The notes under the pieces were generated by a model. That model did not search any database. It was given only the letters and a program-made list of their open reading frames with translations, and had not been told where the DNA came from. From the NCBI GenBank assembly GCA_038890745.1, contig JAWAFD010000005.1, positions 1-64,000 of the forward strand: a stretch of 64,000 nt of DNA, written 5' to 3'. This stretch comes from Candidatus Anstonellales archaeon. GTDB lineage: Archaea > Micrarchaeota > Micrarchaeia > Anstonellales > J096. Within the stretch, counting starts at the first letter, position 1; every line of letters begins with the position of its first letter. The position numbers and the translations under genes are program-made. Of this stretch, positions 1 to 64,000 are shown one piece after another.

Positions 1-169
1 CCCCCTATCTTATACGAGCAAAAATTAGGGGGTATTACCCCCCGGGGGAAAGAAAGTTTAGAAATGCGAAAAGGGGCTTTGGGGATGTTATCCCCAAATG
101 AGTTTAAGAATAGCGAAGGGGGGCGAGGCGGAATAAGCGCCAGGGGGGTATTACCCCCCGAGGCTTATT
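1..169. repeat. Cluster of G-run/C-run hairpins (REP/MITE-like or structured RNA), truncated by the window edge
   Basis: GGGGGTATTACCCCCCG at 28-44 and 144-160; TTGGGGATGTTATCCCCAA at 80-98; AATAAGC/GCTTATT arms at 132-138 and 163-169; 1-23 is the reverse complement of 50535-50557. Confidence 0.6.
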
Positions 170-198
170 TTTAAAAAACTTCCTTGCGAGTAAAGTGC

Positions 199-639
199 AT
201 GCTTCCTGAAGCAAAGATGATTAGGGGAGAAATCGTGCTGAGAGAGATGTCTCTTACCAGCGATGTGAAGCTAACGAAAAAATCCCTTGTTAGATGGCTT
301 GCGCTTTCCCTTGGATTGATCTCACCAAAAGAGAGCAGGGATTCTCTTCTTGCTGTGCTTGAGGTTTTGATAAACGCGCATTTTGCAAACGAGCAGCTTA
401 CCACAAAGGAGATTCTTGATAGGGCAAGCTCCGAAAAACCTTTGGATGAAAAAACAGTTTACTATCATTTACAAAGGCTTGTTAATTCCGGGCTTGTTGG
501 GAGAAACAAAGGGGTGTATTATTTTGGCGATGGTTTGGAAAAGGACCTGGCAAAAATAATAAAAAATGTTTACACACAGAGATTTGATGCCGCATTCAAA
601 AACATAGAGGAAGCGGTAGAGAGTTTAAAACAGAAATAA
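199..639 (+). CDS. Winged-helix DNA-binding protein (putative transcription regulator)
   Basis: wHTH-like segment LTTKEILD...EKTVYYHLQRLVNSGLV...GVYY; ATG at 199 preferred to TTG at 184. Confidence 0.7.
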   Translation: MLPEAKMIRGEIVLREMSLTSDVKLTKKSLVRWLALSLGLISPKESRDSLLAVLEVLINAHFANEQLTTKEILDRASSEKPLDEKTVYYHLQRLVNSGLVGRNKGVYYFGDGLEKDLAKIIKNVYTQRFDAAFKNIEEAVESLKQK

Positions 640-651
640 AAAGGTGGGTAA

Positions 652-1896
652 ATGGAACTTTCAGGATTTTACAAACTTTCTGTTGAGGAAAGAATGACGA
701 AGATAAAGGAGGATGCAGGGCTCAGTGATGAGGAGGTTAGGGTACTTACAAATAGCGGGGCGCTCAGTTTAGAGATTGCGGACAGGATGGTTGAGAATGT
801 TATTGGCGTGGGTCATCTTCCGATCGGGATTGCAACGCATTTCAAAATAAACGGAAGAGAAACCCTTGTACCCATGGAGATAGAAGAGCCGAGCGTGATC
901 GCTGCTGCATCAAACGCTGCAAAGCTATGCCTCCCTGAAGGTTTTACAGCAAAGGCAGACGAGCCAATAATGATAGGCCAGGTTCAGTTTATTAGAGTAA
1001 AGAATGCAAAAGAATCGGTAAAAAGAATTCAAAGAGAAAAGAAAAAAATAATCGCAGCTGCCTCTGAGTTTACGAAACAGATAGAGAAATATGGAGGCGG
1101 AGTAAAAAATGTTTATGCGAAAAATTTCAGAACAAAAAGAGGGGAGATGATTGTTGTTTATTTTGACATTGATGTAAGGGATGCGATGGGTGCGAACACC
1201 ATAAACACTGCTCTGGAGGGTGTTTCCCCCTTTCTCGCGGAATACATAAATGGGGAGTATAAACTAAGAATACTCAGCAACCTTGCTGTGAAAAGGAAGG
1301 CTTATGCAGAAGCGGTTTGGAAAAAGGAAAATGTTGGAAAGGAGGTAGTTGAAGGGGTTTTGGATGCTTACGAGTTTGCAAAAGCAGATATTTTCAGAAC
1401 AGCAACACACAACAAAGGAATAATGAATGGGATAGATGCTGTTGCCTTAGCAACAGGGCAGGATTGGAGGGCTGTTGAAGCCGGGGCCCATGCTTATGCC
1501 GCACTAAACGGGTACAAGCCCTTAACCCATTATGAGAAAAACAAAAACGGGGATCTGGTTGGAAGGATAGAGCTTCCCCTTGCCGTGGGCACTGTTGGTG
1601 GAGCGATAAACACCTCTCCAACCGCAAAGATCTGCCTTAAAATTCTGGGTGTAAAGAGCGCGAAGGAGCTTGCGATGGTAATGGCGTGCGTAGGGCTTGC
1701 GAACAATTTTGCTGCGCTTAGAGCGCTTTCAACAGAAGGAATACAGAAAGGGCATATGAAATTGCACGCGCGAAACCTGGCCATAATCGCCGGTGCAAAA
1801 ACACCTGATGAGATAGATGCTGTTGCAAAAGCGCTTGCTGAGAAAAATGAGTACTCTGTGGAGGCTGCGAAGAAAGTTCTTGAGAGGATTAGATAA
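652..1896 (+). CDS. mvaA: Hydroxymethylglutaryl-CoA reductase, class II
   Basis: Motifs ENVIG, EEPSVIAAAS, DAMGAN, THNKGIMNGIDAV, GQDWRAVEA, GIQKGHMKLH. Confidence 0.95.
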   Translation: MELSGFYKLSVEERMTKIKEDAGLSDEEVRVLTNSGALSLEIADRMVENVIGVGHLPIGIATHFKINGRETLVPMEIEEPSVIAAASNAAKLCLPEGFTAKADEPIMIGQVQFIRVKNAKESVKRIQREKKKIIAAASEFTKQIEKYGGGVKNVYAKNFRTKRGEMIVVYFDIDVRDAMGANTINTALEGVSPFLAEYINGEYKLRILSNLAVKRKAYAEAVWKKENVGKEVVEGVLDAYEFAKADIFRTATHNKGIMNGIDAVALATGQDWRAVEAGAHAYAALNGYKPLTHYEKNKNGDLVGRIELPLAVGTVGGAINTSPTAKICLKILGVKSAKELAMVMACVGLANNFAALRALSTEGIQKGHMKLHARNLAIIAGAKTPDEIDAVAKALAEKNEYSVEAAKKVLERIR

Positions 1897-1935
1897 ATTT
1901 TTAAAATAAAAGGAAGAATGAATGTGGGGAGAAGG

Positions 1936-3384
1936 ATGCTCAACGAAGAAAAGTTTTATTATGGGTTGATTGCTCTTGTTGTTGTTTCCATGTTTCTGCT
2001 GTATGGACTAGACAGTATGGATGAGAGGGCTTTTGATTTTTTGAACTCTCTAAACATAAAAATTGATGTGATGTATGTGAAGACGATTTTCGTTGGAACT
2101 ATGCTTGCTTCAGCGCTCATTCTTTACTCCGCGCTAAGGAAAAAATATGAGCGGCTTGCCTCATTCATCGCAACAGCCGCGTTTGTTTTTTCTCCAATAG
2201 TTATTATTAACATCGCATACGCTCCCTTTCCGGCTTTTATCCTCTCCTCTCTCTTCCTCTCAATAGCAATCTACATTCTTCCCTCCCTCTCTGCGCTTGT
2301 TCCTTCTGCGATCGCGGTAGCAATTCTGCCATCCTCAGCAGCGGCATTGGCTCCACTTTTTCTTTACTATTATTTTAATACAAAAAAGAGAATATTCATA
2401 GCCCTGATGATTCTATGTCTCATACCGCTAGCCCTTGCTCTTCCAAAGAGCACAGCAGAGTATGACCTAAGATTGCTTGGCGCAACCCTTCCGCTTGGGG
2501 CGATTGCGCTTGCTGGCTTCCGGGTAAAAGACCTTAGGGATGAGGCCTACAGTTTCCTTCTCTCCCTTGCGCTCGCCTTCTCGCCAGCAGTTGTTTTTTC
2601 AATGGCATTTCTTTCTGCAAATGGCTTTCAGTCATTCATAAAAGAAAGCATAAGAAACACACGTTCTATGTGGGTGTCTCTTCTTTTCTTCTCTGGTCTT
2701 ATGCTCTCCTGGCCAAACATTGGCGCGGCTGTCGCGTTCGGAGCGCTTGGGATGATCGTTGTTGCCGTCTATCATTTCTCAATAAAAAATTTTCTCTACC
2801 CCATCGCAGCCGCGATAGTCCTCGCCTCTGCGCTTTTTTCAACCGCAGCGGCATATGAGCAAAAATCTGTTCTACTTTCTCTTCAGGTTCCAACAGGATA
2901 TGAAATAGAGCTTTTCAAAAACTGTCCGGATTGCAGCATAACCGCATTCCCCAATGCTTTTAAATACGCAACCGGAAGAGAGGCAACCATCATAAACCCA
3001 TTTGAAAATAACTGGAAAGGAAAGGTCATTCTTTCTGGAAAATCGCTCGATGCCGCAAGTAATAATGTTTACTATGTGCTTTCTTATAGAGGAAAGGAAA
3101 GTACACAAACAGGATGGACGTATGTTTTTGGAAATGAGAATTACATCCTTGTTTTTAATTCCGCCCAAGGAGGGATGGGGGACGGAGTGATGTACACAAA
3201 AAAAGGGTATTTTGAGGTTCCGTTTACAAAAATCTTCCTTCTACTAGAAAACAAAAGCCTGGAGGACCCAGCAAATAGGATAATTGTTGTACGGGGGATT
3301 GAAAACAGCATTCTTTATAATGCGCTCGTTAAAGGAAAGGTTTGGTACGAAAATGATGGGGGAAAAGTGGTGGTAGTAGAATGA
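1936..3384 (+). CDS. Multi-pass membrane protein with soluble C-terminal domain (possibly GT-C-like)
   Basis: Many hydrophobic helices; overlaps the start of the downstream GPT gene; no diagnostic motif recognised. Confidence 0.6.
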   Translation: MLNEEKFYYGLIALVVVSMFLLYGLDSMDERAFDFLNSLNIKIDVMYVKTIFVGTMLASALILYSALRKKYERLASFIATAAFVFSPIVIINIAYAPFPAFILSSLFLSIAIYILPSLSALVPSAIAVAILPSSAAALAPLFLYYYFNTKKRIFIALMILCLIPLALALPKSTAEYDLRLLGATLPLGAIALAGFRVKDLRDEAYSFLLSLALAFSPAVVFSMAFLSANGFQSFIKESIRNTRSMWVSLLFFSGLMLSWPNIGAAVAFGALGMIVVAVYHFSIKNFLYPIAAAIVLASALFSTAAAYEQKSVLLSLQVPTGYEIELFKNCPDCSITAFPNAFKYATGREATIINPFENNWKGKVILSGKSLDAASNNVYYVLSYRGKESTQTGWTYVFGNENYILVFNSAQGGMGDGVMYTKKGYFEVPFTKIFLLLENKSLEDPANRIIVVRGIENSILYNALVKGKVWYENDGGKVVVVE

Positions 3385-4358
3385 CCTCTTTTGCATACAT
3401 CCCTCTTTTCTTTTTCTCTTTATTCGTTTCCTACTTTCTAACCCTATACCTATCAAAAAAAATGAAAAGGGTTGGGATAACTGGAAAGGATATAAACAAA
3501 AAGGATAGACCAGAAGTTGCTGAGATGGGTGGAATTGGGTTTGTTGGTGCTTTTGTTGGAGGGGTTCTCCTTGCCCTAGCACTCTACACTTTTGGGATTA
3601 CTGCGTTGAACATAAATATTCTTTTTGTTGTTGCAGCACTTCTTTCCATCCTCTCTGTTTCTTACATGGGTATAGTTGATGACCTCATAAGCTTGCCTCA
3701 ATGGGCAAAGGCATTTCTCCCCCTCCTTGCAGCCGTTCCTCTTGTTGCGATGAGCGCAGCAGGAAGCACATCCATGACCATTCCATTTATAGGTGAGATT
3801 GATTTTGGATTGTTCTATATTTTTGTTCTCATTCCAATAGGATTGGCTGTTGCATCAAACCTTACGAATATGCTTGCCGGGTTTAATGGGTTGGAGGCAG
3901 GAATGGGAATTGTTATTTTTTCTGTGATGAGCTTAATCGCGCTTACCCATGGAAATGATGATATGGCTGTTCTGTTTGTTCCCATGCTCGGTGCTCTCAT
4001 CGGCTTCTTTTTTAACAACAAATTCCCTGCAAAGATATTCCCCGGGGATGTTGGGAACTTAGCGATAGGCGCAACCCTTGCTGCTGGCGTGATAATAGGA
4101 AACCTTGAATCCGCAGGAGCCATACTCATGATCCCGTATGTAATAGACTTTTTCATAAAGGCGTGGAATGGCTTCCCGAGTACAAAATGGTGGGGGGAAA
4201 TAAAAAACGGGAAGCTCTATCCGGTTGAGGGAAAGGTGAGGGGGTTTGCGCAACTGGTGATGAAAATTGCTGGTGGGATAAGCGAGAAAAATTTGGTTTT
4301 ATTCTTCATTCTTTTAGAAGGATTTTTTGCGTTGGTTGTTATTGCTCTATATCTTTAG
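3381..4358 (+). CDS. UDP-GlcNAc:polyprenyl-phosphate GlcNAc-1-P transferase (MraY/GPT family, AglH-like)
   Basis: GKDINK..VAEMGG, GIVDD, NLTNMLAGFNGLEAG, KIFPGDVG motifs. Confidence 0.9.
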   Translation: MTSFAYIPLFFFSLFVSYFLTLYLSKKMKRVGITGKDINKKDRPEVAEMGGIGFVGAFVGGVLLALALYTFGITALNINILFVVAALLSILSVSYMGIVDDLISLPQWAKAFLPLLAAVPLVAMSAAGSTSMTIPFIGEIDFGLFYIFVLIPIGLAVASNLTNMLAGFNGLEAGMGIVIFSVMSLIALTHGNDDMAVLFVPMLGALIGFFFNNKFPAKIFPGDVGNLAIGATLAAGVIIGNLESAGAILMIPYVIDFFIKAWNGFPSTKWWGEIKNGKLYPVEGKVRGFAQLVMKIAGGISEKNLVLFFILLEGFFALVVIALYL

Positions 4359-5046
4359 CGAAATTTATGGCGCTGAAAAGCTCGTTTGCTCTCTCGTAAT
4401 CCTGCACCCTTCCTATATCCATCCAAAAATCTGTTGAGATGAAGGCGTTTATTCTTTCTTTGGACTTGAGCATTCTTGGGAGAACATCCTTTGCAAAATC
4501 CTCATTCTCATTTATGTATCTAAAAGCCTCCTTGCTGAAAACATAGTTTGCCGTGTTTATGTAGTTTGTGAAGATTGGTTTTTCTACAAACTCAACAACC
4601 CTTCCGTTTTCTACCTTTCCAACGCCGTACTCAAGAATTTTTTTCTGCTCAACAAAAGCAACTGTTGCAAGCGCCCCGGTTTTCTTATGGCTTTCTATCA
4701 TCTTCCTTATGTTCATGTTTGTAAGCTGGTCCCCCATCACAACAACAAAATCCCCATCTATTTTGTTTTTGTATGGGAGGATTGAACCAGCAGTGTTTCT
4801 TGGCTTCTCCTCAATAAGGTATTCTATTTTTACGCCAAACCTCTTTCCATTCCCAAAATATTCCTTTATAGGCTCGTACTTATACCCGACAGTAAACACA
4901 AGCTCATCCAGTCCGTTTTTTATAAGATTTCTCACAACATATTCAAGGATTGGCTTGTTCCCAACCGGAAGCATGGATTTGGGAAGCATGTAGGTATAAG
5001 GCCTTAACCTCGTTCCTTCCCCTCCACACAAAACAAAACACTTCAT
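4339..5046 (-). CDS. Sugar-phosphate nucleotidyltransferase (NTP_transferase family)
   Basis: LCGGEGTRLRP..PKSMLPVGNKP, FVEKP, WMDIG. Confidence 0.9.
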   Translation of the reverse strand: MKCFVLCGGEGTRLRPYTYMLPKSMLPVGNKPILEYVVRNLIKNGLDELVFTVGYKYEPIKEYFGNGKRFGVKIEYLIEEKPRNTAGSILPYKNKIDGDFVVVMGDQLTNMNIRKMIESHKKTGALATVAFVEQKKILEYGVGKVENGRVVEFVEKPIFTNYINTANYVFSKEAFRYINENEDFAKDVLPRMLKSKERINAFISTDFWMDIGRVQDYERANELFSAINFAKDIEQ

Positions 5047-5651
5047 ACTAACACCCCCAGCAACCCGCCTACAAATGCACCGGCAAGGTTGCTCGTTTCT
5101 TTTGTTCCAAAACCCCTTTCCTCAAATGCACCCGCAACGCTGTCTGCAAAGCATCCAACAAAACCAAAAAAAGCAAGCTTTAACGCAACTACAGAAGAGA
5201 GCGAAAAGATTGCCATGGCGGTGAGTGCTGTGAGGGATGCGCCCGCAAAGCTTGCAAGAAACCCCAGCGCGCTCACAGCCCCGCTTGTTCCCGGCTTTAC
5301 TTTTTTCAGCGTGAATACATCATATGGATTTCCACCGAATATCCCAAGCTCAGAGCTGAACTTGTCTGCGGTTATCGCGGCTACAGAAGAGATGAATGGG
5401 TATGGACCGAGAACTGGTGAAAGAACCGCGAACACTGTTGGAAAAAATCCATTTGAGAGGACATTCTTCCAACCCCGTTCGTAGTCGTACACGCCCATCT
5501 CTTTCTTGTTGTAGTAGTCATATCTCGTAACGAATATGGAGAATGCGAGGAAAGCAATGAGAAGAAAAAGTTTCTCAGCCCCCCCGAAAATGTAAACTAT
5601 GACACCGATTATAAAGGCAGCAACTATTCCTTTTATATCGAGCATCAGCAT
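5043..5651 (-). CDS. DUF92 family membrane protein
   Basis: RGWKNVLSNG, ADKFSSELG, PGTSGAVS.LG, ADSVAGA motifs. Confidence 0.85.
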   Translation of the reverse strand: MLMLDIKGIVAAFIIGVIVYIFGGAEKLFLLIAFLAFSIFVTRYDYYNKKEMGVYDYERGWKNVLSNGFFPTVFAVLSPVLGPYPFISSVAAITADKFSSELGIFGGNPYDVFTLKKVKPGTSGAVSALGFLASFAGASLTALTAMAIFSLSSVVALKLAFFGFVGCFADSVAGAFEERGFGTKETSNLAGAFVGGLLGVLV

Positions 5652-6619
5652 TCCTTCTCACCTATGTGGACCTCATTTCCTTCAATCTTTATCTCATTCT
5701 CAACAAACATTTTTATAATATACGCATTCGTTCTTGCATGCTCTGTAATCATGGTTGTTTTATATCTCATTCCACCTGCAAGCGAACCATAAACCATCAG
5801 CTGGTCAGCCAAGTGCCGGTCCACCTCAGCATCCTTTTCCAATATATCCTCCAAAACTTCCTTCGCAACTTCTTCAGCGCGTTTTCCTTTCTCCCCAACC
5901 GAGCTTCCACCAACAAACCCCCTCCATGCAGTAACCGCATTCCCGGTGTTTGGGACCTTATCTTCGATTATGGAAACATCCTCAAACCCATGCTCAAAGA
6001 ATATCTTTTTCTCCCGGATTGCAACGTGCATGGGTAGGTTTGCTATTCTTATTACTGCTTTCACGTGTTTTTCAGTTGGCCAAGATTCTGTTTTTTTCGG
6101 CATGGAGGGTTTGACGAATAGCATGGCCTTTCCTCCTCCCTCTGGGTAATAACCCGGAATAATAAGCTTTCCTCCTACCTCCACACCCATATAATTCAAT
6201 GCTTTCAAAAAAACGTTCTCAAAATACTCCCATGTGGGGCTTCTTTTCACATGCGTTCCACCGATCGCAACAACCTCGGATGGTTTGTTTGCATAAAGGA
6301 GAACAGGAAGGATCGCCTGAAAAAGGAGTGTGATGGAGCCGGCTGTTCCTATGTTAAACTCATACCTCCCTCCAACTATCTGACCTGGTTTAAACCTTAA
6401 CTCTTTGCTTCCCAAGAAATCCCCTTCCAGCTCCCCCCGGCATATTTTTCGTATCGCCCTTGCAACGGTAAGGTGCTGGTTTTTCAAACCCGGTGGGGTT
6501 CTGTTTGCCCTTATATTTTTTACTCTCACCTCTTTCTGCGTTATGGAGGCAAGCGAAAGGGCTGTTCTTAAAATCTGCCCTCCTCCCTCACCATAGCTTC
6601 CATCTATCTCAACAGCCAT
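5645..6619 (-). CDS. rtcA: RNA 3'-terminal phosphate cyclase
   Basis: IDGSYGEGGGQILRTALSL, IRANR..PGLKNQH, GYYPEGGG, VDRHLADQL, TEHARTN. Confidence 0.95.
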   Translation of the reverse strand: MAVEIDGSYGEGGGQILRTALSLASITQKEVRVKNIRANRTPPGLKNQHLTVARAIRKICRGELEGDFLGSKELRFKPGQIVGGRYEFNIGTAGSITLLFQAILPVLLYANKPSEVVAIGGTHVKRSPTWEYFENVFLKALNYMGVEVGGKLIIPGYYPEGGGKAMLFVKPSMPKKTESWPTEKHVKAVIRIANLPMHVAIREKKIFFEHGFEDVSIIEDKVPNTGNAVTAWRGFVGGSSVGEKGKRAEEVAKEVLEDILEKDAEVDRHLADQLMVYGSLAGGMRYKTTMITEHARTNAYIIKMFVENEIKIEGNEVHIGEKEC

Positions 6620-6649
6620 ACAATTGCTTTAAAAAATATTAGTTAAAAA

Positions 6650-6862
6650 ATGTATGCGATGGACATATTCAAAAAACAGGCAATCCGTTTTCTGCTTATC
6701 ATACCAATATCAATAGTGGCAGCATTTTTGATATACTCAGATGATATGATGCAAAGGGCCATACTTTTTGTAATTCTTGTTATACTTGAAACGATAAGGG
6801 ATGTTCTAACCTGGAATGAGAAGATTTTGAAGTTTTGGACAGAAAAAGGCCAGCACCGTTAG
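6650..6862 (+). CDS. Small membrane protein (two TM helices)
   Basis: 70-aa ORF with two hydrophobic segments, divergent from rtcA. Confidence 0.55.
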   Translation: MYAMDIFKKQAIRFLLIIPISIVAAFLIYSDDMMQRAILFVILVILETIRDVLTWNEKILKFWTEKGQHR

Positions 6863-6870
6863 GTGCTGGC
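6849..6870. terminator. GC-rich hairpin; followed by a U-tract on the minus strand
   Basis: GCCAGCACC-GTTA-GGTGCTGGC 9-bp perfect stem; A-run at 6843-6847. Confidence 0.5.
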
Positions 6871-7008
6871 AAGGCGACCAGTTTCCTCCCCCTTTACACA
6901 GAAACCGCATTTAATTTTTTATTTGGGAAGCTATTTAAATGTATAGGTATTCTGTTATAAAAAATAAAAACTTAGGAAAACAAAAAAAGTAAAAGAAAAA
7001 TACTTAGC

Positions 7009-7260
7009 TCATCTTTTTTTGCCCTTTTTCTTTTTTCTCTTCCCGCCGCCCACCTTCATCTTTGCCATGTAAACATAGCCGTCTTTTCCTATGTAGTACA
7101 GGTAGCCCTCCTTTTTCGTTATTTTCTCAGTTCCCACTCTCTTTTTCCTTCCGCCCTTGTACGATTTCATCGGTGCTGCCCACACATAGCCGTCCTTTCC
7201 GATGTAGTAGAGGTATCCCTCTTCCCTTTTTATTTTTTCCTTTCCAATTTTTATTCCCAT
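7009..7260 (-). CDS. Small basic protein with internal duplication, Cc1-like chromatin protein
   Basis: Two copies of EKI..EGYLYYIGKDGYV..A.MK and a Lys-rich tail; resembles archaeal Cc1-type DNA-binding proteins (recalled similarity). Confidence 0.6.
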   Translation of the reverse strand: MGIKIGKEKIKREEGYLYYIGKDGYVWAAPMKSYKGGRKKRVGTEKITKKEGYLYYIGKDGYVYMAKMKVGGGKRKKKKGKKR

Positions 7261-7319
7261 TTAAATCCCCCAGAACATTTTCGTCGCTTTCTATTCGGAG
7301 GAAATGCTTTTAAACCTTC

Positions 7320-8477
7320 TCATAGCTTTGTCAGAAACTCAATCTCCTCCTCATCAAGCCGATAAAAATCAAGAAACTCTTCTTTGCTTTTTTTCGCAAT
7401 CTCCTTAAAAATCTCTGCCATCTCAGATGCACGTTTTGAGGAGAGATGCACCTTTCTTCCAAGTTTCAGAAAAACTGCTTTTCTCATTCTCCTTGCAATC
7501 ATTGTTTGGGTCATCTTTCTCATGTATGTTGGGTACTGATATTTTGTGAACTTTATGTATGGTTTCTCTTTTGCAAATCCGACCCCCGCAGACATAAGTG
7601 AAGTTGAGTAGCGAAGTAAATCCCAACACTGCCTTTTTATTATCCTACCATCAAAAACATCTGCCCTGCTAAGCCAGTTGTACGCAGAACCAACATCCCT
7701 CCTGCTCTCGTATTCTATTGGTATGTTTTGGTCTATCCAGAGTTTAAGAAGGTCGTGGTCAACATCCGCCATCCACACAACCCTTGCTATTTCCGAAAAG
7801 CTGCTCGATTTGAAGATTGTTTTCATAACTTCGAATATCTCCTTTTTCCTGTCCCTTTTTCCCTGCATCTTTATTTCCAAATCGTTAAGCGCGCTCCGTA
7901 CATCCCCTTCGCAATTTTTCGCTATTTCGTTTATTTCCTTTTCGCTTAGTCCTATTTTCTCCTTTTTTGAAATTTCTTTAAGAAATGAGGCAACGGCTCC
8001 AGGGGAGACTCTTTTCATCTCTAGTGCATGCACCTCTGTTCTAAGCGGCGCGATCTTCCTATCCCAATAGTTTTCCGCTGTAAGGATGACTGGCGCGTTC
8101 ACATGCTTTATTTGTAATGCCAGCTCAGTTACTCCTCCTCTATCCTCTTCTGCTGCCATCGCATCTACATCATCTATAAGAATAAGTTTTCCTTTTCCGA
8201 AAAGCTGGGAGGAGAGCATCGCTCCACCGACTATTCTCTCCATATTCGCCTTATCTCTCATCTCGCTTGCGTTTAGTTCTACGAGCTGGAGGTCGTGCTC
8301 TTCTGCGATTGCGAGAGCTAAGGATGTCTTACCTATTCCAGAAGGGCCCCATAGAAGGATTGGTTTCTGTTTCTCTCCTTTAAGCCATCTTAGAAGCCAT
8401 CTTACAACCTCTTGTTTAACATTGTCATTTCCGATAATTTCGCTAACCTTTCTTGGCCTGTACTTTGAAACAAGCAT
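7320..8477 (-). CDS. rfcL: Replication factor C large subunit
   Basis: KYRP, GPSGIGKT Walker A, ELNAS, LIDDVD, GDVRSALNDL; true ATG at 8477 because the ORF-track extension runs through tRNA-Asp. Confidence 0.92.
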   Translation of the reverse strand: MLVSKYRPRKVSEIIGNDNVKQEVVRWLLRWLKGEKQKPILLWGPSGIGKTSLALAIAEEHDLQLVELNASEMRDKANMERIVGGAMLSSQLFGKGKLILIDDVDAMAAEEDRGGVTELALQIKHVNAPVILTAENYWDRKIAPLRTEVHALEMKRVSPGAVASFLKEISKKEKIGLSEKEINEIAKNCEGDVRSALNDLEIKMQGKRDRKKEIFEVMKTIFKSSSFSEIARVVWMADVDHDLLKLWIDQNIPIEYESRRDVGSAYNWLSRADVFDGRIIKRQCWDLLRYSTSLMSAGVGFAKEKPYIKFTKYQYPTYMRKMTQTMIARRMRKAVFLKLGRKVHLSSKRASEMAEIFKEIAKKSKEEFLDFYRLDEEEIEFLTKL

Positions 8478-8478
8478 A

Positions 8479-8599
8479 CGCCCTGGCCGGGATTTCCGAA
8501 CCTTTTCCGCTGAAGCGCTTTTTGCCAGCAAGAAAGGGCTCTTCGAACCCGGGTCAACGGAGTGACAGTCCGTTATGCTAACCGTTACACCACCAGGGC
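8479..8599 (-). tRNA. tRNA-Asp(GTC) with ~49-nt intron in the T-loop (about 8494-8542)
   Basis: Acceptor GCCCTGG/CCAGGGC; anticodon arm ACGGA-CTGTCAC-TCCGT; T arm CCGGG-TTCGA[intron]AT-CCCGG; intron ends pair (GAGCCCTTTC/GAAAAGGTTC). Confidence 0.92.
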
Positions 8600-8625
8600 A
8601 GTAAAGGTTTTTTATTTTAAGAAAG

Positions 8626-9054
8626 TTATAAAAGCCTTCTCTTTTTAATTCGGCGCGTGGGCAGCGCTCTCTCTGCATAGTATCGCTTTATAAGATAGGC
8701 TGACATTTTTATGAATGCTATCAATCCTAACGCAAAGGCAAAAAATATTTCATACCTTGAAGCAAGAAGAAAGTAAAAGAGAAGGAATATTGCTGGAAGG
8801 TAGAAAAACTTTGCTGCTTCAGAAACCATATCCCCTTCCAAAAGTTTTTCCATTTCCTTTCTATGTTTTAGTGAAAGCGAAAGTTCTATTGTTTGAAAAA
8901 TCAGAAAAATAAAAAATATCCCACCAACAATAATGAAATTTTGTGAGGCAAAAACCAAAGCAAAAAAATAAACAATATCTGCTAGCCACACCACTGCCTT
9001 CGCAATATAGTAAGCTATCTCGCTAAAGTTTAAACCTCGCGTACTTACCACCAA
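8626..9054 (-). CDS. Hypothetical membrane protein (about four TM helices); start uncertain
   Basis: Hydrophobic ORF between enolase and tRNA-Asp, overlapping the enolase 3' end. Confidence 0.55.
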   Translation of the reverse strand: MVVSTRGLNFSEIAYYIAKAVVWLADIVYFFALVFASQNFIIVGGIFFIFLIFQTIELSLSLKHRKEMEKLLEGDMVSEAAKFFYLPAIFLLFYFLLASRYEIFFAFALGLIAFIKMSAYLIKRYYAERALPTRRIKKRRLL

Positions 9055-10261
9055 CCCTCTCTTCTATTCTCAACAGTTCATTATACTTTGCTGTCCTTTC
9101 GCCTCTTGCGGGCGCACCTGTCTTTATCATTCCGTATTCCTTTCCAACAACAAAATGGGAGATGAAAGTATCCTCTGTTTCACCGCTTCTATGGCTCACA
9201 ACAACATTCATCCCTCTTCTTCTCATCATTTCCGCAGCCTCTATCGCCTCTGTAACCGTTCCTATCTGATTCACTTTTAGGAGAAGGGCATTCATCGCAT
9301 TTTTTTCCAAAGCAATCTTTATTCTCTTAGGGTTTGTAACAACCAAATCATCACCAACAATCTGCACACCTTTTCCAATTTTCCTATTCAGCTCAGCAAA
9401 TCCCTCAAAATCCTCTTCGTAAAAAGGGTCTTCTATGCTTTTTATGGGATAGGTTTTTACAAGCTCGATGTACATTTCAAGCAGTTCCTCTCGGTCTATT
9501 GCTTTTCCATCTATTTTGTATTTTCCGTTTTCGTAAAAGCTCGTTGCCGCAGAATCTATTGCAATGAAAACCTTGTTTGGATAACCGGTTTCTTCTATCG
9601 CTCCAACCAAAATCTCAAAAGCCTCCCTTACCTCTTTCATGTTCGGTGCAAACCCCCCCTCATCCCCAACATTTCTTGCGCTCTTTCCATATTTCTTGAC
9701 GAGATTGTTTCTAAGCTGCTGATAGATTTCGCTTGCTGCCTGCATCGCCTCAGCAAATGATTTTACGCTTGCCGGGAACAGCATAAACTCCTGAATGGAT
9801 AAATTGTTTCCTGCATGCCCCCCTCCGTTTATAACATTCAACATCGGAATGGGAAGAAGTTTCCCTCCCAGATGCTCAAAAACCTCTTTTCCTTCAGAGC
9901 AAGCCGCTGCTTTCAGCACAGCCATGGAGGTCGCAACGATTGCGTTCGCGCCTAATCTGGATTTGTTTTCTGTCCCATCGAGCTCTATCATCTTTCTATC
10001 TATCTCCTCCTGCTCGCCAACATCCATTCCTTTTAATGCAGGTCCGATTATTCTGTTTACGCTCTCTATTGCTTTTTTCACCCCTTTTCCATGCCATTCC
10101 TTTCCTCCGTCTCTAAGCTCTATTGCCTCATGTGCTCCCTTTGAAGCACCGGATGGGGCTGCTGCCCTTCCAAAACCTTTTTTTGTTTTTACATCCACTT
10201 CTACTGTTGGGTTTCCTCTTGAATCCAAAATCATCCTTGCTTTTATGCTTTCTATTTTCAT
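9023..10261 (-). CDS. eno: Enolase
   Basis: ILDSRGNPTVEVDV, PSGAS, GDEGGFAP, LLKVNQIGTVTE, SHRSGETED. Confidence 0.98.
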   Translation of the reverse strand: MKIESIKARMILDSRGNPTVEVDVKTKKGFGRAAAPSGASKGAHEAIELRDGGKEWHGKGVKKAIESVNRIIGPALKGMDVGEQEEIDRKMIELDGTENKSRLGANAIVATSMAVLKAAACSEGKEVFEHLGGKLLPIPMLNVINGGGHAGNNLSIQEFMLFPASVKSFAEAMQAASEIYQQLRNNLVKKYGKSARNVGDEGGFAPNMKEVREAFEILVGAIEETGYPNKVFIAIDSAATSFYENGKYKIDGKAIDREELLEMYIELVKTYPIKSIEDPFYEEDFEGFAELNRKIGKGVQIVGDDLVVTNPKRIKIALEKNAMNALLLKVNQIGTVTEAIEAAEMMRRRGMNVVVSHRSGETEDTFISHFVVGKEYGMIKTGAPARGERTAKYNELLRIEERVGGKYARFKL

Positions 10262-10324
10262 AATAACACCAATGAGGATTGAATTAAAAGGTTTAAAATT
10301 GTTTAGCTACCCCGACCCACCGTA

Positions 10325-10374
10325 AAATAGTCGCATTTTAGACCAATTTTATTAAATTTTGGAACTTTTTGCGA
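10325..10374. repeat. Palindromic direct repeat R1, copy at the ATPase 3' end
   Basis: 49/50 identical to 11588-11637; inverted arms TCGCA/TGCGA and CCAA/TTGG; contains the stop codon. Confidence 0.9.
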
Positions 10375-11560
10375 CCAAAAGCGGGATCAGCTGGTGCTCC
10401 TTTATAACAATCCCCTTAGGGAATTCCCTAAGCTGCATCCTTCCTTTTTCCTCTCCTCCTATTTCTACTACTACTCTCTCCCCTCCCCTTTCTATTATAT
10501 AATCTGGTGATTTCTTCTCACCCTTAATCGTATGGACCAGCCATCCTCGCTCCGAAAGACCAAAAACAGCAAGCTCCTCTCTAACCGCTCCTATTTCAGG
10601 TTGTTTCCCAAGCTGCTTGCAGATAGCATACCTCATATTTGGATGGAAAAAAAGAAGCTTAGGCTCTGCACGCACAAGAGACGCACCCCTTCTGTACGGC
10701 CTGATTACACGGATTATTTCCATTCCAGCAAGCGCATCCACTATCTCGTACACCACAGTCTTAGAAACATGCAAACTAGAAGAGAGTGAGGTAATGCTAA
10801 GCTCCCCTGGCTTTGAGGTAGCGAGAAAATTGAGCAGGTTTTCCATAGCAAAAACTTTCTCTTTTGACATTTTAAGAAAGAAAACCGCATCCTCTCTTAT
10901 AGATTTCCTTATGGAGTTGTAGATCGCATCCAATGCTTTTTCCTCATCCATATCAAGGGAAAGAGGAAACCCGCCAATCCGCGCGTAGGGTTGAAGGTTG
11001 ATCGCAGCTTCATTATTTGCTGCAATAAACTCCATCGCCCTCTCCCCATCCATCCATTCCTCACCCGCATAAATACTTTTTCCGGTTTTAAGTAGTATCC
11101 ACTCCCCCATGTCCATCTCATGGAGGCATATGAGCTCTTCTCTTCTTTCAGGAACGAATGCAAGAGGAGCACTCCCGCTCGCAACTATCCATATGGATGG
11201 GAATTCATCATGCAATGCTTTTATCTCCTCTCTCCATTTTGGATATGTATGAACCTCATCCATGAAAAGAAGTACAAATCCATTCTTTATCGCTGTCTTT
11301 GCTATGCTGTATATCCCATACCTCTTCACCACTGGATTATCGGTTGAAAAGTAGATAGACCTTTCTTTATTTTCACCAAACGCATGAAGCATGGCTGTTG
11401 TTTTTCCAACCCCTCTAAACCCCCTAAGAAGCTTAATCCTTGGCTTTTTTTTCAGAGAGGAAAGAATGGTGTGCACAACATCTCTTCTCTTAAACTCCTT
11501 CACGGAATTGTACAATGAGAGTGCGATCACCCTCAACTCAGTTATATCCAACTCCTCCAT
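10352..11560 (-). CDS. AAA+ ATPase, AAA_14/DUF4143 type
   Basis: GFRGVGKTT, FMDEVH, ASGS, GGFP, C-terminal PD...VEIGG nuclease-like domain; start MEELD at 11560 preferred. Confidence 0.85.
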   Translation of the reverse strand: MEELDITELRVIALSLYNSVKEFKRRDVVHTILSSLKKKPRIKLLRGFRGVGKTTAMLHAFGENKERSIYFSTDNPVVKRYGIYSIAKTAIKNGFVLLFMDEVHTYPKWREEIKALHDEFPSIWIVASGSAPLAFVPERREELICLHEMDMGEWILLKTGKSIYAGEEWMDGERAMEFIAANNEAAINLQPYARIGGFPLSLDMDEEKALDAIYNSIRKSIREDAVFFLKMSKEKVFAMENLLNFLATSKPGELSITSLSSSLHVSKTVVYEIVDALAGMEIIRVIRPYRRGASLVRAEPKLLFFHPNMRYAICKQLGKQPEIGAVREELAVFGLSERGWLVHTIKGEKKSPDYIIERGGERVVVEIGGEEKGRMQLREFPKGIVIKEHQLIPLLVAKSSKI

Positions 11561-11587
11561 AGGATGATTTTGAGACAAAAGTTTTTT

Positions 11588-11637
11588 AAATAGTCGCATT
11601 TTAGACCAATTTTTTTAAATTTTGGAACTTTTTGCGA
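11588..11637. repeat. Palindromic direct repeat R1, copy upstream of the ATPase
   Basis: 49/50 identical to 10325-10374. Confidence 0.9.
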
Positions 11638-11671
11638 ACATTACGCAGAAAACACATGGGGTAGAAAAAAG

Positions 11672-11723
11672 TGTTCAAAAAACCGACCAAAAATAGCTAA
11701 AAATGGTCGGAAGTCTGAACAAA
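11672..11723. repeat. Palindromic direct repeat R2, copy upstream of the second ATPase
   Basis: 52-bp identity with 12936-12987; TGTTCA..CCGACCA..TAGCTA..TGGTCGG..TGAACA. Confidence 0.9.
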
Positions 11724-11754
11724 CTTTAAAAAACCTTCGCTGCCCAGTATAATC

Positions 11755-12960
11755 ATGGTAGAGCTAGATAGACTGTACAGGATTGCTCTGGAAAACGCTG
11801 CAGCCGTTAGTACATACAGGAAAAGATTTGCATATGAAAAACTTAAGGAATTAGTAATAAAAAGAAAGTCTGGCAAGTTCCCTATCGTACTACTCTCTGG
11901 AATTAGAGGTGTTGGGAAAACAACATTGATGCTTCAGCTGTTCAGTGAAATGAATGGAGCTTTTTACTTCTCAGCCGATTCTATATTAGTAAAAACCTCA
12001 ACGATATACGCCATTGTTGAACAAGCATACAGGGAGGGGTATGACCCAATATTCATAGACGAGATACATAGGTACCCAAGATGGATCGAAGAATCAAAGA
12101 ACATTTATGATGATTTCGGCATCCGCGTTATCGCCTCTGGATCTTCTACAGCAGCGATTAAAAAAGGGGGCATACTCCTTGGAAGACGGGCTGTTGATTT
12201 TCAACTCCCCCTTCTAACCTTTGGGGAGTTTTTCTATCTACGGGAAAATGAGAGGTACTCAGCAACGATGGACGAGGTCGTGAACAAAAAGTCAGCGATC
12301 AGATGGCTGGCAGCGCATCCAAAGGTGGATAGATACTACAAGAACTATTTCTCTACCGGTGGGTTTCCCATGACCGTAAGCGAGAAAGGGGCGATCTTCA
12401 AACTTATTAAACGCATGATATATGAGGATGCCCTCGCAGAGTTCAGCCTTACTAAGAATAAAGTAGATGTTGCAGAACGTCTTTTGGGTTTTCTCTCACT
12501 CTCGAAGCCCGGAGAATTCAGCTACACCTCATTTTCTTCTATGAGCGGTTATGCAAAATCCACAGTGTATGAAACAATCAGCATGCTAAAAGAACTTGAA
12601 ATCTTGCGAAGCATTGAGGAAAAAACACCAAAATCCGAAGCAAAGGGAACGATGAAGCTGCTCTTTTCCCATCCTAACCTGAGAAGTGCTTTTGCAGAAC
12701 AATTGATGAAAGAACCTGAATTCGGAGCGCTCAGGGAGGAATACTTCCTTTTCCACATGGCAAGCTTGGGCCATCCTATTTTTATTCCAAAAAAAATGAA
12801 GAAGAATCCGGATTACATAGTAAAACTAGAAGATAGCACACTGATTTTTGAAATTGGTGGCGGTTCAAAAACAGCTGAGCAGTTGGGTAAAAAAGGAGTA
12901 GTGATGGATGACAATAGCCTAATGGTATTGGGATTTGTTCAAAAAACCGACCAAAAATAG
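11755..12960 (+). CDS. AAA+ ATPase, AAA_14/DUF4143 type
   Basis: GIRGVGKTT, FIDEIH, ASGSS, GGFP, NPDY..FEIGG; paralogue of the divergent neighbour. Confidence 0.88.
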   Translation: MVELDRLYRIALENAAAVSTYRKRFAYEKLKELVIKRKSGKFPIVLLSGIRGVGKTTLMLQLFSEMNGAFYFSADSILVKTSTIYAIVEQAYREGYDPIFIDEIHRYPRWIEESKNIYDDFGIRVIASGSSTAAIKKGGILLGRRAVDFQLPLLTFGEFFYLRENERYSATMDEVVNKKSAIRWLAAHPKVDRYYKNYFSTGGFPMTVSEKGAIFKLIKRMIYEDALAEFSLTKNKVDVAERLLGFLSLSKPGEFSYTSFSSMSGYAKSTVYETISMLKELEILRSIEEKTPKSEAKGTMKLLFSHPNLRSAFAEQLMKEPEFGALREEYFLFHMASLGHPIFIPKKMKKNPDYIVKLEDSTLIFEIGGGSKTAEQLGKKGVVMDDNSLMVLGFVQKTDQK

Positions 12961-12987
12961 CTAAAAATGGTCGGAAGTCTGAACAAA
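12936..12987. repeat. Palindromic direct repeat R2, copy at the ATPase 3' end
   Basis: Identical to 11672-11723; contains the TAG stop at 12958-12960. Confidence 0.9.
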
Positions 12988-13017
12988 TAGGTATAACGCA
13001 TCCCCGCAATCACGCTC

Positions 13018-13325
13018 GCGGAACCCAGGGGAGGTCGTAGGAGGTTTTCTTTTGGCGACCTCCCCCATGTTCTACGATACTCCCCACCCCCTCCGCAATC
13101 ACGCTCGCATACGCTCGCTTGGGGATAGGTTTTTAAGCACTTAGGAGGATATTATAGTATATGGTGATAGGTGTAAAAGAGAGGAAGGATAAGGAAGTTA
13201 AGTTTTCTGATAAAATTAGAAGGAATTTTGAGAGGTTTAAGGATAAGGTTGAGGGATTGGGGAAGAAGGCAATTATTTTAGGTGGAGTTGGGATTGGAGT
13301 AGGTCTAGGGTGTGCGAGTGATGGA
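13018..13325 (+). repeat. J1 repeat copy 1 (hairpin, ACGCTCGC repeats, B promoter and B leader coding sequence)
   Basis: Near-identical to 17638-17945 (offset 4620); 13088-13319 is also repeated at 15021-15252. Confidence 0.95.
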
Positions 13326-13667
13326 GTTAGTCCAAAACAGTACACACTAGATCAGGTTCAAAGTGGACGGATAACGATTGATGAATTTGTAGAAAACATG
13401 GACCTGTACAGTTTGTGTTACACAAAAGAGGATTCAATAGCTATGGTGGCTATTTTCTGGTGGAAAACAACTGGAAGTAAAGATCCATTAATTTGGGAAA
13501 AATTAATAAGAGGGGAGAATGTAGATTATGAAAGAACTTATCCTCCAAGTGGTCCACCACCTTTTAACGTTAGCAGAGATGATTTGTACGGTTTAAGGGT
13601 AGCTACGTCACCGTATGTAGATACTCTAATTCAACGCGCAAAAGACGGTGCTCCTCTTATTAAATAA
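13161..13667 (+). CDS. B1: exported or lipoprotein-like variable partner protein, convergent with cassette C5
   Basis: Leader MVIGVKERK...AIILGGVGIGVGLGC identical to B2 and B4; variable body with TKEDSI motif. Confidence 0.85.
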   Translation: MVIGVKERKDKEVKFSDKIRRNFERFKDKVEGLGKKAIILGGVGIGVGLGCASDGVSPKQYTLDQVQSGRITIDEFVENMDLYSLCYTKEDSIAMVAIFWWKTTGSKDPLIWEKLIRGENVDYERTYPPSGPPPFNVSRDDLYGLRVATSPYVDTLIQRAKDGAPLIK

Positions 13668-13670
13668 GGC

Positions 13671-14351
13671 TCATTTACCTTCCTTGAATTGTTCTTTTAA
13701 TGCATTCAACTCTTCTCCAGCTTGTTTTTTCAGTTCTGGAACTGCCACCACTCCTCCAGCATAGCCTATAAGTATGTTCATTTTTATTGCAGATTTATCG
13801 TACTTAAATAAATTCAACTTATTTGAGCTTTGAGAAAAAGTTTTCCCATATTCTGACAATTGTCCTGATTCCATAGAGGACAACATTACTGACCAGGCCC
13901 TTATTCCATATTTCTCATCAAGTTGCTGTTTTACTTGAGGGTCAGTAGAGTATTGTTGTATTAAATCGTCAGCTTTTTGTAGTGCTAGTTCAGTACTTTC
14001 TCCTTTGGAAATAAAATCATCAGCAATAGAAGTACGTAATCCCACCCCTATGTAATAAACTTCAGAAAACCCTGGGGTTTCTTGTTTGATTTTTTTTGTG
14101 AGCTTCTCCCCCGCCTCCGGATCTTTTCTTAAAATTTCTTCAATCTGTGTTCTTTTATCCTCTTCACTCAATTCTTTATTTTCTAATATTGCTGCAATCT
14201 GTTCTGAAACTGTTGCCGCTCTCTCATACAAACTTATTTGTTCTCTTTTCCATTCCTCAAACTGTTTTTCATTAGGAAGTTTTCCTTTCCATTTAGTTAG
14301 ATAAGCAGCATATAAGCTTCTTTCTATTTCTGTTGCTGGCATTAGTTCTGA
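13671..14351 (-). pseudogene. C5: 5'-truncated alternative C-terminus cassette of gene A (C1 subtype)
   Basis: 14215-14351 is near-identical to 20188-20324 (SELMPATEIERSLYAAYLTKW...YERAA), then an open divergent C-terminus; 5' end abuts the TA module region. Confidence 0.85.
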
Positions 14352-14439
14352 ATTACATTCAATATATGGAGAAAAGGAGGCCCATTCATTAGGCGAAATA
14401 TTTTTAAGGTTAGGATGAGTATATATCAAAGGTGAAAAC

Positions 14440-14646
14440 GTGGAGACTATTACTGTGAACGTAAATTTGCTTAAGGAAATGTACAAAAGAATACTTAGAA
14501 TAGAGGAAGAGATAAAGGAAATTAAGTACGCGGTTGTCGAGATAGAAGAAGTATCAGAGAGGGAGATTAAACAACTCGAAAAAAGAAAGAAAGAAGCATT
14601 AAAAGGAATGGGAATCCCACTCAACAAAGCATTAGAGGAATTTTGA
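14440..14646 (+). CDS. Putative antitoxin
   Basis: 68-aa ORF directly upstream of a RelE-type toxin; C-terminus GIPLNKALEEF. Confidence 0.7.
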   Translation: METITVNVNLLKEMYKRILRIEEEIKEIKYAVVEIEEVSEREIKQLEKRKKEALKGMGIPLNKALEEF

Positions 14647-14648
14647 AT

Positions 14649-14921
14649 ATGAGGGAATTCAGGATTATTATACACAAGCAGGTAATAAAGCAGCTTAGAA
14701 AGTTAGATGCACGCATAAGAAATAATGTAAAAAAGGTTCTGGTTCATCTACAGTATGACCCGGTACCTGCAAAGTCATATGATATAAAGAAACTTTCAAA
14801 AGGAGAAGGACATTACAGAATAAGAATAGGAAAATTTAGAGTTCTATATTGGGTTGATTTTACAAATTATCTGATTGTAGTAACGGATATCAAACGAAGG
14901 GACGAAACAACATACAAATAG
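14649..14921 (+). CDS. RelE/ParE family toxin
   Basis: KQLRKLD...DP...KKL..G..HYRIRIGKFRVLY...IVVTDIKRRDETTYK. Confidence 0.9.
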   Translation: MREFRIIIHKQVIKQLRKLDARIRNNVKKVLVHLQYDPVPAKSYDIKKLSKGEGHYRIRIGKFRVLYWVDFTNYLIVVTDIKRRDETTYK

Positions 14922-15020
14922 TGTACCAAACCCCTCTAAGATATCTAATGTGGGTTAAAGCAAAACTTAGGTTAGGTTAAATAATGTTCTAGATGATGTC
15001 TTCCGTGCTCTATGCTACTT

Positions 15021-15252
15021 CCCCTCCGCAATCACGCTCGCATACGCTCGCTTGGGGATAGGTTTTTAAGCACTTAGGAGGATATTATAGTATATGGTGA
15101 TAGGTGTAAAAGAGAGGAAGGATAAGGAAGTTAAGTTTTCTGATAAAATTAGGAGAAATTTTGAGAGGTTTAAGGATAAGGTTGAGGGATTGGGGAAGAA
15201 GGCAATTATTTTAGGTGGAGTCGGGATTGGAGTAGGTCTAGGGTGTGCGAGT
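15021..15252 (+). repeat. J1 repeat, partial copy
   Basis: Matches 13088-13319; preceded by a degenerate version of the upstream J1 sequence. Confidence 0.9.
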
Positions 15253-15552
15253 AAGGATGACAGTATTTATTCGTACTACAATGTTACGACTGCCGACTCA
15301 ATTAGCCTGGATGAATTTAGGCAGTATGTATATCGTGGAGCAGTAACAAGAGAGGACAGCCTACTCGGTCTAGGTAAGTTTATATGTGAAATATGGGGGT
15401 TCATACCAACTGAAGAAGAGTTCTTTAGTATGCCTATGTTGGAGTCTCAAAGAAAGTTTTTTGTATATATCATTGCGGAAAGAGACTATTACAAGTTATT
15501 AATAGAAGCGTTAGAAACGATTAAAAAAGAAGAAAAGTTAGAAAAAAAATAA
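15094..15552 (+). CDS. B2: variable partner protein, convergent with cassette C4
   Basis: Same 53-aa leader as B1 and B4; TREDSL motif. Confidence 0.85.
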   Translation: MVIGVKERKDKEVKFSDKIRRNFERFKDKVEGLGKKAIILGGVGIGVGLGCASKDDSIYSYYNVTTADSISLDEFRQYVYRGAVTREDSLLGLGKFICEIWGFIPTEEEFFSMPMLESQRKFFVYIIAERDYYKLLIEALETIKKEEKLEKK

Positions 15553-15574
15553 TTATTCTCTCATAAAGAAAAAA

Positions 15575-16431
15575 CTAAAATCCGCCAAGTAAAACATAGA
15601 GCTTCAAATCGCTTACATTTTCTGGTGGCTTAGACCACGCATCCTTATTTTTTGTTATCCTATCGAGAAATTGAGTTAGGTCACAACCTCCCTCTTTAAA
15701 TGCTTGGGTAAAACCTTGCGGGTCAAAGGTTTCTGGTTTTAAAAACGATGCAGCGTCATCCAATTTCCTCATTTTCTCTTCTTTTTCTTTTCCATCTGGA
15801 ACAAAAGAAAGTTCGCCCTGAGCTTTAGTTATATACTCACTCGCTAGCCCACTCAGCCCACGAAACGCTGCTATTTTGTCTTCATCACTCAATTCTTGAT
15901 AAGTAGTCCCTCCAGTTAAAACAGCATAGGCAAGTCGATACTCGTCCGCTCTTTTATCAAAGTAGCTCTGAACTTTTTTAAGTGCTTTTTCATCCCCTTT
16001 AAGTGCTTTATCAAGGGATTTTCTAAGTTCTATATCTTCCCCTGTAAGTTTTTTAGGATCTGCTCCAAGAGTAGCGCTTAGTATACTATACTCTTCTCTT
16101 TCCGCTCTATATTTCTCCGGATTCATATACGCATCCATCAATATTTTTCTCGCCTCTCTTAACTCTCCTTCGTTCATCCCTAAACTTATTACATCATCTC
16201 CAATCCGTATGTTTCCTTTCCAAGCAATTGATAAGGAAGCTATTATTTGAAGTGTATTTTGCGCCTCTTCATACGGTTTGGCTTTATCTATTGTTGCTTG
16301 GAGGTCTTGGTATTCTGGAGTTTCTTTCTCTACTGTAAATATTGCTTTTCTTGCTTCCTCGGCCTCTTTTAGAATATTTGGGTCAAAGGTTCTACTTAAT
16401 AAAAATGCTTGGTTTGTTTGCTCAGTTATTT
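15575..16431 (-). pseudogene. C4: 5'-truncated alternative C-terminus cassette of gene A
   Basis: 16120-16431 matches gene A 21748-22059; in-frame TAA and no ATG upstream of the homology block; divergent open C-terminus. Confidence 0.9.
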
Positions 16432-16494
16432 TTAGGAGCAGGTAGGGGATAGGTTTTTAACTATTTCTTAGCATATTATAATTAGTGTATTAGT

Positions 16495-17076
16495 ATGATA
16501 GTAGATGGAAAAACGAGAGAGTTTGGATTTACCAAGAAATTTAGGGAATTTGCTAGAAACTTAGGATTTAAAGGAAGGGATGTTTTGGTTGCTGGAATAA
16601 TCGGAACTGGAATTTTATCTGGCAAGGCTGGAGCCCAGCAGGCAGATTCTTTAGTTATAGATACAAGCTCTGTTCATATAGATTCTACTTATATAGACTG
16701 GAGTAAACCAAGGTTTATGGGATTGACTTATGGTTATTATTATGATTGGTTTAAAGTAACAGGAGTGGCTGCTTATCGTCTTTATATGGAATATGGTATG
16801 AGCTATTCTGATGCGTTAACGTGGCTCGATAGTGTTCAAACAGCAGGGTCAATCAAGACTTTCCCATATAACCAACCCCAAACAAGAGAGGATACAATTA
16901 AAACGATAATTGATTATTTTAAGTTGCACTACAATTTATTCCCCAAGAGTGATACTGAACTTGAATGGTACATAAAAACTCACCCAAATAAGGCTGAGCA
17001 GATAAAAACAGATTGGTACATAATACGAAATAGTCCTTATTGGCCTTATCTGGTAGAAGTTGGAAGCAAAAGATAA
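16495..17076 (+). CDS. B3: variable partner protein with signal peptide, convergent with cassette C3
   Basis: Shared promoter block at 16445-16460; charged n-region then VLVAGIIGTGILSGKAGA; TREDTI motif; overlaps the C3 3' end by 31 nt. Confidence 0.8.
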   Translation: MIVDGKTREFGFTKKFREFARNLGFKGRDVLVAGIIGTGILSGKAGAQQADSLVIDTSSVHIDSTYIDWSKPRFMGLTYGYYYDWFKVTGVAAYRLYMEYGMSYSDALTWLDSVQTAGSIKTFPYNQPQTREDTIKTIIDYFKLHYNLFPKSDTELEWYIKTHPNKAEQIKTDWYIIRNSPYWPYLVEVGSKR

Positions 17077-17637
17077 ATAGCAAGCGAATTTCTATTTAAA
17101 TTTTCCAAGATATTTGTTGCGGATTGTAAAGATTTCTGTTTTCCCTTAGCGCCCTCTACAGCAGTTTGGTAATACTTTTCAGAAAGTTTTTCTAATTGTT
17201 TTTTTTCTTCGTCACTATATTGTTCTGTTTTAAAGAATAATAATAGTGCAATTTTAGCATCATCTTTTTCAAAGTTACCTCCACTAGCAATAACAAAACC
17301 AAGTATATCCCGACCCCGTTGCAACCTATCCTCCTCACTCATTGTAGATGGGTCTTGTTGAATAAATTCAAGAGTAGTAGTTACATTATTCAATCTTGTA
17401 TTATTATAGCTACTCAATTCAGCTATCAATTCCTTCATAGCTTTTTTATCTCCTTTAAGTGCTCTTTCTGTGAGAGTTAACAATTCTTCATCTTGGGTTG
17501 TTAATTCTTCTGGTTTTTTAATACGAACCTCTGTTATTAATGAAATAGCTTCTCTTTCCGCTCTATATTTCTCCGGATTCATATACGCATCCATCAATAT
17601 TTTTCTCGCCTCTCTTAACTCTCCTTCGTTCATCCCT
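17046..17637 (-). pseudogene. C3: alternative C-terminus cassette of gene A with short homology block
   Basis: Begins GMNEGELREARKILMDAYMNPEKYRAERE as in C4; homology stops at 17637 where J1 begins. Confidence 0.85.
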
Positions 17638-17945
17638 GCGGAACCCAGGGGAGGTCGTAGGAGGTTTTCTTTTGGCGACCTCCCCCATGTTCTACGATAC
17701 TCCCCACCCCCTCCGCAATCACGCTCGCATACGCTCGCTTGGGGATAGGTTTTTAAGCACTTAGGAGGATATTATAGTATATGGTGATAGGTGTAAAAGA
17801 GAGGAAGGATAAGGAAGTTAAGTTTTCTGATAAAATTAGGAGAAATTTTGAGAGGTTTAAGGATAAGGTTGAGGGATTGGGGAAGAAGGCAATTATTTTA
17901 GGTGGAGTTGGGATTGGAGTAGGTCTAGGGTGTGCGAGTGATGGA
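17638..17945 (+). repeat. J1 repeat copy 2
   Basis: Near-identical to 13018-13325. Confidence 0.95.
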
Positions 17946-18296
17946 ATTAGAACATACAATATAGGTAGTAGAACATACTATATCTTATCTACTTCTGAGA
18001 TCGAAAAAATGAGCATAGATGAATTAAGGGCCCATATTTATAAGGGTGCAACGACAAGAGACGATAGTATAACTTGTCTAGCCATGTATATGGCTGCAAG
18101 ATGGGGATCCATAATAGGGCATATACCGTTTGCTGATGAGTGGGGACGGATAATTCCAGAACCTACTCTTGAAGAACTACTGATAATAATGGGGGACGGA
18201 GCTGGAAACGACCAACCACCATACTACATTACAATACTCCTTGGATTATACGGTAGAACAAGTAGCGACGGTAGAACAGAGTTGGTTCCCAAATAA
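17781..18296 (+). CDS. B4: variable partner protein, convergent with cassette C2
   Basis: Same leader as B1 and B2; TRDDSI motif. Confidence 0.85.
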   Translation: MVIGVKERKDKEVKFSDKIRRNFERFKDKVEGLGKKAIILGGVGIGVGLGCASDGIRTYNIGSRTYYILSTSEIEKMSIDELRAHIYKGATTRDDSITCLAMYMAARWGSIIGHIPFADEWGRIIPEPTLEELLIIMGDGAGNDQPPYYITILLGLYGRTSSDGRTELVPK

Positions 18297-18336
18297 AAAA
18301 CAAATAAAGTAAAACTTTATTAATAACTATGTATGT

Positions 18337-19145
18337 CTAATATGCACACAGGATTCGAATTTTTAATTCCTTCAAACTTTTTGGTGGGCTAGAGTAGACA
18401 TCTCTAATGTCTCTTCTCTCGCTAGCAAAAGTAGCTTGGTCAACTCCAATGTCTCCTAATACTTTTGTAAAGTCTTGTAGGTTAAAAGTTTCTATGTTCA
18501 TCAAGTAGGGATATAATGTGGATATTTTATGCAACAGGTATGGTTCGAATTCGCCTCCTACATACAAACCGCGTAGTGTTGTTTTTTTGTCTTCTTCATC
18601 TAGATTTTGATAGTCAACATTTCCAGTTAAAACATTATAAGCAAGGTCATAGTCATGTGCTTTTTCTCTAAAGTAGTTCTGAAGTTCTCTGAGTGCTTTT
18701 TCATCTCCGTTAATTGCTCTATCAAGATCTCTTCTAAGCTTGATGTCTTTTTCATCTGTAAGTTTCTCAGGATCTGCTGTAAGTGTAATAGCCAATAATC
18801 CATATACTGTTTTTTCTGCCTTATATTTCTCCGGATTCATATACGCATCCATCAATATTTTTCTCGCCTCTCTTAACTCTCCTTCGTTCATCCCTAAACT
18901 TATTACATCATCTCCAATCCGTATGTTTCCTTTCCAAGCAATTGATAAGGAAGCTATTATTTGAAGTGTATTTTGCGCCTCTTCATACGGTTTGGCTTTA
19001 TCTATTGTTGCTTGGAGGTCTTGGTATTCTGGAGTTCCTTGCTGCACTGTAGGAAGTTGTTTTTTTGCTTCATTAGCGGCCTCTATAATTTTTGGGTCAA
19101 AGGTTCTACTTAATAAAAATGCTTGGTTTGTTTGCTCAGTTATTT
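18337..19145 (-). pseudogene. C2: 5'-truncated alternative C-terminus cassette of gene A
   Basis: 18834-19145 matches gene A 21748-22059; no upstream start codon; divergent C-terminus related to C4. Confidence 0.9.
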
Positions 19146-19198
19146 TTAGGAGCAGGTAGGGGATAGGTTTTTAACTATTTCTTAGCATATTATGGTAT

Positions 19199-19651
19199 AT
19201 GATGATAGGTGTAAAAGAGAGGAAGGATAAGGGAGATAAGTTTTCTGATAAGATTAGGAGAAATTTTGAGAGGTTTAAAGAGAGAGTTGAACTAAAAGTA
19301 AAAAACACATCACCAAAGACAGGAATCTTATTATCTGCTCTGTTATTTGGAGAGTGGAGTCTCGTCAGCCTAGATGGTATGAAGTCAGTCCTTGAAGAAT
19401 CTGACCCGATTTATGGTCAAGTTTTCACAGAACTCTGCGATAAGATCTACTCTCGATGCACTACGAAACAAGATAGTATAGACGTTGCAAGAGCTACACT
19501 TAAAGAAGCCACTGGAAGTAGCGATCCAGAGATGTGGGTAAAAGTTTTTAGTAATCTTCTCAGCAACAGTTTTAGAGATGGAAAATGTACAAACGAGGAC
19601 TTTAAGTTATTGCTAATATTTTATGCTACTATTCCATATGCAAGCCAATGA
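19199..19651 (+). CDS. B5: variable partner protein, convergent with cassette C1
   Basis: N-terminus MMIGVKERKDKGDKFSDKIRRNFERFK like B1; TKQDSI motif; overlaps the C1 end by 23 nt. Confidence 0.8.
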   Translation: MMIGVKERKDKGDKFSDKIRRNFERFKERVELKVKNTSPKTGILLSALLFGEWSLVSLDGMKSVLEESDPIYGQVFTELCDKIYSRCTTKQDSIDVARATLKEATGSSDPEMWVKVFSNLLSNSFRDGKCTNEDFKLLLIFYATIPYASQ

Positions 19652-20641
19652 TAGATTTAAGCCCAATGGCAGTAGAAACTGCGAAATAATATCCTATAAG
19701 TAGATTCTGTTTAAAATATACACTGCCCATCTCTTCTACTTTATTTTGTTTTTTATCTAGATCAGTAATAATATTGGCAAGATGTTCTGAACTTGGTCTG
19801 ATTTCTACGGATGGGAGTCTTATCCCATCTATCATGAAATTCGCTATCGACATTGCATAGTATGGGGCTACCCTATCAGAAGCCTCTTTATTACCCGTTC
19901 CTGCTTTATTAAAAATGTCTAAAGCTTTTGGCATTGCATTTTGTATAGCCGCGACTTCATCTTTGGTCAAATTATCTGATTTTTTTCCAACTTCGACTCC
20001 TGCGATCTCCTGAGCTAAAAATATCCGCGCATTAGTAGATATAAAGGTGGACAAAGTGGGCATAAGTATATTAAATTCTTGTGCTAACAAACTTATGCTG
20101 GCGTAATCAAGACCAATTAATGCCTTCTCTATCTCCTCCTGACTCGCTCCTTTTTCCAATAAATCTGCTATTTCTTTTGCTTTATCCGCCGCTCTCTCAT
20201 ACAAACTTATTTGTTCTCTTTTCCATTCCTCAAACTGTTTTTCATTAGGAAGTTTTCCTTCCCATTTAGTTAGATAAGCAGCATATAAGCTTCTTTCTAT
20301 TTCTGTTGCTGGCATTAGTTCTGACCAATCTTTTCCATATAAAGAGATTATCTTTTCTCTCGCTTCTTTTAGTTCTTTTTCATTCATCCCTAAACTTATT
20401 ATATCATCTCCAATCCGTATGTTTCCTTTCCAAGCAATTGATAAGGAAGCTATTATTTGAAGTGTATTTTGCGCATCTTCATACGGTTTGGCTTTATCTA
20501 TTTTTGCTTGGAGGTCTTGGTATTCTGGAGTTCCTTGCTGCACTGTAGGAAGTTGTTTTTTTGCTTCCTCGGCCTCTTTTAGAATTTTTGGGTCAAAGGT
20601 TCTACTTAATAAAAATGCTTGGTTTGTTTGCTCAGTTATTT
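19629..20641 (-). pseudogene. C1: 5'-truncated alternative C-terminus cassette of gene A
   Basis: 20383-20641 matches gene A 21801-22059; diverges after GMNE. Confidence 0.9.
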
Positions 20642-20654
20642 TTAGGAGCAGGTA

Positions 20655-20670
20655 GGGGATAGGTTTTTAA
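20655..20670 (+). promoter_or_regulatory. Conserved BRE/TATA-like promoter block GGGGATAGGTTTTTAA of the B genes (representative copy)
   Basis: Identical 16-mer at 13121, 15054, 16445, 17741, 19159 and 20655, ending 24-34 nt before each B start codon. Confidence 0.75.
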
Positions 20671-20704
20671 CTATTTCTTAGCATATCATAATTAGTGTAT
20701 TAGT

Positions 20705-21232
20705 ATGGTAGAAAAAGTTAAAGTAAGGAAACAGGAGGATGCTAAAGAAACAGAAAATAGAGCGGGTATTTTTGAAAGGTTTAAAGATATAGTGGAGAGA
20801 TTTGGAAACAAGGCTTTAATTGCTGGGGTTCTTTTAGGTGGAGGTGTTGGAGTAGGAAAAGGATTCAGTATAAACGAAGGAGCTACATCTAGGCAGGATA
20901 GCATTAAAATAGAACTTGAGTTCTGGTTAGGATACGTTGACGCTTTCCAAACCTTTGGTATCGATGGAACCATAGTTAACCCTGAATTGGCGGATGAGAT
21001 ATATAAAGATGCTTCAACCAAAAGCGATAGCACTACACAAGCAATAAATTTTTGGCTTAGGGAAACAGGGCAGGTCCCATACTCAAGTATAGATGTTTGT
21101 ATAATGCTCAAGATACTGGCCACGATGGATTGGGAAGACTTAGCAACTTTCAGCCAATATGCGCAACGAATTAGCGATGGATGGCTATTAACTCAACCCT
21201 ATCTTAACAAAGAGATTAATTCAAATCGTTAA
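20705..21232 (+). CDS. B6: variable partner protein, convergent with full-length gene A
   Basis: FERFKD..E.FG.KALIAGVLLGGGVGVG leader; TSRQDSI and STKSDST motifs; overlaps the A stop by 12 nt. Confidence 0.85.
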   Translation: MVEKVKVRKQEDAKETENRAGIFERFKDIVERFGNKALIAGVLLGGGVGVGKGFSINEGATSRQDSIKIELEFWLGYVDAFQTFGIDGTIVNPELADEIYKDASTKSDSTTQAINFWLRETGQVPYSSIDVCIMLKILATMDWEDLATFSQYAQRISDGWLLTQPYLNKEINSNR

Positions 21233-23539
21233 TAGTAAAATCTTTGTTTTAAAGTTCATAGGATTTATTCCTTGATCTATTTTTTTCTTGTTATTGTCAA
21301 TCTCCAAAGTAAGTTTGGAGTTTTGCTCCTTTATATCCTTCACTACTTGTTCTTGTACCTGAGGATTCGAGTCCAAAAACTGCATAGTGAATAGTATTTT
21401 ATCTTCAATAGTTGGGAATTTTTTTACCTCATCTTGATATTCCACTCCACCATATTTATAAGATAGCGCAACAATATTACCAAAAACTCGGGATGTGGTT
21501 GCTTTATCAAAGGAACTTATATCACCACCTTCCAAAAGCGTTAGTGCAGCATTATACGCGAGTAAACGTCTCTCTTGCTCTAGATACAGTTGATTCCTAA
21601 CTCTTTCCAATGCTTTCTCATCTCCACTTGCCGCTTTTATTATATCCTCTCTCAGTTTCTTATCCTCATCTGTTATTTGTTTTTCGGGCGTTCTTAATGC
21701 AACAATAATTGGTGCAAGCAAACTTTTTTCGTCTTTATATTTCTCTCGATTCATATACGCATCCATCAATATTTCTCTCGCCTCTCTTAACTCTCCTTCG
21801 TTCATCCCTAAACTTATTATATCATCTCCAATCCGTATGTTTCCTTTCCAAGCAATTGATAAGGAAGCTATTATTTGAAGTGTATTTTGCGCATCTTCAT
21901 ACGGTTTGGCTTTATCTATTTTTGCTTGGAGGTCTTGGTATTCTGGAGTTCCTTGCTGCACTGTAGGAAGTCGTTGTCTTGCTTCATTAGCGGCCTCTAT
22001 AATTTTTGGGTCAAAGGTTCTACTTAATAAAAATGCTTGGTTTGTTTGCTCAGTTATTTCGGCAATGAATTTTTTTCCTTCTTCTGTGCTTAACAATTCT
22101 TTATCGTTTACTATTTCTGAACAAAGACCAAAAGCTCTTGAGAGTTGGGTGTATAATTGAGCTTTTGCTTCGTCTTCTTCTGCTTTTGCTGATGCCCTGT
22201 ACAACTCTGAGAGGTTTGAGTAGATTGCCTTTTTATCTTTTGGATCTACTTCCTTTCCTTCTAAAAGCTTTTGGAGTTCGGATGAATTCTCTGTTAGGTA
22301 CTTTAGCTGCTCTCTTGCCGCTCCTCTCATTAGTCCTCCCACTATTGCCTCAGAGACACCAAAAAATTCAGCTAATGAAGCAATATTTCCACGTGCAAAA
22401 CCAACCATCAAAGCCGCTGAAAATATCTGGCTTACACCAAACTGTCCTGTTGCTATTGCTACTCTCTGCTGGCCTGCCCTTAACTCACCTCCTCCGCCCC
22501 CCTCCTTCACTTTCTTTCCTGTCCAGAACCTCCCTTTTCCAACTCCTCTTAATCTTTCTTCTACTATTCCCATATTCTCCGCTATCCATGCTGGTCTTCC
22601 TCTTATCAACCCTTCTTTTACCCTACCGGGAAGAATTTTTGTCGCAATTCCTCCCATTGCTTCAACCGCTTTGGTAGCTGCTCTGGTTGTTACAGAGACG
22701 CCTTTTTCCACTGCTTCAACAGCTTTTTTAATAAAAGAAACTTTCTTTCCTAACTCAACTGCTTTTCCGCCAAGTTTTTTTGCATGTGGGGCGACCTTAG
22801 CCACGACCTTAGCCTGTTGCAGAGTAATCCCTCCCTTCCCTGTTATTCTTGCTCTTTGGCCTGTAATAAATCTTAAAGTATTCAGATCAAACCAGAAAAA
22901 TGGGCTTCCACCAGTGGCATAGGAAGCAGCGAGAAGCATGCCTGCGATTATAAAAAGAGGTAAGCAGATTGCAGGTGCGGTTCCTCCAAAAAGAGGAGGA
23001 AGGAGTGTTGGGATGTAAACGACTTGGGCATATGTTGGGGAAAGGGTTGCAAAAATAGGCTGACCATTTTTATTTATGTATGCTGACTCAGGCCATGGGG
23101 CTGGTTTAAACCCTCCGCATGGAGAAACATCTTCAAAAGAGGTTATACTTTCGTTTAGGCAGGGCTGGAGAAGGCAGTTTGGAGAAGAGGAGCAGCAAAA
23201 CTTTACACCTATCGTACACCCCCTTACCATCCCTGTTCCTGAGCATGTTTCGTTATAAGGTGTTAGGTCAAAAACCGCTTTTCCATTCTCATTTGTAAAA
23301 ACCCTGCACCTAGAATAAAGGTCACCAGTTGCATTATACACTTCAATAAATAGGGTTGCGTTCCCAACAGGAAGCCTTTCTCCATTATAAACGGCATACA
23401 TGTATATATCTACATTTTTTTCAACCAAACCTGCAATAATCCCGGATTCATAAGCATTAAAAAGCTCCTCACAGCCAGGGCAGGGAGGCTGAGAGAAAAG
23501 CAAACTCATAAAAAATAAAAGAAAAAATACTTTTCTCAT
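21221..23539 (-). CDS. Gene A: 772-aa membrane protein with exchangeable C-terminal domain (putative expression locus)
   Basis: Signal peptide, Cys-rich domain, TM helix, basic linker, second hydrophobic segment, conserved block ITEQTNQAF...MDAYMN repeated in the cassettes, unique C-terminus. Confidence 0.9.
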   Translation of the reverse strand: MRKVFFLLFFMSLLFSQPPCPGCEELFNAYESGIIAGLVEKNVDIYMYAVYNGERLPVGNATLFIEVYNATGDLYSRCRVFTNENGKAVFDLTPYNETCSGTGMVRGCTIGVKFCCSSSPNCLLQPCLNESITSFEDVSPCGGFKPAPWPESAYINKNGQPIFATLSPTYAQVVYIPTLLPPLFGGTAPAICLPLFIIAGMLLAASYATGGSPFFWFDLNTLRFITGQRARITGKGGITLQQAKVVAKVAPHAKKLGGKAVELGKKVSFIKKAVEAVEKGVSVTTRAATKAVEAMGGIATKILPGRVKEGLIRGRPAWIAENMGIVEERLRGVGKGRFWTGKKVKEGGGGGELRAGQQRVAIATGQFGVSQIFSAALMVGFARGNIASLAEFFGVSEAIVGGLMRGAAREQLKYLTENSSELQKLLEGKEVDPKDKKAIYSNLSELYRASAKAEEDEAKAQLYTQLSRAFGLCSEIVNDKELLSTEEGKKFIAEITEQTNQAFLLSRTFDPKIIEAANEARQRLPTVQQGTPEYQDLQAKIDKAKPYEDAQNTLQIIASLSIAWKGNIRIGDDIISLGMNEGELREAREILMDAYMNREKYKDEKSLLAPIIVALRTPEKQITDEDKKLREDIIKAASGDEKALERVRNQLYLEQERRLLAYNAALTLLEGGDISSFDKATTSRVFGNIVALSYKYGGVEYQDEVKKFPTIEDKILFTMQFLDSNPQVQEQVVKDIKEQNSKLTLEIDNNKKKIDQGINPMNFKTKILLLTI
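21748..22059 (-). repeat. A-repeat: ~312-bp coding block shared with the cassettes
   Basis: Copies at 18834-19145, 16120-16431, 20383-20641 (partial) and 17576-17637 (short), all in direct orientation. Confidence 0.95.
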
Positions 23540-23574
23540 AGTAGTTCTTCTAAGTGAAGCTTTAAATATCTTTT

Positions 23575-26500
23575 CTAATCATCAATCCAGCAATCCGAAA
23601 CCCTTGTTTTAAGAGGAACGTCAAACCCGCAGAAATTCGCGTATGTGCTTCCTCTTACGCATTCCTTGCTCTCATTTCCCGAAGTAGAGAATAGGATAGG
23701 AATGGGTTTTATGGAGGAGGACTGAATCGATAAGAATGTTTTTGTGTTGTCCGCAACACAAATTTTTGGAAGCCCTTTTATAGAAGCAATTAGGTCTGAA
23801 TACAAAGATGGCTCTGCCATCACATCCTGCAAAGGGTATTCCTCAAAAGAATACTTTCCTGCGCTGTAAACCCGACATTTTAGATTTCCAGAATAGGGAG
23901 GGGAAATACACATCTCTTTTACAACACAACCCTCTGGCCATTTCTGATTTCCAGAATATCCAGAGCACTGAAAACCAGTAAGCGGGTCGCCCAAATAATA
24001 CCCATTACAAACACCTCTAAGAATGTCGACCTCATCACATTCAACGCAGACGCACTCCTCGGAAACCTCGGCTTCGCTAACAAACGCATATGGGGTAAGA
24101 CCTGATGAAATCTCAGCAGAGGATTCAACAGAACAGTAATCCTGCATATTTAAAGACGAGCCATCTGAGATGCTGAAATCAGAGAAATGCATCCCAATTA
24201 TCCCTGAATTAACAAACCTTGCCCTTTGATAGGCAAGGTAGTTGAACATTCCATACTTATCTACAGGAGTGTTTACCTCTCTGATCATTAGCAGGGATGG
24301 CTTCCCGAACCTAGAAACAAGTTTTCTTGAAATGTTGTTTAATTTTTGAACAACGTATTCGTAAAACTTTATTTTTTCCTCTTCATTGTTAAGCGGAATT
24401 TTTGGGTTTATTTTTACTTCAACAATAAAAAGGTCTGAATTTTCCATAAGGGAATTGCATTGCTGCCCTGCAAAAGTTCCTTCCCTGGCACAGAACTCCT
24501 CTCCCGCTAAATGGTCTGACATTTCTAAACCATACGCACTGTCAAAATTCTCAAGGAAAGACCTTTCAGAGTTTATATCCTGCGAATCAATGCCGGTTAT
24601 GGTAATCTCACCTGAAAGCGCAGGCATACAATAGGGGCATGGTTCCTTAACCTCCATTGCCCTCTTCTCTAAATTTATTTCATAGTTGTTTCTTTCTTTT
24701 GCATTCCCTATAACAACAATTATCGGCCCCAAAGAGGATGCAGATTCTTTGTAATCGCCGGCATGGTTTCCTTGGTAGTCATCTGCGGCATAAAGCAGGC
24801 TTACGTATATATCGCGAAGGAGTTTGTATGCAAATGTTGCATCCTCTTTGTAAACCGTGCGCTCAGGTTCATAGCAGCTATCGCATCCATAGTAAGTTTT
24901 GTAAAGCTCATCATCTTCGGCATAAAGAACTGGCATAACCCCTGAAAATAGATAAGAAGTAAGCTTTCCTTTCATGTATTTCCAGTGAGGATAGAAATCA
25001 GGCCAGGAAACACGGGCATCATAGACATCACCATCTTGTCTTGTCGCATCCTTGCAGCCAAAAGCTAAATTGTAAGCATCGCACCTAAGCTGGTCATCAC
25101 GATGCCCTCCACACGCAACCCTTGCATCAACACTACCAGTGGAGATAACACGCCCGTTTTCATAAACCTCTCCAACAGTTTTTCCCTCCCACTCATTTGG
25201 GTTTCGCGCATTCAGGTTTGAGGGTGGCAGGATCTCAAGGAGAGGGCAGTAGTTTGCTATTCTTTTGTTTATTTCATTTGTAGTATCAGCCTCGTAATCA
25301 TTCTTAAAATCTTCATAAGGTCCTTCTGGATAATCCGCAAGGTCTATTCGCGCTATTCCATTATTTTCAGAAATGGGAAGATCTTCGCTATTCGGGTCTC
25401 CGCCAGTCGGGTCATAGAATTCGTTTAATGGGTAAAGATGCTCAACAGCAATTGTGTTGAAGGTTGCAGGCTCGCACCATCCATATTCCTTTACAACTAT
25501 GTTGCCCATTTCATCGGTTAAGCAGTTTCCAAAATTTCCATCCTTATTTTTTCTTATTACTATTGCTGCGGATGCATACGCGCTGCATTCGCCATCCTCT
25601 CCCTGAGAGACGCAAAAATCATCATCTGTTAAACCAGAGCATATTTCTCTCCAATTTTCACCCATGCTCGAACCATCCAACCCGAATTTCGGGGGATAGC
25701 ACACGGCGATATCATCTTTGTATTCTTCGCTCATGCAGTTTTCTATAAAATTCACAACATACGTCCCTCCTTCCTGGCATCCACTCCAGGTGGTTGGAAC
25801 AATCTGGCAGTAATGAAGAATTGCCCATCTCGTTGGCTGGTCGTTCGGAAGAGGATAGTTCACAATCGGGCCGAGTGTTGAGCTGACGTCCCTTGAAAGG
25901 AATATCATAATCTTCCCATTGCTTATCTTTCCTGAAACCGGTGAAGGAGGAGTAAACAACCATTCTTCTGTTTTCAGGGATGCTCTACTCACTCCTAGAG
26001 TTTCCCCATCCCACATATCCACACTATTTTTTGGTTCATCTGAAGCAGGAACAGATTTTGTTCTTGTTGGGTTGCAGGCAACAGAGCCATACTCGTAGGA
26101 ACAGCCGCACTCAACACCTTTGTTTGTTGAAGCATGTATGCATACACTCCTTTTGTAAACGTTATTTCCACAAACCCCAGAGTAGCACTCAAACCCGCTC
26201 TCACATTCAAACTCTGCTTTTCCACCCTCAAAAATCTGTGAGGCATAAATCGTGTGTCTAGGAAGAACGTTTGCATAATAGGTTGGAATTTCCTTAAACC
26301 CAAAAATTCCAACAGTTGCAGCAGTCAACCCGGTTCCTTCTTTTGCGAATTTTAAAACCCCGACATTTGCTGTTCTTCCATCGTTCGGATATTGTAATTC
26401 AACCTCTCCCTGGCTCCAGAAAGTATTTCCTCTACCAGCTGCGCTCTCATCCTCAACATCTGCCCAGAAAAGCCCTCCGTACCAGTGCTTCACAGAACCC

Positions 26501-27267
26501 GGCTCATCCCCGAAAGGAGAGTTTGGAAGGGAAAGGGATTGGGTGGGGGAGGAGCAAACCATTGCTGGGTTTATCCCTCTGCATTCCCATTCGCACTCAT
26601 AGTAAGAGGAGTATTCTTTGCCGTTTTCTGTGCAGGAATAAGCGCCATTTGTTTGTTGGCATTTTTTTTCAGCAAAAAAATAGTTTGAATACCTATCTTT
26701 TGTTCCAGTGTAGGAATTTAAGACCTTATCTGAGAGCGGGAAGAGGTACCGGTAAGTATCGTATTCCTCAAAGCTTTCTCCGATTCCAAACCTAAAACTA
26801 TTCAGCATAAGCCCTTTGCTCATCGCGCTTTCAACAGAAGGGGTCATTTTCAAAACATCGCATTCTGCATGCAGAAGGCCAAAAACAGCTCCTTGGCCTG
26901 TTGGAAGTTCTATGTTTCCCTTCTCAACATCCTCATGGCTTATGAGAAGGGGAATGCCTATCTTTCCAAAATCACCGCAGAGCATTCCAGAGCATCCCTC
27001 AACACAAGATTTTACCTCCCATTCTGAACAAACAGAATAGTTGAAATCCTCAACCTCACAGAAAATAGGCTCATCATTTTCTTTCCATACTTTACAATCA
27101 TCTTCACCAGTATAGCTAGGGTCTTCTGCGAGCTTGTCCGCAAAATAGCATTTATCGTTTTGAGCATATTTGTAAAGGCAGCAGTGCGCCTCTGGTTTCT
27201 GGAAGCAACCAACCATAAGAAGAAGCGCAAAACCCAAAAACAAAATAAATAATTTTCTTACTTTCAT
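23575..27267 (-). CDS. Large Cys-rich secreted or lipoprotein surface protein (1230 aa)
   Basis: MKVRKLFILFLGFALLLMVGC lipobox-like signal; many Cys; acidic composition. Confidence 0.8.
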   Translation of the reverse strand: MKVRKLFILFLGFALLLMVGCFQKPEAHCCLYKYAQNDKCYFADKLAEDPSYTGEDDCKVWKENDEPIFCEVEDFNYSVCSEWEVKSCVEGCSGMLCGDFGKIGIPLLISHEDVEKGNIELPTGQGAVFGLLHAECDVLKMTPSVESAMSKGLMLNSFRFGIGESFEEYDTYRYLFPLSDKVLNSYTGTKDRYSNYFFAEKKCQQTNGAYSCTENGKEYSSYYECEWECRGINPAMVCSSPTQSLSLPNSPFGDEPGSVKHWYGGLFWADVEDESAAGRGNTFWSQGEVELQYPNDGRTANVGVLKFAKEGTGLTAATVGIFGFKEIPTYYANVLPRHTIYASQIFEGGKAEFECESGFECYSGVCGNNVYKRSVCIHASTNKGVECGCSYEYGSVACNPTRTKSVPASDEPKNSVDMWDGETLGVSRASLKTEEWLFTPPSPVSGKISNGKIMIFLSRDVSSTLGPIVNYPLPNDQPTRWAILHYCQIVPTTWSGCQEGGTYVVNFIENCMSEEYKDDIAVCYPPKFGLDGSSMGENWREICSGLTDDDFCVSQGEDGECSAYASAAIVIRKNKDGNFGNCLTDEMGNIVVKEYGWCEPATFNTIAVEHLYPLNEFYDPTGGDPNSEDLPISENNGIARIDLADYPEGPYEDFKNDYEADTTNEINKRIANYCPLLEILPPSNLNARNPNEWEGKTVGEVYENGRVISTGSVDARVACGGHRDDQLRCDAYNLAFGCKDATRQDGDVYDARVSWPDFYPHWKYMKGKLTSYLFSGVMPVLYAEDDELYKTYYGCDSCYEPERTVYKEDATFAYKLLRDIYVSLLYAADDYQGNHAGDYKESASSLGPIIVVIGNAKERNNYEINLEKRAMEVKEPCPYCMPALSGEITITGIDSQDINSERSFLENFDSAYGLEMSDHLAGEEFCAREGTFAGQQCNSLMENSDLFIVEVKINPKIPLNNEEEKIKFYEYVVQKLNNISRKLVSRFGKPSLLMIREVNTPVDKYGMFNYLAYQRARFVNSGIIGMHFSDFSISDGSSLNMQDYCSVESSAEISSGLTPYAFVSEAEVSEECVCVECDEVDILRGVCNGYYLGDPLTGFQCSGYSGNQKWPEGCVVKEMCISPPYSGNLKCRVYSAGKYSFEEYPLQDVMAEPSLYSDLIASIKGLPKICVADNTKTFLSIQSSSIKPIPILFSTSGNESKECVRGSTYANFCGFDVPLKTRVSDCWIDD

Positions 27268-27276
27268 TCTCTCCCC

Positions 27277-28233
27277 CTAAACCAATTTTGAGACCATTGA
27301 GATGAATGCTGTTGGCATCCCACCAAGTATGACTGTTGCAAACCTTATAAAAACAAAGGAAAGGGAAAGGGCTGCGAGGTTTCCAAGTAAAATCTGGTAG
27401 AAAACAGATGCCATGAAGTCCTGCATTGATTTGTGTTTTATCCCCATCTGGGCTGATTGCATGGAGAACCTGCTAAAATCCAAATCAAACCCTCTTCCTA
27501 TGCTCAAATAGGTTGGGTAGTTGCAAACGGTTTCAGTTTCGAGCATAGGGGATTTTGGAGGGGCAACAAAACCCGATGAGGCAATCCATAGAACAGATGG
27601 GTAGATGTAGTAAAGAGCAATTGCTATTGAAATGAACAGAGCACCAAGCCCACGGGTAAGCTTCATTGCGCGGAGAACTATTCCAACTGGAAGGAATATG
27701 GAGAGCATGTACTTTGAGATGTAATCTAGAACGTAGTATTGCGCTGCTAGGAAAACAGAAAGCTCTGTTCCTTTTTGTGTAAGGAACTGAACTTCAGAAA
27801 CTCTTCTGTATATCGCCTCCCACCATCCCCCCTGAAAAATGGGGATGCCATACCATCCAAGATAGATTGATGAAAGTGGCATGACCCATCTCGCATCAGA
27901 TGCTGCTGAATTCAGCACATCCTCCATTGATGCGAGCATGAGGAGCGTCTGCTCTTTTGACTGCTCAATCGCAAGAATGTTTATCGGACCCGGAGTTTGC
28001 GGGGGTGTAAGAAGGGTTGAAATCCCATTCAGTATGAAAACAAGGAATATTATACCCAAGGCAACTGCAATATTGTCTATTATTTCAGCAATGGCAATCG
28101 TTTGCCCCCTCATGTCCATGAACATTTTCGCGAACATGTAATGGATTACTTCTATAAAAAATAGTATGAGCACTGAGAGGATTGCAACAATCCCCCAGTT
28201 TGTTTCCCAATCAGCAAGAAAATCCACCATCAT
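27277..28233 (-). CDS. Multi-pass membrane protein, paralogue 6 (VirB6/CedA-like, inferred)
   Basis: Shared motif FLPVGIVLRAMKLTRGLGALFISIAIALYYIYP. Confidence 0.75.
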   Translation of the reverse strand: MMVDFLADWETNWGIVAILSVLILFFIEVIHYMFAKMFMDMRGQTIAIAEIIDNIAVALGIIFLVFILNGISTLLTPPQTPGPINILAIEQSKEQTLLMLASMEDVLNSAASDARWVMPLSSIYLGWYGIPIFQGGWWEAIYRRVSEVQFLTQKGTELSVFLAAQYYVLDYISKYMLSIFLPVGIVLRAMKLTRGLGALFISIAIALYYIYPSVLWIASSGFVAPPKSPMLETETVCNYPTYLSIGRGFDLDFSRFSMQSAQMGIKHKSMQDFMASVFYQILLGNLAALSLSFVFIRFATVILGGMPTAFISMVSKLV

Positions 28234-29315
28234 ACCATCCTCAAGAATCTTGCGATCTCTATTTCCTCCCCAAGGAATTTTCCGAGAGCGATTATTCCAG
28301 CAGAGGTGCCTATGAAGTTCAATGAAAGCAGGAATGATGAGATTAAAAAGCTTATCGCACCGTATGTAAGCAACCTATCAAGAGAAACCGAGCAGACAGA
28401 GCCGTGCTGTGGTGGGCTGAGGTTTTTGCACAAATATATTTTTCCATCATGCTCCTTGAAAAAATAATCAAACTGCCCGAATAAGAATATGTTCCAGTCA
28501 AGCCCTCCCTTAAAGTATGGGTCTTTTTCATCTATGTTCAACCCTCCTGGGGATGTCAAGTAGTGGATCTCATTTTGATTATCATATCCCCATTTTTCAG
28601 GCCTGAAAACAAGCCCTTCTATAACAAGAAGGGTAGGGAAGAAAACAATGAAGCCGGCTCCTATCGCAAGCAGAACACCCCCAACCCTTCTTGCAAAAGG
28701 TATAGATCGAAGGACAAGCCCAAGAGGGATGATAAGGAGGAAGCCCCCATTCATAAAAGAGCGCAACAGATATTTCTGCGAAAGAATGGTGAGAAGAGAA
28801 ATTGTTGTTGTGTACGCCTGTGCGTTAAGAACGGCTGAAATCAAAGATGCCCACGCATCAGGGTTTAACCCAACCCCTTGGCCTGCGAGGAAGCACCAAA
28901 GGCTTTTACACTCGTATTTCCATACTGAAGAAATAAATCCTGCCATCATATTGTATATCCTTGTCATACGCATGGTGTTGTGCACATAGATACTCATGTT
29001 ATCAAGGTAAGCATCTGCAAAATCGTACATACACATATCTCCCTGCACTGAAAACCCTGTTAGTTCGGAAAGCACGGAAACATTGTAAATTGTTCCAAGA
29101 TTGAGGAAGCTGAGGATAAAAACTGAGATGAGAGTTGAGAAAAAAAGCTGTGGAATCTCATCATGCGCCCAAACATCCAGTTTTGGGTTGTTTGTTATTT
29201 TTCCAATCATGTAAATTATTGAGATGATTATTGCAGAGGAAGCGATGCCTATGGCCATGGCTGTGTACACAAAGCCCATGTTCAGCATCTCAGGAGTAAA
29301 TGTTGTACAGGTCAT
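28230..29315 (-). CDS. Multi-pass membrane protein, paralogue 5
   Basis: IIPLGLVLRSIPFARRVGGVLLAIGAGFIVFFP; start MTCTTF at 29315 gives an ATGA overlap with the upstream gene. Confidence 0.75.
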   Translation of the reverse strand: MTCTTFTPEMLNMGFVYTAMAIGIASSAIIISIIYMIGKITNNPKLDVWAHDEIPQLFFSTLISVFILSFLNLGTIYNVSVLSELTGFSVQGDMCMYDFADAYLDNMSIYVHNTMRMTRIYNMMAGFISSVWKYECKSLWCFLAGQGVGLNPDAWASLISAVLNAQAYTTTISLLTILSQKYLLRSFMNGGFLLIIPLGLVLRSIPFARRVGGVLLAIGAGFIVFFPTLLVIEGLVFRPEKWGYDNQNEIHYLTSPGGLNIDEKDPYFKGGLDWNIFLFGQFDYFFKEHDGKIYLCKNLSPPQHGSVCSVSLDRLLTYGAISFLISSFLLSLNFIGTSAGIIALGKFLGEEIEIARFLRMV

Positions 29316-30334
29316 GCTATCCTCTCCAACTGCGCCAGCACAAAGGCGTACACCTCTGCGCCAAAGGCTTTTGAAGACGCACCTATCAGGGAGATGAGGA
29401 CTAGAAGGGAAATCCCCTCTGAGAACATGGATTTTACGAGCGCAAGGAAAACAGGACCGGAATAATCTGCGTTTATCATTGTTTCTGTCGCCTCCATGGC
29501 GTCGTACACCGGGTCTGCAGAACCGCTGCGACCCATGTTCGTTGCCTTGCACTCAATTTTGGATGTGTCCACATTTATAGCCGGGTTGAGAGCGTTGATG
29601 TTTTGATACTCTGTGGAAACCCCATACATGAAAACAATCATAAGCGGGTAGACAAAATAAAGCCCGAACGCAAGGGAAAGCAAAAACCCTCCCAGCCCCC
29701 TGCTTATCCCAAAGCATCTCATAAATATCCCAATCGGAAAAACAATCAAGAGAACAAAATCAGGGGTAAGCTTAAGGAGGAATATCTGGGAGCTTGTTGT
29801 TGCAATGGAAGCGCCAACTGTAGCTGCGTACATGCTGAGTGGGCTGGAAAACGCACTGAAGCCCATGCATGGGTTGATGCTGAAACCCATGTACACTCCT
29901 TTGCAATAGAAATCCTTTGTGGATTCCTTACTAATGTCTTTTGAAACTGCTGCTATCTGGGTTAGGAGGAGTGTCTGCTCAGAGAGAAGCCTTTCGCTTA
30001 TGTCTATTGCGAAGTTTATGTGCTTGGGTGTTGGAACTGCATTAAGATTCTCATTCGGGAACCAATAGGAAGCAGCCCCTGCGGAAAACTGATCTATGAT
30101 CGCAACCGCGAAAAGGAAGAGGGAGAACATGGCAAGGGTTGCGATCCACTCGTACGCCTCATGCTTGGCTGCAAGCTTCAGTCCCTCGCTCTCAAAAGCT
30201 ATTCCGACCGCGTACACAACACTAATGAGTAGGGCTGCGATGAGCATCGCAAGAATGGAGGAAACCTCCCAGTTTTCTGGCTGGGCTGCAAAGGAAAGAG
30301 CAAACATCAACAGGAGGAATAATATTTTTCTCAT
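29312..30334 (-). CDS. Multi-pass membrane protein, paralogue 4
   Basis: Signal peptide; VFPIGIFMRCFGISRGLGGFLLSLAFGLYFVYP. Confidence 0.75.
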   Translation of the reverse strand: MRKILFLLLMFALSFAAQPENWEVSSILAMLIAALLISVVYAVGIAFESEGLKLAAKHEAYEWIATLAMFSLFLFAVAIIDQFSAGAASYWFPNENLNAVPTPKHINFAIDISERLLSEQTLLLTQIAAVSKDISKESTKDFYCKGVYMGFSINPCMGFSAFSSPLSMYAATVGASIATTSSQIFLLKLTPDFVLLIVFPIGIFMRCFGISRGLGGFLLSLAFGLYFVYPLMIVFMYGVSTEYQNINALNPAINVDTSKIECKATNMGRSGSADPVYDAMEATETMINADYSGPVFLALVKSMFSEGISLLVLISLIGASSKAFGAEVYAFVLAQLERIA

Positions 30335-32055
30335 AAAAGCTCACCCAAACCAGGAACGAAAAGCTCCCCTCCTAAAAATGAGGCAAGCCCTGAGATGAAA
30401 ACTATTGTTGCAGCTATGTTGAAAAGCGGAAGGAGGTAAGCGCTTATCATTATTTTCGCAACGTTTTCAACAAAACGAATGCCCGTGAGTGCTCCCCGGG
30501 AGGAATGGGTCTGGGTCGGAATTTTTGTGGCGCAATGCTCCTCGCATTTTGCAAAAACAGGTGGATTGTAGGAAAAGCCTGGATCATCAAAATCAAGAAT
30601 GGCTTTGCAGTCAGCCTTTCCCATATCCTCATGTATTATGTAAACGCTCGTTTGCTTAGCTGCATTAATCATTCCCTCCCTGTTCTCAGCATAAAAACTC
30701 GTGTTTGCATTCTTCCATATCCGCCCTGGATTTTGCGGATAGTAGCTTTCGCATCCTGACTTGAATGTACTATAGTTTATATGATCATAGCAGTAGGAGG
30801 TTCCATTTGTATAAACCGCCATGCAGAAAGATGGGCAGTACTCGGATGAGGAGGGAATGGAAAAGGGTGCAACAACCCTACACCTTGAATCAACGTTTTT
30901 CAATTTTTCATAATCAGGTTCAAGAACAACCCTGGTCAAAAAGCATTTTTCTCTTGTTTTAAAAATTTCCGAGCAATTTTCTTTCACATCCGCGCAAAAA
31001 GGATTTTCAAATGGATAGGGAAGAACACGGCAGAATGAAGGGCAGGTTGGTGGATAGTCGCAGGAGCATACACCGCCAAAACATTCTTTACTTCCATTAT
31101 ATATTCCTTCTAACTCCTCATTCGTCCATTCATTCTCCCGCGCAATTTGTATGAGCTGCAAATATGAGATTGAGTGTGTTGAGTTGTAGGCTACGGGTGA
31201 AAACATTTTGCATTCAAGAGGGCACTGCTCACCAAAGTCATACCCTATATCAGTAGAGAACCTGTTTTCTGTTATTGCGAAAGTTAGCAGAAACATCCCG
31301 GGAAAAACAACCATCGCCCCAAACCCAACAGCAATCAACGTTCCTCCCCATCTTCTAGTGAGGAAGAAAGAGCGAAGGATAACTCCAGTAAGTATGAAAA
31401 AAGGCCCAAGGACAAATGCCATGTTATCCAAGAAGAATTTCTCGGCTAGTAAAAGGGAGTAGGCAGAGCTTAAAAAATCCATCAAAACCTGATCCCTTAT
31501 AAGATAAATGGAAAAACCACTAGATATACTTAAGCTACCATAGAGGTAAAACCACCATCCAGGCTCGTCTATCGTAGAACTGGTATCCCCACCAAACCCT
31601 AATGATGAGGAAGAAATTTTGCCCCAAGTTATCGCATCAAAGTATATCTCTTCAGCAATTCTTCTTACCTCCTTTATATACCATCCCAAATATTCAGAGG
31701 CGCTTCCTGCTACGCAGTTTCCCTGCGCGCATGGAATTACCTGGGATGCAAGCGCATCCAAAAAACCGATGAAAGCAATTATAAAAATTACTATAAGCGC
31801 ATTTATGAATATTTCTCCAAGCTCTATCTTTCCCCATGCCTCAAGCTGGGAAAGCCCAAAGGATTTTCCACCAACTATGGCGAATATCGCAACCATGAGT
31901 GAGATAAGGATGAGAAGAAGAGAAACGAGTTGCCAGTTTGAGAGGACTGCTGAAACAAAGGTTGTTTGCGGAAGATTTTCGAGTGCCTGAGTGTATGTGG
32001 GCAGCTGGGCAAAAAGCAAAAGAACCAGCAGCAAAAGAATAAATATCTTTTTCAT
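30331..32055 (-). CDS. Multi-pass membrane protein, paralogue 3, with large Cys-rich loop
   Basis: FILTGVILRSFFLTRRWGGTLIAVGFGAMVVFP followed by a Cys-rich insertion (CPLEC, CPSFC twice). Confidence 0.75.
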   Translation of the reverse strand: MKKIFILLLLVLLLFAQLPTYTQALENLPQTTFVSAVLSNWQLVSLLLILISLMVAIFAIVGGKSFGLSQLEAWGKIELGEIFINALIVIFIIAFIGFLDALASQVIPCAQGNCVAGSASEYLGWYIKEVRRIAEEIYFDAITWGKISSSSLGFGGDTSSTIDEPGWWFYLYGSLSISSGFSIYLIRDQVLMDFLSSAYSLLLAEKFFLDNMAFVLGPFFILTGVILRSFFLTRRWGGTLIAVGFGAMVVFPGMFLLTFAITENRFSTDIGYDFGEQCPLECKMFSPVAYNSTHSISYLQLIQIARENEWTNEELEGIYNGSKECFGGVCSCDYPPTCPSFCRVLPYPFENPFCADVKENCSEIFKTREKCFLTRVVLEPDYEKLKNVDSRCRVVAPFSIPSSSEYCPSFCMAVYTNGTSYCYDHINYSTFKSGCESYYPQNPGRIWKNANTSFYAENREGMINAAKQTSVYIIHEDMGKADCKAILDFDDPGFSYNPPVFAKCEEHCATKIPTQTHSSRGALTGIRFVENVAKIMISAYLLPLFNIAATIVFISGLASFLGGELFVPGLGELL

Positions 32056-32966
32056 TGCACACCACCAAACGAGAGTGCTCTCCTTATCGCATCTATGGAG
32101 CTTATGGTGATTGCGAGAGCTATATTAGGGAAAAGTATTGTGTAAGGAAAGAACTTTGCAAACGCAATAAACCCATTCGCTTCGCAGCCACCAAAAAATG
32201 GGTCGCTTGCAACAGCGGAATTGCACGGAATGGAGATGCTATCATAGCTTACTGCAAAAACAGAGTAGGAGAATGGAAGGAGGATGTAGAAAGAAAAAAT
32301 AATCCCGAGAAGGATGTTCCCAGCCTCCCTTGCCTGCGGAACGAGCCGCGCCATGACTGCGAATGGTACGCTCCACGGAACGATCACATCCAAAGCAAGC
32401 TCAAACATTATTCCCTGCATCTTTGCTGAAAGAAGGAGCATGGAAAGAAGGTTTATGAGAATCTCAATCTGTGAGGCAACAATCTCCCTCCAATAATTCG
32501 TGTAAAGTACAACCCCACTTCCAGAAAAGTCGTACCTTCCAGCGTATACAGAAGAGAGGATGCGGTAGTCGAAATAATCGCTGTACAACGTTCCTATCGT
32601 ATTCTGGAGCTCGTTCTGCATTTTTGAAAAAAAGTTTTTTGAGTACTCAATTGGGTTATGAATTCCAGCGTACGCTGAGAGGTAGGAAGAAAAAATGGTG
32701 CAGCTTCCTATGAATATTCCCTGGATAAGCAAAAGCATTAAAACGGTTATAATTAGGTGGGAAAGTTCCTCTTTAGCAAGGACAATGAAGTTTGGAAAAT
32801 GAAACGCAGAGCCGATTATGTAAACTATTGCGATAAGAAGGGCTGCAATCCCAACAAGTACCATAAGCACATCCCACCAGAAGTTATCCATTCCTGTTGT
32901 CGGGTCGCATACATTCTGAGCAAAAAGCAGGGAAAATACCATGAGTAAAAAAAATGCTTTCTTCAC
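32052..32966 (-). CDS. Multi-pass membrane protein, paralogue 2
   Basis: Probable GTG start at 32966 (VKKAFFLL signal); SVPFAVMARLVPQAREAGNILLGIIFSFYILLP. Confidence 0.72.
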   Translation of the reverse strand: MKKAFFLLMVFSLLFAQNVCDPTTGMDNFWWDVLMVLVGIAALLIAIVYIIGSAFHFPNFIVLAKEELSHLIITVLMLLLIQGIFIGSCTIFSSYLSAYAGIHNPIEYSKNFFSKMQNELQNTIGTLYSDYFDYRILSSVYAGRYDFSGSGVVLYTNYWREIVASQIEILINLLSMLLLSAKMQGIMFELALDVIVPWSVPFAVMARLVPQAREAGNILLGIIFSFYILLPFSYSVFAVSYDSISIPCNSAVASDPFFGGCEANGFIAFAKFFPYTILFPNIALAITISSIDAIRRALSFGGVQ

Positions 32967-32970
32967 CCCA

Positions 32971-34095
32971 TCACCCTGTAAACCTTGAAAATCCATACAT
33001 GAAAAATTCCCCTCCCAGTGCAATCGAGATGGAGCGGTAGGCACTAACCACTATAAGAGTGACTGAAACGAAGAATATTGTAAGCGTTGTGCTCAGCTCG
33101 ATCACTGCTGGAATGAAAACGTCCATAACAGGAACGAAAACCTCCGGAACCGTACTCATGAATTGAAACTTTATTACTGCCGTAAATTGCAATACGGCCA
33201 TAAGAACAAATGCAGCACTGTACAGGAAGTCAACTATATGTTCGCATACGTTATAGGGAAGAAGCCAGAAAAGCGGGATGCATATCGCAACATCGTAAAC
33301 AAAATCCGTCGGTTGGACAAATGACTGAAATAATGGCGAGCATACAACTGGTGCAAACTTACTAATCCTCATAGGGTCTGGAATACTGCGATCCATTGAC
33401 ATTTCCTCAATATTATTCACAATCTCATTGTAATGAGGCATGGAAACTGCGACATCAAGAAAATCCCCGACAACAACAACCGCAGCAGGAAGAACTATGG
33501 CTGCTGAAAGGGCTAATGCGATCAGGGTCGCACCTATTTTTCTTGTTCCCGGCATAAGCCTGAACGCAAATGCAATGGGCATGAGCCAGTCCTTTGCTAT
33601 CCACGCTGCAAATGGGATTAAGATTTTCAGCGAGACAATCGCAAAATAGAATGTGGAAAGAACATTTCCTATTCCATGGAGAGAAGAGGAAACAGGACCA
33701 AGCCCACGAAATGGCGCCTGACCCATATTAAGCTGAAAAATTGAGATGGGAATGGCTATATTGTAGCTTAGGCCGGCATACTGCCCTACTCGTGTGAGAA
33801 CAGCGGAATACTGAACAAATAAAAATTTTGTTTTGTTTTCAAATTTTTCCAGCAAAGAGCCAGAAAAGTCCCCCACATTTTCATAGCCTGTGTAGGTTTT
33901 TATGAGTGAGTCTATTGAGTTTAGCATCCCAAAAATTATTATGAGGAGCAGGATTCCTGTTATGGTTGCCCTCACCTCCTCTTTCACTTTCGCATCGAAC
34001 TGAGGGTTGTTCAGAATTCCGGCGAGCATGAACCCAAGTGCTATCACAAGAATCGAAATGCCTATGATCGCAGGTAGGCAAAAGAATGGGTCCAT
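32971..34095 (-). CDS. Multi-pass membrane protein, paralogue 1
   Basis: Start MDPFF at 34095; LMPIAFAFRLMPGTRKIGATLIALALSAAIVLP. Confidence 0.72.
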   Translation of the reverse strand: MDPFFCLPAIIGISILVIALGFMLAGILNNPQFDAKVKEEVRATITGILLLIIIFGMLNSIDSLIKTYTGYENVGDFSGSLLEKFENKTKFLFVQYSAVLTRVGQYAGLSYNIAIPISIFQLNMGQAPFRGLGPVSSSLHGIGNVLSTFYFAIVSLKILIPFAAWIAKDWLMPIAFAFRLMPGTRKIGATLIALALSAAIVLPAAVVVVGDFLDVAVSMPHYNEIVNNIEEMSMDRSIPDPMRISKFAPVVCSPLFQSFVQPTDFVYDVAICIPLFWLLPYNVCEHIVDFLYSAAFVLMAVLQFTAVIKFQFMSTVPEVFVPVMDVFIPAVIELSTTLTIFFVSVTLIVVSAYRSISIALGGEFFMYGFSRFTG

Positions 34096-34156
34096 CGCTA
34101 GGAGTTGAAAGTAAGCGCTTAAAAATGTTTTGTATTCAAAGAAACAAGGGGAGAGT

Positions 34157-35002
34157 ATGAGAAAAATTATTGTATTGCTTATTGTGTTGGGAATGTTCGG
34201 AAGCGTGTTTGCAGCCACAGAGCAAAAGCTCGAGATAATAGTAAAGGAGGTTAAGCCAGTTGTTTCCATGCAACCAATGAATTGCGACCCTGCAAACAAC
34301 GGACCATTCAAGTTTATGATAACCCTTGGGTTTAACAACGATTATCAAGTAGATGTTCCGGTATACTACTCGCTCTATGACATGAGAACAGGGGTATGGG
34401 TTGATAAGGACCTTCTTCTCGTTGTGGATGAGGGGAATATTGAGGATAAACAGGTTCAGTTTGATTTCTACTATGGAGGAAAAGGGAATGGAACGGTTGA
34501 GGTTCCGGCAATAGAGTTAAGGTATGCAGACCCTCTGCATGAAGGACTTACTATTAGAAAAAATATTACACTAACCGTTGACCACTGGGAAACAACAAAT
34601 GAAATAATGGTTAAAAGGAACCTCGCGGAGATCGAGGGTTTGGTTTCTCAGATTGAAGAAAAGGGATGCGATGCTAGTGAGATCAAAAACAAAATAACTG
34701 AGATAAAAAACCTTTTGACAATATGCGAATGCCCAAATGCAAACAAACTCGCAACGCAAGTGAAATCACGGGCAAGTACTTTGCTTGCAGAATGCGTTCC
34801 TCCTGCTCCTGAGGAGGAGGAAGAGGAAATAAACATAACCCCTCCGGAAGAGGAGAAACCACATGAGGAGGAAAAACCACCAGTAATAGAGCAACCTAAG
34901 GAAGAAGAGGAAGAAGAACCGGTGAAAGAACAGCCCGGCATGTGCCCATCGGCATTCGTTTTGGCAGCACTTGGGGTGGCGTTAGCTAAATGGGAGTATT
35001 AG
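34157..35002 (+). CDS. Secreted protein with Pro/Glu-rich stalk and C-terminal membrane anchor
   Basis: Signal peptide MRKIIVLL...VFA; PEEEE-rich linker; terminal CPSAFVLAALGVAL. Confidence 0.75.
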   Translation: MRKIIVLLIVLGMFGSVFAATEQKLEIIVKEVKPVVSMQPMNCDPANNGPFKFMITLGFNNDYQVDVPVYYSLYDMRTGVWVDKDLLLVVDEGNIEDKQVQFDFYYGGKGNGTVEVPAIELRYADPLHEGLTIRKNITLTVDHWETTNEIMVKRNLAEIEGLVSQIEEKGCDASEIKNKITEIKNLLTICECPNANKLATQVKSRASTLLAECVPPAPEEEEEEINITPPEEEKPHEEEKPPVIEQPKEEEEEEPVKEQPGMCPSAFVLAALGVALAKWEY

Positions 35003-35322
35003 ATTTGTTGTTAGGATGGCTAAAAGGAAAGCCTAAGTATGCAGAAAAAAAGTACAAGTGCCCAAACTGCGGGGAAGAAATAACATTAGATATGGAAAGA
35101 TGCCCGAAGTGCGGGACAAGAATAAAGAGCATGTTCAGAAAAAAATGCCCGAAGTGTGGAACCGCAAACCAGATTGATGCGAAAAAATGCGAGAAATGCG
35201 GGTTTGATTTTGAGGAGCTCGAAGTAAAGGAGAGGAAAACAATATACAGATGTCCGAGATGCGGGTACAAAATGGATTATTATGCAACAAGATGTCCTTC
35301 CTGCGGGATAAAATTTATGTGA
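34990..35322 (+). CDS. Zinc-ribbon repeat protein (six CxxC motifs)
   Basis: CPNCG, CPKCG twice, CEKCG, CPRCG, CPSCG. Confidence 0.85.
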   Translation: MGVLDLLLGWLKGKPKYAEKKYKCPNCGEEITLDMERCPKCGTRIKSMFRKKCPKCGTANQIDAKKCEKCGFDFEELEVKERKTIYRCPRCGYKMDYYATRCPSCGIKFM

Positions 35323-35331
35323 GGGAGGAAA

Positions 35332-35916
35332 ATGGCGAACCCATTTACTAAAAAAGAAGAGGAGGTAAAAGCTCCTCCTGCTGCAAAGAAAAAAAGGACA
35401 TATGAACTCGCTGTGGATGAGGAGGAGGCAGAAATAAAGAAGCTGGACATAGATGATTTTGAGGATGTAATTTCCATAATGAGAAGGGCCATGTTTGAGA
35501 TAGGGAAGGCAGAGGCAAAGCAGATTGAAGAGATCCTGAAGCTTGGTGCGAGCTATGGTGCGTATGTGGACAGGATGCTTGTTGCTGTTGGTTTGGCATG
35601 GCCCATATCTTTTGACAGAGCAACAAAAGTAATAGGAAAAGGACCGGCTAATGCCCTGTATTTAGAGGATGTTGCGCTTTTGCTTGCTTATGAAGGGAAA
35701 GGAATAAGACAGAAACTTGTTAAAGCAAGGGAGGATGAAGCAAGGGCACTTGGGCTGAAATATGTAGTTGCGATAGCGAGCGAGGAGGTACCCAAGGAGG
35801 AGAATGTAATAGAGGTAATAAAAGAAAGGGGAACAAAAATAGAAAAGGTTTATTTGGAGAGAGGGTATAGTTTTTTCAAATCAAAAATAGGGTTGATTGC
35901 ATTTAAGGAAGTTTAG
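35332..35916 (+). CDS. GNAT-like acetyltransferase
   Basis: LYLEDVALL.AYEGKGIRQKLV motif-A-like segment; YLERGY. Confidence 0.6.
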   Translation: MANPFTKKEEEVKAPPAAKKKRTYELAVDEEEAEIKKLDIDDFEDVISIMRRAMFEIGKAEAKQIEEILKLGASYGAYVDRMLVAVGLAWPISFDRATKVIGKGPANALYLEDVALLLAYEGKGIRQKLVKAREDEARALGLKYVVAIASEEVPKEENVIEVIKERGTKIEKVYLERGYSFFKSKIGLIAFKEV

Positions 35917-36128
35917 CGCTACCGTCTATAAATTTTCTTTCTATGAGCTATTTTAAACACAAATATCGTTCTCTTGACTTCATCGATGCCGAGTATTATT
36001 CTGCAATCTCCGGCTCTGAGTCGGAACGCATCCAACCCAGCAATATATCTTAGTATACAAAACACTAAAAAATGTTGCGGAACTTCGGCCAACAAAAGTT
36101 TTTATATCGAATGCAACAAAATCTATCC

Positions 36129-37070
36129 ATGGATTTTGAGTTTGCGGTTAAGTTTCCTTTCAGCAATGATGCAAAGAGGATAATAGAGGAGAAAAAACCG
36201 GAGATAAGAGATGAGATAATAGAAAGGGCATTGGAAAGGTTGAGGCATGCATTCAGAACCGGCAGGGTAATGATGGGAACCCCAATAAGTTTACAGGAAA
36301 AATTTGAAGAGATTCTCATATACGCGGTTTCCAGGATAATTCTTGCAAGCGTAAACAATCCTTTTTTAACTAATAAATATGCTGTTGCATGGGCAAAGAG
36401 CGCTTATGAAAAAATGAGTTTCGAAGAAGCGGAGAGAATAGGGAAGGAGTTGGGAATAGAAAAGGTTGAGAGGGATGGGGAGATTTTTCTACCCATAGGG
36501 ACGTATTTGGAGTTTGCACCCGAGGATGTGGCGTACTCCCTTGTAAATAGAGAAATTGATAGCGGGTATGTTAAGATAAAGGAAAGGGAATTCCTTAGGA
36601 TCGTACAGGAGGGAGTTAAAAAACATCTTGAAAAACTTCCGCGTGGCAGGGTGAGGGATGAGAGAATAAAAAAAGCAGGGGAGCAGCTCTTAGAATTCCT
36701 CCCAAAAGTTGATGCAAAAACAACCGGCGCTATAAAAGGCGAGCACCCACCTTGCATAAAATCTCTTTTGGAGCAGGTGTATAAGCACGAAAACTTAGGC
36801 CATCACGCAAGATGGAGCTTGGCTGTTTATTTTGTGAACAAGCGGGTTAATACAGATGCAATAGTTTCCCTCCTCTCAAACCTTCCGGATTATAGCGAGA
36901 AAAAAACTAGGTATTATGTTGAGCATGCGAAAAAGAAGGGGTATGTTATGCCATCCTGCGAAACGATGAGGGCATACGGGCTATGCGTTGCAGAATGCGG
37001 AATAAAAAATCCATTGAATTGGGGTAAGAAATATGCTGGAGGAAAGGGAAAAGAACTGGATAAAGAGTAG
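36129..37070 (+). CDS. priL: DNA primase large subunit
   Basis: KFPF N-terminus, PPCI, HHARW, PDY...TRYYVEH, Y..PSCETM...C...C...NPL Fe-S domain. Confidence 0.9.
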   Translation: MDFEFAVKFPFSNDAKRIIEEKKPEIRDEIIERALERLRHAFRTGRVMMGTPISLQEKFEEILIYAVSRIILASVNNPFLTNKYAVAWAKSAYEKMSFEEAERIGKELGIEKVERDGEIFLPIGTYLEFAPEDVAYSLVNREIDSGYVKIKEREFLRIVQEGVKKHLEKLPRGRVRDERIKKAGEQLLEFLPKVDAKTTGAIKGEHPPCIKSLLEQVYKHENLGHHARWSLAVYFVNKRVNTDAIVSLLSNLPDYSEKKTRYYVEHAKKKGYVMPSCETMRAYGLCVAECGIKNPLNWGKKYAGGKGKELDKE

Positions 37071-38100
37071 GTTCAGAAGGTATTACGTTAAGCATGAGCT
37101 TAAGCCGGATGCGGTTGAGCAGAGAGAGTTTGGGTATGGGAATTGGGAGAAGAAGATAGAGGCAAGGCATCTTTCTTTTGAAAATTCCGAAAAACTTAAT
37201 GAATTTCTACGCGAGCATGCCCCCCTTTATGTTTCCCGATCGACCGCATACTACGAGCGGCCAGCAGCCCAGCCGATGAACAATAAAGGATGGAGAGGAA
37301 GCGACCTTGTTTTTGATTTGGATGCTGAGATGGAAATTTTTGACAGGGGAATTTTTGAGAAAGTGCGCTCTGATGCGATAAGATTAATAGAGGAGTTCTT
37401 GATCCCTGAATTTGGGGTGGATAAGAATAAGATTGCTTTAGTTTTCTCCGGGAATAGAGGGTTTCATGTCCATGTTTTTGATGAGAGGTTTAGGATGCTT
37501 GGGAGAGAAGCAAGAAGAGAGATAGCCTCCTACCTGGCTGGCATTGGCCTGGATTATAAAAAATTTTTTGATGTGGATAAGAAAAGCAAAAAAATACTAG
37601 GACCAACACCAAAGGAAGCAGGGTATAGAGGAAGGTTTGCGAGAATGGTTATAAAAACGCTTGAAACAGAGCCGGAAAAAATAAGCAGAATTTTTAACGA
37701 GGAGAATGAAAAGAAGAGGTTTGTCAAAGGTATTGAAGAAGGCGTGTGGAGCAGAACAAGGCTACCAAAAGTTATCGCGAGGTTGGATGGAGTTGCGAAG
37801 GAGCTTCCTGTAAAAAGCATAAATGTTGATGTTGGGGTTACTCAGGATACATCAAAATTGATAAGGCTGCCCGGCTCCCTCCATGGTTCAAGTGGACTAA
37901 TAGTTCTACCAACAAATACATACGATATAGAAATAGAGGATGCGATTGCATTCAGAAAGGAAAGAGTAAAGATAAAGCTGAAGGAAAGCGTGAGTGTGGA
38001 AATAGGCGAGGGAATAAAGGCTGAAAAGGGTATGATTGTTGATGTGCCCGAATACCTCGCCCTCTATCTTTTATTAAAAAACAAAGCAAACTTACTCTGA
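37033..38100 (+). CDS. priS: DNA primase small (catalytic) subunit
   Basis: REFG, DLVFDLD, FSGNRGFHVH, D..VT.D..KLIRLPGSLH. Confidence 0.95.
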   Translation: MLEEREKNWIKSRFRRYYVKHELKPDAVEQREFGYGNWEKKIEARHLSFENSEKLNEFLREHAPLYVSRSTAYYERPAAQPMNNKGWRGSDLVFDLDAEMEIFDRGIFEKVRSDAIRLIEEFLIPEFGVDKNKIALVFSGNRGFHVHVFDERFRMLGREARREIASYLAGIGLDYKKFFDVDKKSKKILGPTPKEAGYRGRFARMVIKTLETEPEKISRIFNEENEKKRFVKGIEEGVWSRTRLPKVIARLDGVAKELPVKSINVDVGVTQDTSKLIRLPGSLHGSSGLIVLPTNTYDIEIEDAIAFRKERVKIKLKESVSVEIGEGIKAEKGMIVDVPEYLALYLLLKNKANLL

Positions 38101-38484
38101 TTTTTTCTGCATCCTCAACCTTGGTGGAATAAGGGGTGGCGCGGTGTTCAGGACCTTCGCAATTATCGTTCCATTCGCCGCCCCCATAAAATTAATATTA
38201 TTCAAAGCTACTTCCATGTATTCATCCGGAAGCTTCTTGTCCTTTTTCCATGCATCAAGAATTGCTTTTTTTGTTTTTTCATTCTCCTTTGCGAATATCG
38301 TTCCACCTATCTTTATCTCCCCGGCATCCTCTCTGTAAGCCGCGATGTACTCGTAATCTATCTCAATCATATCCTCGTTCTTGCTTTCCCGCACATCCTT
38401 GAAACCTATCCTTATGTCCAGTCCTTTTATCTCTTTTTCTCCTCTCTTAGCCTCTATGGAGCTTACCCTGTTTCCAACTATCAT
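38092..38484 (-). CDS. Hypothetical protein
   Basis: 130-aa ORF with Shine-Dalgarno AGGTGA upstream; no function recognised. Confidence 0.7.
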   Translation of the reverse strand: MIVGNRVSSIEAKRGEKEIKGLDIRIGFKDVRESKNEDMIEIDYEYIAAYREDAGEIKIGGTIFAKENEKTKKAILDAWKKDKKLPDEYMEVALNNINFMGAANGTIIAKVLNTAPPLIPPRLRMQKKSE

Positions 38485-38549
38485 ACGCTCACCTCTTTTG
38501 TTTATGTAAGCATTATTATTAAAAACCTTCTCAAATGCAAATTTAAAAC

Positions 38550-39563
38550 ATGTCCAACATAATTCTTGGGCTTACGGGTGAGAACTGCTCCGGAAAAACA
38601 ACTGTTGCTGAGTACTTAAAGAAAAGGGGCTTCTACTACCTTTCACTCTCTGATGTAATAAGGGAGGAGGTTACAAAGGAAGGAATGTCGCTTACAAGAG
38701 AAAACTTGGTGAAAAAAGGGAATGAGATGAGGAAAAGGTTTGGGGAGGGGGTTCTTGCAAAACTTACAATAAAGAAAATGGAGAAGGGTAAGAATTATGT
38801 TGTGGACTCAATAAGGAATCCGGGTGAGGTTGAGGAGCTTAAAAAACTGAAGAATTTTTATTTGATATATGTTAATGCTCCGGCTGAGGTTAGATTTGAG
38901 AGGATAAAGAAAAGGGGAAGGGAAGAAGACCCGCAAACCTTGGAGGAGTTTTTGAAACTAGAGAAGATGGAGGAGGAGAGCAGGGAGAGTTATAAACAGC
39001 AATTGAAAAAAACTGCGAAAATGGCTGATTTTACAATTCTAAACGATTCCACTTTGGAGAGGTTACAGGATAGCGTTGATGGTGTTTTGAAAAATATTCT
39101 TGGAAGGTTTGAATTTGAAAGGCCGGTTTGGGATGAGTACTTTATGAATATAGCGAAGGTCGTTTCTTCCCGAGCTAATTGCATAAAAAGGAAGATAGGT
39201 GCTGTTATTGTGAAGGATAAGAGAGTAATAAGCACGGGCTACAACGGAACTCCGAGAGGGGTTAAAAACTGCTATGAGGGAGGATGCCCTAGGTGCAATT
39301 CGTTTAGCGAGAGCGGAAAAAACTTAGAATCCTGTTTTTGCGCGCATGCTGAAGAGAACGCAATCGTCCAGGCAGCATACCATGGGGTAAGCGTGAAAGG
39401 AGGGGTGCTTTACACTACATACTCCCCTTGTCTATATTGCGCCAGAATGATAATAAATGCTGGAATTGTTGAAGTTGTTTATAATGAGCAGTATCCCCTT
39501 GCTGAGGACGCGCTTGAGTTGTTGAAAGCCGCTGGGGTAAAAGTAAGGGGGATGAGGGTTTAA
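38550..39563 (+). CDS. Fusion of a P-loop nucleotide kinase-like domain and a dCMP deaminase domain
   Basis: GLTGENCSGKTT and DSIRNP at the N-terminus; WDEYF, TGYNG, HAEEN, PCLYC at the C-terminus. Confidence 0.9.
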   Translation: MSNIILGLTGENCSGKTTVAEYLKKRGFYYLSLSDVIREEVTKEGMSLTRENLVKKGNEMRKRFGEGVLAKLTIKKMEKGKNYVVDSIRNPGEVEELKKLKNFYLIYVNAPAEVRFERIKKRGREEDPQTLEEFLKLEKMEEESRESYKQQLKKTAKMADFTILNDSTLERLQDSVDGVLKNILGRFEFERPVWDEYFMNIAKVVSSRANCIKRKIGAVIVKDKRVISTGYNGTPRGVKNCYEGGCPRCNSFSESGKNLESCFCAHAEENAIVQAAYHGVSVKGGVLYTTYSPCLYCARMIINAGIVEVVYNEQYPLAEDALELLKAAGVKVRGMRV

Positions 39564-39611
39564 AAGTTAGGTTTATAAATAGTTTATAGGAAAAATAAAT
39601 ATGGTGATTGT

Positions 39612-41282
39612 ATGGCAGAACCAAAAGAAAAATATCCTGTTGCGATAATGCCTGCAGATGCATTAGCATATGCTGAACCAAAACAAAAAAAGAGGATAAA
39701 AGAACAAAAAGAACAGCCAAAAAAAGAGATTAAAAAAACATATAACGAATTGAAGGTGGGCGATGAGGTTATTGTTTCCACTGATATGGGCGGTCCTTTT
39801 GGTAGGTATGATTTTCATGGAAAGGTCGTAAAAGTTACTGATTATGCGGTAATGATTGAAGCTCCTGTTACTGAGGAATGGAGAAATTATTGGAAGGCAA
39901 CTCTGCACAGCATGGCTCCAATACTACCAGTACCCTACTCTATACTCTTAGGGGAGCTTGGCACAGACCCGTTTGGTTTTTGGGACTGGATGAAAAAAAA
40001 TGCCGCGGATAAATTAGGAGGATGGGCATCTAGGATCGAAGTAAGACCAACAAAAAAGGGATCTGTTTTGAGATATATTCTATACAAAGGCGATATTGAG
40101 AAGGGATACGTAAAAGAGTTGAAAGTCGGGGGGGAAGCAAAAACTTATCCTGGTGAATATGGTGGCAAGCCAATCCCAGCACCCGAAATGTTAAAGGAAG
40201 AAAAGCCAAAAAAAACCGGGGTAGGAGGGGCAAGACCAAGGGTCGGAAGAAAGGCGGTTTCAAAAACTGAAATTGAAGAACTTGAGGGAAAAACAACAGA
40301 AGAACTTTTCAGCATGATTACACTGCAGTATGATGTGCCTGGAAAGTATAAGGGGTACAGCTATATGGGCGGTGCGAATGGTTTGCAGAGCGGGATAGAA
40401 GTTGCAATTGTCCAAATTTTGGCAAACAGACTTTTTGGAGCAAATTTACTGGTAAATGGAGTGTATGATGCAGAAACCATGGCTGCTGTTAAAGCACTCC
40501 AAGGAAGGGTAGGGGTTACGCAGGATGGGTATTTTGGAATTGATACCAAAACTGCACTTGGGGAATACTTAAAAATGAGGGCACCACCGAAAGAAGAGGA
40601 AGGGGAAGGGGGAGCTCCACCGGGAGAAAAACCAGTTGCTCCAACTCCAGGAGAAGCCGTGTTAGGAAGATTTGTCTTTACAAGAGAGATTGATAGGGAT
40701 TACGTAAAACCACCGAAAGGACCAACCCAACTGATGGACGAAAATTTCTATGTCAAGACAGATAGTGGATGGCTGACCGCAAAGGAGCTAGTAAGAAAAG
40801 ACCTAAATGAAATAGACAAAAACTGGGAGACAGATAAGGCCACAGCTGCAACTGTGGCATCAAAGGAGAACTGGAATACTAGAACGCTAACCAGAAAAAA
40901 TATTGGTGTATTCTCTTGGGCAAACACAAAAAAAGTTTTATTCCCATACCTATATGCAAGTGGACAGATGGTTGAATTTAGAACATGGGAACCACTGGAA
41001 ATCAAAAATGAGGAAGGAGAGGTAGTATTAAGAGTAGCTGCTGGGCAAGTTGTGCAAGGAGTAATCAGAGAATATGATGAAGGAGGAAAGGACGGGAGTA
41101 TTACAATGGAGGTTACCGCAGTATTAGATGATTTTACTGTTAATGGAGGAAAGCCAATAAAACCCAGCGGGGAAGAAACCAAACCCTCACCTGCTGTTGC
41201 AGCTATACCTACACCTACGGTTGCAGAAGGGGAGGAGGTATCTGATTTGCCGCCTCCGGCAGCAGAAAGGGACTATTCTTAA
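39612..41282 (+). CDS. Hypothetical protein with a peptidoglycan-binding-like (PG_binding_1) module
   Basis: EVAIVQ..A.....L.VNGVYDAETMAAVKALQ...GVTQDGYFGIDTKTAL. Confidence 0.7.
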   Translation: MAEPKEKYPVAIMPADALAYAEPKQKKRIKEQKEQPKKEIKKTYNELKVGDEVIVSTDMGGPFGRYDFHGKVVKVTDYAVMIEAPVTEEWRNYWKATLHSMAPILPVPYSILLGELGTDPFGFWDWMKKNAADKLGGWASRIEVRPTKKGSVLRYILYKGDIEKGYVKELKVGGEAKTYPGEYGGKPIPAPEMLKEEKPKKTGVGGARPRVGRKAVSKTEIEELEGKTTEELFSMITLQYDVPGKYKGYSYMGGANGLQSGIEVAIVQILANRLFGANLLVNGVYDAETMAAVKALQGRVGVTQDGYFGIDTKTALGEYLKMRAPPKEEEGEGGAPPGEKPVAPTPGEAVLGRFVFTREIDRDYVKPPKGPTQLMDENFYVKTDSGWLTAKELVRKDLNEIDKNWETDKATAATVASKENWNTRTLTRKNIGVFSWANTKKVLFPYLYASGQMVEFRTWEPLEIKNEEGEVVLRVAAGQVVQGVIREYDEGGKDGSITMEVTAVLDDFTVNGGKPIKPSGEETKPSPAVAAIPTPTVAEGEEVSDLPPPAAERDYS

Positions 41283-44182
41283 TCCTTTATTTTATATATT
41301 TTTACATTCTCATCCGGAGTAGTGTAAACAAGTTCAAACCCATCGAGCTCTTTCAGGAAAAATCCTTTGTATAGATTAGAATCATAAAACCTTCCTTTTC
41401 TATCCTTCCATCCATCCACAACCGTTCCGTTCTCAAGCCAAACCTTATCCTTTGTGTACACAAGGGTATAAACATCATACCCGCCAGATGAGGTTTTTCC
41501 ATCATACAAAAGGAATGCCTTATTTAGGAGGAGCTCGCCTGCTTCATTTTTTCTATCTAAATAGTATGTTGCAGGTATCTCGTTCCCATTCGCGAGCGTG
41601 GTTGTGGAGAGGCAGTAGAAAGGCTTGAGAGAGCTCTGAATGCCTGATGGGGTTTCAACGGCACTGATTACATACGCGATCCTTCCTTTCTTTCCTGTAA
41701 CGGGTGAAATGGTACATTCCTGATTTGAAACATACATCTGCTCCCAACTATTCTCAAATTCACACAAGCTTGAGCCAGGCCATTTTGAAACATCCGTAAG
41801 GTTTGCATGGGAGCACGCCAAATAATTCAATGCCCCGAATTTTCCTCCAAAATGTCCTCCTGTGAATATTAGTTCAGAATCGAAAAGGGCATACTCTGCA
41901 CCATACTCTTTCATCGTCTCTTTTAGCGCAGGCTCGCTTTCCATTATGAATGCATACGCAACATGCGTAATCATATCGTGGTAGGCATGCTCATTTCTTA
42001 TCACGGCATTCCTCAGGGCAAAAAAGTTCTCCCAATGCCCATAATCCCACCAGCTTATTATTCTTGAACCCTCCGGAGTGTTGTGCCTAAGCCATTCCAT
42101 AGAATCTATCCAGTATGGGGCAACCCTCTGGCATCTTATGGTCGCGGCAAGCTGCTCTGATGACGAAGGAGAGGTTGGGTTTGAGATAAGAGAGTATACG
42201 CACAATCCATAATCAAACTGGTAGTTTATTCCTTTGTTTGAGTATGCAATTGGGTCCTGGGCTGCTTCGCATGCTTGGGTTAACCCAAGGGAGCAGAGGT
42301 TTGCCATTTTTGATTGGAGTGCTAGGGGGTTGTCCTGAAATCTTACTTTATATGAATTGAATAGAAGCGGGCCTGTGTATGAAGCAGGGTCAAGGAAGCC
42401 CTCAAACAGAACAACAAAAAGCCCAAATGCAACGAGCCCATGGAAGATTTTTTTCTTAGAATTTTCATCCTTTGCAAAACCCGAGAGCATGTGCTCAAAT
42501 TCTCCAAGTACTACTCCAAGAGACATGGCAAGAAAATATCCCATGTAGATTGTGTATTTTGCTTTTATTATGCCAACAAGAGAGACAGGAAAAACTATTG
42601 CAAGGAAAAGAACGATTAGGCTGTCTTCACCCTTCACAAATTTTCTATAAAGTGCGTATCCAGAAGCAACGAGAACTAGAAATATGAAAAACATAAGAAA
42701 GCTCACATCCTTATCCTCATACACAAGCGAGGATTCGAATATTGTGTTTGCAATCCCAACACCTATGTGATACATGGTATTAACGAACGAAGTAAATATG
42801 CTGAAAAATCCGTACAAAACATCCTGTTCTGAAAATGTTTTCCCCAAAAATCCAAGAGAGCCGTAGAAGCTTCCTCCTGCAAGACCCTGCTCCTGGATTG
42901 TTCTGTGGAGAGGGAGTGTATACTGGGCGACTTGGAGGGAGTTTGAGGCAATGCTTTTGACAATATCGCCGAATGGAGTAAAAAAGAATGCTATCACAAG
43001 AACAGCCATAGCAATTCCTGCATAATTCATAATTTTTGATTTATCAAGGGAATAGGTTTTTTCAAAGTAGAGGAGAGCGGCCATAAACGCAACAACCCCG
43101 AAAAGGGCATAGCTCAGACTTCCGCCAAAATCAAAAACAAACCTTGCATTTGTATATGTTGAGTTAAGGGTTGAGGAAATGATAAGAGCAAGAAGGACAA
43201 TTCCGTTTATGATAACTGGCACAAGGCTTTTCTCCCCTTTCATGAAAATATGGATAGCATGAATTGGGATGAAAATTAGGAGGGCTGAGAGAGCAACAAC
43301 TATGGAGGAGGAACCAAAGTATATTGCAACAATAGCAAGGGCTGAGAGAATGGCAAACAGCAGGTCTCTGTTTTTTATCGCGAGCGCGTAGGACGCAAAA
43401 AAGAATGAAACCGAGAAGAATGCATATGGCTGGATCTCAAACTCGCCTCCCATTGTTTTTATAACAAATATTGGGATAAAAGAAGCGAGGAACGCTGCAA
43501 GAAGGGAATATTCCCTTCTGTATTCTGATGATAGGAAGATGTAAAGAAAGAATACCGCAAGGGCTGCTGCTATGGGAGGGTAGATGCTGCAAACAGCAGA
43601 GAGAAGGTAATTATCTGCTTTTCCCCCCCATGTATAGAATGAATACCACTCCGCCTCCAAAAATGAAAGGACTGGCTTTACCCTGTGATGGACCTCATGA
43701 GGCCACCATGCTGTTCCATCATTGAAAGGAGCATACCCTTTTGTAAGATAGAGGTATGGCTCGTATGCATAATAGTAAGGGTCAAGCTCCTGATAGATCG
43801 GTCCATAGCTCTGCAACCTTATCCAGAATGCGAGGATTACGAGTAGTATGATCCCTAGAAAAACCCATCTGTTTTCCATGGCTTCGTTTTTTATTCCGCT
43901 CAGTCCTTCAAACCCTTTTTTATAATAAAAAACTGCTATCGAGATCGCATAGAATATAAGGGTTGTGGTAAAGGCAAGGTTGAAAGAGTAGTTTATCCCG
44001 GCGAGCTGGGCAAGGAATATAATAAGTGGTGGGAGAATGATCCCAAGCGCAAAACCAAACCCTATTTTTTCTATTAAAAGAAGCTTTTTTTCCTTAAGAA
44101 TGCCCAGGGCAAGCAGAACGCCTGGAATAAAGTTTGCCAGAAATACCCATAGCAAAAGATAGAACGGATTGAACGAAAACAT
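41279..44182 (-). CDS. aglB: Oligosaccharyltransferase (STT3/AglB)
   Basis: ELDPYY, TIQEQ, SWWDYGHW motifs; multi-TM N-terminal half. Confidence 0.92.
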   Translation of the reverse strand: MFSFNPFYLLLWVFLANFIPGVLLALGILKEKKLLLIEKIGFGFALGIILPPLIIFLAQLAGINYSFNLAFTTTLIFYAISIAVFYYKKGFEGLSGIKNEAMENRWVFLGIILLVILAFWIRLQSYGPIYQELDPYYYAYEPYLYLTKGYAPFNDGTAWWPHEVHHRVKPVLSFLEAEWYSFYTWGGKADNYLLSAVCSIYPPIAAALAVFFLYIFLSSEYRREYSLLAAFLASFIPIFVIKTMGGEFEIQPYAFFSVSFFFASYALAIKNRDLLFAILSALAIVAIYFGSSSIVVALSALLIFIPIHAIHIFMKGEKSLVPVIINGIVLLALIISSTLNSTYTNARFVFDFGGSLSYALFGVVAFMAALLYFEKTYSLDKSKIMNYAGIAMAVLVIAFFFTPFGDIVKSIASNSLQVAQYTLPLHRTIQEQGLAGGSFYGSLGFLGKTFSEQDVLYGFFSIFTSFVNTMYHIGVGIANTIFESSLVYEDKDVSFLMFFIFLVLVASGYALYRKFVKGEDSLIVLFLAIVFPVSLVGIIKAKYTIYMGYFLAMSLGVVLGEFEHMLSGFAKDENSKKKIFHGLVAFGLFVVLFEGFLDPASYTGPLLFNSYKVRFQDNPLALQSKMANLCSLGLTQACEAAQDPIAYSNKGINYQFDYGLCVYSLISNPTSPSSSEQLAATIRCQRVAPYWIDSMEWLRHNTPEGSRIISWWDYGHWENFFALRNAVIRNEHAYHDMITHVAYAFIMESEPALKETMKEYGAEYALFDSELIFTGGHFGGKFGALNYLACSHANLTDVSKWPGSSLCEFENSWEQMYVSNQECTISPVTGKKGRIAYVISAVETPSGIQSSLKPFYCLSTTTLANGNEIPATYYLDRKNEAGELLLNKAFLLYDGKTSSGGYDVYTLVYTKDKVWLENGTVVDGWKDRKGRFYDSNLYKGFFLKELDGFELVYTTPDENVKIYKIKD

Positions 44183-44215
44183 GGGAGAAAACAGAACAAA
44201 AAAATATTTAAACCG

Positions 44216-45220
44216 CTATGATTGGGCGAGCAGGAGCGCATCCTCTCTCTCAGCAACTTCTGGTTGTGTTGCAAACATATACGGAGATTTCACTCCGCTA
44301 ACTATCGCAGTCACAACAACACTATCCTCACTCATGGATGGGTTTACCCGTGCGCCGAGCTTAACCTCTGCATCAGGAGAAAAACTAATGGTCATGAGCT
44401 CGCCTATCCGTATTGCCTCCCCAAGGGTAAGTTTTGGGCTTCCCTCAACATGCACAAGGGCTCCTTTTGCATCCTCATAATCCACCTCCAAAAGTGGATG
44501 GGTCAGGGTATTTTTCACGGCCTCTTCAATCTTATTCGGACCTCTTCCCTCCCCCAAACTTATCATGGAAAGACCTTTCCTTGCCATAACTGCCTTAAAA
44601 TCGGCAAAATCCATGTTTAGCATGGATGGGAGGACTATAGAATCTGAAATTCCCTTCACCGCCCTTCCAACTATGCTGTCGGCAAGCTCAAACGCTTGAT
44701 TGAGAGGAAGGTCTGGAAAATATTGGACTAGCCTGTTATTATCTATCACAACAACCGTATCACAAACCCCCATGAGTTTTTTTATACCCATCTGCGCTGT
44801 TTTTATCCTAGACCTTTCAAGCGCAAAAGGATAGGTGACCATTCCGATTACTATTGCTCCTTTTTCCTTTGCAACATCTGCAACTATGGGTGCAGCACCT
44901 GTTCCTGTTCCGCCGCCCATTCCCGCGCATATGAAAACAAGCTCGTTATCCCCTATTCTTTCAGAAATAAGCTTTCTGTCTTCCTCAGCGCATTTTTTTG
45001 CAACATCCGGCATCCCGCCTGCACCGAGGCCTTTTGTAATCTTTTTCCCAATAAGAATCTTCTCGTCAGCGTGAATGAATTTTAGATGTCTTGCATCAGT
45101 GTTTACTGCAATTGTTCGCGCGCTTTCTATTCCTGCTCTCTTCAACCTGCTGACCGCATTGCTTCCCGCTCCACCAACTCCGATCACTGCGATTCGCACA
45201 TCTGCATTGTTCGCTGCCAT
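44216..45220 (-). CDS. ftsZ: Cell division protein FtsZ
   Basis: GVGGAGSN, GLGAGG, GMGGGTGTG, IDNNRL, NMDFAD. Confidence 0.95.
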   Translation of the reverse strand: MAANNADVRIAVIGVGGAGSNAVSRLKRAGIESARTIAVNTDARHLKFIHADEKILIGKKITKGLGAGGMPDVAKKCAEEDRKLISERIGDNELVFICAGMGGGTGTGAAPIVADVAKEKGAIVIGMVTYPFALERSRIKTAQMGIKKLMGVCDTVVVIDNNRLVQYFPDLPLNQAFELADSIVGRAVKGISDSIVLPSMLNMDFADFKAVMARKGLSMISLGEGRGPNKIEEAVKNTLTHPLLEVDYEDAKGALVHVEGSPKLTLGEAIRIGELMTISFSPDAEVKLGARVNPSMSEDSVVVTAIVSGVKSPYMFATQPEVAEREDALLLAQS

Positions 45221-45264
45221 CGGGATCACCGGTCGCAAAAACAAAAAATAAAAAAGAAAAAAAG

Positions 45265-46347
45265 TTAGAGGAGGTCAAGGTCGCCTGAGTAGGCTGGTGC
45301 TGGAAGCGCCTCTTCCTGTGGGAACTGCCCAAGGATGCTTGCGCCCCTTACGCCAGTAACTATCGCAACGATCTCAAGCTTCCCCTCATAGTTGTTCATT
45401 ATCCTTGCTCCCCATTTTACATTTGCCTCCGCGTCCATCTGCTCTGTGATAATCTCTCCTGCTTTTATGGCATCGCCGAGAGTTAGGTCGCTCCCTCCTG
45501 AGATGTGGATGAGCGCGCCCTTCGCTCCCTCAAAACTTACATCAAGAAGCCTGTTCTTCAAAACGCTTTCTGCAGCAGATTTTACCCTGTCTGCTCCTTT
45601 TCCTTCTCCAACAGCAATGAAACCTACTCCTCCTCCTTTCATGATCGCCCGTACATCTGCAAAATCTATGTTTATGAGGGATGGCTGGGTGATCGTCCAC
45701 ACCAAACCTGAGATCGCACGCGCCAAGATTTCATCCGCAACCGCAAAAGCCTCTGTCATCGGAAGGTTTGGGACAAGTTGAACAAGCCTGTTGTTATCCA
45801 AAATTATTACAGAATCGCAGTGCTCCCTAAGTTTTTTTATGCTCTCATCAGCTTTCTTTCTTCTCGCCCTTTCAAGAGCGAATGGGTACGTAACCATGGC
45901 AACTGTAATCGCACCCTGCTCCTTTGCTACCTCAGCAACTGTCGGTGCTGCTCCGCCACCCGTTCCTCCACCCATTCCTGCGCATATGAAAACCAGATGC
46001 GCACCTTCAAGCTCCTTTTCTATCAGATGCCTGTCCACTTCAGCCGCTTTTTCACCGATATCGGGATATCCACCTGCACCAAGTCCTTTTGTAATGCTCT
46101 TTCCAATCAACACCTTTTTCGCCCTTTCATGCACAATGTTTAGGTGCTGCTGGTCTGTGTTTATTGCCACAAGGTCTGTTCCCTTTACCCCTGCCTTCAC
46201 CAATCTGTTTATGGTATTGTTTCCGGCTCCTCCGACCCCGCAGGTAACGATCTTTATGTGCTCGTTACCCAAGTCTTCCTCCTCCTTTGCCTCTGTTTTT
46301 GAAGAGGCGTTCAAGACATCTTTTATCAAACTATCCATCCTGGTCAC
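45265..46347 (-). CDS. ftsZ: Cell division protein FtsZ
   Basis: GVGGAGNN, GLGAGG, GMGGGTGGG, LDNNRL, NIDFAD. Confidence 0.95.
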   Translation of the reverse strand: MTRMDSLIKDVLNASSKTEAKEEEDLGNEHIKIVTCGVGGAGNNTINRLVKAGVKGTDLVAINTDQQHLNIVHERAKKVLIGKSITKGLGAGGYPDIGEKAAEVDRHLIEKELEGAHLVFICAGMGGGTGGGAAPTVAEVAKEQGAITVAMVTYPFALERARRKKADESIKKLREHCDSVIILDNNRLVQLVPNLPMTEAFAVADEILARAISGLVWTITQPSLINIDFADVRAIMKGGGVGFIAVGEGKGADRVKSAAESVLKNRLLDVSFEGAKGALIHISGGSDLTLGDAIKAGEIITEQMDAEANVKWGARIMNNYEGKLEIVAIVTGVRGASILGQFPQEEALPAPAYSGDLDLL

Positions 46348-46500
46348 CTCGCAGAGGTCTTAAAACATATATTTATATAGTTTATTTTTTTCGTCGAAGA
46401 ATAGAATACACATTTTTCAACCAAAACTATCCACTTCCACTAATCCAAGACGAAAAATATTTAAATGTATTTATTGAATGCATTTATTGAGGCGATCAGG

Positions 46501-46731
46501 ATGGTGCGGGTAATCACTATTAGGGATGATGTGTACGCAAAGCTGAATAAGCTGAAAAAATCAAAGGGAATGAGTTTCTCTGAAGCAATAGACTACCTTG
46601 TTTCTGTTTCGCAGGAGAAGAGGACAGATTCAAGCATAATGGAGTTTGCCGGTGTTCTTGGGCCTAAGGATGTTGATGAGAGGGAGTTTATTACACTGAA
46701 GAGGTGGCTGGATGGCAAAAATCTGCCTTGA
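46501..46731 (+). CDS. VapB-type antitoxin
   Basis: MVRVITIRDDVYAKL..LK...MSFSEAI..L...FAGVL; overlaps the PIN gene. Confidence 0.85.
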   Translation: MVRVITIRDDVYAKLNKLKKSKGMSFSEAIDYLVSVSQEKRTDSSIMEFAGVLGPKDVDEREFITLKRWLDGKNLP

Positions 46732-47083
46732 TTCTGACATAATCCTAGATTTTTTGGAGGGAAGGAAGGCAACAATAGAGAAATTAAAACATTACATTGA
46801 AAAGGAGGAGATAGTCACAACAAGCGTTGTGATGTTTGAGGTTCTCTCTAGCGTAAAATCAATTGCGCCTGTGCTCAGGTTTATGGAGCAGCTGGATATT
46901 TTGGTTTTTGATAAGCAGAGCGCTGAGCTTGCATCAAAATTATACAGGGATGGAATGAAAGAAGGGATAAGGATACCTTCGCGTGCGATAATAAACGCGG
47001 CTATATGTATGAGGAACGATGCCTTTCTTCTTACAAAAAACAGGAATGAATATGAAGGGATAAAGGGGCTGAAGGTTGTTTAA
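46712..47083 (+). CDS. VapC/PIN-domain toxin
   Basis: ICLDSDIILDFL, FEV, LLTKN..EYE.I.GL; the usual acidic residue in the D..IAA motif appears replaced (SRAIINAA). Confidence 0.85.
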   Translation: MAKICLDSDIILDFLEGRKATIEKLKHYIEKEEIVTTSVVMFEVLSSVKSIAPVLRFMEQLDILVFDKQSAELASKLYRDGMKEGIRIPSRAIINAAICMRNDAFLLTKNRNEYEGIKGLKVV

Positions 47084-47086
47084 AAA

Positions 47087-48808
47087 CTATTTTCTCCTCT
47101 GAATCCCGAACATCTCCTCTATCTCCCTTGTTGTCGTAGCCTCATCTGGCGCTTTATCATTTCTCAACCTTACCATCCTAGGAAATCTAAGCGCATACCC
47201 TTTCTCTCCATGCAAACCTGCTGTGTGGAGAGGGCTTTCTGTTATTTCATCAAAGGCAACCTCTATCACATATTTTGGCTCTACCCAGAAATCAGGCTTT
47301 ATTCTGTAAACCAAATCCTCGGGTGGCTCTTTTGTTTTTATCTCGCTCAGCAACTCTTTCAGCATCCTCATCTCCTCCTCAGTATATCCGGAGCCGATCT
47401 TTGCAATTGTTTCGAGCTTCCCGCTGTCCTCATTCCTAACCGCAACAAGAAGTCCTCCAAACTCAAACTCTGCCCTCGCTCCTTTTCCCAAATAATACCC
47501 AACGATCACCGCATCCACAGTATCCACTGCCTTCCCATAGCTCTTTTTCAACTTTATCCATGCAAACTTTCTTTTTCCGGCTGTGTATGGCGCGTTAAGG
47601 TCTTTTGCAACTATCCCCTCTAATCCCTTATTTATAGAATCGTTGAAAAATTCTTCCAGTTTTTTTGGGTTGTCTGTTTCTATGCTCTCAGCAACTTCAA
47701 GGATTCCTGATGGGAAAACCTTTTTGAGCGCATTCCTCCTTTCTTTATACGGCTTTGTTGTGTAATCCTCCCCGTTAAGATAAAGAAGGTCAAAAACAAA
47801 AACATACAGCGGAAATTCTACGCTCGCCTTCTCTATTCCGTATTTTCTCCTCCTGTGCATAGTTTCCTGAAAAGAATAAAACCTGTTTTTCTTTTTGTTG
47901 AAAGCAAGCGCCTCTCCCTCAAAAATTATTTCATTTGTTTTTAATTTTTTTATTGCGTTAACAACATCCGGAAACATCGGTGTCATCACATCTAATCTTC
48001 GCGAGTATATCTGCACATTTATACCCTTTTTATGACATTGCATCCTAAACCCATCGTATTTTCTTTCCACCGCGCACCTTCCAATCTTTTTTATTATCTC
48101 CTCAGCTGATGCAAGCCTTTCTGCAAGGGCGGGCATAAGGGGTTTGAATGGCTGGATCTTGAACTTTGATATTTTTTTGTAATCCTCCATCGCTGTTCTC
48201 ACAACATATCCCAGATCAGAGCAAAGGTTGTACGCTCGCTCTATCTCCTCCCTTTTTTCCTTTGTTCCAAACAAAGCAACACTCAGCCCATCCAAAATGG
48301 TTGGGTCCCCCACCCCCAATCTTAATCTTCCCAAAACTATTCTTATGATATATTTTGCCTCTACTGGTTTTGAGTTGTTCAAAAGCTCCACAAGCATCTT
48401 TATTTTTGCTTCCTGACTTCCTGCACCGGATGCCTTCGCGATCTTAACGAGGATATCGTACACATACAAAACGCTGAGCTGTTTTGCAAAAAGAGACATC
48501 TGCTTTTTTGCTTTCAGGAGTTCTTCAGCAACCCTCCCCAAATCCCCTATCTCCTTGTATTTCTTTTCCACAACATTTTTAGGGTAGCCTGTGGATTGGG
48601 AGATTGCCTCTATTGCAAACCTCTCCCCAAGCCCTAAGTTCAGCCCCATGTAAGGTGGAGCCAACTGCCCTTGAAGGAGGTAGGAAATTTTCTCAGCTTC
48701 TTCTGGGTTTGTTTTTTTGAACATACCGGCGAGAAGGTCTGTCATCTCAAGCCTTCCGCTTTTTCCTTCTATCTCCTCAAATATTTTTGCCAGCTCGGCA
48801 AAGTTCAT
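47087..48808 (-). CDS. lig: ATP-dependent DNA ligase
   Basis: ERKYDGFRMQ, EGE, FDLLY, EGIVAK, WIKLK, LRFPR. Confidence 0.97.
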   Translation of the reverse strand: MNFAELAKIFEEIEGKSGRLEMTDLLAGMFKKTNPEEAEKISYLLQGQLAPPYMGLNLGLGERFAIEAISQSTGYPKNVVEKKYKEIGDLGRVAEELLKAKKQMSLFAKQLSVLYVYDILVKIAKASGAGSQEAKIKMLVELLNNSKPVEAKYIIRIVLGRLRLGVGDPTILDGLSVALFGTKEKREEIERAYNLCSDLGYVVRTAMEDYKKISKFKIQPFKPLMPALAERLASAEEIIKKIGRCAVERKYDGFRMQCHKKGINVQIYSRRLDVMTPMFPDVVNAIKKLKTNEIIFEGEALAFNKKKNRFYSFQETMHRRRKYGIEKASVEFPLYVFVFDLLYLNGEDYTTKPYKERRNALKKVFPSGILEVAESIETDNPKKLEEFFNDSINKGLEGIVAKDLNAPYTAGKRKFAWIKLKKSYGKAVDTVDAVIVGYYLGKGARAEFEFGGLLVAVRNEDSGKLETIAKIGSGYTEEEMRMLKELLSEIKTKEPPEDLVYRIKPDFWVEPKYVIEVAFDEITESPLHTAGLHGEKGYALRFPRMVRLRNDKAPDEATTTREIEEMFGIQRRK

Positions 48809-48867
48809 GGAGAGGTTTGAGGGATTGCATATTTAAACATTTTTGTTAATAATAATTGGGGGTAAGT

Positions 48868-49446
48868 ATGGCCAAAACAAGTACTGCCAGGATGATAAGG
48901 AATCTGATGGAGAAAAAGAACGGGTACGAGCTTTTTGTGGCTCTTGAGAAGAGACTCAATCTCCGTGAGATGAGATTTAATTCCAAAAAACTTGATCCTG
49001 ATGGAATCGGGGCTTTAGCAGATGCGTATGAAAAAGTCTTGAATAAACCAAAAGCAACGCTGCTAAGGGATTTTATAGACTACCTTTCTGTAAGGGCAGA
49101 GAATGGAATGGGGATAGCAAAACATAATCTAGACTGCGATATGTTTTGCGAGTTTTTGGAAAGTTATATTATCGCGAATGATACTGAAAGAATAGAATTG
49201 CTCCAGGATGTTTATAAGGATGGTGGGCCGTTTAAAGATGCAATAGATGCGTATTATAAAAAAGCGGCAGCAGATGACCAAACCCCATTACTTGATTATG
49301 TGTATGAAAGGGCAGTTATCACAAAAGACCCTGAACTGCTGAGATTAGCATACCAATTACATAAAGAGGCATCAGAGTACGATGGGTGGGATAAGAATGT
49401 AAGAATGCTTCTGCTTGGGGCGATGCTTTCTGAGGTGGGGGAATAA
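48868..49446 (+). CDS. Hypothetical helical protein
   Basis: Open ORF filling an intergenic gap; no recognised motif. Confidence 0.6.
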   Translation: MAKTSTARMIRNLMEKKNGYELFVALEKRLNLREMRFNSKKLDPDGIGALADAYEKVLNKPKATLLRDFIDYLSVRAENGMGIAKHNLDCDMFCEFLESYIIANDTERIELLQDVYKDGGPFKDAIDAYYKKAAADDQTPLLDYVYERAVITKDPELLRLAYQLHKEASEYDGWDKNVRMLLLGAMLSEVGE

Positions 49447-49476
49447 CTTTTTATTCTTTTTTAAAGAGTTTATTCC

Positions 49477-50394
49477 ATGCAGGCGAAAACAAAGAAAACC
49501 ATTTCTGATATAAAGGCACTAAAAATACAGGGGGCAAGGAATGTTGCAAAAGCAGCGCTTAATGCTTTAATATACGAGATTGAAAACTCAAAAGAAAAAA
49601 GCTCAAATGAATTTGTGAGGAAAATTTCAAAAACAATAGAAGTGCTAAGCAAGGCAAGGCCAACAGAGCCGATGCTTAGGAATGTTATGGGAAGGGCGCA
49701 GAACTATATTGTGAAAAACAGGAGGAAGGACGCTGCGCTTTTGAAAAACGGCGCGGTTTCTGAATGCAGAAAAATTTTAAAATACATGGATGAAAGCGTG
49801 GAGAAGATTAAAGAGTACGGGGCAAAATACCTTCCTGAAAAAGCAACGGTACTCGTTCACTGCCACTCCTCCACCGTAACTGGAATAATAAAAAGAGCGG
49901 TGAAGATGGGAAAAGAAATAGATGTTATTGCATGCGAAACAAGGCCAAGGTATCAGGGCAGGATTACTGCAAAGGAGCTCGCAGAGGAAGGAATAAAGGT
50001 AACCTTTATCGTAGATGGGGCGATGAATGTTTTTGCTAGAAAGGCTGATCTGGCTCTTGTTGGTGCGGACGCAATAACCGCTGCCGGTGATCTGGTGAAT
50101 AAGATAGGAACATCAACCCTCGCGCGCATAATCCGGACTCATGACAAAAGCTTTTTTTCTGCTGCTGAAACACTAAAATATGACCCAATGACCCAGTATG
50201 GGGCAAGGGAGGAGATAGAAGAAAGGGACCCTGATGAAGTGTGGGATATAAGGATGAAAAACCTGAAAATAAGAAATCCTGCGTTTGATGTCACAGCCGC
50301 AAAATACATAAATGCGTACATAACAGAGAAAGGGATAATCCCGCCGCAGTCTCTTATCAGCGTGCTCGAAAAGGAAAGAGAAGAAAAAGTTTAA
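49477..50394 (+). CDS. Ribose-1,5-bisphosphate isomerase / eIF2B-like protein
   Basis: IQGA, RPTEP, HCHS, ETRP..QG, VGAD, NKIGT, NPAFDVT. Confidence 0.9.
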   Translation: MQAKTKKTISDIKALKIQGARNVAKAALNALIYEIENSKEKSSNEFVRKISKTIEVLSKARPTEPMLRNVMGRAQNYIVKNRRKDAALLKNGAVSECRKILKYMDESVEKIKEYGAKYLPEKATVLVHCHSSTVTGIIKRAVKMGKEIDVIACETRPRYQGRITAKELAEEGIKVTFIVDGAMNVFARKADLALVGADAITAAGDLVNKIGTSTLARIIRTHDKSFFSAAETLKYDPMTQYGAREEIEERDPDEVWDIRMKNLKIRNPAFDVTAAKYINAYITEKGIIPPQSLISVLEKEREEKV

Positions 50395-50419
50395 AACCTA
50401 ATTTATCAGTATTAAAACA

Positions 50420-50628
50420 GCGGTTGTGGTCTAGAGGTAGGACTCTGGCTTCCCAAGCCAGCGGCCCGGGTTCAAAACCAAACCCAGGGGGAAGTTTCCC
50501 CCTAGGTTCCAGGTCTCCTCCTTAACCCCATCACTTTTGCTCGTATAAGATAGGGGGGTAGAAGCGTGAGGGGGGAATAAGAATATGCTTAAGTCCCCCC
50601 TTGGCTGGTGGAAATCCCGGCAACCGCA
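50420..50628 (+). tRNA. tRNA-Gly(CCC) with ~138-nt intron in the T-loop (about 50476-50613)
   Basis: Acceptor GCGGTTG/CAACCGC-A; anticodon arm CTGGC-TTCCCAA-GCCAG; T arm CCGGG-TTCAA[intron]AT-CCCGG. Confidence 0.9.
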
Positions 50629-50668
50629 CTATAAAAAAATTTAAAAATACTTTGTGGTTAAATATTTT

Positions 50669-51358
50669 ATGCGGTGGGGGATAAAACATTCATTTTCTGT
50701 TTTTGAGGATAGGCTTCCATATCTAAAAAGAGCTGAAATAAAAAGATACAGAGGAATTCTTCCGAAGTTTTCAGAAGAGTATGAAAGAAAATTTGGAAGG
50801 GAAAAATTGACAAGGATCGCATTTCCGCTCATAGAGGAAGCAATCACAAAATACCCGCCAAAGAACTTTCAGAAAGGATATGTCGGCGAGAGTTTGGCCG
50901 CGGCAGTGGTCTCTCTATTTATGGATGAAAGCGAACTCCTTATAAGAAATCTAAAATTTTTCTACGAGTTTGGATGCGGGGAAATAGACTTGGCGATATT
51001 CAACGGTCCTTTCTTGACCGCAATAGGTGAGGTAAAAACTGGTGTAAATGGAAAACACAAAAGAAACCTTTCGAAAGTAAGGCACATCCGCGAGGCCCTG
51101 GGCTTAAGCGTAGATAGAGAAGAGATAAGTATTCTAAGCAGAATCTCTTTATCAGTAGCAAACATAGAGGGAATGACTAAAATAAGTCCGGTTAGGATAG
51201 ACCTGGGCCCGAACAAAATAGAAATATACATTATGTATATGGCAAAGCTTTTTTCAGTCGGCCCATGGGACGCATGCTCAGAGAGTAATCCAACCATCAA
51301 AATACCCATTCACTCATCTGGAATAGGAATCCTTGCGGATGAATTGAAAATGTTGTAA
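50669..51358 (+). CDS. Hypothetical protein with PD-(D/E)XK nuclease-like motif
   Basis: G..GE...GEIDL....IGEVKTG. Confidence 0.55.
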   Translation: MRWGIKHSFSVFEDRLPYLKRAEIKRYRGILPKFSEEYERKFGREKLTRIAFPLIEEAITKYPPKNFQKGYVGESLAAAVVSLFMDESELLIRNLKFFYEFGCGEIDLAIFNGPFLTAIGEVKTGVNGKHKRNLSKVRHIREALGLSVDREEISILSRISLSVANIEGMTKISPVRIDLGPNKIEIYIMYMAKLFSVGPWDACSESNPTIKIPIHSSGIGILADELKML

Positions 51359-51374
51359 ATAAGAAATTGAGTGC
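51347..51374. repeat. 28-bp direct repeat, left copy
   Basis: AAAATGTTGTAAATAAGAAATTGAGTGC, identical at 52311-52338. Confidence 0.9.
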
Positions 51375-51415
51375 GAATGGATGAGTTTATAAATATTGCT
51401 ATAAAAATATAGCAC

Positions 51416-51940
51416 ATGCTACAAAAATATAGCAGGTACAAAATTCTGCAGAAGTTTTTCGACTTTCCAACAAAAAGTTTTTATATGAGAGAGATTTCGA
51501 GGATTGTTGGAATATCCCAACCATCAACAATAGCACATCTAAAAGCATTGGTAAAGGAAGGATTCATAATAAAAGAAAAGAAAGGTATATACCCATCATT
51601 CAAAGCAAATAGAGAAAATGAGCGGTTTAGGGTATACAAAAAATTAGACCTTATAATAAGGATGCATGATAGCGGCTTTATAAACTATATCCTTGATCTC
51701 TGCCTACCCGACTCATTGATACTGTACGGATCGGCTTCTAAGGGAGAGGACATAGAAACCAGCGATATCGATATATTTATTCAGTCTAAGGAGAAAAAAA
51801 TAATTGTTGGGAAATATGAAAAATTATTTAATAGAAGAATTGCTCTTTTTTTTGAAGAAAACTTCTCGAGATTACCCGCAGAACTAAAAAACAATATTCT
51901 AAATGGGGTAGTACTACACGGGTATATAAAGGTGTTCTAG
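51416..51940 (+). CDS. wHTH plus minimal nucleotidyltransferase (MNT antitoxin)
   Basis: N-terminal wHTH; LYGSASKGED..SDIDIF. Confidence 0.88.
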   Translation: MLQKYSRYKILQKFFDFPTKSFYMREISRIVGISQPSTIAHLKALVKEGFIIKEKKGIYPSFKANRENERFRVYKKLDLIIRMHDSGFINYILDLCLPDSLILYGSASKGEDIETSDIDIFIQSKEKKIIVGKYEKLFNRRIALFFEENFSRLPAELKNNILNGVVLHGYIKVF

Positions 51941-52366
51941 ATGGAGTTGATTAAGGTTACGCCCAATAGAGAAAGGGCTGTTAGCATCCTTCGCATGGTT
52001 TCTTTAATAGAGAAAAGAATAGAGAAAGAGGATAAAGAAAAAATGGCTGCACTCATAATAGTGGATTATTATGAAATGATGAAGGAGCTCATCACTGCGA
52101 TACTCTTAATCGATGGGTATAAAACACTGAGCCATAAAGATCTGATAGAATATCTTAAACAACACTATCCTGAATTCAACCAACACGACATTTCAATCTT
52201 GGATAGAATTAGAGTTCTGCGAAACAGGGTAAGTTATGAAGGTTTTTTTATTGAGCCATCCTACCTTACTAGGAATGAAAATACCTTCAAAAAAATAATT
52301 CAAAAATTAAAAAATGTTGTAAATAAGAAATTGAGTGCCAACAGCAGCCGCCTTTCCCGCCCATAG
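51941..52366 (+). CDS. HEPN-domain protein (toxin partner of MNT)
   Basis: Directly follows MNT; YY...ELI.A.L...G.K..SH and LRNRVSYEG (Rx4Y variant). Confidence 0.75.
   Translation: MELIKVTPNRERAVSILRMVSLIEKRIEKEDKEKMAALIIVDYYEMMKELITAILLIDGYKTLSHKDLIEYLKQHYPEFNQHDISILDRIRVLRNRVSYEGFFIEPSYLTRNENTFKKIIQKLKNVVNKKLSANSSRLSRP
52311..52338. repeat. 28-bp direct repeat, right copy, touching the 5S rRNA 3' end
   Basis: Identical to 51347-51374. Confidence 0.9.
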
Positions 52367-52451
52367 GGCAGTAATCGGACAGCCGTGAGAGGGCTTAACT
52401 TCTGTGTTCGGGATGGGAACAGGTGTTACCCCTCTCCTATGGCCGTTGGCA
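52336..52451 (-). rRNA. rrf: 5S rRNA (stand-alone)
   Basis: Minus strand TGCCAACGGCCATAG...ACACCTGTTCCCATCCCGAACACAGAAGTTAAGCC...GCTGTTGGCA with paired termini. Confidence 0.95.
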
Positions 52452-52482
52452 AAGAGATTTTCTGTAAAGAAATGTTTTTAAA

Positions 52483-52980
52483 TCATTTCTTAACTCCCAA
52501 ACTTTCATATGCGTTATTAACTTCTTTTTTTGCTTCTTCCAACATTTTTATTTCATCGCGCATGGCTTTAATTTGTTCCATGTTCTCTGATAGCATATAC
52601 AGAGAATATCCCAAAAGCATCAATGTTGCAATCGTAGATGGCAACAAACCAAACCCAAGATGGAGGAATCGGTCTGCAACGGTAAGGGCCAATGAGCCAA
52701 CAAAAGCACTAAAAAGAATAGTTAGTACATGAATACTAAACACCTTGTCAATTTTTAACAGTTTTTTGGTCCGGTACAAATCATCTTCAATCTCGCGTTC
52801 CAGAACACTTAAGATATTTTCTGGTTTTTTATTTTTATAGTTATATTCGCAATCTCTGCATGGGTCCTCTGTCAAAAGAACGTTCTTTTTACCAAATGCA
52901 AATTTGTTGTACGTCTGCACCAATTCATTCATATGTTGCGGAAATTTGCTCATGTCTAAAGGTTTTATCGTCCTTCCCAT
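52483..52980 (-). CDS. Hypothetical membrane protein (two TM helices, coiled-coil tail)
   Basis: Hydrophobic hairpin; SD-like GGTGG upstream. Confidence 0.65.
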   Translation of the reverse strand: MGRTIKPLDMSKFPQHMNELVQTYNKFAFGKKNVLLTEDPCRDCEYNYKNKKPENILSVLEREIEDDLYRTKKLLKIDKVFSIHVLTILFSAFVGSLALTVADRFLHLGFGLLPSTIATLMLLGYSLYMLSENMEQIKAMRDEIKMLEEAKKEVNNAYESLGVKK

Positions 52981-53043
52981 AATACCACCATTTTACATTT
53001 TTTAACCGAACATTATTTAAAACATTTCGCTTCCTCTTTCCTC

Positions 53044-54534
53044 ATGGAAAAAATAACGCACTGGGCAGAAAGGCTTGCAAACGAGGTAATTGCAAAAAAA
53101 ACAGAGCCATACATAATTACCGGTGGGATGACAACCTCTGGACCTGCGCACCTTGGAACTGTTTGTGAGTTTCTTTTTCCGGATATGGTTAGGAGGGTTT
53201 TGGAGGGAAAGGGGAGGAAAGTAAAATTTTATTTTGTCGCAGATATAATGGATGCTTTTGATTCCATTCCTGCTTCTCTGGAAGAAAAACGAAAGATGCT
53301 AGAGCCGCATCTTGGAAAGCCATTGTGCTATGTTCCTTCTCCGGATAGTAGGGCGAAAAGTTATGGCGACTATTTCTTGGAGCAGGCAATGTATTTAATG
53401 AAAGTTTTTGGGGTTGGATGCGAAGTTGCCCGAGTAAATGAGCTCTATGAAAGAGGGGCTTTTGATAAGTATGCAAAGTTATTTTTTGAGAAATTAGAGA
53501 TTGTTAAGGAGATCGTTGAGAAAACGAGTGGAAGGCAGCTTCCCAAGGACTGGAGCCCTATAATGCCTGTATGTGAAAAATGCGGAAAGATAGCGACAAC
53601 AAGGGTTTTGAGCTATAATAGTAATGGGGAGTACGAGTATTCCTGCGATAAGGATGTTGAGTATACAAAAGGATGCGGGTTTGTTGGGAAAGCAAAAATT
53701 TCTGACCATAGGTATAAGTTGCAGTGGAGGTTGCACTGGCCTTCTTGGCAGGACTACTTTAAAACAAGCATAGAAGGAGGGGGGGTGGACCATTTTACAA
53801 AGGGTGGGAGCTGGGATACTGCAAAAGAGATTCATAGAAAGGTTTTTGGAAAAGAGCCGCCAATTGGGTATAAATATGGGTTTATACTATTTGAAGGAAA
53901 GAAATACTCAAAAAGCAAAGGAATAGGCATGGGAATGATGGAGATAATAAAGCTCGTTCCTCCTGAGGTAGTTGCATATACGCTCATAAAATTCGACCTT
54001 GAAGAAAACATAGATTTTGTTCCTTCAAAAGAGAATGTGCTAAAAATGATAGAGGATTATGAGTATGCATCTGAGTTAAAGGATGCTGAAGAAAAGGCTG
54101 ATGTAAAAAAGAAAAAAGCGTACGAGCTTGCCGGAAAAAGAACATGGAAAGCAAAGTTCAGGGATGTTTTGCTTTACTATCAGATTTATAGGGAATGGGA
54201 TAAGGTTGAGAGATTTTTAGGGAATGTGGAGTATGTTAAGCCATTTATAGAGGAATGGATAGCAAAAAAATTTGTTCCGGAGACCTATGATTTTGCGTAT
54301 AGACCAAAAAAAGCAACCGGCGCAGTAAAAGAATTTTTTGAAAGTTTGAAGGAAGGAATGAGCGATGTTGAGATACACAACAGAATTTACGAATTTGCAA
54401 GGGGAAGTGGAATAGAACCCTCTGAATTCTTTAAGCAGATCTACCAAACCTTGATAGGAAAGGATAGAGGGCCGAAAGCAGGAAGGTTGATAGAGGTTTT
54501 AGGAGTGGAAAGGGTAAAAAAAGACGTTTTATGA
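53044..54534 (+). CDS. lysS: Lysyl-tRNA synthetase, class I
   Basis: HWAE, SGPAHLG, C..CGKI, KLQWRLHWP, G.DH, KYSKSKG, GP(K)AG. Confidence 0.95.
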   Translation: MEKITHWAERLANEVIAKKTEPYIITGGMTTSGPAHLGTVCEFLFPDMVRRVLEGKGRKVKFYFVADIMDAFDSIPASLEEKRKMLEPHLGKPLCYVPSPDSRAKSYGDYFLEQAMYLMKVFGVGCEVARVNELYERGAFDKYAKLFFEKLEIVKEIVEKTSGRQLPKDWSPIMPVCEKCGKIATTRVLSYNSNGEYEYSCDKDVEYTKGCGFVGKAKISDHRYKLQWRLHWPSWQDYFKTSIEGGGVDHFTKGGSWDTAKEIHRKVFGKEPPIGYKYGFILFEGKKYSKSKGIGMGMMEIIKLVPPEVVAYTLIKFDLEENIDFVPSKENVLKMIEDYEYASELKDAEEKADVKKKKAYELAGKRTWKAKFRDVLLYYQIYREWDKVERFLGNVEYVKPFIEEWIAKKFVPETYDFAYRPKKATGAVKEFFESLKEGMSDVEIHNRIYEFARGSGIEPSEFFKQIYQTLIGKDRGPKAGRLIEVLGVERVKKDVL

Positions 54535-54542
54535 TTTCAGAG

Positions 54543-54797
54543 TTAGGTTTTATAGATATTTTTTCTATGCCCTACTTTGAGGACATGGATCTCCTTCTTC
54601 TTTTCATTGATATCAAGCAAAATGCGGTAATCGCCGACGCGACATTTCCAGCAGTTTGCATCAGTTATCTTTTCAACAAAATGGTATGGCGCGAGTTCTA
54701 GTTCAGTTATTTTTTTTATAACACGCTTCGCTATATCCCTATTTAGTTTTTTTATGTCCTCTCTAGACCTAGGAGCCCAAATTATCTTGTAAACCAT
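54543..54797 (-). CDS. RelE/ParE family toxin
   Basis: KKL....KRVIKKI.EL...P...RVGDYRIL...I.VLKVGHRKNIY. Confidence 0.9.
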   Translation of the reverse strand: MVYKIIWAPRSREDIKKLNRDIAKRVIKKITELELAPYHFVEKITDANCWKCRVGDYRILLDINEKKKEIHVLKVGHRKNIYKT

Positions 54798-55040
54798 CTA
54801 AAGACCCAGTTCAGCCATCAGTTCCTTTGTAGTTATACCTTTTCCTTCCCTGATCTGCTTTCTGGCAGTTTCTATATCCTTTTTTGTTTCTTTACTAAGT
54901 TTGCCTTCGGTTTTTAGTTTCTCGTAAATTGTTATAAGCTTGTTTATCACCTCTTCGTAGCTTTCCCTCGCATAATCCTTCATACTTGCTAGTTTCTCTT
55001 TTGTTTCTTTATGTATTAAGATTGTTGTGTACGCAGACAT
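54798..55040 (-). CDS. Antitoxin (RHH-like)
   Basis: TTILI.KETKEKL..MK...RESYEEVI; directly upstream of the RelE gene. Confidence 0.8.
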   Translation of the reverse strand: MSAYTTILIHKETKEKLASMKDYARESYEEVINKLITIYEKLKTEGKLSKETKKDIETARKQIREGKGITTKELMAELGL

Positions 55041-55153
55041 ATATATCACATATATAGTTATGTATATATACATATATAAACTTTCCTATCATTCTAAATA
55101 AAGCCTCCTTTAAGAAAATAAAAGTAAAAGAAAAAAAGAAAGAAAAGGCAGAT

Positions 55154-57922
55154 TTACTGCCTCTTCACACCAGCCAAGAACTGGTCTACTGCAGCCAATG
55201 TGTCTTCTGCTGTGTATCCTGCAACAATTATCTTGTTGCCAACTTCCTTCACTACGACATTGTTTGTTGAGTCAATTGTCATGCCTGCTTCCTCAAGGGC
55301 TGCTGCTGTAACTGTGTTTACTGCCTGTCCACCGACTGTAATCACAACGCCGGTGCCAAGGCCTGTTGCCTCTGTGTCTAAGTACATAAGGTTGCTTGTG
55401 AGTGTGTATGGAACAGATGCTTTAACCTCAGCACCCATTGCCTGGTTATTCTCATCAACAATCTGTGCGTTCACGCTCTCAACTGCGCATGCTCCACCAG
55501 AAACACTGCATGGTGCAACAACCTCATCTATGCTCTTCACTTTTATTGAGACATTACCAACATTGCATGTTCCGCCCTCAGGAATCTTCTCGCATGTGAA
55601 GGTGTCTGGGTTAACTCCTGCCATAACCACTGGTCTGAAAGTGAACAGCGCGTGCACTGGTTTACTTGCTACTGAGAAATCTCTGTTCTTTCCTGTTTTC
55701 TTTGCATAGGTGCCTCTTAATGTTATGAAGTCGGTTTGGTAGTCCTGCCCATCAACCCATCCGTTGTTGTTATCGTAGCCTGTAGGATTATTGATAAAGC
55801 TGTCAAGTGGATTATCTCCATCGCGAACCACCATAAAGCCTACTTCATCATCATCTGGAGGTGCACCAAACACACCAAGGAAGGAATCTTTGGTTCCGAT
55901 TACACTTGGGTCTGCAATTACGCCGACTACATCTACAAGGTCAGAACCACCATTAACTGGGTCATCCCAAGCGCCTATGTCTTCGGTTAAATAGAGCTCA
56001 ACAAGACCAGAGTTTGAGTTAGTCGGATCGTAGATTACAACTCTGCCTTCATCCCCTGCATAATCATACTCAAACGGCAGTGAGTTGACAGATGTACCCA
56101 CTACGTCATGGGCTGCGTAATCAACAAACTGGTAGTTGCCGTTTTCATCCATGATTATTACATCTCCTGGAGAAGCAAGACCGCACGTATCAGCCGCAAT
56201 GTCCGCGGCATCGTAAATTACAAAGATTTTTTCAGCATCTGAGAATCCTGCCGCATTAGTGAATGCAGGCGTTAGTTTTTCTTTGTCTGACCATACTTCA
56301 ACTGCACCGCTGAGAACTACACTAGTGCCCGCAGCGCAGTCACCCCACGAACTCACGCCATCTCCCTTGAATTCTTTTCCTCCAAGGGGACCTGTGTAAG
56401 AGTTATCCATCTTAAATTTCAGGGTGTCCCGGTCAACTGCTTCAAGGCCATTGTAAACCAATTCATATCCTTGGTAGTCTTTAAGGTCGATTACTGGATA
56501 TGCTTCGCCTTTGGTCATGTCCTCAAGTTCCTGCTCATTGTAGAGAACAATCTCCCTCAAGTGGGTTGCGTAGTCATAGGTGTTTTTAGGAGCTGTTGTT
56601 CCATACTTGTCCGACCAGCCGAAAAGAACTTTCCAGTCTGTATCGTCGCTCTCTATGAATTTTTTTCCGGATTCAAGTTCTATCTCATCTGCATAGATTG
56701 CAAACTCAGCCCATTTCGCAAGCAGTCCGTAACCAGGTGCTGTTTGGTAGACATGCACTTTTATATCACCGTATCCTGGGACATAGACTTTTTTCGTTTG
56801 CCCTGGTGCAATCTGATCCTTAATCGGGTTTCCGTCCGGAGAGGTAATTATTTTGTCTTGAAGGTCTCTAAATGATACAATTGCTGGTTTTACTGTTTCT
56901 AAGGTTGAAATATCGTCAAGGCACACCTTAACGCCCTTCTCCTCCCATGTAAGGCAGTCTCCTACGTCTACAATTCCATAGGTGGCTTCCTTTGCGAGCT
57001 TAATAATTGTGCCAGCTTCTCTGTATACTTCCTTGTCGCTTAGTACTGCAGTTGTGCTCACAGGTGGTTCAACATCGCTGATTACCCAGTTTTCGCCAAG
57101 GAACTTTATCTGCATTCTGTATGCTTCAATTTGATCAGTTACAGCGCATTCATACCAGTAGGATTTTCCTGGGTCCCCTGGACAAAGCGGTAATCCGTTG
57201 TCTCCTGGCGCAAATACCAAAGCATAGAGCCCGGTGTCTATGGAAGGCGCCACCTCATCGTTTTTGTCTCCCATGTTAGAGTAGCCAGAGAACCACGCAA
57301 ACTGGTATTCAACCCAGTTTGATGTTCTTCCTGCTCCTGCCTGTACAGACACTTTTGAGAATGGAACAAAGTTGTCACCAGATATTTTGTATGCAGCTGC
57401 ACCACCGCCAACGTTAGAGAAACTACCAGCGTTAAATAACAGACCACCTATCTGATCCTGGTAAGGCGTTCCTTTTTCGTTCAAAAGGTCCTTTTGGTAT
57501 GTGTAGAGGTCTGCATTGCCTTGATACCACCTATTCTCCAACTCCCTGTCCATAAAGTCGTCAATCAGCAATCCAAAGTTATGCACTCCTGTTCCCAATC
57601 CCGGAATTGTAACTTCCAGGGTTGTGGTCTCCTGTGAAACATCGCAGGTTCCTGTTCCTGCTCCACCAGTGCATGTTGCTGTTGCAGATGCTTTCAGGGT
57701 TTTTGTTGCATAGGCATTGTTTGCCAATTTTGCTACAATCTTCGCTGCTCCTACGCCGTCGCTTGCTGCTGCCTTTTCCCCGACAATGACCTTAGCCAAT
57801 GGTTGGCCATTGTCGTTCACCAGCACTGTGTTGCCGTACATTACGCCGGCAAAGGCCACAGAGCTGGCCAAAATTGTGGCTCCTGCCACAATTGCTCCAA
57901 TTTTCTTCAGGTTCAATTTCAT
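55154..57922 (-). CDS. S-layer protein
   Basis: MKLNLKKIGAIVAGATILASSVAFA leader; IVGEKAAASDGV.A; C-terminal VGGQAVNTV...IIVAGYTAEDT; SD AGGTGA before ATG at 57922. Confidence 0.9.
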   Translation of the reverse strand: MKLNLKKIGAIVAGATILASSVAFAGVMYGNTVLVNDNGQPLAKVIVGEKAAASDGVGAAKIVAKLANNAYATKTLKASATATCTGGAGTGTCDVSQETTTLEVTIPGLGTGVHNFGLLIDDFMDRELENRWYQGNADLYTYQKDLLNEKGTPYQDQIGGLLFNAGSFSNVGGGAAAYKISGDNFVPFSKVSVQAGAGRTSNWVEYQFAWFSGYSNMGDKNDEVAPSIDTGLYALVFAPGDNGLPLCPGDPGKSYWYECAVTDQIEAYRMQIKFLGENWVISDVEPPVSTTAVLSDKEVYREAGTIIKLAKEATYGIVDVGDCLTWEEKGVKVCLDDISTLETVKPAIVSFRDLQDKIITSPDGNPIKDQIAPGQTKKVYVPGYGDIKVHVYQTAPGYGLLAKWAEFAIYADEIELESGKKFIESDDTDWKVLFGWSDKYGTTAPKNTYDYATHLREIVLYNEQELEDMTKGEAYPVIDLKDYQGYELVYNGLEAVDRDTLKFKMDNSYTGPLGGKEFKGDGVSSWGDCAAGTSVVLSGAVEVWSDKEKLTPAFTNAAGFSDAEKIFVIYDAADIAADTCGLASPGDVIIMDENGNYQFVDYAAHDVVGTSVNSLPFEYDYAGDEGRVVIYDPTNSNSGLVELYLTEDIGAWDDPVNGGSDLVDVVGVIADPSVIGTKDSFLGVFGAPPDDDEVGFMVVRDGDNPLDSFINNPTGYDNNNGWVDGQDYQTDFITLRGTYAKKTGKNRDFSVASKPVHALFTFRPVVMAGVNPDTFTCEKIPEGGTCNVGNVSIKVKSIDEVVAPCSVSGGACAVESVNAQIVDENNQAMGAEVKASVPYTLTSNLMYLDTEATGLGTGVVITVGGQAVNTVTAAALEEAGMTIDSTNNVVVKEVGNKIIVAGYTAEDTLAAVDQFLAGVKRQ

Positions 57923-58054
57923 GCTTTCACCTTTTCCTGCATCGCCGAAATCTTTGCTTGGGTCCAAAAGGACTTGGCGATGCACTGGACCCATAACCCT
58001 GTTTATTCGTATGAATAAACGGGTTGAAAACTTCTCAAACATAAGCTTTATAAA
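57923..58054 (-). promoter_or_regulatory. S-layer promoter and structured ~100-nt 5' UTR
   Basis: TTTATAAA at 58047-58054; hairpin at 57995-58025; interlocking stems 57986-57993/57959-57966 and 57976-57984/57938-57946. Confidence 0.7.
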
Positions 58055-58119
58055 GTTTTTCTCTAAGTATAAAGAGATATTTATAAAAAATTGAATGGAG
58101 CATGGCAATCAACGAAATA

Positions 58120-59355
58120 CTACCTAGACAACTGACTATTAAATAAGGATTTTTTTAGTAAAAAATCTATGGCGGAAAGGTATGTTATTCCGGACTCTAT
58201 CTCAAAGCTCGGAGGATAGAGTGTGATCAAGAATTTCTTTATTCCTTTCTTAAGGGAAACTAAACCCTCTGTTTCTCGGGCAAATGTTTTTTTATCATTT
58301 ATTTCATAACTTGCGTTTATTCCTGCGACTGGCCTCATATTGTCGGCAAGCAAAAAATCAACCTCTCTTTTTTTCTGCTCATAAAATATATTATATCTTT
58401 GGTATGACTTTAACTCATTATAAATAATATTTTCAAAAAGACGTGTTCTGTCCACGGTTGAGGAGGGCAAAATTGTAGAGAATGCTGTATCAACAGCGTA
58501 CACTTTCTTAGGATTTGCTTCCTGGATTCTAAGTGAAGGACTGTATTTGTTTACAACATCTAAAAGAAAGGCTTGAGTAAGATAGAATATGTATCCCTTT
58601 ACCGTGCTTTCATGATCTAATCCACAATAATCTTTGAGTTTTCTGTAGGAGAACCTGCTCCCTACGTTTGAAATAAGAAAAACTGCGAGTTTATGCAAAG
58701 AGTCTGGTTTTTTTATGGAAAAACGAGGGATTATGTCTCGGTAGAGAATTCTGTTAAAATACTCCGCAGCAAGTGTTTTCTCATTCGTTAGAACTACCCT
58801 GGGAAATCCTCCAAGGTCTATATATTTCTCAAGTTGAGATCTAAGCTCATCTCGGTCACTTGTTTTTATTTTCCTAAATAGCAGGAATTCCCTAAAAGAA
58901 AGAGGCCGGATGATGTACGTTATCGTCCTTCCTGTAAGAGCTGTGGAAAATTCTGAACACAATAGTTTTGAGTTTGAACCGGAAACAAAAACCTTAACTC
59001 TGCGGTTGATTCTGGATGCAAATTTTTCCCATCCTTTTACATTCTGAACCTCATCTAAATAAAGAATCTTCTCTTTTTTTTCATTAATAATGGAGAGTAG
59101 TTTTTCAAAATCAGAATAGTCGAAGTTTATAAGCCTCTCATCCTCAAAATTTATGTAAACCCCACCATACTTTTTTGCTAGGGAATAGAGAACAAATGTT
59201 TTTCCTGACCTCCTCACGCCAGCAATAACACTAACCTCTTCAAATTTTAAGCTTTTTTCCAATTCTGGGAGGATTTCTCTTTCTATGGGATTCTCCTTTC
59301 TAATCAATTCTTCGTATGAAAGTACTGTTTCCCTCAGCTCCTCACGACCTAGCAT
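58120..59355 (-). CDS. AAA+ ATPase, AAA_14/DUF4143 type
   Basis: GVRRSGKT, YINFEDER, LDEVQ, SGSNSKLL, GGFP, KKVYAVD, EVDF. Confidence 0.9.
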   Translation of the reverse strand: MLGREELRETVLSYEELIRKENPIEREILPELEKSLKFEEVSVIAGVRRSGKTFVLYSLAKKYGGVYINFEDERLINFDYSDFEKLLSIINEKKEKILYLDEVQNVKGWEKFASRINRRVKVFVSGSNSKLLCSEFSTALTGRTITYIIRPLSFREFLLFRKIKTSDRDELRSQLEKYIDLGGFPRVVLTNEKTLAAEYFNRILYRDIIPRFSIKKPDSLHKLAVFLISNVGSRFSYRKLKDYCGLDHESTVKGYIFYLTQAFLLDVVNKYSPSLRIQEANPKKVYAVDTAFSTILPSSTVDRTRLFENIIYNELKSYQRYNIFYEQKKREVDFLLADNMRPVAGINASYEINDKKTFARETEGLVSLKKGIKKFLITLYPPSFEIESGITYLSAIDFLLKKSLFNSQLSR

Positions 59356-59389
59356 AATTAATTAAAAAAAAGAAGTATTTTTAAATGTT

Positions 59390-59435
59390 CGCATTGCAGT
59401 GCGCAATTTTTTGAATTTTTGCGCAATACTATGCG
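59390..59435. promoter_or_regulatory. Two-armed palindrome upstream of the ATPase (putative operator)
   Basis: CGCAT..TGCGCAA...TTGCGCA..ATGCG. Confidence 0.55.
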
Positions 59436-59443
59436 CGAATAAC

Positions 59444-59866
59444 TCATCTTGACCCAATAGGAGAGAATAGTTCTTTTACTTTTCCTTCTATTAATTTTTC
59501 TATTCCAAACTCTCTTTTTGTGTGTGCTTTTATTACAAATGCCTTCCAAGGCATTCCGCGGGAAAATGCAACCTTCACCCTTCTATGTCCATCAAGGATT
59601 ATCCTTTTCCCCTCTTTTTCTAAAACTATTATAGGAGTAGAATAATTGTATCGTGTTATTGCCTCATTTATTTCCTTTGCGTACTCATCAAATGTTGCTT
59701 TCTGCTCTTCACCCGGATAGGTATAGTAAAGCTCTCCTAGCTCTGCAGAGGTAAGAATCTTTTCTTCCCGGTCGAATATCTCTTCTGGGTAGAGCCGCTG
59801 GTAGTATGCAATAAGCTTTTCAAAAAGCTCCCTTTCCCTTTTTTCATCAATCAAACCTACGGGCAT
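59444..59866 (-). CDS. ParB/sulfiredoxin-like domain protein
   Basis: PIIV....IILDGHRR. Confidence 0.75.
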   Translation of the reverse strand: MPVGLIDEKRERELFEKLIAYYQRLYPEEIFDREEKILTSAELGELYYTYPGEEQKATFDEYAKEINEAITRYNYSTPIIVLEKEGKRIILDGHRRVKVAFSRGMPWKAFVIKAHTKREFGIEKLIEGKVKELFSPIGSR

Positions 59867-59916
59867 GAAATCACCAAAAAGAGTAGGGTTGGAATATTAA
59901 TAAATATTGCGGATGG

Positions 59917-60471
59917 TCAGCGCAGCCCAGCAACCGCTCTATCAAGAAGCTCTGCGCTCCAATCCACCCTATCCCCTCTCTTTCTTTTTCCTTTTATCAG
60001 GCTTAGTATTAACTCTATGTTTTCTTCTAACCTGCGCGCGCTGGAGTTTATTTCAAAAATCTTTGCCTTTTTGTAATTCATTTTTGCTTTTACAGAAAAA
60101 TAGTCCAAAAGCTCTACGAGAACATTATCCTCTATTTTTTTCTCACCATACCCTCTTTTTTTCATTCTTTTCACAAGTCTATCTGGATGGCAGCGGATTA
60201 CAAAGACATAATCCGCTTTGAGCGGGAATTCACAGAGAAGATGGCCTTCAAAAATAATATTTTTTGATCTTCCGTAATATTTGTTCAGTTTTGCCCGCAG
60301 CTCTTTAACATCAACTATCCGGGCTTTTTTTGCCCGGTCATAGCCGGAAAAAATTTTTTTCTCCTTTACAAAATCAGAAATATGAAGAAGCTTGTGGTTT
60401 AATTTTTTGGAGAGTTTTTTTGCGAGGGTTGTTTTTCCTGAGCAGGGAGAGCCGGTTAGAACTATGCGCAT
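59917..60471 (-). CDS. Adenylate kinase (archaeal AK6/Fap7 type)
   Basis: LTGSPCSGKTT, EGH, RC.P..L..R...RGY...KI.DN. Confidence 0.88.
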   Translation of the reverse strand: MRIVLTGSPCSGKTTLAKKLSKKLNHKLLHISDFVKEKKIFSGYDRAKKARIVDVKELRAKLNKYYGRSKNIIFEGHLLCEFPLKADYVFVIRCHPDRLVKRMKKRGYGEKKIEDNVLVELLDYFSVKAKMNYKKAKIFEINSSARRLEENIELILSLIKGKRKRGDRVDWSAELLDRAVAGLR

Positions 60472-60498
60472 GCGAGGAATTGAAAGAAAGGGTTTAAA

Positions 60499-61539
60499 TC
60501 ATTTCTTCAATTTTCCCCTCATCTTCGCGTATATTGCATAAGGAACATATTTTTTCCTGTTTATGTAATCCATTGTTTTTGGTGCTTTATCCGCTTTTTC
60601 TTTTATTTTTTCCGTAACTTCAATAAAAAACGAATCGCTTCCCGCCCCGCTTCCAAAACTTGTTAAAAGAATTTTATCACCGGGTTTTGCAATATCCAGA
60701 ACAGCAGAGAGACCAAGAATGGATGCGCCAGAGTAGGTATTCCCAATAACCGGTGTGAGAAGGCCAGGAAGGAGCTTTTCCTTCGGAATTCCAAGCATCT
60801 TTGCAGCCCGGAGAGGGAATTTTGCATTCGGCTGGTGGAAAATAACATAATCATAATCCTCTATTTTTGTTTTTGTTTTTGCAAGAAGGCCGTTTGTTGC
60901 TCCTAAAATGTGCTTAAAATACGCTGGCTCTCCTGTAAACCTCGCCCCATGGCTCGGATAGTCTGCTCCCTGCCTTCTCCAGAAATCAGGAGTATCTGTT
61001 GTAAAAGAGTATGTTGCCTTTATTACTGCCAGGCTTTCGCTTTCAGGACCGATTATAAAAGCAGCCCCTCCTGAACCTGCTGAGTATTCCAGCGCATCGC
61101 CCGGCTTCCCCTGTGCAGTGTCCGCGCCTATAGCCATTCCATACTTTATGTATCCTGCGTCCACAAGCCCCATGCACATCTGCATCCCTGCTGTTCCTGC
61201 TTTGCATGCAAACTCCAAATCCGCAGCAGTAAGCTCGGGTGTGGCGTCTATTGCTTCTGCAACTGTTGAAGCCGTTGGGTTTACTGCATAAGGATGACTC
61301 TCGCTTCCAACATAAATAGCACCTATTTCCTTTCCATCTATCCCTGCTCTCTTTAATGCATTTCTTGCAGCTTCAACCGCAATAGTGGTGGTGTCCTCAT
61401 CCACTCCTGCAACTGCTTTTTCCTTTATTCCTAAACCCTCTTCTATCCTCTTCGGATCCTCCCCCCAAACCTCTGCTATCTCTTTGGTTGTTATTCGGTA
61501 AGTTGGAACGTACGCTCCATACCCTATAATGCCTGCCAT
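60499..61539 (-). CDS. Hydroxymethylglutaryl-CoA synthase (archaeal type)
   Basis: [45 protein letters not shown]. Confidence 0.95.
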
Positions 61540-61649
61540 ATAATCACGGTTTGCTTAATTTAAAGATGGGTTTAAAAAATTAGCGAAAACTAGTTCGGCA
61601 ATCGCAGAATGGAAAGGTATTTAAACCTTATTTAACATTAAATTATAAC

Positions 61650-62573
61650 ATGAGAAAAATAACAAAAGGGGTCAAAAATTTTGCTATCGCCGCAGGGATT
61701 ATGGTAGCAAGTTTATTCCCAAACAAACTGGTGGAAGGAAAAACCTATGATACTGAATTGACACAAAGCGTGGCGCAAATTTTGGATAAAAGGTACGAGA
61801 ATGATACAACTGAAACAGGAAGAAAGTGGAGAATAATTTCAAATAAGGAAAATATAACCGCAAATGATGTATACGATTTTTTGAGTGGAAATTTGAGTGC
61901 AATAATGTATGTTGAAGATATATGCCCTACATGCGTACTAGGGTTGGCTGAAATAATAAGAAGGCAAAACTTAGAAAGTCAGGGAAGTAATAAGGAAGGA
62001 AATGGCGGGGTAGATATCAAACCGAGCGGACAAAGCGAGCAAGAAAAACCGAAACCAGAAGGGAAGGGGATTTCACAAGAAGCAAAGAACTTCTTTAGCA
62101 AAAAAATAGAGGTTGGAGGGAAGAAAATGAGTGCATTGGAGTATTTAATAGCATGCGGGTATACAAATGAAGAGATAGAAGCAATTTATGGAAAAATAAA
62201 AAAAGACTGGGAAAATGTAACTCCGAATTTGAACATGGAATTTCTTGATGCCTATGCACTAGAAGTTACGGGAAGAGTTTTGAAACCAACCGAACCAAAC
62301 AACGAGCTTACGCAAGCTCAGATAGATAGTTTGAGGAGTTGGGCGCTGGATACCCTTCAGGCGACATTTGAAAACTCATTGGGGGCTGCGAAAAAACTTT
62401 GGGATAACTATTACAAATGGGGGGACAAAAGTCTTGATGGGGTATACAAGTTCTGCCTTGATGTGAGAAGTTTGTGCGACAAAAGACAAGGAGAAGTAGT
62501 CCAAACGGTGATAGATAAGATAGGTCTATACACAAAAGAGAGAAAAGAAACCCAAGAAGAAATGCGAAAATGA
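61650..62573 (+). CDS. Hypothetical exported protein
   Basis: N-terminal basic then hydrophobic segment; CPTC motif; low-complexity linker. Confidence 0.65.
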   Translation: MRKITKGVKNFAIAAGIMVASLFPNKLVEGKTYDTELTQSVAQILDKRYENDTTETGRKWRIISNKENITANDVYDFLSGNLSAIMYVEDICPTCVLGLAEIIRRQNLESQGSNKEGNGGVDIKPSGQSEQEKPKPEGKGISQEAKNFFSKKIEVGGKKMSALEYLIACGYTNEEIEAIYGKIKKDWENVTPNLNMEFLDAYALEVTGRVLKPTEPNNELTQAQIDSLRSWALDTLQATFENSLGAAKKLWDNYYKWGDKSLDGVYKFCLDVRSLCDKRQGEVVQTVIDKIGLYTKERKETQEEMRK

Positions 62574-62584
62574 ACTAATGTCCA

Positions 62585-63118
62585 CTAGATAAAATATCTG
62601 TTTATTTTTTCGCTTTCTACAAACTCCTTTATTTTTTCTAAATTCAAATAATCGCTCCTTCTCAAAAATGCGATGAATTTTCCTAAAAGGACATTTGCTT
62701 TATGCTCATCTATGTTCAGAGCATTCAAAACTTTTTTTATGTACGCGACCGCTTCTTTTTTCTCTTCCTCATCAACATAGGCAAGTTTTATTGAAATTAT
62801 TTTTCCAAAAACATCTATCCTTACGACATCCTCTTCTGCAATCTCCTCAAGCTCCTCTCCTTCTTTAACTGCAATCGCTTCAAGTTCCTTCCACAAACTT
62901 GCTGGAAGGTACTCTAGAATATCTTTTTTGTCGTTCAAAAAATCATAAAGAATCGCTGGTGTAAGTTTTTCGTCTCCGTAGGAATATGGGGAGAGGAATT
63001 CCATAAGTTTTTCCCTTGCAACCCCCCTTGCTCTCATCAACTCATGAATGACAGCTATCATGACAGGGATCTCGCTTGGCTCCGCCTCAAAACGAATGCT
63101 TTCTATAAAGGTTTCCAT
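62585..63118 (-). CDS. Hypothetical acidic protein
   Basis: 177-aa ORF, no recognised motif. Confidence 0.6.
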   Translation of the reverse strand: METFIESIRFEAEPSEIPVMIAVIHELMRARGVAREKLMEFLSPYSYGDEKLTPAILYDFLNDKKDILEYLPASLWKELEAIAVKEGEELEEIAEEDVVRIDVFGKIISIKLAYVDEEEKKEAVAYIKKVLNALNIDEHKANVLLGKFIAFLRRSDYLNLEKIKEFVESEKINRYFI

Positions 63119-63167
63119 AAGGATTAATTAATGGCGCGGATATAAAAATGTTTTCTGTCATTTTTTC

Positions 63168-64000
63168 ATGATGGTTGTTCTTTGCAGATTCTGTAATGAG
63201 AGGTTTAAGAAAAAATTCAAAGAGGGCGAGTGCTACATATGCAAAGGGAATGTCGAAAAAATAATAAGAAATGTTGAAAAGGTAGACATAAAATTACCGG
63301 TGAAAAACGCTGAGTCTTTCTCCATCTCCACAGCAATCCCGAAAGAGGTTGTTTTAAGAGAGGAGGACGTATTCGACATCGTTTTGGGCGAGAGTATAAA
63401 AAGCTGGCTGAATGCAAAGGTTGTTGAGATTCTAGCAAAAAAAACAAAACTGAAATACAAGGCAACATATTCTGATGTAAATTTTACTATTGATTGGAGC
63501 GGGAATGTTTTTGCTTCTGTGAAAAACCTTTTCATATTCGGAAGGTACAAAAAATATTCTAATGAGATAAGCCAAAGTAAGGGATACTGGAAGGGAAAGG
63601 GAAGCGTTGAAGAGAGTATAGGAGAGGTGATGGAGGAGGAATGCGAAGGAACGCGCCATAGTCTGCATGCCTCTGGGAGGGAGGATGTGGATGCCCTGAA
63701 TTTTGCAGGCAGGCCCTTTGTTATGGAGATTTACAGCGCAAAGGAGAGAAAACCGGATTTGGAAAAAATTAAGAGGAGAATAGATGAAACCGGAGTTGTC
63801 GAGGTAAGCGATTTGAGAATTGTTGATGGAAGCGCTGTTGCGATAATTACAGATTCTCATTTTGATAAGAGGTATAGAGCCTATCTAAGCGAAGAATTGA
63901 GCGAGGGGCAGAAGAAAAAAATAAAGGAATGTATAGAAGGAAAGATAATAGAGCAGTGGACGCCGAAAAGAGTTGAGAGAAGAAGGGCAAAGAAAATTAG
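63168..64000 (+). CDS. pus10: tRNA pseudouridine synthase Pus10 (runs off the window end; absent from the ORF track)
   Basis: Manual translation from 63168: MMVVLCRFC...CYICKG...LHASGREDVDA...GRPFVMEI. Confidence 0.88.
   Translation, partial: MMVVLCRFCNERFKKKFKEGECYICKGNVEKIIRNVEKVDIKLPVKNAESFSISTAIPKEVVLREEDVFDIVLGESIKSWLNAKVVEILAKKTKLKYKATYSDVNFTIDWSGNVFASVKNLFIFGRYKKYSNEISQSKGYWKGKGSVEESIGEVMEEECEGTRHSLHASGREDVDALNFAGRPFVMEIYSAKERKPDLEKIKRRIDETGVVEVSDLRIVDGSAVAIITDSHFDKRYRAYLSEELSEGQKKKIKECIEGKIIEQWTPKRVERRRAKKI

Follow-up and report, generated by a model that had tools for sequence, protein, structure and literature searches.

The window (the whole 64,000-nucleotide stretch analysed) raises the question of why an archaeal genome should keep one complete gene for a membrane protein, A, together with five further versions of its C-terminus, C1–C5, and should supply each version with a partner gene, B, of its own. 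We find that the front of A is conserved and anchored in the membrane, whereas its tail, predicted to be helical, is exchangeable, with spare pairs of tail and partner stored downstream, and that these pairs move as units.

Six convergent gene pairs

Six convergent units, each with B on the forward strand and A or a C-terminus cassette on the reverse strand, lie within 13018..23539, all at the positions given beforehand by a sequence-only reading, and its array of one full-length gene and five alternative C-termini, each with its own B, is confirmed. The spacing it had reported for the partner 3' ends (gaps of 3, 22 and 40 nt, overlaps of 31, 23 and 12 nt) was exact throughout on recount, and the DPANN host it had supposed fits the relatives, which are named Ca. 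Anstonellales. The features are as follows:

13018..13160 (+): putative promoter and leader ahead of B1; its purine-rich, TATA-like element has six copies in the array
13161-13667 (+) and 13671-14351 (-): unit 1, B1 (168 aa) and C5
14440-14921 (+): putative 68-aa antitoxin, followed by a toxin of the RelE/StbE family (14643-14921)
15094-15552 (+) and 15575-16431 (-): unit 2, B2 (152 aa) and C4
16495-17076 (+) and 17046-17637 (-): unit 3, B3 (193 aa) and C3
17781-18296 (+) and 18337-19145 (-): unit 4, B4 (171 aa) and C2
19199-19651 (+) and 19629-20641 (-): unit 5, B5 (150 aa) and C1
20705-21232 (+) and 21221-23539 (-): unit 6, B6 (175 aa), partner of A's present tail, and A (772 aa, with variable C-terminus)
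21724..22059 (-): shared repeat R inside A, with copies in C2, C4, C1 and C3
23575..27267 (-): 1230-aa Cys-rich secreted or membrane-anchored protein, conserved neighbour upstream of A
27277..34338 (-): U1–U6, six paralogous multi-TM genes, putatively VirB6/CedA-like

The shared repeat corresponds to residues ~494–605 of A, beyond which the C-terminus is variable. Copies of this central block occur in C2 (336 nt, 96%), C4 (333 nt, 91%), C1 (288 nt, 94%) and C3 (83 nt, 93%, the repeat here being reduced to 83–89 nt), and the alleles of R are mosaic across copies; C5 shares 137 nt (99%) with C1 only, and versions of C5 with an intact repeat are present in other strains. C1, C2 and C4 all start at one and the same codon of A, and the junction of promoter and repeat before it is identical in the three; C1, which comprises the repeat and a WSELMP-type alternative tail, has no start of its own at that junction. 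All five orphan tails (133–185 codons) can be read through without a stop in the repeat's frame, with 4–23 stops in each other frame, and after base shuffling of each tail 0/20000 remained open. The repeat copies and open frames bear out the description of C1–C5 as start-less segments of A's (or C1's) central block, each followed by a different open C-terminus. These tails and A's own are diverged homologues of each other rather than unrelated domains.

The array is interrupted between C5 and B2, at the truncated start of C5, by the RelE/StbE pair, which the sequence-only reading had overlooked and whose toxin matches PF05016 (E 5e-5) and TIGR02385 (E 1e-6, above cut-off); the 68-aa ORF upstream of it is probably the antitoxin. 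Rfam gave no match in 11000–24000, and a scan of metagenome contigs with the repeat returned one weak locus among 360 candidates.

Exchange of tails and partners between strains

Three full-length A proteins from other Ca. Anstonellales assemblies (P0002, P0003 and P0004) have an A-like front (72, 71 and 60%, respectively, over ~650–700 aa) and different tails. P0002 ends in a C4-type tail (81% over 282 aa against C4), so that the cassette of one strain is the expressed C-terminus of another; P0003 ends in a C5-family tail and P0004 in a C3-like tail (41% over 196 aa against C3). Partners follow the tails: by consecutive locus tags in three assemblies, P0002 (MEM4215810.1) adjoins the B2-type P0010 (MEM4215809.1), which is 82% identical to B2; P0003 adjoins P0013, of the B1/B5 family, and copies of C4 and B2 lie on a contig of equal size; and C5 and B1 stay paired in G001 and in QXG02_04500/04505. 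In sequencing run X4, a contig joins the A-unique segment 22005–22168 to a C4-type repeat. Each tail type thus travels with its own B type, and the pair that occupies the expressed slot differs by strain. The predicted exchange of A's tail together with its cognate B is therefore seen between strains, as different states in different strains. Tail and partner similarity covary at a borderline level over the six pairs of the window (rho 0.46, 41/720 permutations), which co-inheritance alone would also yield; over ten non-independent pairs rho is 0.63 (13/20000 permutations).

Recombination in R would give A a new tail, drawn from the store or from incoming DNA, and carry the partner along, with the conserved B leader as a possible second homology arm. 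At the end next to A, units bounded by R may be looped out and back in while the distal units (C3, C5) erode, which we propose as the source of the identical junction of C1, C2 and C4. The earlier expectation that all B genes remain expressed through a switch holds if the switch proceeds by gene conversion or if incoming DNA replaces the unit, but not for looping out, which would delete the intervening units.

The same A family is found in arrays in a second genus, from another family of the order, where the partners are co-oriented. An orphan tail and partner of one genome (G045) match the expressed tail and partner of another (G087), the partners being 58% identical. G045 and G085 also hold stand-alone C-terminus cassettes whose homology block occurs in the full gene as well, and G085 and G087 store partner genes with no tail cassette. 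The partners of the second genus show no likeness to B or C. Whichever layout is present, a single crossover within the repeat exchanges the tail along with its partner, and the tail-to-tail order, which had been put forward as the defining novelty, is therefore a local variant rather than the essence of the system. A further candidate array, in G036, was rejected as a 122-nt remnant with no alternative tail.

Gene A and its putative VirB6-like cluster

A begins with a predicted signal peptide (residues 4–22) and a Cys-rich domain that hydropathy places outside the cell, followed by one strong TM helix (190–208), a basic Gly/Ala-rich region, a marginally hydrophobic segment (372–390) and a helical domain; in its simplest form this topology would leave the tail in the cytoplasm. 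No Pfam or NCBIfam family above cut-off and no recognised toxin domain or motif was found in A or any C cassette in searches that covered 24 proteins (Pfam) and 14 (NCBIfam), including A, B, C and U genes, and neither a processing site nor a protease was identified for A. A model of residues 400–772 (pLDDT 81), containing A's own tail and not those of C1–C5, gave nothing in Foldseek at E<=0.001, and its best VIA match (Z 7.0) was to generic helical bundles; the tail is modelled as all-helical with no fold match. An MG2/Ig-like assignment for residues 1–300 was discarded, the structure-search (Atlas) rows being weak (TM 0.29–0.39 by query) and below the bar.

A is the final gene of the U1–U6 cluster, which is conserved in Micrarchaeota relatives; there are two clusters, each with six U paralogues. 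U1, the sole U protein folded, matched TrwI/VirB6 7o3v_F best of 48161 chains (residues 7–312, 224 aligned, rmsd 6.0; Z 8.9, short of the threshold set for helical proteins, with a runner-up at Z 8.5), and Foldseek ranked 8rt9_F first (prob 0.82, E 0.14). The two programs agree on a modest resemblance of the U1 model to VirB6/TrwI, and CedA1 also surfaced as a lead for the U genes. Nothing in these genes lay above the Pfam/NCBIfam cut-offs, the 125 U-family members share no consistent Pfam family, and a PDB sequence search with their profile found nothing significant. VirB4/HerA-like ATPases are encoded elsewhere in the genome (PF19044 above cut-off at G000:C2, and a similar gene at locus C1:83853) and do not adjoin the U1–U6/A cluster. 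A itself, with its single strong TM helix, is unlike U1–U6 and not VirB6-like, and it is gene order that ties it to a VirB6-like machine. Orthologues of A bearing variable tails of 1000–2200 aa occur in 41/61 genomes searched, with tail repeats beyond the gene at 2/41 of these loci (8/41 have <2 kb of downstream sequence).

Partner genes and their probable promoters

Each B start is preceded at 24–33 nt by a purine-rich, TATA-like element that is probably its promoter; besides the first copy, these lie near 15057, 16448, 17744, 19162 and 20658. Of eight copies of its 13-nt motif in the whole genome, six fall in the array. The expectation that every B has its own promoter agrees with this TATA-type element before all six. 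The conserved leader that had been claimed along with it fared less well, those of B3, B5 and B6 being only weakly like B1/B2/B4. A candidate hairpin in the leader at 13018 was no better than shuffles (z -0.75).

The N-terminus of B resembles a signal peptide, and a simple topology would put the variable domain outside. B proteins had no Pfam or NCBIfam match above cut-off; among 401 genomes of the class, a B profile matched two (G000 and G001) and was not found in the others, while B3 has eight divergent relatives in metagenomes. A predicted complex of C5 (226 aa) with B1 (52–168) scored 0.02 against a mark of 0.32 and, run without folded controls, speaks neither for nor against their binding.

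Effector, exclusion or recognition

The reading that we favour, at somewhat under an even chance, is that A and B form a polymorphic effector and an extracytoplasmic immunity partner, and that their locus belongs with a contact machine, encoded in the chromosome, that is VirB6/CedA-like and thus related to type IV secretion. Upon cell contact, A would present its tail at the outer face of a neighbour, or deliver it there, and the tail would inhibit or damage that cell, and exported B, outside the membrane, would neutralise the cognate tail; with each of the six B genes driven by a promoter of its own, the cell could then be protected against six attacker types. With the tail predicted to be cytoplasmic and B outside, the effector model must assume either some step of delivery or a second crossing of the membrane. 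Since most A orthologues have no cassette, the general role of the family is not kin attack. It is possible, if rather doubtful, that A is the payload of a Micrarchaeota-wide T4SS-like machine, mostly host-aimed and partner-less, and was turned to kin warfare with exported immunity in at least two lineages; if so, DPANN symbionts would possess exchangeable, outside-acting effectors with which to compete for hosts.

A less probable but serious alternative is non-lethal exclusion or self-recognition, in which a surface B recognises the cognate A tail when another cell approaches and either prevents or permits its docking, or the passage of DNA through the VirB6-like machine, much as Eex and TraS act on TraG. 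VirB6-type systems have exclusion genes beside the target in the portions of PMC11493245 available, A closes a VirB6-like cluster, the modelled all-helical tail has no enzyme fold, and the tails are homologous to one another. However, the targets described there are homologues of VirB6 whose determinants are cytoplasmic, whereas A has a single strong TM helix and B is apparently exported, and the storage and presumed expression of many non-cognate partners, some tail-less, would be better explained by protection than by mate choice.

Host recognition or antigenic variation, with a tail-partner complex of the same cell binding a host or evading viruses and the cassettes as a switchable repertoire, appears improbable. 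It would suit Micrarchaeota relatives, thought to be partly host-dependent (available text of PMC12892359), and the long variable tails of A orthologues, but such a complex needs the cognate B alone, yet all six B genes have probable promoters; tail-less orphan partners would have no role, and the predicted topology keeps the two proteins apart.

A last explanation is that the array is an artefact of strain alleles assembled in tandem, or a neutral relic of repeated gene transfer. Short reads were assembled through repeats of 290–340 nt, contigs of relatives end at the repeat, and no single contig of four runs spans the array, so that the unit order rests on the assembly. In run X2 the 137-nt repeat instead links 20261 to 14289; this joint may be an excised circle or a graph artefact, and we gave it no weight. 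Depth, a rough measure here from runs of one study, speaks against mis-assembled alleles, being 41–64 for the six unit contigs and 62 at both flanks in run X1 (which may be the source sample), and 7.9–13.4 for five listed unit contigs and 10.2–10.7 at the flanks in X2. With a second assembly in which one contig of 11,083 nt carries A together with C4 and B2, cassettes within single contigs in G001, G045 and G085, and every orphan tail open, we consider this explanation very improbable.

Comparison with known systems

MafB/MafI of Neisseria, CdiA and Rhs likewise combine a conserved front and variable C-terminus with silent downstream CT cassettes, the same CT goes with the same partner, and a cassette may be another strain's full-length CT (PMC4287609, PMC3482391, in the text available); the tail-less stored partners of G085 and G087 resemble the polyimmunity loci treated in the latter (PMC3482391). 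Unlike these systems, the present one belongs to an archaeal DPANN host, its carrier is membrane-anchored and ends a VirB6-like cluster, its partner is predicted to be exported, has a probable promoter of its own and in this genus lies on the opposite strand, and its tails, predicted to be helical, are diverged homologues in which no toxin domain was recognised.

The eex and traG genes are convergent, and we know of no cassette arrays in TraG/Eex or TraG/TraS, which to our knowledge have one pair per element. The accessible part of PMC11493245 describes, for TraG/Eex (SXT/R391, IncC) and TraG/TraS (F), a similarly variable specificity region on a mating-apparatus protein, an adjacent partner and a VirB6 context, but there the TraG/Eex target is a VirB6 homologue with cytoplasmic determinants, whereas here the locus is chromosomal and A not VirB6-like.

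Domesticated chromosomal T4SS parts are known in archaea from Ced/Ted DNA import, in which CedA/TedA are VirB6-like and CedB/TedB VirB4-like (PMC9905601, in part). The modelled U1 fold, the CedA1 lead and the distant VirB4/HerA-like ATPases are points of likeness; six paralogues per cluster, two clusters and the large Cys-rich protein with an A-family gene are differences, and the sections of PMC9905601 available mention no polymorphic pair. VARTIG of Thermococcales shares an archaeal, hypervariable, recombining C-terminus in PTS-like order, cognate membrane proteins and the failure of searches to find a toxin domain, but by the description available (PMC8416519) it belongs to another phylum, its variable end consists of Ig domains, its genes are co-directed and it has no VirB6-like cluster. 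Outside Makarova et al. 2019, the main survey of archaeal polymorphic toxins, a literature search found no description of the present system in the text available. Tables at arCOG level in paper supplements could already list these families.

Little is known of how DPANN archaea make contact with hosts and with each other, and no cargo has been assigned to their VirB6-like clusters; the locus points to one cluster gene, A, as the variable, specificity-bearing part. On our reading, DPANN would join the groups with polymorphic effector/immunity (or exclusion) systems, through protein families unnamed in the libraries searched, and the array offers six naturally matched pairs of small soluble domains for study without culturing the organism.

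Layout of the array

All six units of the sequence-only reading are present as it described them, each a partner gene on the forward strand (B1–B6) facing, on the reverse strand, either gene A (772 aa) or a start-less alternative C-terminus cassette (C1–C5), and its spacings were exact (gaps of 3, 22 and 40 nt; overlaps of 31, 23 and 12 nt). Four cassettes carry copies of a central block of A, and a search of the whole source genome G000 (0.99 Mb, 94% complete), of which the window is C5:1–64000, found no further copies.

Copies of the A block at window positions 21724–22059 (reverse strand)
C2: 336 nt, 96%
C4: 333 nt, 91%
C1: 288 nt, 94%
C3: 83 nt, 93%

C5 has 137 nt in common with C1 only; at the point of its truncation a RelE/StbE toxin gene, with a small gene upstream, breaks the array. 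Read in the frame of the repeat, each of the five orphan tails is open (0 of 20000 shuffles per tail stayed open). C1, C2 and C4 all begin at one and the same codon of A, each preceded by an identical junction to the next B promoter. Of eight copies of a purine-rich plus TATA-like 13-mer in the whole genome, six precede the six B genes. The GC content of the array is 36.6%, compared to 42% in the flanks.

The RelE/StbE-type toxin-antitoxin pair (14440–14921) would sit on a 5973-nt segment with the 137-nt repeat at either end; a junction of this segment, circular or duplicated, appears in sequencing run X2. A short GC-rich element containing a hairpin (13018–13100 and 17638–17720) forms part of the B leader; it also occurs in the related genomes G001 (C22) and G002 (C4 and C16), in G002 also on its own, and truncates C3 in the window and a C5-like cassette in G001. 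An AAA_14/DUF4143 ATPase gene (11755–12960) is flanked by a perfect 52-nt direct repeat (11672–11723, 12936–12987), with a second, divergent AAA_14 gene at 10352–11599; an AAA_14-like gene also comes after the partner gene in G036.

Assembly of the array

The stretch was found in four short-read runs (X1–X4), all from one hot-spring study. In X1, which may be the source sample, the six unit-specific contigs had depths of 58, 64, 41, 42, 50 and 57 by a rough measure, with both flanks at 62; in X2 the equally rough values were 7.9–13.4 for five listed unit contigs compared to 10.2–10.7 for the flanks. Alleles placed in tandem would split the flank depth, and the resemblance between units and flanks thus argues against mis-assembled alleles. 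Cassettes also lie on single contigs in G001, G045 and G085. We therefore regard an assembly artefact as very improbable, although no contig spanning the whole array was found in the four runs and X2 contains an alternative joint (20261 to 14289, via the 137-nt repeat), so that the exact order of units is provisional. In G002 the contig ends within the repeat of its A gene.

Exchange of tails and partners between strains

Residues 380–772 of A matched four proteins: A and three relatives of full length, two of which are named Ca. Anstonellales. The tails of these relatives resemble types stored in the window: P0002 matches C4 up to its end (81% over 282 aa), the tail of P0003 belongs to the C5 family (51% over 216 aa) and that of P0004 is C3-like (41% over 196 aa). 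Among 19 proteins found with a B profile, P0010 is 82% identical to B2, and its accession and locus tag are consecutive to those of P0002, on contigs of equal length. The C4 tail stored in the window is thus expressed in another strain beside the same type of partner. P0013, which by its tags adjoins P0003, is of the B1/B5 family (scores 101 and 91; other B proteins ≤50). Near-identical C4 and B2 proteins occur on an 11,083-nt contig equal in size to that of P0003, and C5 and B1 types are consecutive in assembly QXG02; adjacency in these three outside assemblies was read from consecutive tags. Relatives of C5 and B1 lie tail to tail in G001 (55% and 46%). In the short-read runs, one X4 contig links A-unique sequence (22005–22168) to C4-type repeat, and both X3 and X4 contain C5-type tails with intact repeat.

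Related tails are paired with related partners (C2/C4 with B4/B2, C1/C5 with B5/B1). Tail and partner similarity correlate with rho 0.46 for the six window pairs (41/720 permutations) and 0.63 when four outside pairs are added (13/20000 permutations), these pairs not being independent. B leaders are shuffled relative to B variable domains, which points to a second crossover zone. The comparative evidence for joint exchange is strong, and we are highly confident that both the array architecture and the exchange of tail plus partner between strains are real.

The basic region of A after its TM helix (22621–22823) is a second variable segment, replaced by other sequence in X3 and X4 and divergent in P0002 and P0003. 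B-type promoters lie at three contig ends in G002 (C1, C4 and C5; L031 end, L033 5446–5890, L034 end), preceding in one case a B3-like start and in the other two a signal-peptide-like gene, which suggests partner-like genes at several loci.

Predicted topology and function

A combines a signal peptide with a single strong TM helix (190–208), after which come the basic region and a marginal hydrophobic segment (372–390); among 31 A orthologues in which the TM motif is present, 21 contain a segment above 1.2 no more than 450 aa past the helix. Residues 400–772 were modelled as an all-helical domain (pLDDT 81). The N-terminus of each B is first rich in Lys/Arg and then weakly hydrophobic, closing with a Cys or Ala-x-Ala motif; from its sequence this is a probable export signal. 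The predicted location is therefore inside for the tail and outside for the partner.

This arrangement fits an effector acting outside with an exported immunity protein, such as are known for periplasm-acting bacterial effectors. The A tail would be harmless in the cytoplasm of its producer and, given an assumed delivery step, act on the outer surface of a cell that the producer contacts, with B protecting against it. We tentatively favour this protective role over two rivals, since every orphan partner has a promoter and some partners are stored without tails. The same two observations speak against non-lethal exclusion, which we think rather unlikely, and against a host-recognition complex on the same cell, which is more doubtful still.

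Relation to known systems

The array works like MafB, CDI and Rhs loci by the criteria applied to MafB (PMC4287609), namely that a cassette corresponds to the C-terminus of another strain and that its partner follows. It cannot be filed as a polymorphic toxin system, which would take a toxin domain or activity; A and the cassettes gave no Pfam or NCBIfam match over the cut-off. It shares a VirB6-type context with TraG/Eex (PMC11493245) but does not belong there, as variable protein A is not the VirB6 homologue. The closest archaeal analogue is VARTIG, a PTS-like locus without toxin domain (PMC8416519). The main text of a recent Micrarchaeota genomics paper (PMC12892359) lacks the terms 'toxin', 'secretion' and 'VirB', and a Microcaldus cryo-tomography paper (PMC11329633) lacks 'VirB' and 'Ced'; at the level of titles and abstract openings, no description of such an array was found.

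Distribution among relatives

Tail repeats outside the gene were found at two of 41 A-orthologue loci, eight of which had <2 kb downstream. Downstream of A in G045, from another family, come a signal-peptide gene in the same orientation, a cassette (repeat of 122 nt, 95%) and another partner gene, and a third repeat lies where the contig ends; the tail-to-tail order, previously taken as defining, is therefore a genus-level variant. Within that family, five of 42 genomes matched the G045 tail region. At the G036 locus, a signal-peptide gene in tail-to-tail orientation is accompanied by a 122-nt remnant. Four further loci were read: G085 has a cassette (207 nt, 94%) and extra partner paralogues without tails; in G087 the expressed tail and partner match the G045 orphan pair (partner 58%) and another signal-peptide gene comes next; G077 has one partner and G083 none. 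These partners are unrelated in sequence to B, whose profile matched in only two of 401 genomes. The system thus arose, or was retained, in two or more lineages. In G003, of a sister genus, a co-oriented 353-aa gene after the A orthologue (L028 10526–11680), whose product has a basic N-terminus and a segment resembling a signal peptide, is a possible partner without cassettes.

Gene cluster upstream of A

Of 61 genomes searched, 41 contain matches to the front of A (Cys-rich domain and TM helix), for the most part within ORFs of 1000–2200 aa. At the loci read, the A orthologue is immediately preceded by a large Cys-rich gene and several multi-TM genes in a row; the multi-TM genes of the window are six paralogues (U1–U6). 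The best match of a U1 model (125 sequences, pLDDT 86) was TrwI/VirB6 in two programs, with modest scores (Z 8.9, rmsd 6.0, 224 aligned; Foldseek probability 0.82, E 0.14). U3 gave a modest CedA1-domain lead (0.88); the CedA N-terminus is described as homologous to CedA1 in PMC9905601. A second G000 cluster (C1:232500–246100), in which no cassettes were found, combines U-like membrane paralogues with an 809-aa Cys-rich gene, and its A position is taken by a 1559-aa gene. Two VirB4/HerA-like ATPases are encoded elsewhere in G000, in similar sets with a membrane protein and a conserved small protein (C1:82142–85998, which includes a U-like gene, and C2:64073–67641). The window also encodes a 556-aa archaeal protein (39612–41282) with a peptidoglycan-binding domain match over the cut-off (PF01471, E 2e-6).

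Follow-up and report, generated by a model that had tools for sequence, protein, structure and literature searches.

The window analysed here (64,000 nucleotides from a DPANN archaeon) holds a locus in which gene A is present once in full and its C-terminal part recurs in five headless cassettes (C1-C5). A and each of the cassettes face a small B gene tail-to-tail, and every B gene comes with a TATA-like promoter of its own and a leader of the export type. Recombination at a box within A (amino acids 494-605) and at the B promoter/leader moves the tail and its B gene as a unit, and the array is found in one genus. Judged from sequence, there is about an even chance that the locus is a polymorphic array of the effector/immunity type, in which the role of each B would be to neutralise the tail it is paired with, and the whole would operate on a type IV secretion-like machine of Micrarchaeota. 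The features of the locus are as follows.

13018..13120, no strand assigned: dispersed repeat carrying an inverted-repeat stem (10-11 bp), found again at 17638-17740
13121..13156, plus strand: TATA-like promoter block, one copy 5' of each B; others at 15054, 16445, 17741, 19159 and 20655
13161..13667, plus strand: B1, YxxCxT / TGSxDP class, lipobox-like GLGC
13671..14351, minus strand: C1 headless cassette, box gone
14440..14921, plus strand: inserted two-gene module, a 68-aa ORF and a ParE/RelE-family toxin gene
15094..15552, plus strand: B2, YxGAxT class
15575..16431, minus strand: C2 headless cassette with a 336-nt box (92% identity to A)
16495..17076, plus strand: B3, long class, AxA-type leader end
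17046..17637, minus strand: C3 headless cassette, short 86-nt box, interrupted by the dispersed hairpin repeat
17781..18296, plus strand: B4, YxGAxT class
18337..19145, minus strand: C4 headless cassette with a 336-nt box (96% identity to A)
19199..19651, plus strand: B5, YxxCxT / TGSxDP class
19629..20641, minus strand: C5 headless cassette with a 288-nt box (95% identity to A), a SELMP segment and a distal tail
20705..21232, plus strand: B6, which pairs with the expressed A tail; the two genes converge and overlap by 12 nt
21221..23539, minus strand: gene A, full length, 772 aa, expressed tail, partner B6
23575..27267, minus strand: Cys-rich exported protein of 1230 aa, encoded immediately upstream of A
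27277..34338, minus strand: six multi-pass membrane genes, paralogous to one another, with a CedA/VirB6-like assignment by lead only

The five cassette tails are headless yet stop-free; the boxes of C2-C5 span 86-336 nt, are 92-96% identical to A, and are mosaics of one another. The inserted two-gene module occupies the place of C1's lost box, and its toxin gene matches PF05016 at the family's cut-off in a Pfam scan that covered window genes up to 46.7 kb, except 41279-44182. Misassembly of the array is excluded by contigs that bridge the B-tail junctions: six of six are spanned by single contigs in run X1, which may be the source sample, and again six of six in run X2, and a divergent strain in run X4, from the same study as the other two, keeps the B1-C1, B3-C3 and B6-A pairings. 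One X2 contig connects C5 with the toxin-antitoxin side, but it runs at low depth through a 63-nt repeat, could reflect a path chosen by the assembler and was left out of the counts.

Gene A begins with a signal peptide-like start and a Cys-rich N-domain, followed by one strong hydrophobic helix (190-208), a basic stretch, a weaker Gly/Ala-rich hydrophobic stretch (360-404), the recombination box and the variable tail. Its N-terminal family is found in 41 of 61 relatives, while the region after the membrane segment is highly variable across the order. Seven full-length homologues carry five or more tip types on a constant N-terminal part. Their tails include C1-like (P0008/L023), C2-like (P0003), C3-like (P0004, P0007) and C5-like (P0005/L021) types, all silent in the window, together with a mosaic SELMP tail (P0002). 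Because relatives bear window-silent tails on full-length A, the tails have been swapped, and on an X4 contig the C2-type box letters are likewise joined to a full-length A body. The standalone cassettes share homology suited to recombination into full gene A, and the SELMP segment, a 137-nt repeat that is all C1 and C5 have in common at the nucleotide level, forms a second recombination box. A paralogous A at C1:239111 (C1 here being a contig label) lacks a B gene. Across 176 genomes, the tail family occurs in two and the B family in three, both within the same single genus.

All nine tails that could be read to their end on DNA adjoin an intact B gene, and all nine pairs are convergent. A T-rich box precedes the B genes at -30/-29 or -40/-39, which is the genome's usual distance (a peak at -31 to -27 over 150 genes) or 10 nt farther; a sigma-70 promoter scan, a model unsuited to archaea, gave chance-level results only. 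The 51-aa leader is identical among B1, B2 and B4, in keeping with the grouping made in the earlier note. Twin-arginine export of B was dropped, as the RR pair is not conserved. The hairpin repeat has no Rfam match, and shuffled sequences fold as well as its window copy taken together with the flanks (z -0.93; the G001 copy reaches z -3.5). The repeat was also dropped as an array-specific recombination site, being dispersed in genomes G001 and G002. A similar promoter block and hairpin repeat also lie 5' of an unrelated exported-protein gene in G002.

The earlier note proposed that the subtype of B tracks that of the adjacent tail. Every motif it gave is present in the translations, among them those for B1 and B5 (YSLCYTKEDSI/YSRCTTKQDSI, TGSKDPLIWEK/TGSSDPEMWVK and ATSPY/ATIPY) and those for B2 and B4 (S.DE.R..[VI]Y.GA.TR.DS and WG..PT.EE, B4 having an insertion). 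C1 and C5 both start with SELMPATEIERS and finish with N.LIGY, and C2 shows 58% identity to C4 across 293 aa with the shared box counted in. The likeness seen within each class holds. The matching of classes also stands, but the partner order had been swapped, the real neighbours being B1-C1, B2-C2, B4-C4 and B5-C5. SELMP, taken as a class marker, is present as described but is decoupled from B within its class (proximal r=0.07, distal r=0.68, six pairs); B follows the distal tail, not the SELMP segment.

Inheritance as a pair, also proposed there, is borne out beyond the window. The trees of tails and B bodies share the supported groups W1/L023/L026, W2/QXD51 and W3/c14143, the pairing persists at a synonymous divergence of ~0.8-2, and in nine of nine outside pairs tail and B are both closest to the same window cassette. 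Within the window alone, tail and B distances give a marginal Mantel correlation (r=0.50, reached by 34 of 720 permutations). Among the nine pairs that were read on DNA, tail distances correlate with those of the B bodies at r=0.74 (1 of 20000 permutations, a p-value overstated by kinship among the pairs), and for 11 and 15 pairs, again including kin, at r=0.74 and r=0.59. B leader distances, used as a control, do not follow the tails (r=0.09; 5938 of 20000 permutations), and a Mantel test on five outside pairs only was not significant (r=0.71; 14 of 120).

Linkage alone accounts for this congruence. The variable halves of tail and B abut tail-to-tail, with a gap of -31 to +62 nt and homologous flanks on both sides, so recombination carries both together whatever their roles; co-variation alone is expected of any cassette system and is not the surprising part. 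Co-evolution through contact, which the earlier note allowed for, would be a step beyond this congruence. That B is nothing but a passenger, an exported protein trapped between the box and the repeated promoter and co-varying through whole-cassette movement, is nevertheless an unlikely account. It would fit the lack of homology for crossover at the junction, the tracking by B of the nearer (distal) rather than the farther part of the tail, as distance predicts, the dispersal in the genus of B-like promoters and repeats that front other genes, and the cassette found at an unrelated site in G001. Against it stand the intact B beside every one of the nine tails and the small number of B homologues, of which 1.84 billion representatives yielded 16 (17 matches, one judged unrelated by inspection). 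The dN/dS values of 0.23-0.35 for both C1-type tails and B1-type bodies further indicate that tail and B are both under purifying selection, B at the tail's level, and the two have diverged at roughly threefold the rate of core genes.

The effector/immunity reading would draw these features together. A would be anchored in the membrane beside a type IV secretion-like machine comprising the six membrane paralogs and VirB4/CedB-like ATPases, and its tail, soluble and helical, would be delivered to the envelope of a cell in contact with it, the most plausible recipient being a competing relative. B, for which export or lipid anchoring is predicted, would be produced from a separate promoter and would attach on the outside to the distal tail that matches it. 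Under such a swap-and-stack scheme with separate B promoters, a cell would show one tail while keeping six B proteins, which would protect against tails once carried or acquired. One full gene and headless, stop-free tails, each with a B, count for this reading, as do the swapping of tails, the tail-B pairing, the purifying selection on both halves, the placing of the TATA-like boxes, the occurrence of both families in one genus beside an A paralog that lacks B, and a membrane paralog next to a CedB/VirB4-like ATPase operon. Against it count the absence of a recognisable toxin domain and the convergent, rather than co-directional, genes; the toxin-immunity order of polymorphic toxins is typically co-directional in the cited part of PMC3482391. 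Colicins that target the membrane or peptidoglycan synthesis, on the other hand, typically have a convergent immunity gene, as outlined in part of PMC6668396, which favours the reading. Since the A tail is predicted to be cytoplasmic and B to be outside, the topology also demands an extra step. Further points against it are the shared fold of the tails within a class, the failure of direct profile searches to place the six paralogs with VirB6/CedA, and the similar promoter block and hairpin repeat before an unrelated gene in G002.

Structural evidence points to helical tails. A, the tails and B have no Pfam hit above cut-off and no NCBIfam match. The predicted C1 model (pLDDT 88, ten helices) has no Foldseek match at E<=0.001; its best VIA Z is 7.6, on a two-helix hairpin, with generic coiled-coil matches only at Z<=7.6 and no colicin among the matches listed. 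C1 has one weak hydrophobic helix and no colicin-like hydrophobic hairpin, and no catalytic-type residues conserved across tail classes were found. The B1 body model has a pLDDT of 75 and a best Z of 3.5, and neither charge complementarity nor inter-chain disulphides between tails and B formed a pattern. Tails within one class are variants of one fold, not unrelated toxin domains, and the tail is probably non-enzymatic and envelope-acting.

The setting of A, behind six CedA/VirB6-like membrane genes, bears on the main rival, entry exclusion or kin recognition without killing. The CedA1-cluster lead for these paralogs scores 0.86 by language model, and their identity rests on this lead and on context. 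The TrbL profile gave 0 matches in the archaeon's own genome, and the paralog profile found nothing among PDB sequences, Pfam and NCBIfam. The ATPases match CedB/VirB4 below cut-off, and one paralog lies directly upstream of a CedB/VirB4-like ATPase operon. In this rival, which we consider somewhat unlikely, A would be the subunit that gives the transfer machine its specificity; in the cell that is contacted, B would recognise the matching tail and abort transfer or docking, as in TraG/Eex, with stacked B genes excluding several types. The company of VirB6/CedA-like genes, tails that are non-enzymatic variants of helical folds, and small B proteins with lipobox-like or signal-like leaders would all suit it, and exclusion factors that target the VirB6 homologue TraG fall into specificity groups in the cited part of PMC11493245. 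However, A shows no similarity to the membrane paralogs (membrane segment against paralog profile, HHalign probability 0.1), and with a single strong membrane helix it does not look like a TraG; the same comparison gives no support to its helix as a pilin-like homologue of the paralogs. No relaxase or mobile element came to notice. Silent-cassette arrays, moreover, are to our knowledge not a described feature of exclusion genes.

Cassette swapping can also serve recognition, as in the R64 shufflon, which switches PilV. A host-range switch, in which tail and B would form a two-part tip or adaptor for the host surface and swapping would change host, accords with the host-dependent lifestyle of DPANN archaea and with the variability of A after the membrane segment. 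We hold it to be very unlikely, as all six B promoters are kept although only one tail can be made, the window lacks a recombinase or inverted cassettes, and the tail is predicted to be cytoplasmic.

The array shares features with several known systems, compared here with the cited parts of each source. Cassette pairs shifted by a single recombination event define polymorphic toxin loci, and Rhs, CdiA and MafB likewise have a constant 5' body, a variable 3' tip, headless cassettes with homology boxes and one partner gene per tip (Zhang et al. 2012, PMC3482391). In contrast to these, the partner here is convergent, with its own promoter and export-type leader, no toxin domain is recognisable, the tips are variants of two helical families, and the delivery setting is a CedA/VirB6-like array instead of secretion of type V, VI or VII. 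The effector/orphan-immunity arrays of the Vibrio cholerae T6SS, formed by sequential displacement, also stack old partners behind the expressed gene and exchange modules horizontally (PMC5361080), whereas displaced tails here remain in frame beside their partners and there is no T6SS. Membrane-acting colicins and colicin M/Z have a downstream, convergent and separately promoted partner gene (PMC6668396), but A is membrane-anchored rather than released, and no pore-forming fold or hydrophobic hairpin was detected. TraG/Eex of IncC and SXT/R391 pairs a small partner, in specificity groups, with a variable type IV secretion component (PMC11493245); in the comparisons made here A does not come out as a VirB6/TraG homologue, and it is chromosomal and has an array of spare tips.

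Among archaea, VARTIG of Thermococcales, of unknown function, has a hypervariable C-terminus and linked partner genes arranged like polymorphic toxins (PMC8416519), but with Ig domains and co-directed genes where the variable parts here are all-helical and convergent. Ced/Ted combines CedA/VirB6-like membrane proteins with a CedB/VirB4-like ATPase; here there are six paralogs per locus, two loci and large accessory proteins, and polymorphic cassettes are not described for Ced in the cited part of PMC9905601. Polymorphic toxin loci are reported to be rare in archaea, according to the cited part of PMC3482391, and our literature search found none for Micrarchaeota and no paper describing this array.

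It is possible, as a tentative extension, that the six-paralog machine is used against hosts and also against other Micrarchaeota, with A turned in this genus into a polymorphic weapon or identity tag bearing new-fold tips and surface partners, in a self/non-self code among ectosymbionts on the same host cell. The array would mark the A tail as the part of an undescribed six-paralog machine that meets another cell, under diversifying turnover. Its six natural matched pairs of small soluble proteins would allow a direct test of whether host-dependent archaea fight or recognise kin.

Gene A and its partners lie in a genome of 0.99 Mb, and close homologues carry the labels Candidatus Anstonellales or Micrarchaeia. 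The features are as follows.

From 34.3 kb, minus strand: six paralogous multi-pass membrane genes, first in reading order, then the 1230-aa gene
Between the membrane paralogs and A, minus strand: 1230-aa Cys-rich gene
21221–23539, minus strand: gene A, 772 aa
After A, minus strand: five headless copies of the A 3′ end, in the order C5 to C1
Against the end of each tail, A's own included, plus strand: one small gene each, B6 to B1

Tail-to-B gaps in the window pairs range from −31 to +40 nt, and elsewhere in the assembly the A and B families are represented by a single distant A paralog only. A second six-membrane-paralog locus (L045, G000:C1:232511-243778) has a 1555-aa A paralog that ends in a four-Cys zinc-ribbon-like motif and is without B or cassettes. 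Other occupants of the window are two divergent AAA_14/DUF4143 ATPase genes (10325–12987) bounded by direct repeats of 52–53 nt spaced 1263–1264 nt apart, a 556-aa protein with a peptidoglycan-binding domain match (39612–41282; PF01471, E 2e-6), in an archaeon, and two tandem FtsZ genes (44216–46347).

The earlier note held that B subtype follows that of the adjacent tail, and the class motifs it quoted for tails and B bodies are all present in the window sequences. Among the six window pairs alone, tail and B-body distances correlate at r = 0.50, a value reached by 34/720 permutations. DNA sequence gave three pairs outside the window: L021 (a full A whose tail is C5-like, with a B of the B5 class), L023 (full A, 47% identical, with C1-like tail and B1-like B) and L026 in the related genome G001 (headless C1-like tail with B1-like B). 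Neighbouring locus tags supply two more (QXD51_01870/01865, with a C2-like tail and B2-like B; QXL47_02405/02410), and in four others tail-B adjacency is presumed from contigs of equal length, one of them (2760) having two candidate B genes. Over sets of 9, 11 and 15 pairs, Mantel r is 0.74, 0.74 and 0.59 for tail versus B body, and 0.09, 0.10 and 0.22 for tail versus B leader. Separate tail and B-body trees, compared for congruence, share the groups W1/L023/L026, W2/QXD51 and W3/c14143 (W, window pair); the tail tree adds the mosaic QXL47 to the first, and W6, a long branch, changes position between them. The proposal that tail and B are inherited as a pair is supported; the two may also co-evolve. 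Because the pairs are related, the p-values overstate the significance, and when the test is limited to the five firm outside pairs, 14/120 permutations reach the observed value. In 9/9 outside pairs, tail and B have their nearest window counterparts in one and the same cassette; restricted to the distal tail, the figure is 8/9, and some of the scores approach noise level. A YxxCxT-type B accompanies 9/9 tails of the class that carries the SELMP segment and 0/6 others, which represents one ancestral split and not 15 events. Contigs from public runs span 6/6 B-tail junctions in X1, which may be the source sample itself, 6/6 in X2 and, for a divergent strain present in X4, three junctions, all runs being from one study; none of the 12 joints listed connects one B end to another tail's end.

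Within the SELMP class, B correlates with the distal tail (r = 0.68, 9/720, six pairs; 0.34, 699/20000, nine pairs) but not with the first 75 tail residues (r = 0.07). The SELMP segments of W1 and QXL47 are near-identical, yet distal tail and B both differ. The heritable unit is therefore the distal tail plus B body. Nested recombination boxes delimit it at one end, and the leader and promoter of B at the other. Such a unit is expected from a binding pair and also from physical distance. Linkage alone, as an account of the whole system, we consider unlikely.

C2, C4 and C5 begin at A codon 494, directly abutting a B promoter, and their boxes are 92–96% identical to A and mosaics of one another. 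A box-to-box crossover would swap the expressed tail together with its B, through looping out and reinsertion or uptake from a relative. C1-, C2-, C3- and C5-like tails are found on full-length A homologues. This DNA-level account of tail exchange can be regarded as shown or closely inferred; the scanned window genes include none annotated as a recombinase. A ParE/RelE toxin-antitoxin-like pair is inserted in the array (14440–14921), where C1-type tails of runs X3 and X4 still have the box. In G001, a C1/B1-type cassette (L048 1-1930, contig C22) sits beside housekeeping genes far from any A that can be seen; a hairpin-rich block of ~330 nt, present in duplicate, flanks it, and a further B start lies at the contig edge. 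A dispersed repeat limited to the genus (window 13018–13120 and 17638–17740; L048, L071–L075) has a conserved inverted-repeat stem and a variable loop of 16–18 nt, often adjoins a B-type promoter, and is rendered by gene callers as a false N-terminus on cassettes.

All six B genes are probably transcribed, since a T-rich box lies upstream of each at −30/−29 or −40/−39, compared with a genome-wide peak at −31 to −27. Cassettes C1–C5 have neither signal peptide nor membrane anchor. At dS 0.8–2.1, dN/dS is 0.23–0.35 for C1-type tails as well as for B1-type bodies; for the A N-terminus and two membrane paralogs it is 0.09–0.14.

A comprises a signal-like start, a Cys-rich domain and one strong membrane helix; because a basic stretch follows this helix, the tail is predicted to lie inside the producer cell. 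The helix motif is kept across the order and everything downstream is variable, with the A N-terminal family in 41/61 genomes. The modelled C1 tail is a confident ten-helix fold (pLDDT 88) with no specific relative in structure searches, and tails contain no conserved catalytic residue set. B has a basic leader, a Gly-rich hydrophobic stretch of 14–15 residues, often a lipobox-like Cys, and a body modelled as a small helical domain (pLDDT 75; best structural match Z 3.5). B and tail profiles match only the window's genus (3/176 and 2/176 genomes), and searching 1.84 billion proteins with the B profile found 17, 16 of them evident members. One B3-like protein with a divergent leader (P0037) lies on a 253-kb contig.

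For one of the membrane paralogs, a language model pointed to a CedA1-domain cluster (score 0.86), which is a lead only. The CedA N-terminus is described as homologous to CedA1, and CedA to VirB6 (PMC9905601); searching directly for VirB6 with profiles returned nothing. A membrane paralog lies immediately ahead of a CedB/VirB4-like ATPase operon, the best ATPase hits being CedB (6e-28) and VirB4-like (4e-25), both below cut-offs. Operons at L046 (G000:C1:82157-85998), which opens with a seventh-type membrane paralog, and L047 (C2:64097-70063) encode a two-helix membrane protein and then a CedB/VirB4-like ATPase.

The array resembles orphan toxin/immunity arrays in its way of working, but its gene order differs from the one usual in them and no toxin domain was identified, so we do not class it among them. 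Our literature searches found no description of such an array; the nearest contexts are nanohaloarchaeal giant VirB4-bearing proteins (PMC10266531), Patescibacteria T4SS (PMC12102498) and VARTIG (PMC8416519). Pairwise cassette exchange is described as a hallmark of polymorphic toxin loci (PMC3482391; PMC5361080), and envelope-acting colicins as typically having convergent, separately promoted immunity genes (PMC6668396). Entry exclusion or kin recognition (compare PMC11493245) is conceivable at a rather low probability, and that the tail serves as a host-range tip seems quite unlikely. A polymorphic effector/immunity-type system is a reading we hold at about even confidence. The A tail would then be delivered into the envelope of a cell that touches the producer, where an outward-facing cognate B may bind and neutralise the putatively toxic tail.

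Follow-up and report, generated by a model that had tools for sequence, protein, structure and literature searches.

Gene content of the locus

The window, that is, the whole stretch of DNA that was analysed, comprises 64,000 nucleotides of contig JAWAFD010000005.1 of a Micrarchaeota archaeon. On its minus strand lie six consecutive genes for VirB6/CedA-like membrane proteins, each assigned to a numbered slot: m1 (slot 1; 32971..34095, 374 aa), recognised from its open reading frame, motif and slot-1 clade; m2 (slot 2; 32052..32966, 304 aa), with a GTG start and a signal-peptide-like N-terminus; m3 (slot 3; 30331..32055, 574 aa), with a 20-Cys insertion past the motif hairpin; m4 (slot 4; 29312..30334, 340 aa), the subunit used for modelling; and m5 (slot 5; 28230..29315, 361 aa) and m6 (slot 6; 27277..28233, 318 aa), recognised from their open reading frames and slot clades. 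The array is followed on the same strand by the gene for a Cys-rich predicted lipoprotein (23575..27267; 1230 aa, 55 Cys) and by gene A (21221..23539; 772 aa), whose product has a signal peptide, a Cys-rich outer domain, one membrane helix, a basic motif and a hypervariable tail. Four junctions (m2/m3, m3/m4, m4/m5 and m5/m6) are ATGA stop/start overlaps, and the remaining gaps measure 4 nt (m1/m2), 9 nt (m6/lipoprotein) and 35 nt (lipoprotein/A). The open reading frame coordinates thus bear out an earlier note on this DNA, which had described a same-strand run of six paralogues with four ATGA junctions, a 1230-aa Cys-rich protein and then A. Housekeeping genes flank the array, and a promoter scan with a bacterial-type model gave matches at chance level.

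Downstream of A, the combined use of tblastn, blastp and direct repeats revealed five orphan A-tail cassettes on the minus strand (19629-20543, 18337-19047, 17046-17633, 15575-16177 and 13671-14675). Six B genes lie on the plus strand (20705-21232, 19199-19651, 17781-18296, 16495-17076, 15094-15552 and 13161-13667), each convergent with an A tail.

A diverged family resembling VirB6 and CedA

The sequence motif that the earlier note had attributed to all six paralogues is present in its strict form in five, m3 having Leu for the first Pro, and in a relaxed form in all six. Genome-wide, the strict form matches eight open reading frames, every one a family member, as compared to a mean of 0 matches in 20 shuffles of 3332 genome open reading frames. 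Thirteen family members are encoded in this genome, in two six-gene arrays (the second at C1:232511-239086) and a singleton (C1:82157-83080), and a survey of 151 Micrarchaeota genomes detected the family in 135. Pairwise identity between m1 and the other five paralogues is 15-27%, and in a family tree each slot group places 17-18 of its 18 type-I members in one clade. Slots 1, 5 and 6 unite between the two arrays with support of 0.97-1.0, the corresponding support for slot 4 is 0.107, and members of slots 1, 2, 4 and 6 from families f9 and f10 form separate clusters. Among 42 complete arrays, 40 have a slot-3 protein longer than 550 aa, and slot-3 surface loops hold up to 111 Cys. The six genes are neighbouring, anciently diverged paralogues that likely encode non-interchangeable subunits. 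Six slot-specific clades in a fixed order lend indirect support to the heteromeric channel that the earlier note envisaged, and the six slots probably co-assemble into one heteromeric complex. Solved VirB6 stalks are pentamers, so six slots are not simply accommodated by that architecture; a complex prediction for m4, m5 and m6 with orthologue alignments (score 0.13, mark 0.32) returned no usable answer.

Evidence on the identity of the family comes from fold comparison, profile searches and genomic context. When the AlphaFold2 model of m4 (pLDDT 90.7) was used in a wide fold search, the first of 48,161 chains was R388 TrwI/VirB6 (Z 8.1, rmsd 3.6, 161 aligned residues), a modest match, and the second was the Legionella DotA-IcmX protochannel (Z 7.4), m4 being 9-13% identical to these matches. 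An unrelated protein reached Z 7.1 in the same search, and the search tool warns that for helical bundles values of Z below about 13 may reflect merely a common arrangement. Foldseek placed R388 stalk chains at ranks 2, 3, 6 and 7 (E 0.014-0.026), below a designed helical repeat, and returned no match at E<=0.001; the structures concerned are PDB 7o3v, 8rt9 and 8rtd for the R388 stalk and 9ngy for DotA-IcmX. Pfam assigned no family to the six paralogues, with no TrbL/VirB6 match, and a PDB sequence search with a 150-sequence family profile found nothing. The CedA profile (NF041796) matches m4 over the motif (E 1.5e-4 in a single-genome search) and one orthologue at E 4e-6, with scores of 20-27 bits that leave the curated cut-off of 330 unmet; a match at E<=0.05 was obtained for one of 27 scanned family members, and the same profile search also gave matches in Bacillus subtilis. 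In the ESM Atlas, one cluster is labelled CedA1-domain (23% of 78 members, score 0.88), which serves as a lead only.

Genomic context adds a further line of evidence. As the earlier note had remarked, the window contains no VirB4/CedB ATPase, in agreement with a scan of its 28 proteins and with genome-wide Walker-A and phmmer scans that located VirB4/CedB-like ATPases only on contigs C1, C2 and C3. Such ATPases and pilin-like genes lie in trans to the array; the operon of the singleton runs pilin-like protein, family member, 261-aa membrane protein, ATPase and coiled-coil protein. The best NCBIfam match of this ATPase is CedB (E 6e-28), followed by VirB4 CD1110, and two ATPases of the genome match CedB, VirB4 and CedD at E 1e-19 to 1e-28, the scores of 68-98 bits lying below cut-offs of 325-700. 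In other families the array leads directly into an ATPase block: in the eight f9, f10 and f11 arrays examined, two small membrane genes come next in all eight and a tagged ATPase in six, and in all three f11 genomes whose array was covered the run goes on with a coiled-coil gene, a gene of ~800 aa, a giant Cys-rich gene and finally A. Orthologous arrays in f9, f10 and f11, like the singleton operon here, are thus accompanied by an ATPase of the VirB4 type and a pilin of the VirB2 type. The pilin candidates match TrbC/VirB2 and T4SS_pilin at E 1e-4 to 0.014, under the gathering scores, the value of 1e-4 being that of the pilin preceding the G102 array against TrbC/VirB2. Compared with the N-terminal hairpin of the family, the G102 pilin gave E 2e-9 and that of this genome 0.002, not significant among 2378 small open reading frames. 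When the small membrane protein was tested as a VirB3 or a split VirB4 N-terminus, its PDB matches were to coiled coils only, and one of 19 members matched a VirB4 model (E 2e-4). No relaxase or VirD4 family (PF02534, PF03432, PF08751) was found in the 93.8% complete genome with models whose positive controls were detected, whereas a conjugative T4SS has a relaxase and a VirD4 coupling protein on a mobile element; PF13814 matched no control and so was uninformative. Each line is modest, and they converge on the VirB6/CedA-type subunits that the earlier note had proposed; it is quite likely that the array encodes a T4SS-derived membrane core.

The lipoprotein, gene A and the tail cassettes

At 45 of 47 loci the gene that comes after the array is that of the lipoprotein. 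Besides this genome, 46 of 49 from the order contain homologues, and Gly20-Cys21 is invariant in 14 homologues. A model of its C-terminal part, covering residues 745-1230, matches GH53 (Z 12.6, rmsd 3.9, 208 aligned residues; Foldseek E 3e-4), so that the protein is predicted to bear a glycoside-hydrolase-like (beta/alpha)8 barrel. Among 45 homologues, no conserved Glu occurs at either presumed strand end (strands 4 and 7) where clan A enzymes carry their catalytic glutamates, the strand numbering being inferred from known motifs. Pfam scans of the lipoprotein and 12 homologues, a PDB sequence search with a profile of its C-terminal half and the ESM Atlas, queried for the barrel, all returned nothing. 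Four weak matches that fell beyond the order (E 3e-4 to 9e-4) were dismissed as Cys-rich noise.

In gene A, Cys residues ahead of the membrane helix and basic residues behind it indicate a single-pass anchor whose hypervariable tail is likely cytoplasmic. The anchor was found in all 49 other genomes of the order, with at least two matches in 47, and was not found in f9 (0/46) or f10 (0/25). A conserved linkage of the array with A is upheld by this distribution and by the f11 runs that reach the giant Cys-rich gene and A; with A absent from the f9 and f10 searches and the lipoprotein confined to this order, neither component is universal. Pfam yielded nothing for A or seven homologues save Cys-repeat matches in one A, and no toxin domain was detected in the tails. 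Two other ideas about A were discarded: that it is a cryptic member of the array family (an hhalign comparison of the family with the first 300 residues of A gave a probability of 0.5%), and that it ends in a basic secretion signal (34 A tails versus 205 other open reading frames, p 0.08). It is somewhat more likely than not that A and the lipoprotein are physical parts of the array complex.

The B genes, to which a Pfam scan assigned no family, and the tail cassettes were detected in this genus only, and no cassette array adjoins other A genes at 20 loci (1.2-16.8 kb of downstream DNA each). Their restriction to the genus means that A and B are not a general specificity device of the machine, contrary to the earlier suggestion that they set its specificity or cargo; what stands of that suggestion is local. 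The tail of the G162 cassette shares 55% identity with A6 and its partner 50% with B6, and the similarity of A3 to A5 parallels that of B3 to B5, suggesting from sequence that A tails and B types form local cognate pairs. Mere co-duplication would equally explain the parallel similarities of tails and B genes. Contigs from three runs of one short-read study, spanning repeats, link cassette parts in different orders.

Polymorphic toxin loci carry orphan cassettes, and both they and entry exclusion systems resemble this locus in pairing a C-terminal determinant that varies with a small protein cognate to it, with spare tail-plus-partner cassettes downstream of a full gene. The exclusion pairs TraG/TraS of F and TraG/Eex of SXT/R391, as outlined in PMC7690428, differ in that TraG is itself a VirB6 homologue, whereas A has no profile match to the array family; here, moreover, B lies on the other strand and runs towards the tail, and the locus is chromosomal and genus-limited. 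The TraG/Eex analogy drawn in the earlier note consequently loses its VirB6 component and, the suggested pairing being local, could hold for this genus only.

Models for the function of the array

The reading somewhat favoured overall is a chromosomal, T4SS-derived cell-contact conduit, predicted from genes. Six VirB6/CedA-type subunits would co-assemble as its membrane core, one subunit per slot forming a platform for pilin extrusion, with VirB4-like ATPases and pilins probably supplied from other contigs. The Cys-rich loop of slot 3 and the lipid-anchored pseudo-glycosidase may together make up the outer side, which would attach to the glycosylated exterior of a partner cell, whether host or kin, while the conserved anchor of A would dock on the machine and present its hypervariable tail as partner-specific part or cargo. 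In this genus, recombination among cassettes appears to swap the A tail, each cassette carrying its own B as a likely cognate guard for immunity or exclusion. Whether contact with another cell moves macromolecules, protein being likelier than plasmid-type DNA, is nearly an even question, leaning slightly against. It is doubtful that the A tail/B pair works through the array machine, and an improbable elaboration is a hetero-hexameric T4SS channel serving as a host-contact organelle, with A as a tethered polymorphic effector whose tail is delivered, swapped by cassette and neutralised in kin by B.

Of the competing explanations, DNA import of the Ced type fares best, although it is unlikely: the channel would pull chromosomal DNA from kin, for repair or recombination, or from the host, as a nucleotide supply, with A and B accessory. 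The best ATPase matches are CedB and CedD, the genome shares with Ced the lack of a relaxase or VirD4-family match, and Ced has two VirB6 paralogues of its own, CedA and CedE, proposed in PMC11868833 to hetero-oligomerize. However, the separate minimal pilin-channel-ATPase operon suits an import role better, and Ced would have no need of two six-gene arrays, of outer loops so large and rich in Cys, or of a partner that is hypervariable. Descriptions of the Ced (Sulfolobales) and Ted (Thermoproteales) import parts, CedA/CedE/TedA, CedA1/TedC and CedB/CedD (PMC9905601, PMC11823120, PMC11868833), portray chromosomal archaeal T4SS derivatives comparable to the set proposed here, with a VirB6-like channel whose N-terminus resembles the pilin, a VirB2-like pilin, two VirB4/HerA-type ATPases and no relaxase found. 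In those accounts there are one or two channel paralogues, whereas here there are thirteen, twelve of them in two six-gene arrays of fixed order and one on its own; profile scores here all fall far under cut-offs, and the putative system adds the lipoprotein, A and small membrane proteins.

A T4SS-derived pilus base with a surface cap that grips the host and transfers nothing is less probable still. The predicted barrel is of a glycan-binding type lacking catalytic residues, the slot-3 loops are extremely Cys-rich (up to the 111 Cys noted above), and surface-exposed extended VirB6 paralogues are described for Anaplasma in PMC7648143, yet an adhesin has no need of a variable part on the predicted cytoplasmic side, where that of A lies, or of B genes that look cognate. 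Least probable is an unrelated helical membrane scaffold that resembles VirB6 by a chance helical-bundle match, since in spite of weak structural and profile scores the genes recur in independent families in operons that also encode VirB2-like pilins and VirB4-like ATPases, the first two fold ranks are both T4SS channel proteins, and the pilins align to the N-terminal hairpin of the family as CedA1 does to CedA (PMC9905601).

The proposed T4SS-derived conduit has partial counterparts elsewhere, and literature searches found no published description of the array/A/B machine itself. The R388 TrwI/VirB6 stalk and DotA-IcmX protochannel, the closest structural matches of m4, are homo-oligomers of one gene product. 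Rickettsiales, as portrayed in PMC7648143, are host-dependent cells with order-conserved tandem runs of diverged virB6 genes (four copies in Anaplasmataceae, five in Rickettsiaceae) by virB3/virB4, some with large surface-exposed extensions; they are bacterial diderms, whereas the organism here is a monoderm archaeon with six slots, an internal Cys-rich loop in slot 3 and duplicated arrays, and the two kinds of array are most likely convergent. Patescibacteria, an epibiont lineage, also have a relaxase-free chromosomal T4SS, with virB6 cited as essential in strain ML1; that system is bacterial and MPF-FATA-related, and the passages of PMC12102498 concerned do not describe a six-gene VirB6 array.

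In tomograms of a Micrarchaeota co-culture (PMC11329633), the envelope of the symbiont contains a 21-nm barrel, as yet unassigned, where nanotubes make contact. A candidate machine found in 135 of the 151 sampled Micrarchaeota genomes provides named candidate genes for DPANN host attachment or exploitation, and the switchable tail of A is a possible handle on partner specificity. If true, a VirB6 core in which six distinct subunits each have a fixed place would broaden the known range of T4SS architecture; should the effector reading also prove true, the locus would offer the first molecular model of DPANN host engagement and kin discrimination, with a T4SS core made from six different VirB6 subunits.

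Six paralogous membrane proteins in tandem

An ORF check of the window, contig C5 of a 990-kb Micrarchaeota (DPANN) genome (G000, 93.8% complete), found six ORFs with four ATGA junctions, a 1230-aa, 55-Cys protein and gene A, all where the earlier note had placed them; the metagenome runs containing this DNA are hot-spring runs from one study. The six paralogues (m1-m6, occupying slots 1-6 in gene order) are 15-27% identical and share an N-terminal two-helix hairpin that contains a conserved Glu, a long helical central part, a motif hairpin (R-x5-R-x2-G-x14-P) and a C-terminal helix. The strict motif, which had been thought common to all six, is present in five and absent from one, and has 0 occurrences in 20 shuffles of the G000 ORFs. 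No Pfam family was found for any of m1-m6.

The structure of m4 was predicted with confidence (pLDDT 90.7, pTM 0.85), and in a wide structure search R388 TrwI/VirB6 heads its matches with Z 8.1 and rmsd 3.6 over 161 residues. The Legionella DotA-IcmX protochannel ranks next at Z 7.4, and an unrelated protein reaches 7.1; DotA is the VirB6 counterpart. In Foldseek, R388 stalk chains occupy ranks 2, 3, 6 and 7 (E 0.014-0.026), with no match for the m4 model at E<=0.001. The CedA model gave E 1.5e-4 against m4 for one genome and 0.016 against the singleton, a lone family member on contig C1, with a B. subtilis control matching too, and 1 of 27 family members scanned had a CedA match (E 4e-6). Weak as each line is alone, fold, CedA matches and operon context combined make it likely that the family is akin to VirB6/CedA.

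At E<=0.001 the family profile matches 3,798 cluster representatives. Of the 151 genomes sampled from the phylum (one of them, G029, unpublished and used for the tally only), 135 have a family match, among them all 49 others of the order. Six tagged members were present in 59 of 71 array loci examined, several of the other 12 being clipped by region or contig ends or having an untagged member. In a FastTree phylogeny of 225 members and 260 columns, every slot of the type-I array, one of two array types, forms one clade with 17 or 18 of its 18 members. Slots 1, 5 and 6 unite across both types with support of 0.97-1.0, slot 3 with 0.8-0.9 and slot 4 with only 0.1; slots 1, 2, 4 and 6 of Micrarchaeota families f9 and f10 group separately. 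Because of these slot clades, the six slots appear to predate array duplication and to have been neither homogenised nor reshuffled, and such persistence is the pattern that would be expected of distinct subunits in one complex. In all but two of the 42 complete lipoprotein-linked arrays, slot 3 contains a large insertion rich in Cys, the maxima being 1455 aa and 111 Cys.

The lipoprotein, gene A and the B genes

Of the 49 other genomes of the order, 46 have a single copy of the 1230-aa predicted lipoprotein, whose Gly20-Cys21 is invariant in 14 homologues. At 45 of 47 distinct loci, about two thirds of them picked by lipoprotein match and the remainder by array matches, a same-strand family gene precedes the lipoprotein gene by no more than 1.2 kb; a contig end accounts for one of the two misses. 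The model of residues 745-1230 (pLDDT 77.9) resembles the barrels of glycoside hydrolases, with GH53 at Z 12.6 and a best Foldseek E of 3e-4, and the titles of the 50 structural matches listed are all glycosidase or glycosidase-like. Since 45 homologues share no conserved glutamate where strands 4 and 7 presumably end, the predicted barrel is likelier to be glycan-binding or structural than hydrolytic.

Gene A, whose family was defined by its first 300 residues, is represented in all 49 other genomes of the order (at least two matches in 47) and in five of six f11 genomes, and was not found in the 71 genomes of f9 and f10. It follows the lipoprotein in 25 of the 43 arrays directly followed by that gene and lies divergently upstream in 9, so the linkage to A anticipated in the earlier note recurs in other genomes; of the A/B homologues on which that note relied, A is conserved across the order and B was found only in this genus. 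A has Cys before a single membrane helix, basic residues right after it, and a tail of 560-2,000 aa mostly devoid of Cys or further helices, and the tail is therefore predicted to be cytoplasmic. Among 22 sequences, tails are alike in only 6 pairs, all close relatives.

Orphan tail cassettes lie 3' of A in the window; the 20 other A loci examined have none. B matches were confined to G000 among the 151 genomes, and to G000 and the same-genus G162 among 19 genomes of the family; the G162 pair has a tail 55% identical to A6 and a B 50% identical to B6, and in G130, of the same genus, the contig stops inside the repeated stretch of A. The likeness of tails A3 and A5 parallels that of B3 and B5; in this and in the G162 pair, A tails and B types move together, as either cognate partners or plain co-duplication would have it. 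Direct-repeat families of <=300 nt and 70-100% identity flank the A-tail/B cassettes (window 13018-21964), and a 36-nt element lies 5' of all six B genes. Contigs of metagenome runs X2, X3 and X4 carry cassette pieces in other orders, one fusing the unique part of A to cassette 5, these joints being short-read contigs spanning repeats from one study; in run X1, read depth is 41 to 64 for the cassettes and 62 for the operon. Two divergent AAA_14/DUF4143 ATPase genes occupy the far border of the cassette array (window 10352-12960). Orphan ORFs at C1:81087-81851 and C1:252445-252885 have a B-like build (basic at the N-terminus, a single hydrophobic stretch) without a B-profile match, and possibly belong to a broader group of exported small proteins.

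Motors and pilins

The search for VirB4/HerA-like ATPases and pilins suggested earlier yielded candidates on contigs C1, C2, C3 and C4. G000 has 13 family members: six in the window array, six in a second array on C1, and the C1 singleton. The second array is followed by a 1555-aa A homologue, which ends in a small Cys4 motif, and then by an 808-aa Cys-rich lipoprotein (G000:C1:232511-246089; L001:4512-18090) with a weak SLT transglycosylase match (E 8e-4); in family f17, two lipoproteins of this kind match the window lipoprotein profile.

The singleton sits in a minimal operon (G000:C1:81888-85998; L003:7889-11999), between an 81-aa pilin-like ORF (T4SS_pilin, E 0.014) and genes for a 261-aa membrane protein, a 477-aa VirB4-like ATPase (matched best in NCBIfam by CedB, E 6e-28, and VirB4 CD1110) and a coiled-coil protein. 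Less than 2 kb past it lies an ORF that we take to be DprA-like (C1:86893-87651), a neighbour that would suit a role in DNA uptake. This separate operon, rather than the arrays, looks more like a Ced-type DNA importer. A second motor block on C2 (G000:C2:64097-70063; L137), encoding a small membrane protein, a 522-aa ATPase, a 133-aa membrane protein, a coiled coil and an 804-aa protein, and two tandem pilin-like genes on C4 (G000:C4:74543-75096; L135) are likely in-trans partners of the arrays. The ordinary HerA is encoded on C3, and a search of the 93.8% complete genome for three coupling-protein/relaxase families found none.

Two small membrane genes lie 3' of all eight arrays sampled from f9, f10 and f11, and a tagged VirB4-like ATPase follows in six. 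In three f11 genomes a coiled-coil gene comes next, then a ~800-aa gene, a Cys-rich gene of 2,500-3,100 aa that does not match the window lipoprotein profile, and an A homologue; in a fourth, the last three genes are visible. The TrbC/VirB2 match of the pilin encoded 5' of the G102 array (E 1e-4) falls short of the gathering score. Array, motor, pilin and A are thus united at one locus in f11, and in G000 they are spread over contigs. In each of five single-contig f9/f10 genomes the family occupies two regions, one with an array and one with a singleton. Just 3' of the singleton operon in these families is a gene for a ~750-aa HerA-like ATPase (L045:14843-17197 and equivalent loci; HerA_C, E 3e-4), possibly a CedD counterpart.

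A proposed contact conduit and its relatives

On the preferred reading, the locus would encode a chromosomal, T4SS-derived contact conduit with a membrane core of six different VirB6-type subunits, its pilin and VirB4-like motor being provided in trans. The slot-3 loop and the pseudo-glycosidase lipoprotein would form its outward, glycan-facing part, and A would be an anchored component with a partner-specific tail; in this genus the tail would be switchable, with B as its guard. The nearest systems are the archaeal DNA importers Ced and Ted (PMC9905601, PMC11823120, PMC11868833), the runs of tandem virB6 genes in Rickettsiales (PMC7648143) and the T4SS of Patescibacteria (PMC12102498). For nanohaloarchaea, giant VirB4-bearing proteins have been put forward as channels for secretion (PMC10266531); the comparison also drew on PMC11329633 and PMC7690428. 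Full-text searches of literature lacking most subscription journals brought up no paper with a title or abstract on a Micrarchaeota VirB6/CedA array; supplements to the cited papers may include such genes. The array observation is real. Family members were not found in 16 genomes, covering f12, f16, f18, f19, f20 and most of f13, and if this absence is real, the machine has been lost in these lineages, whose lifestyle may be different.
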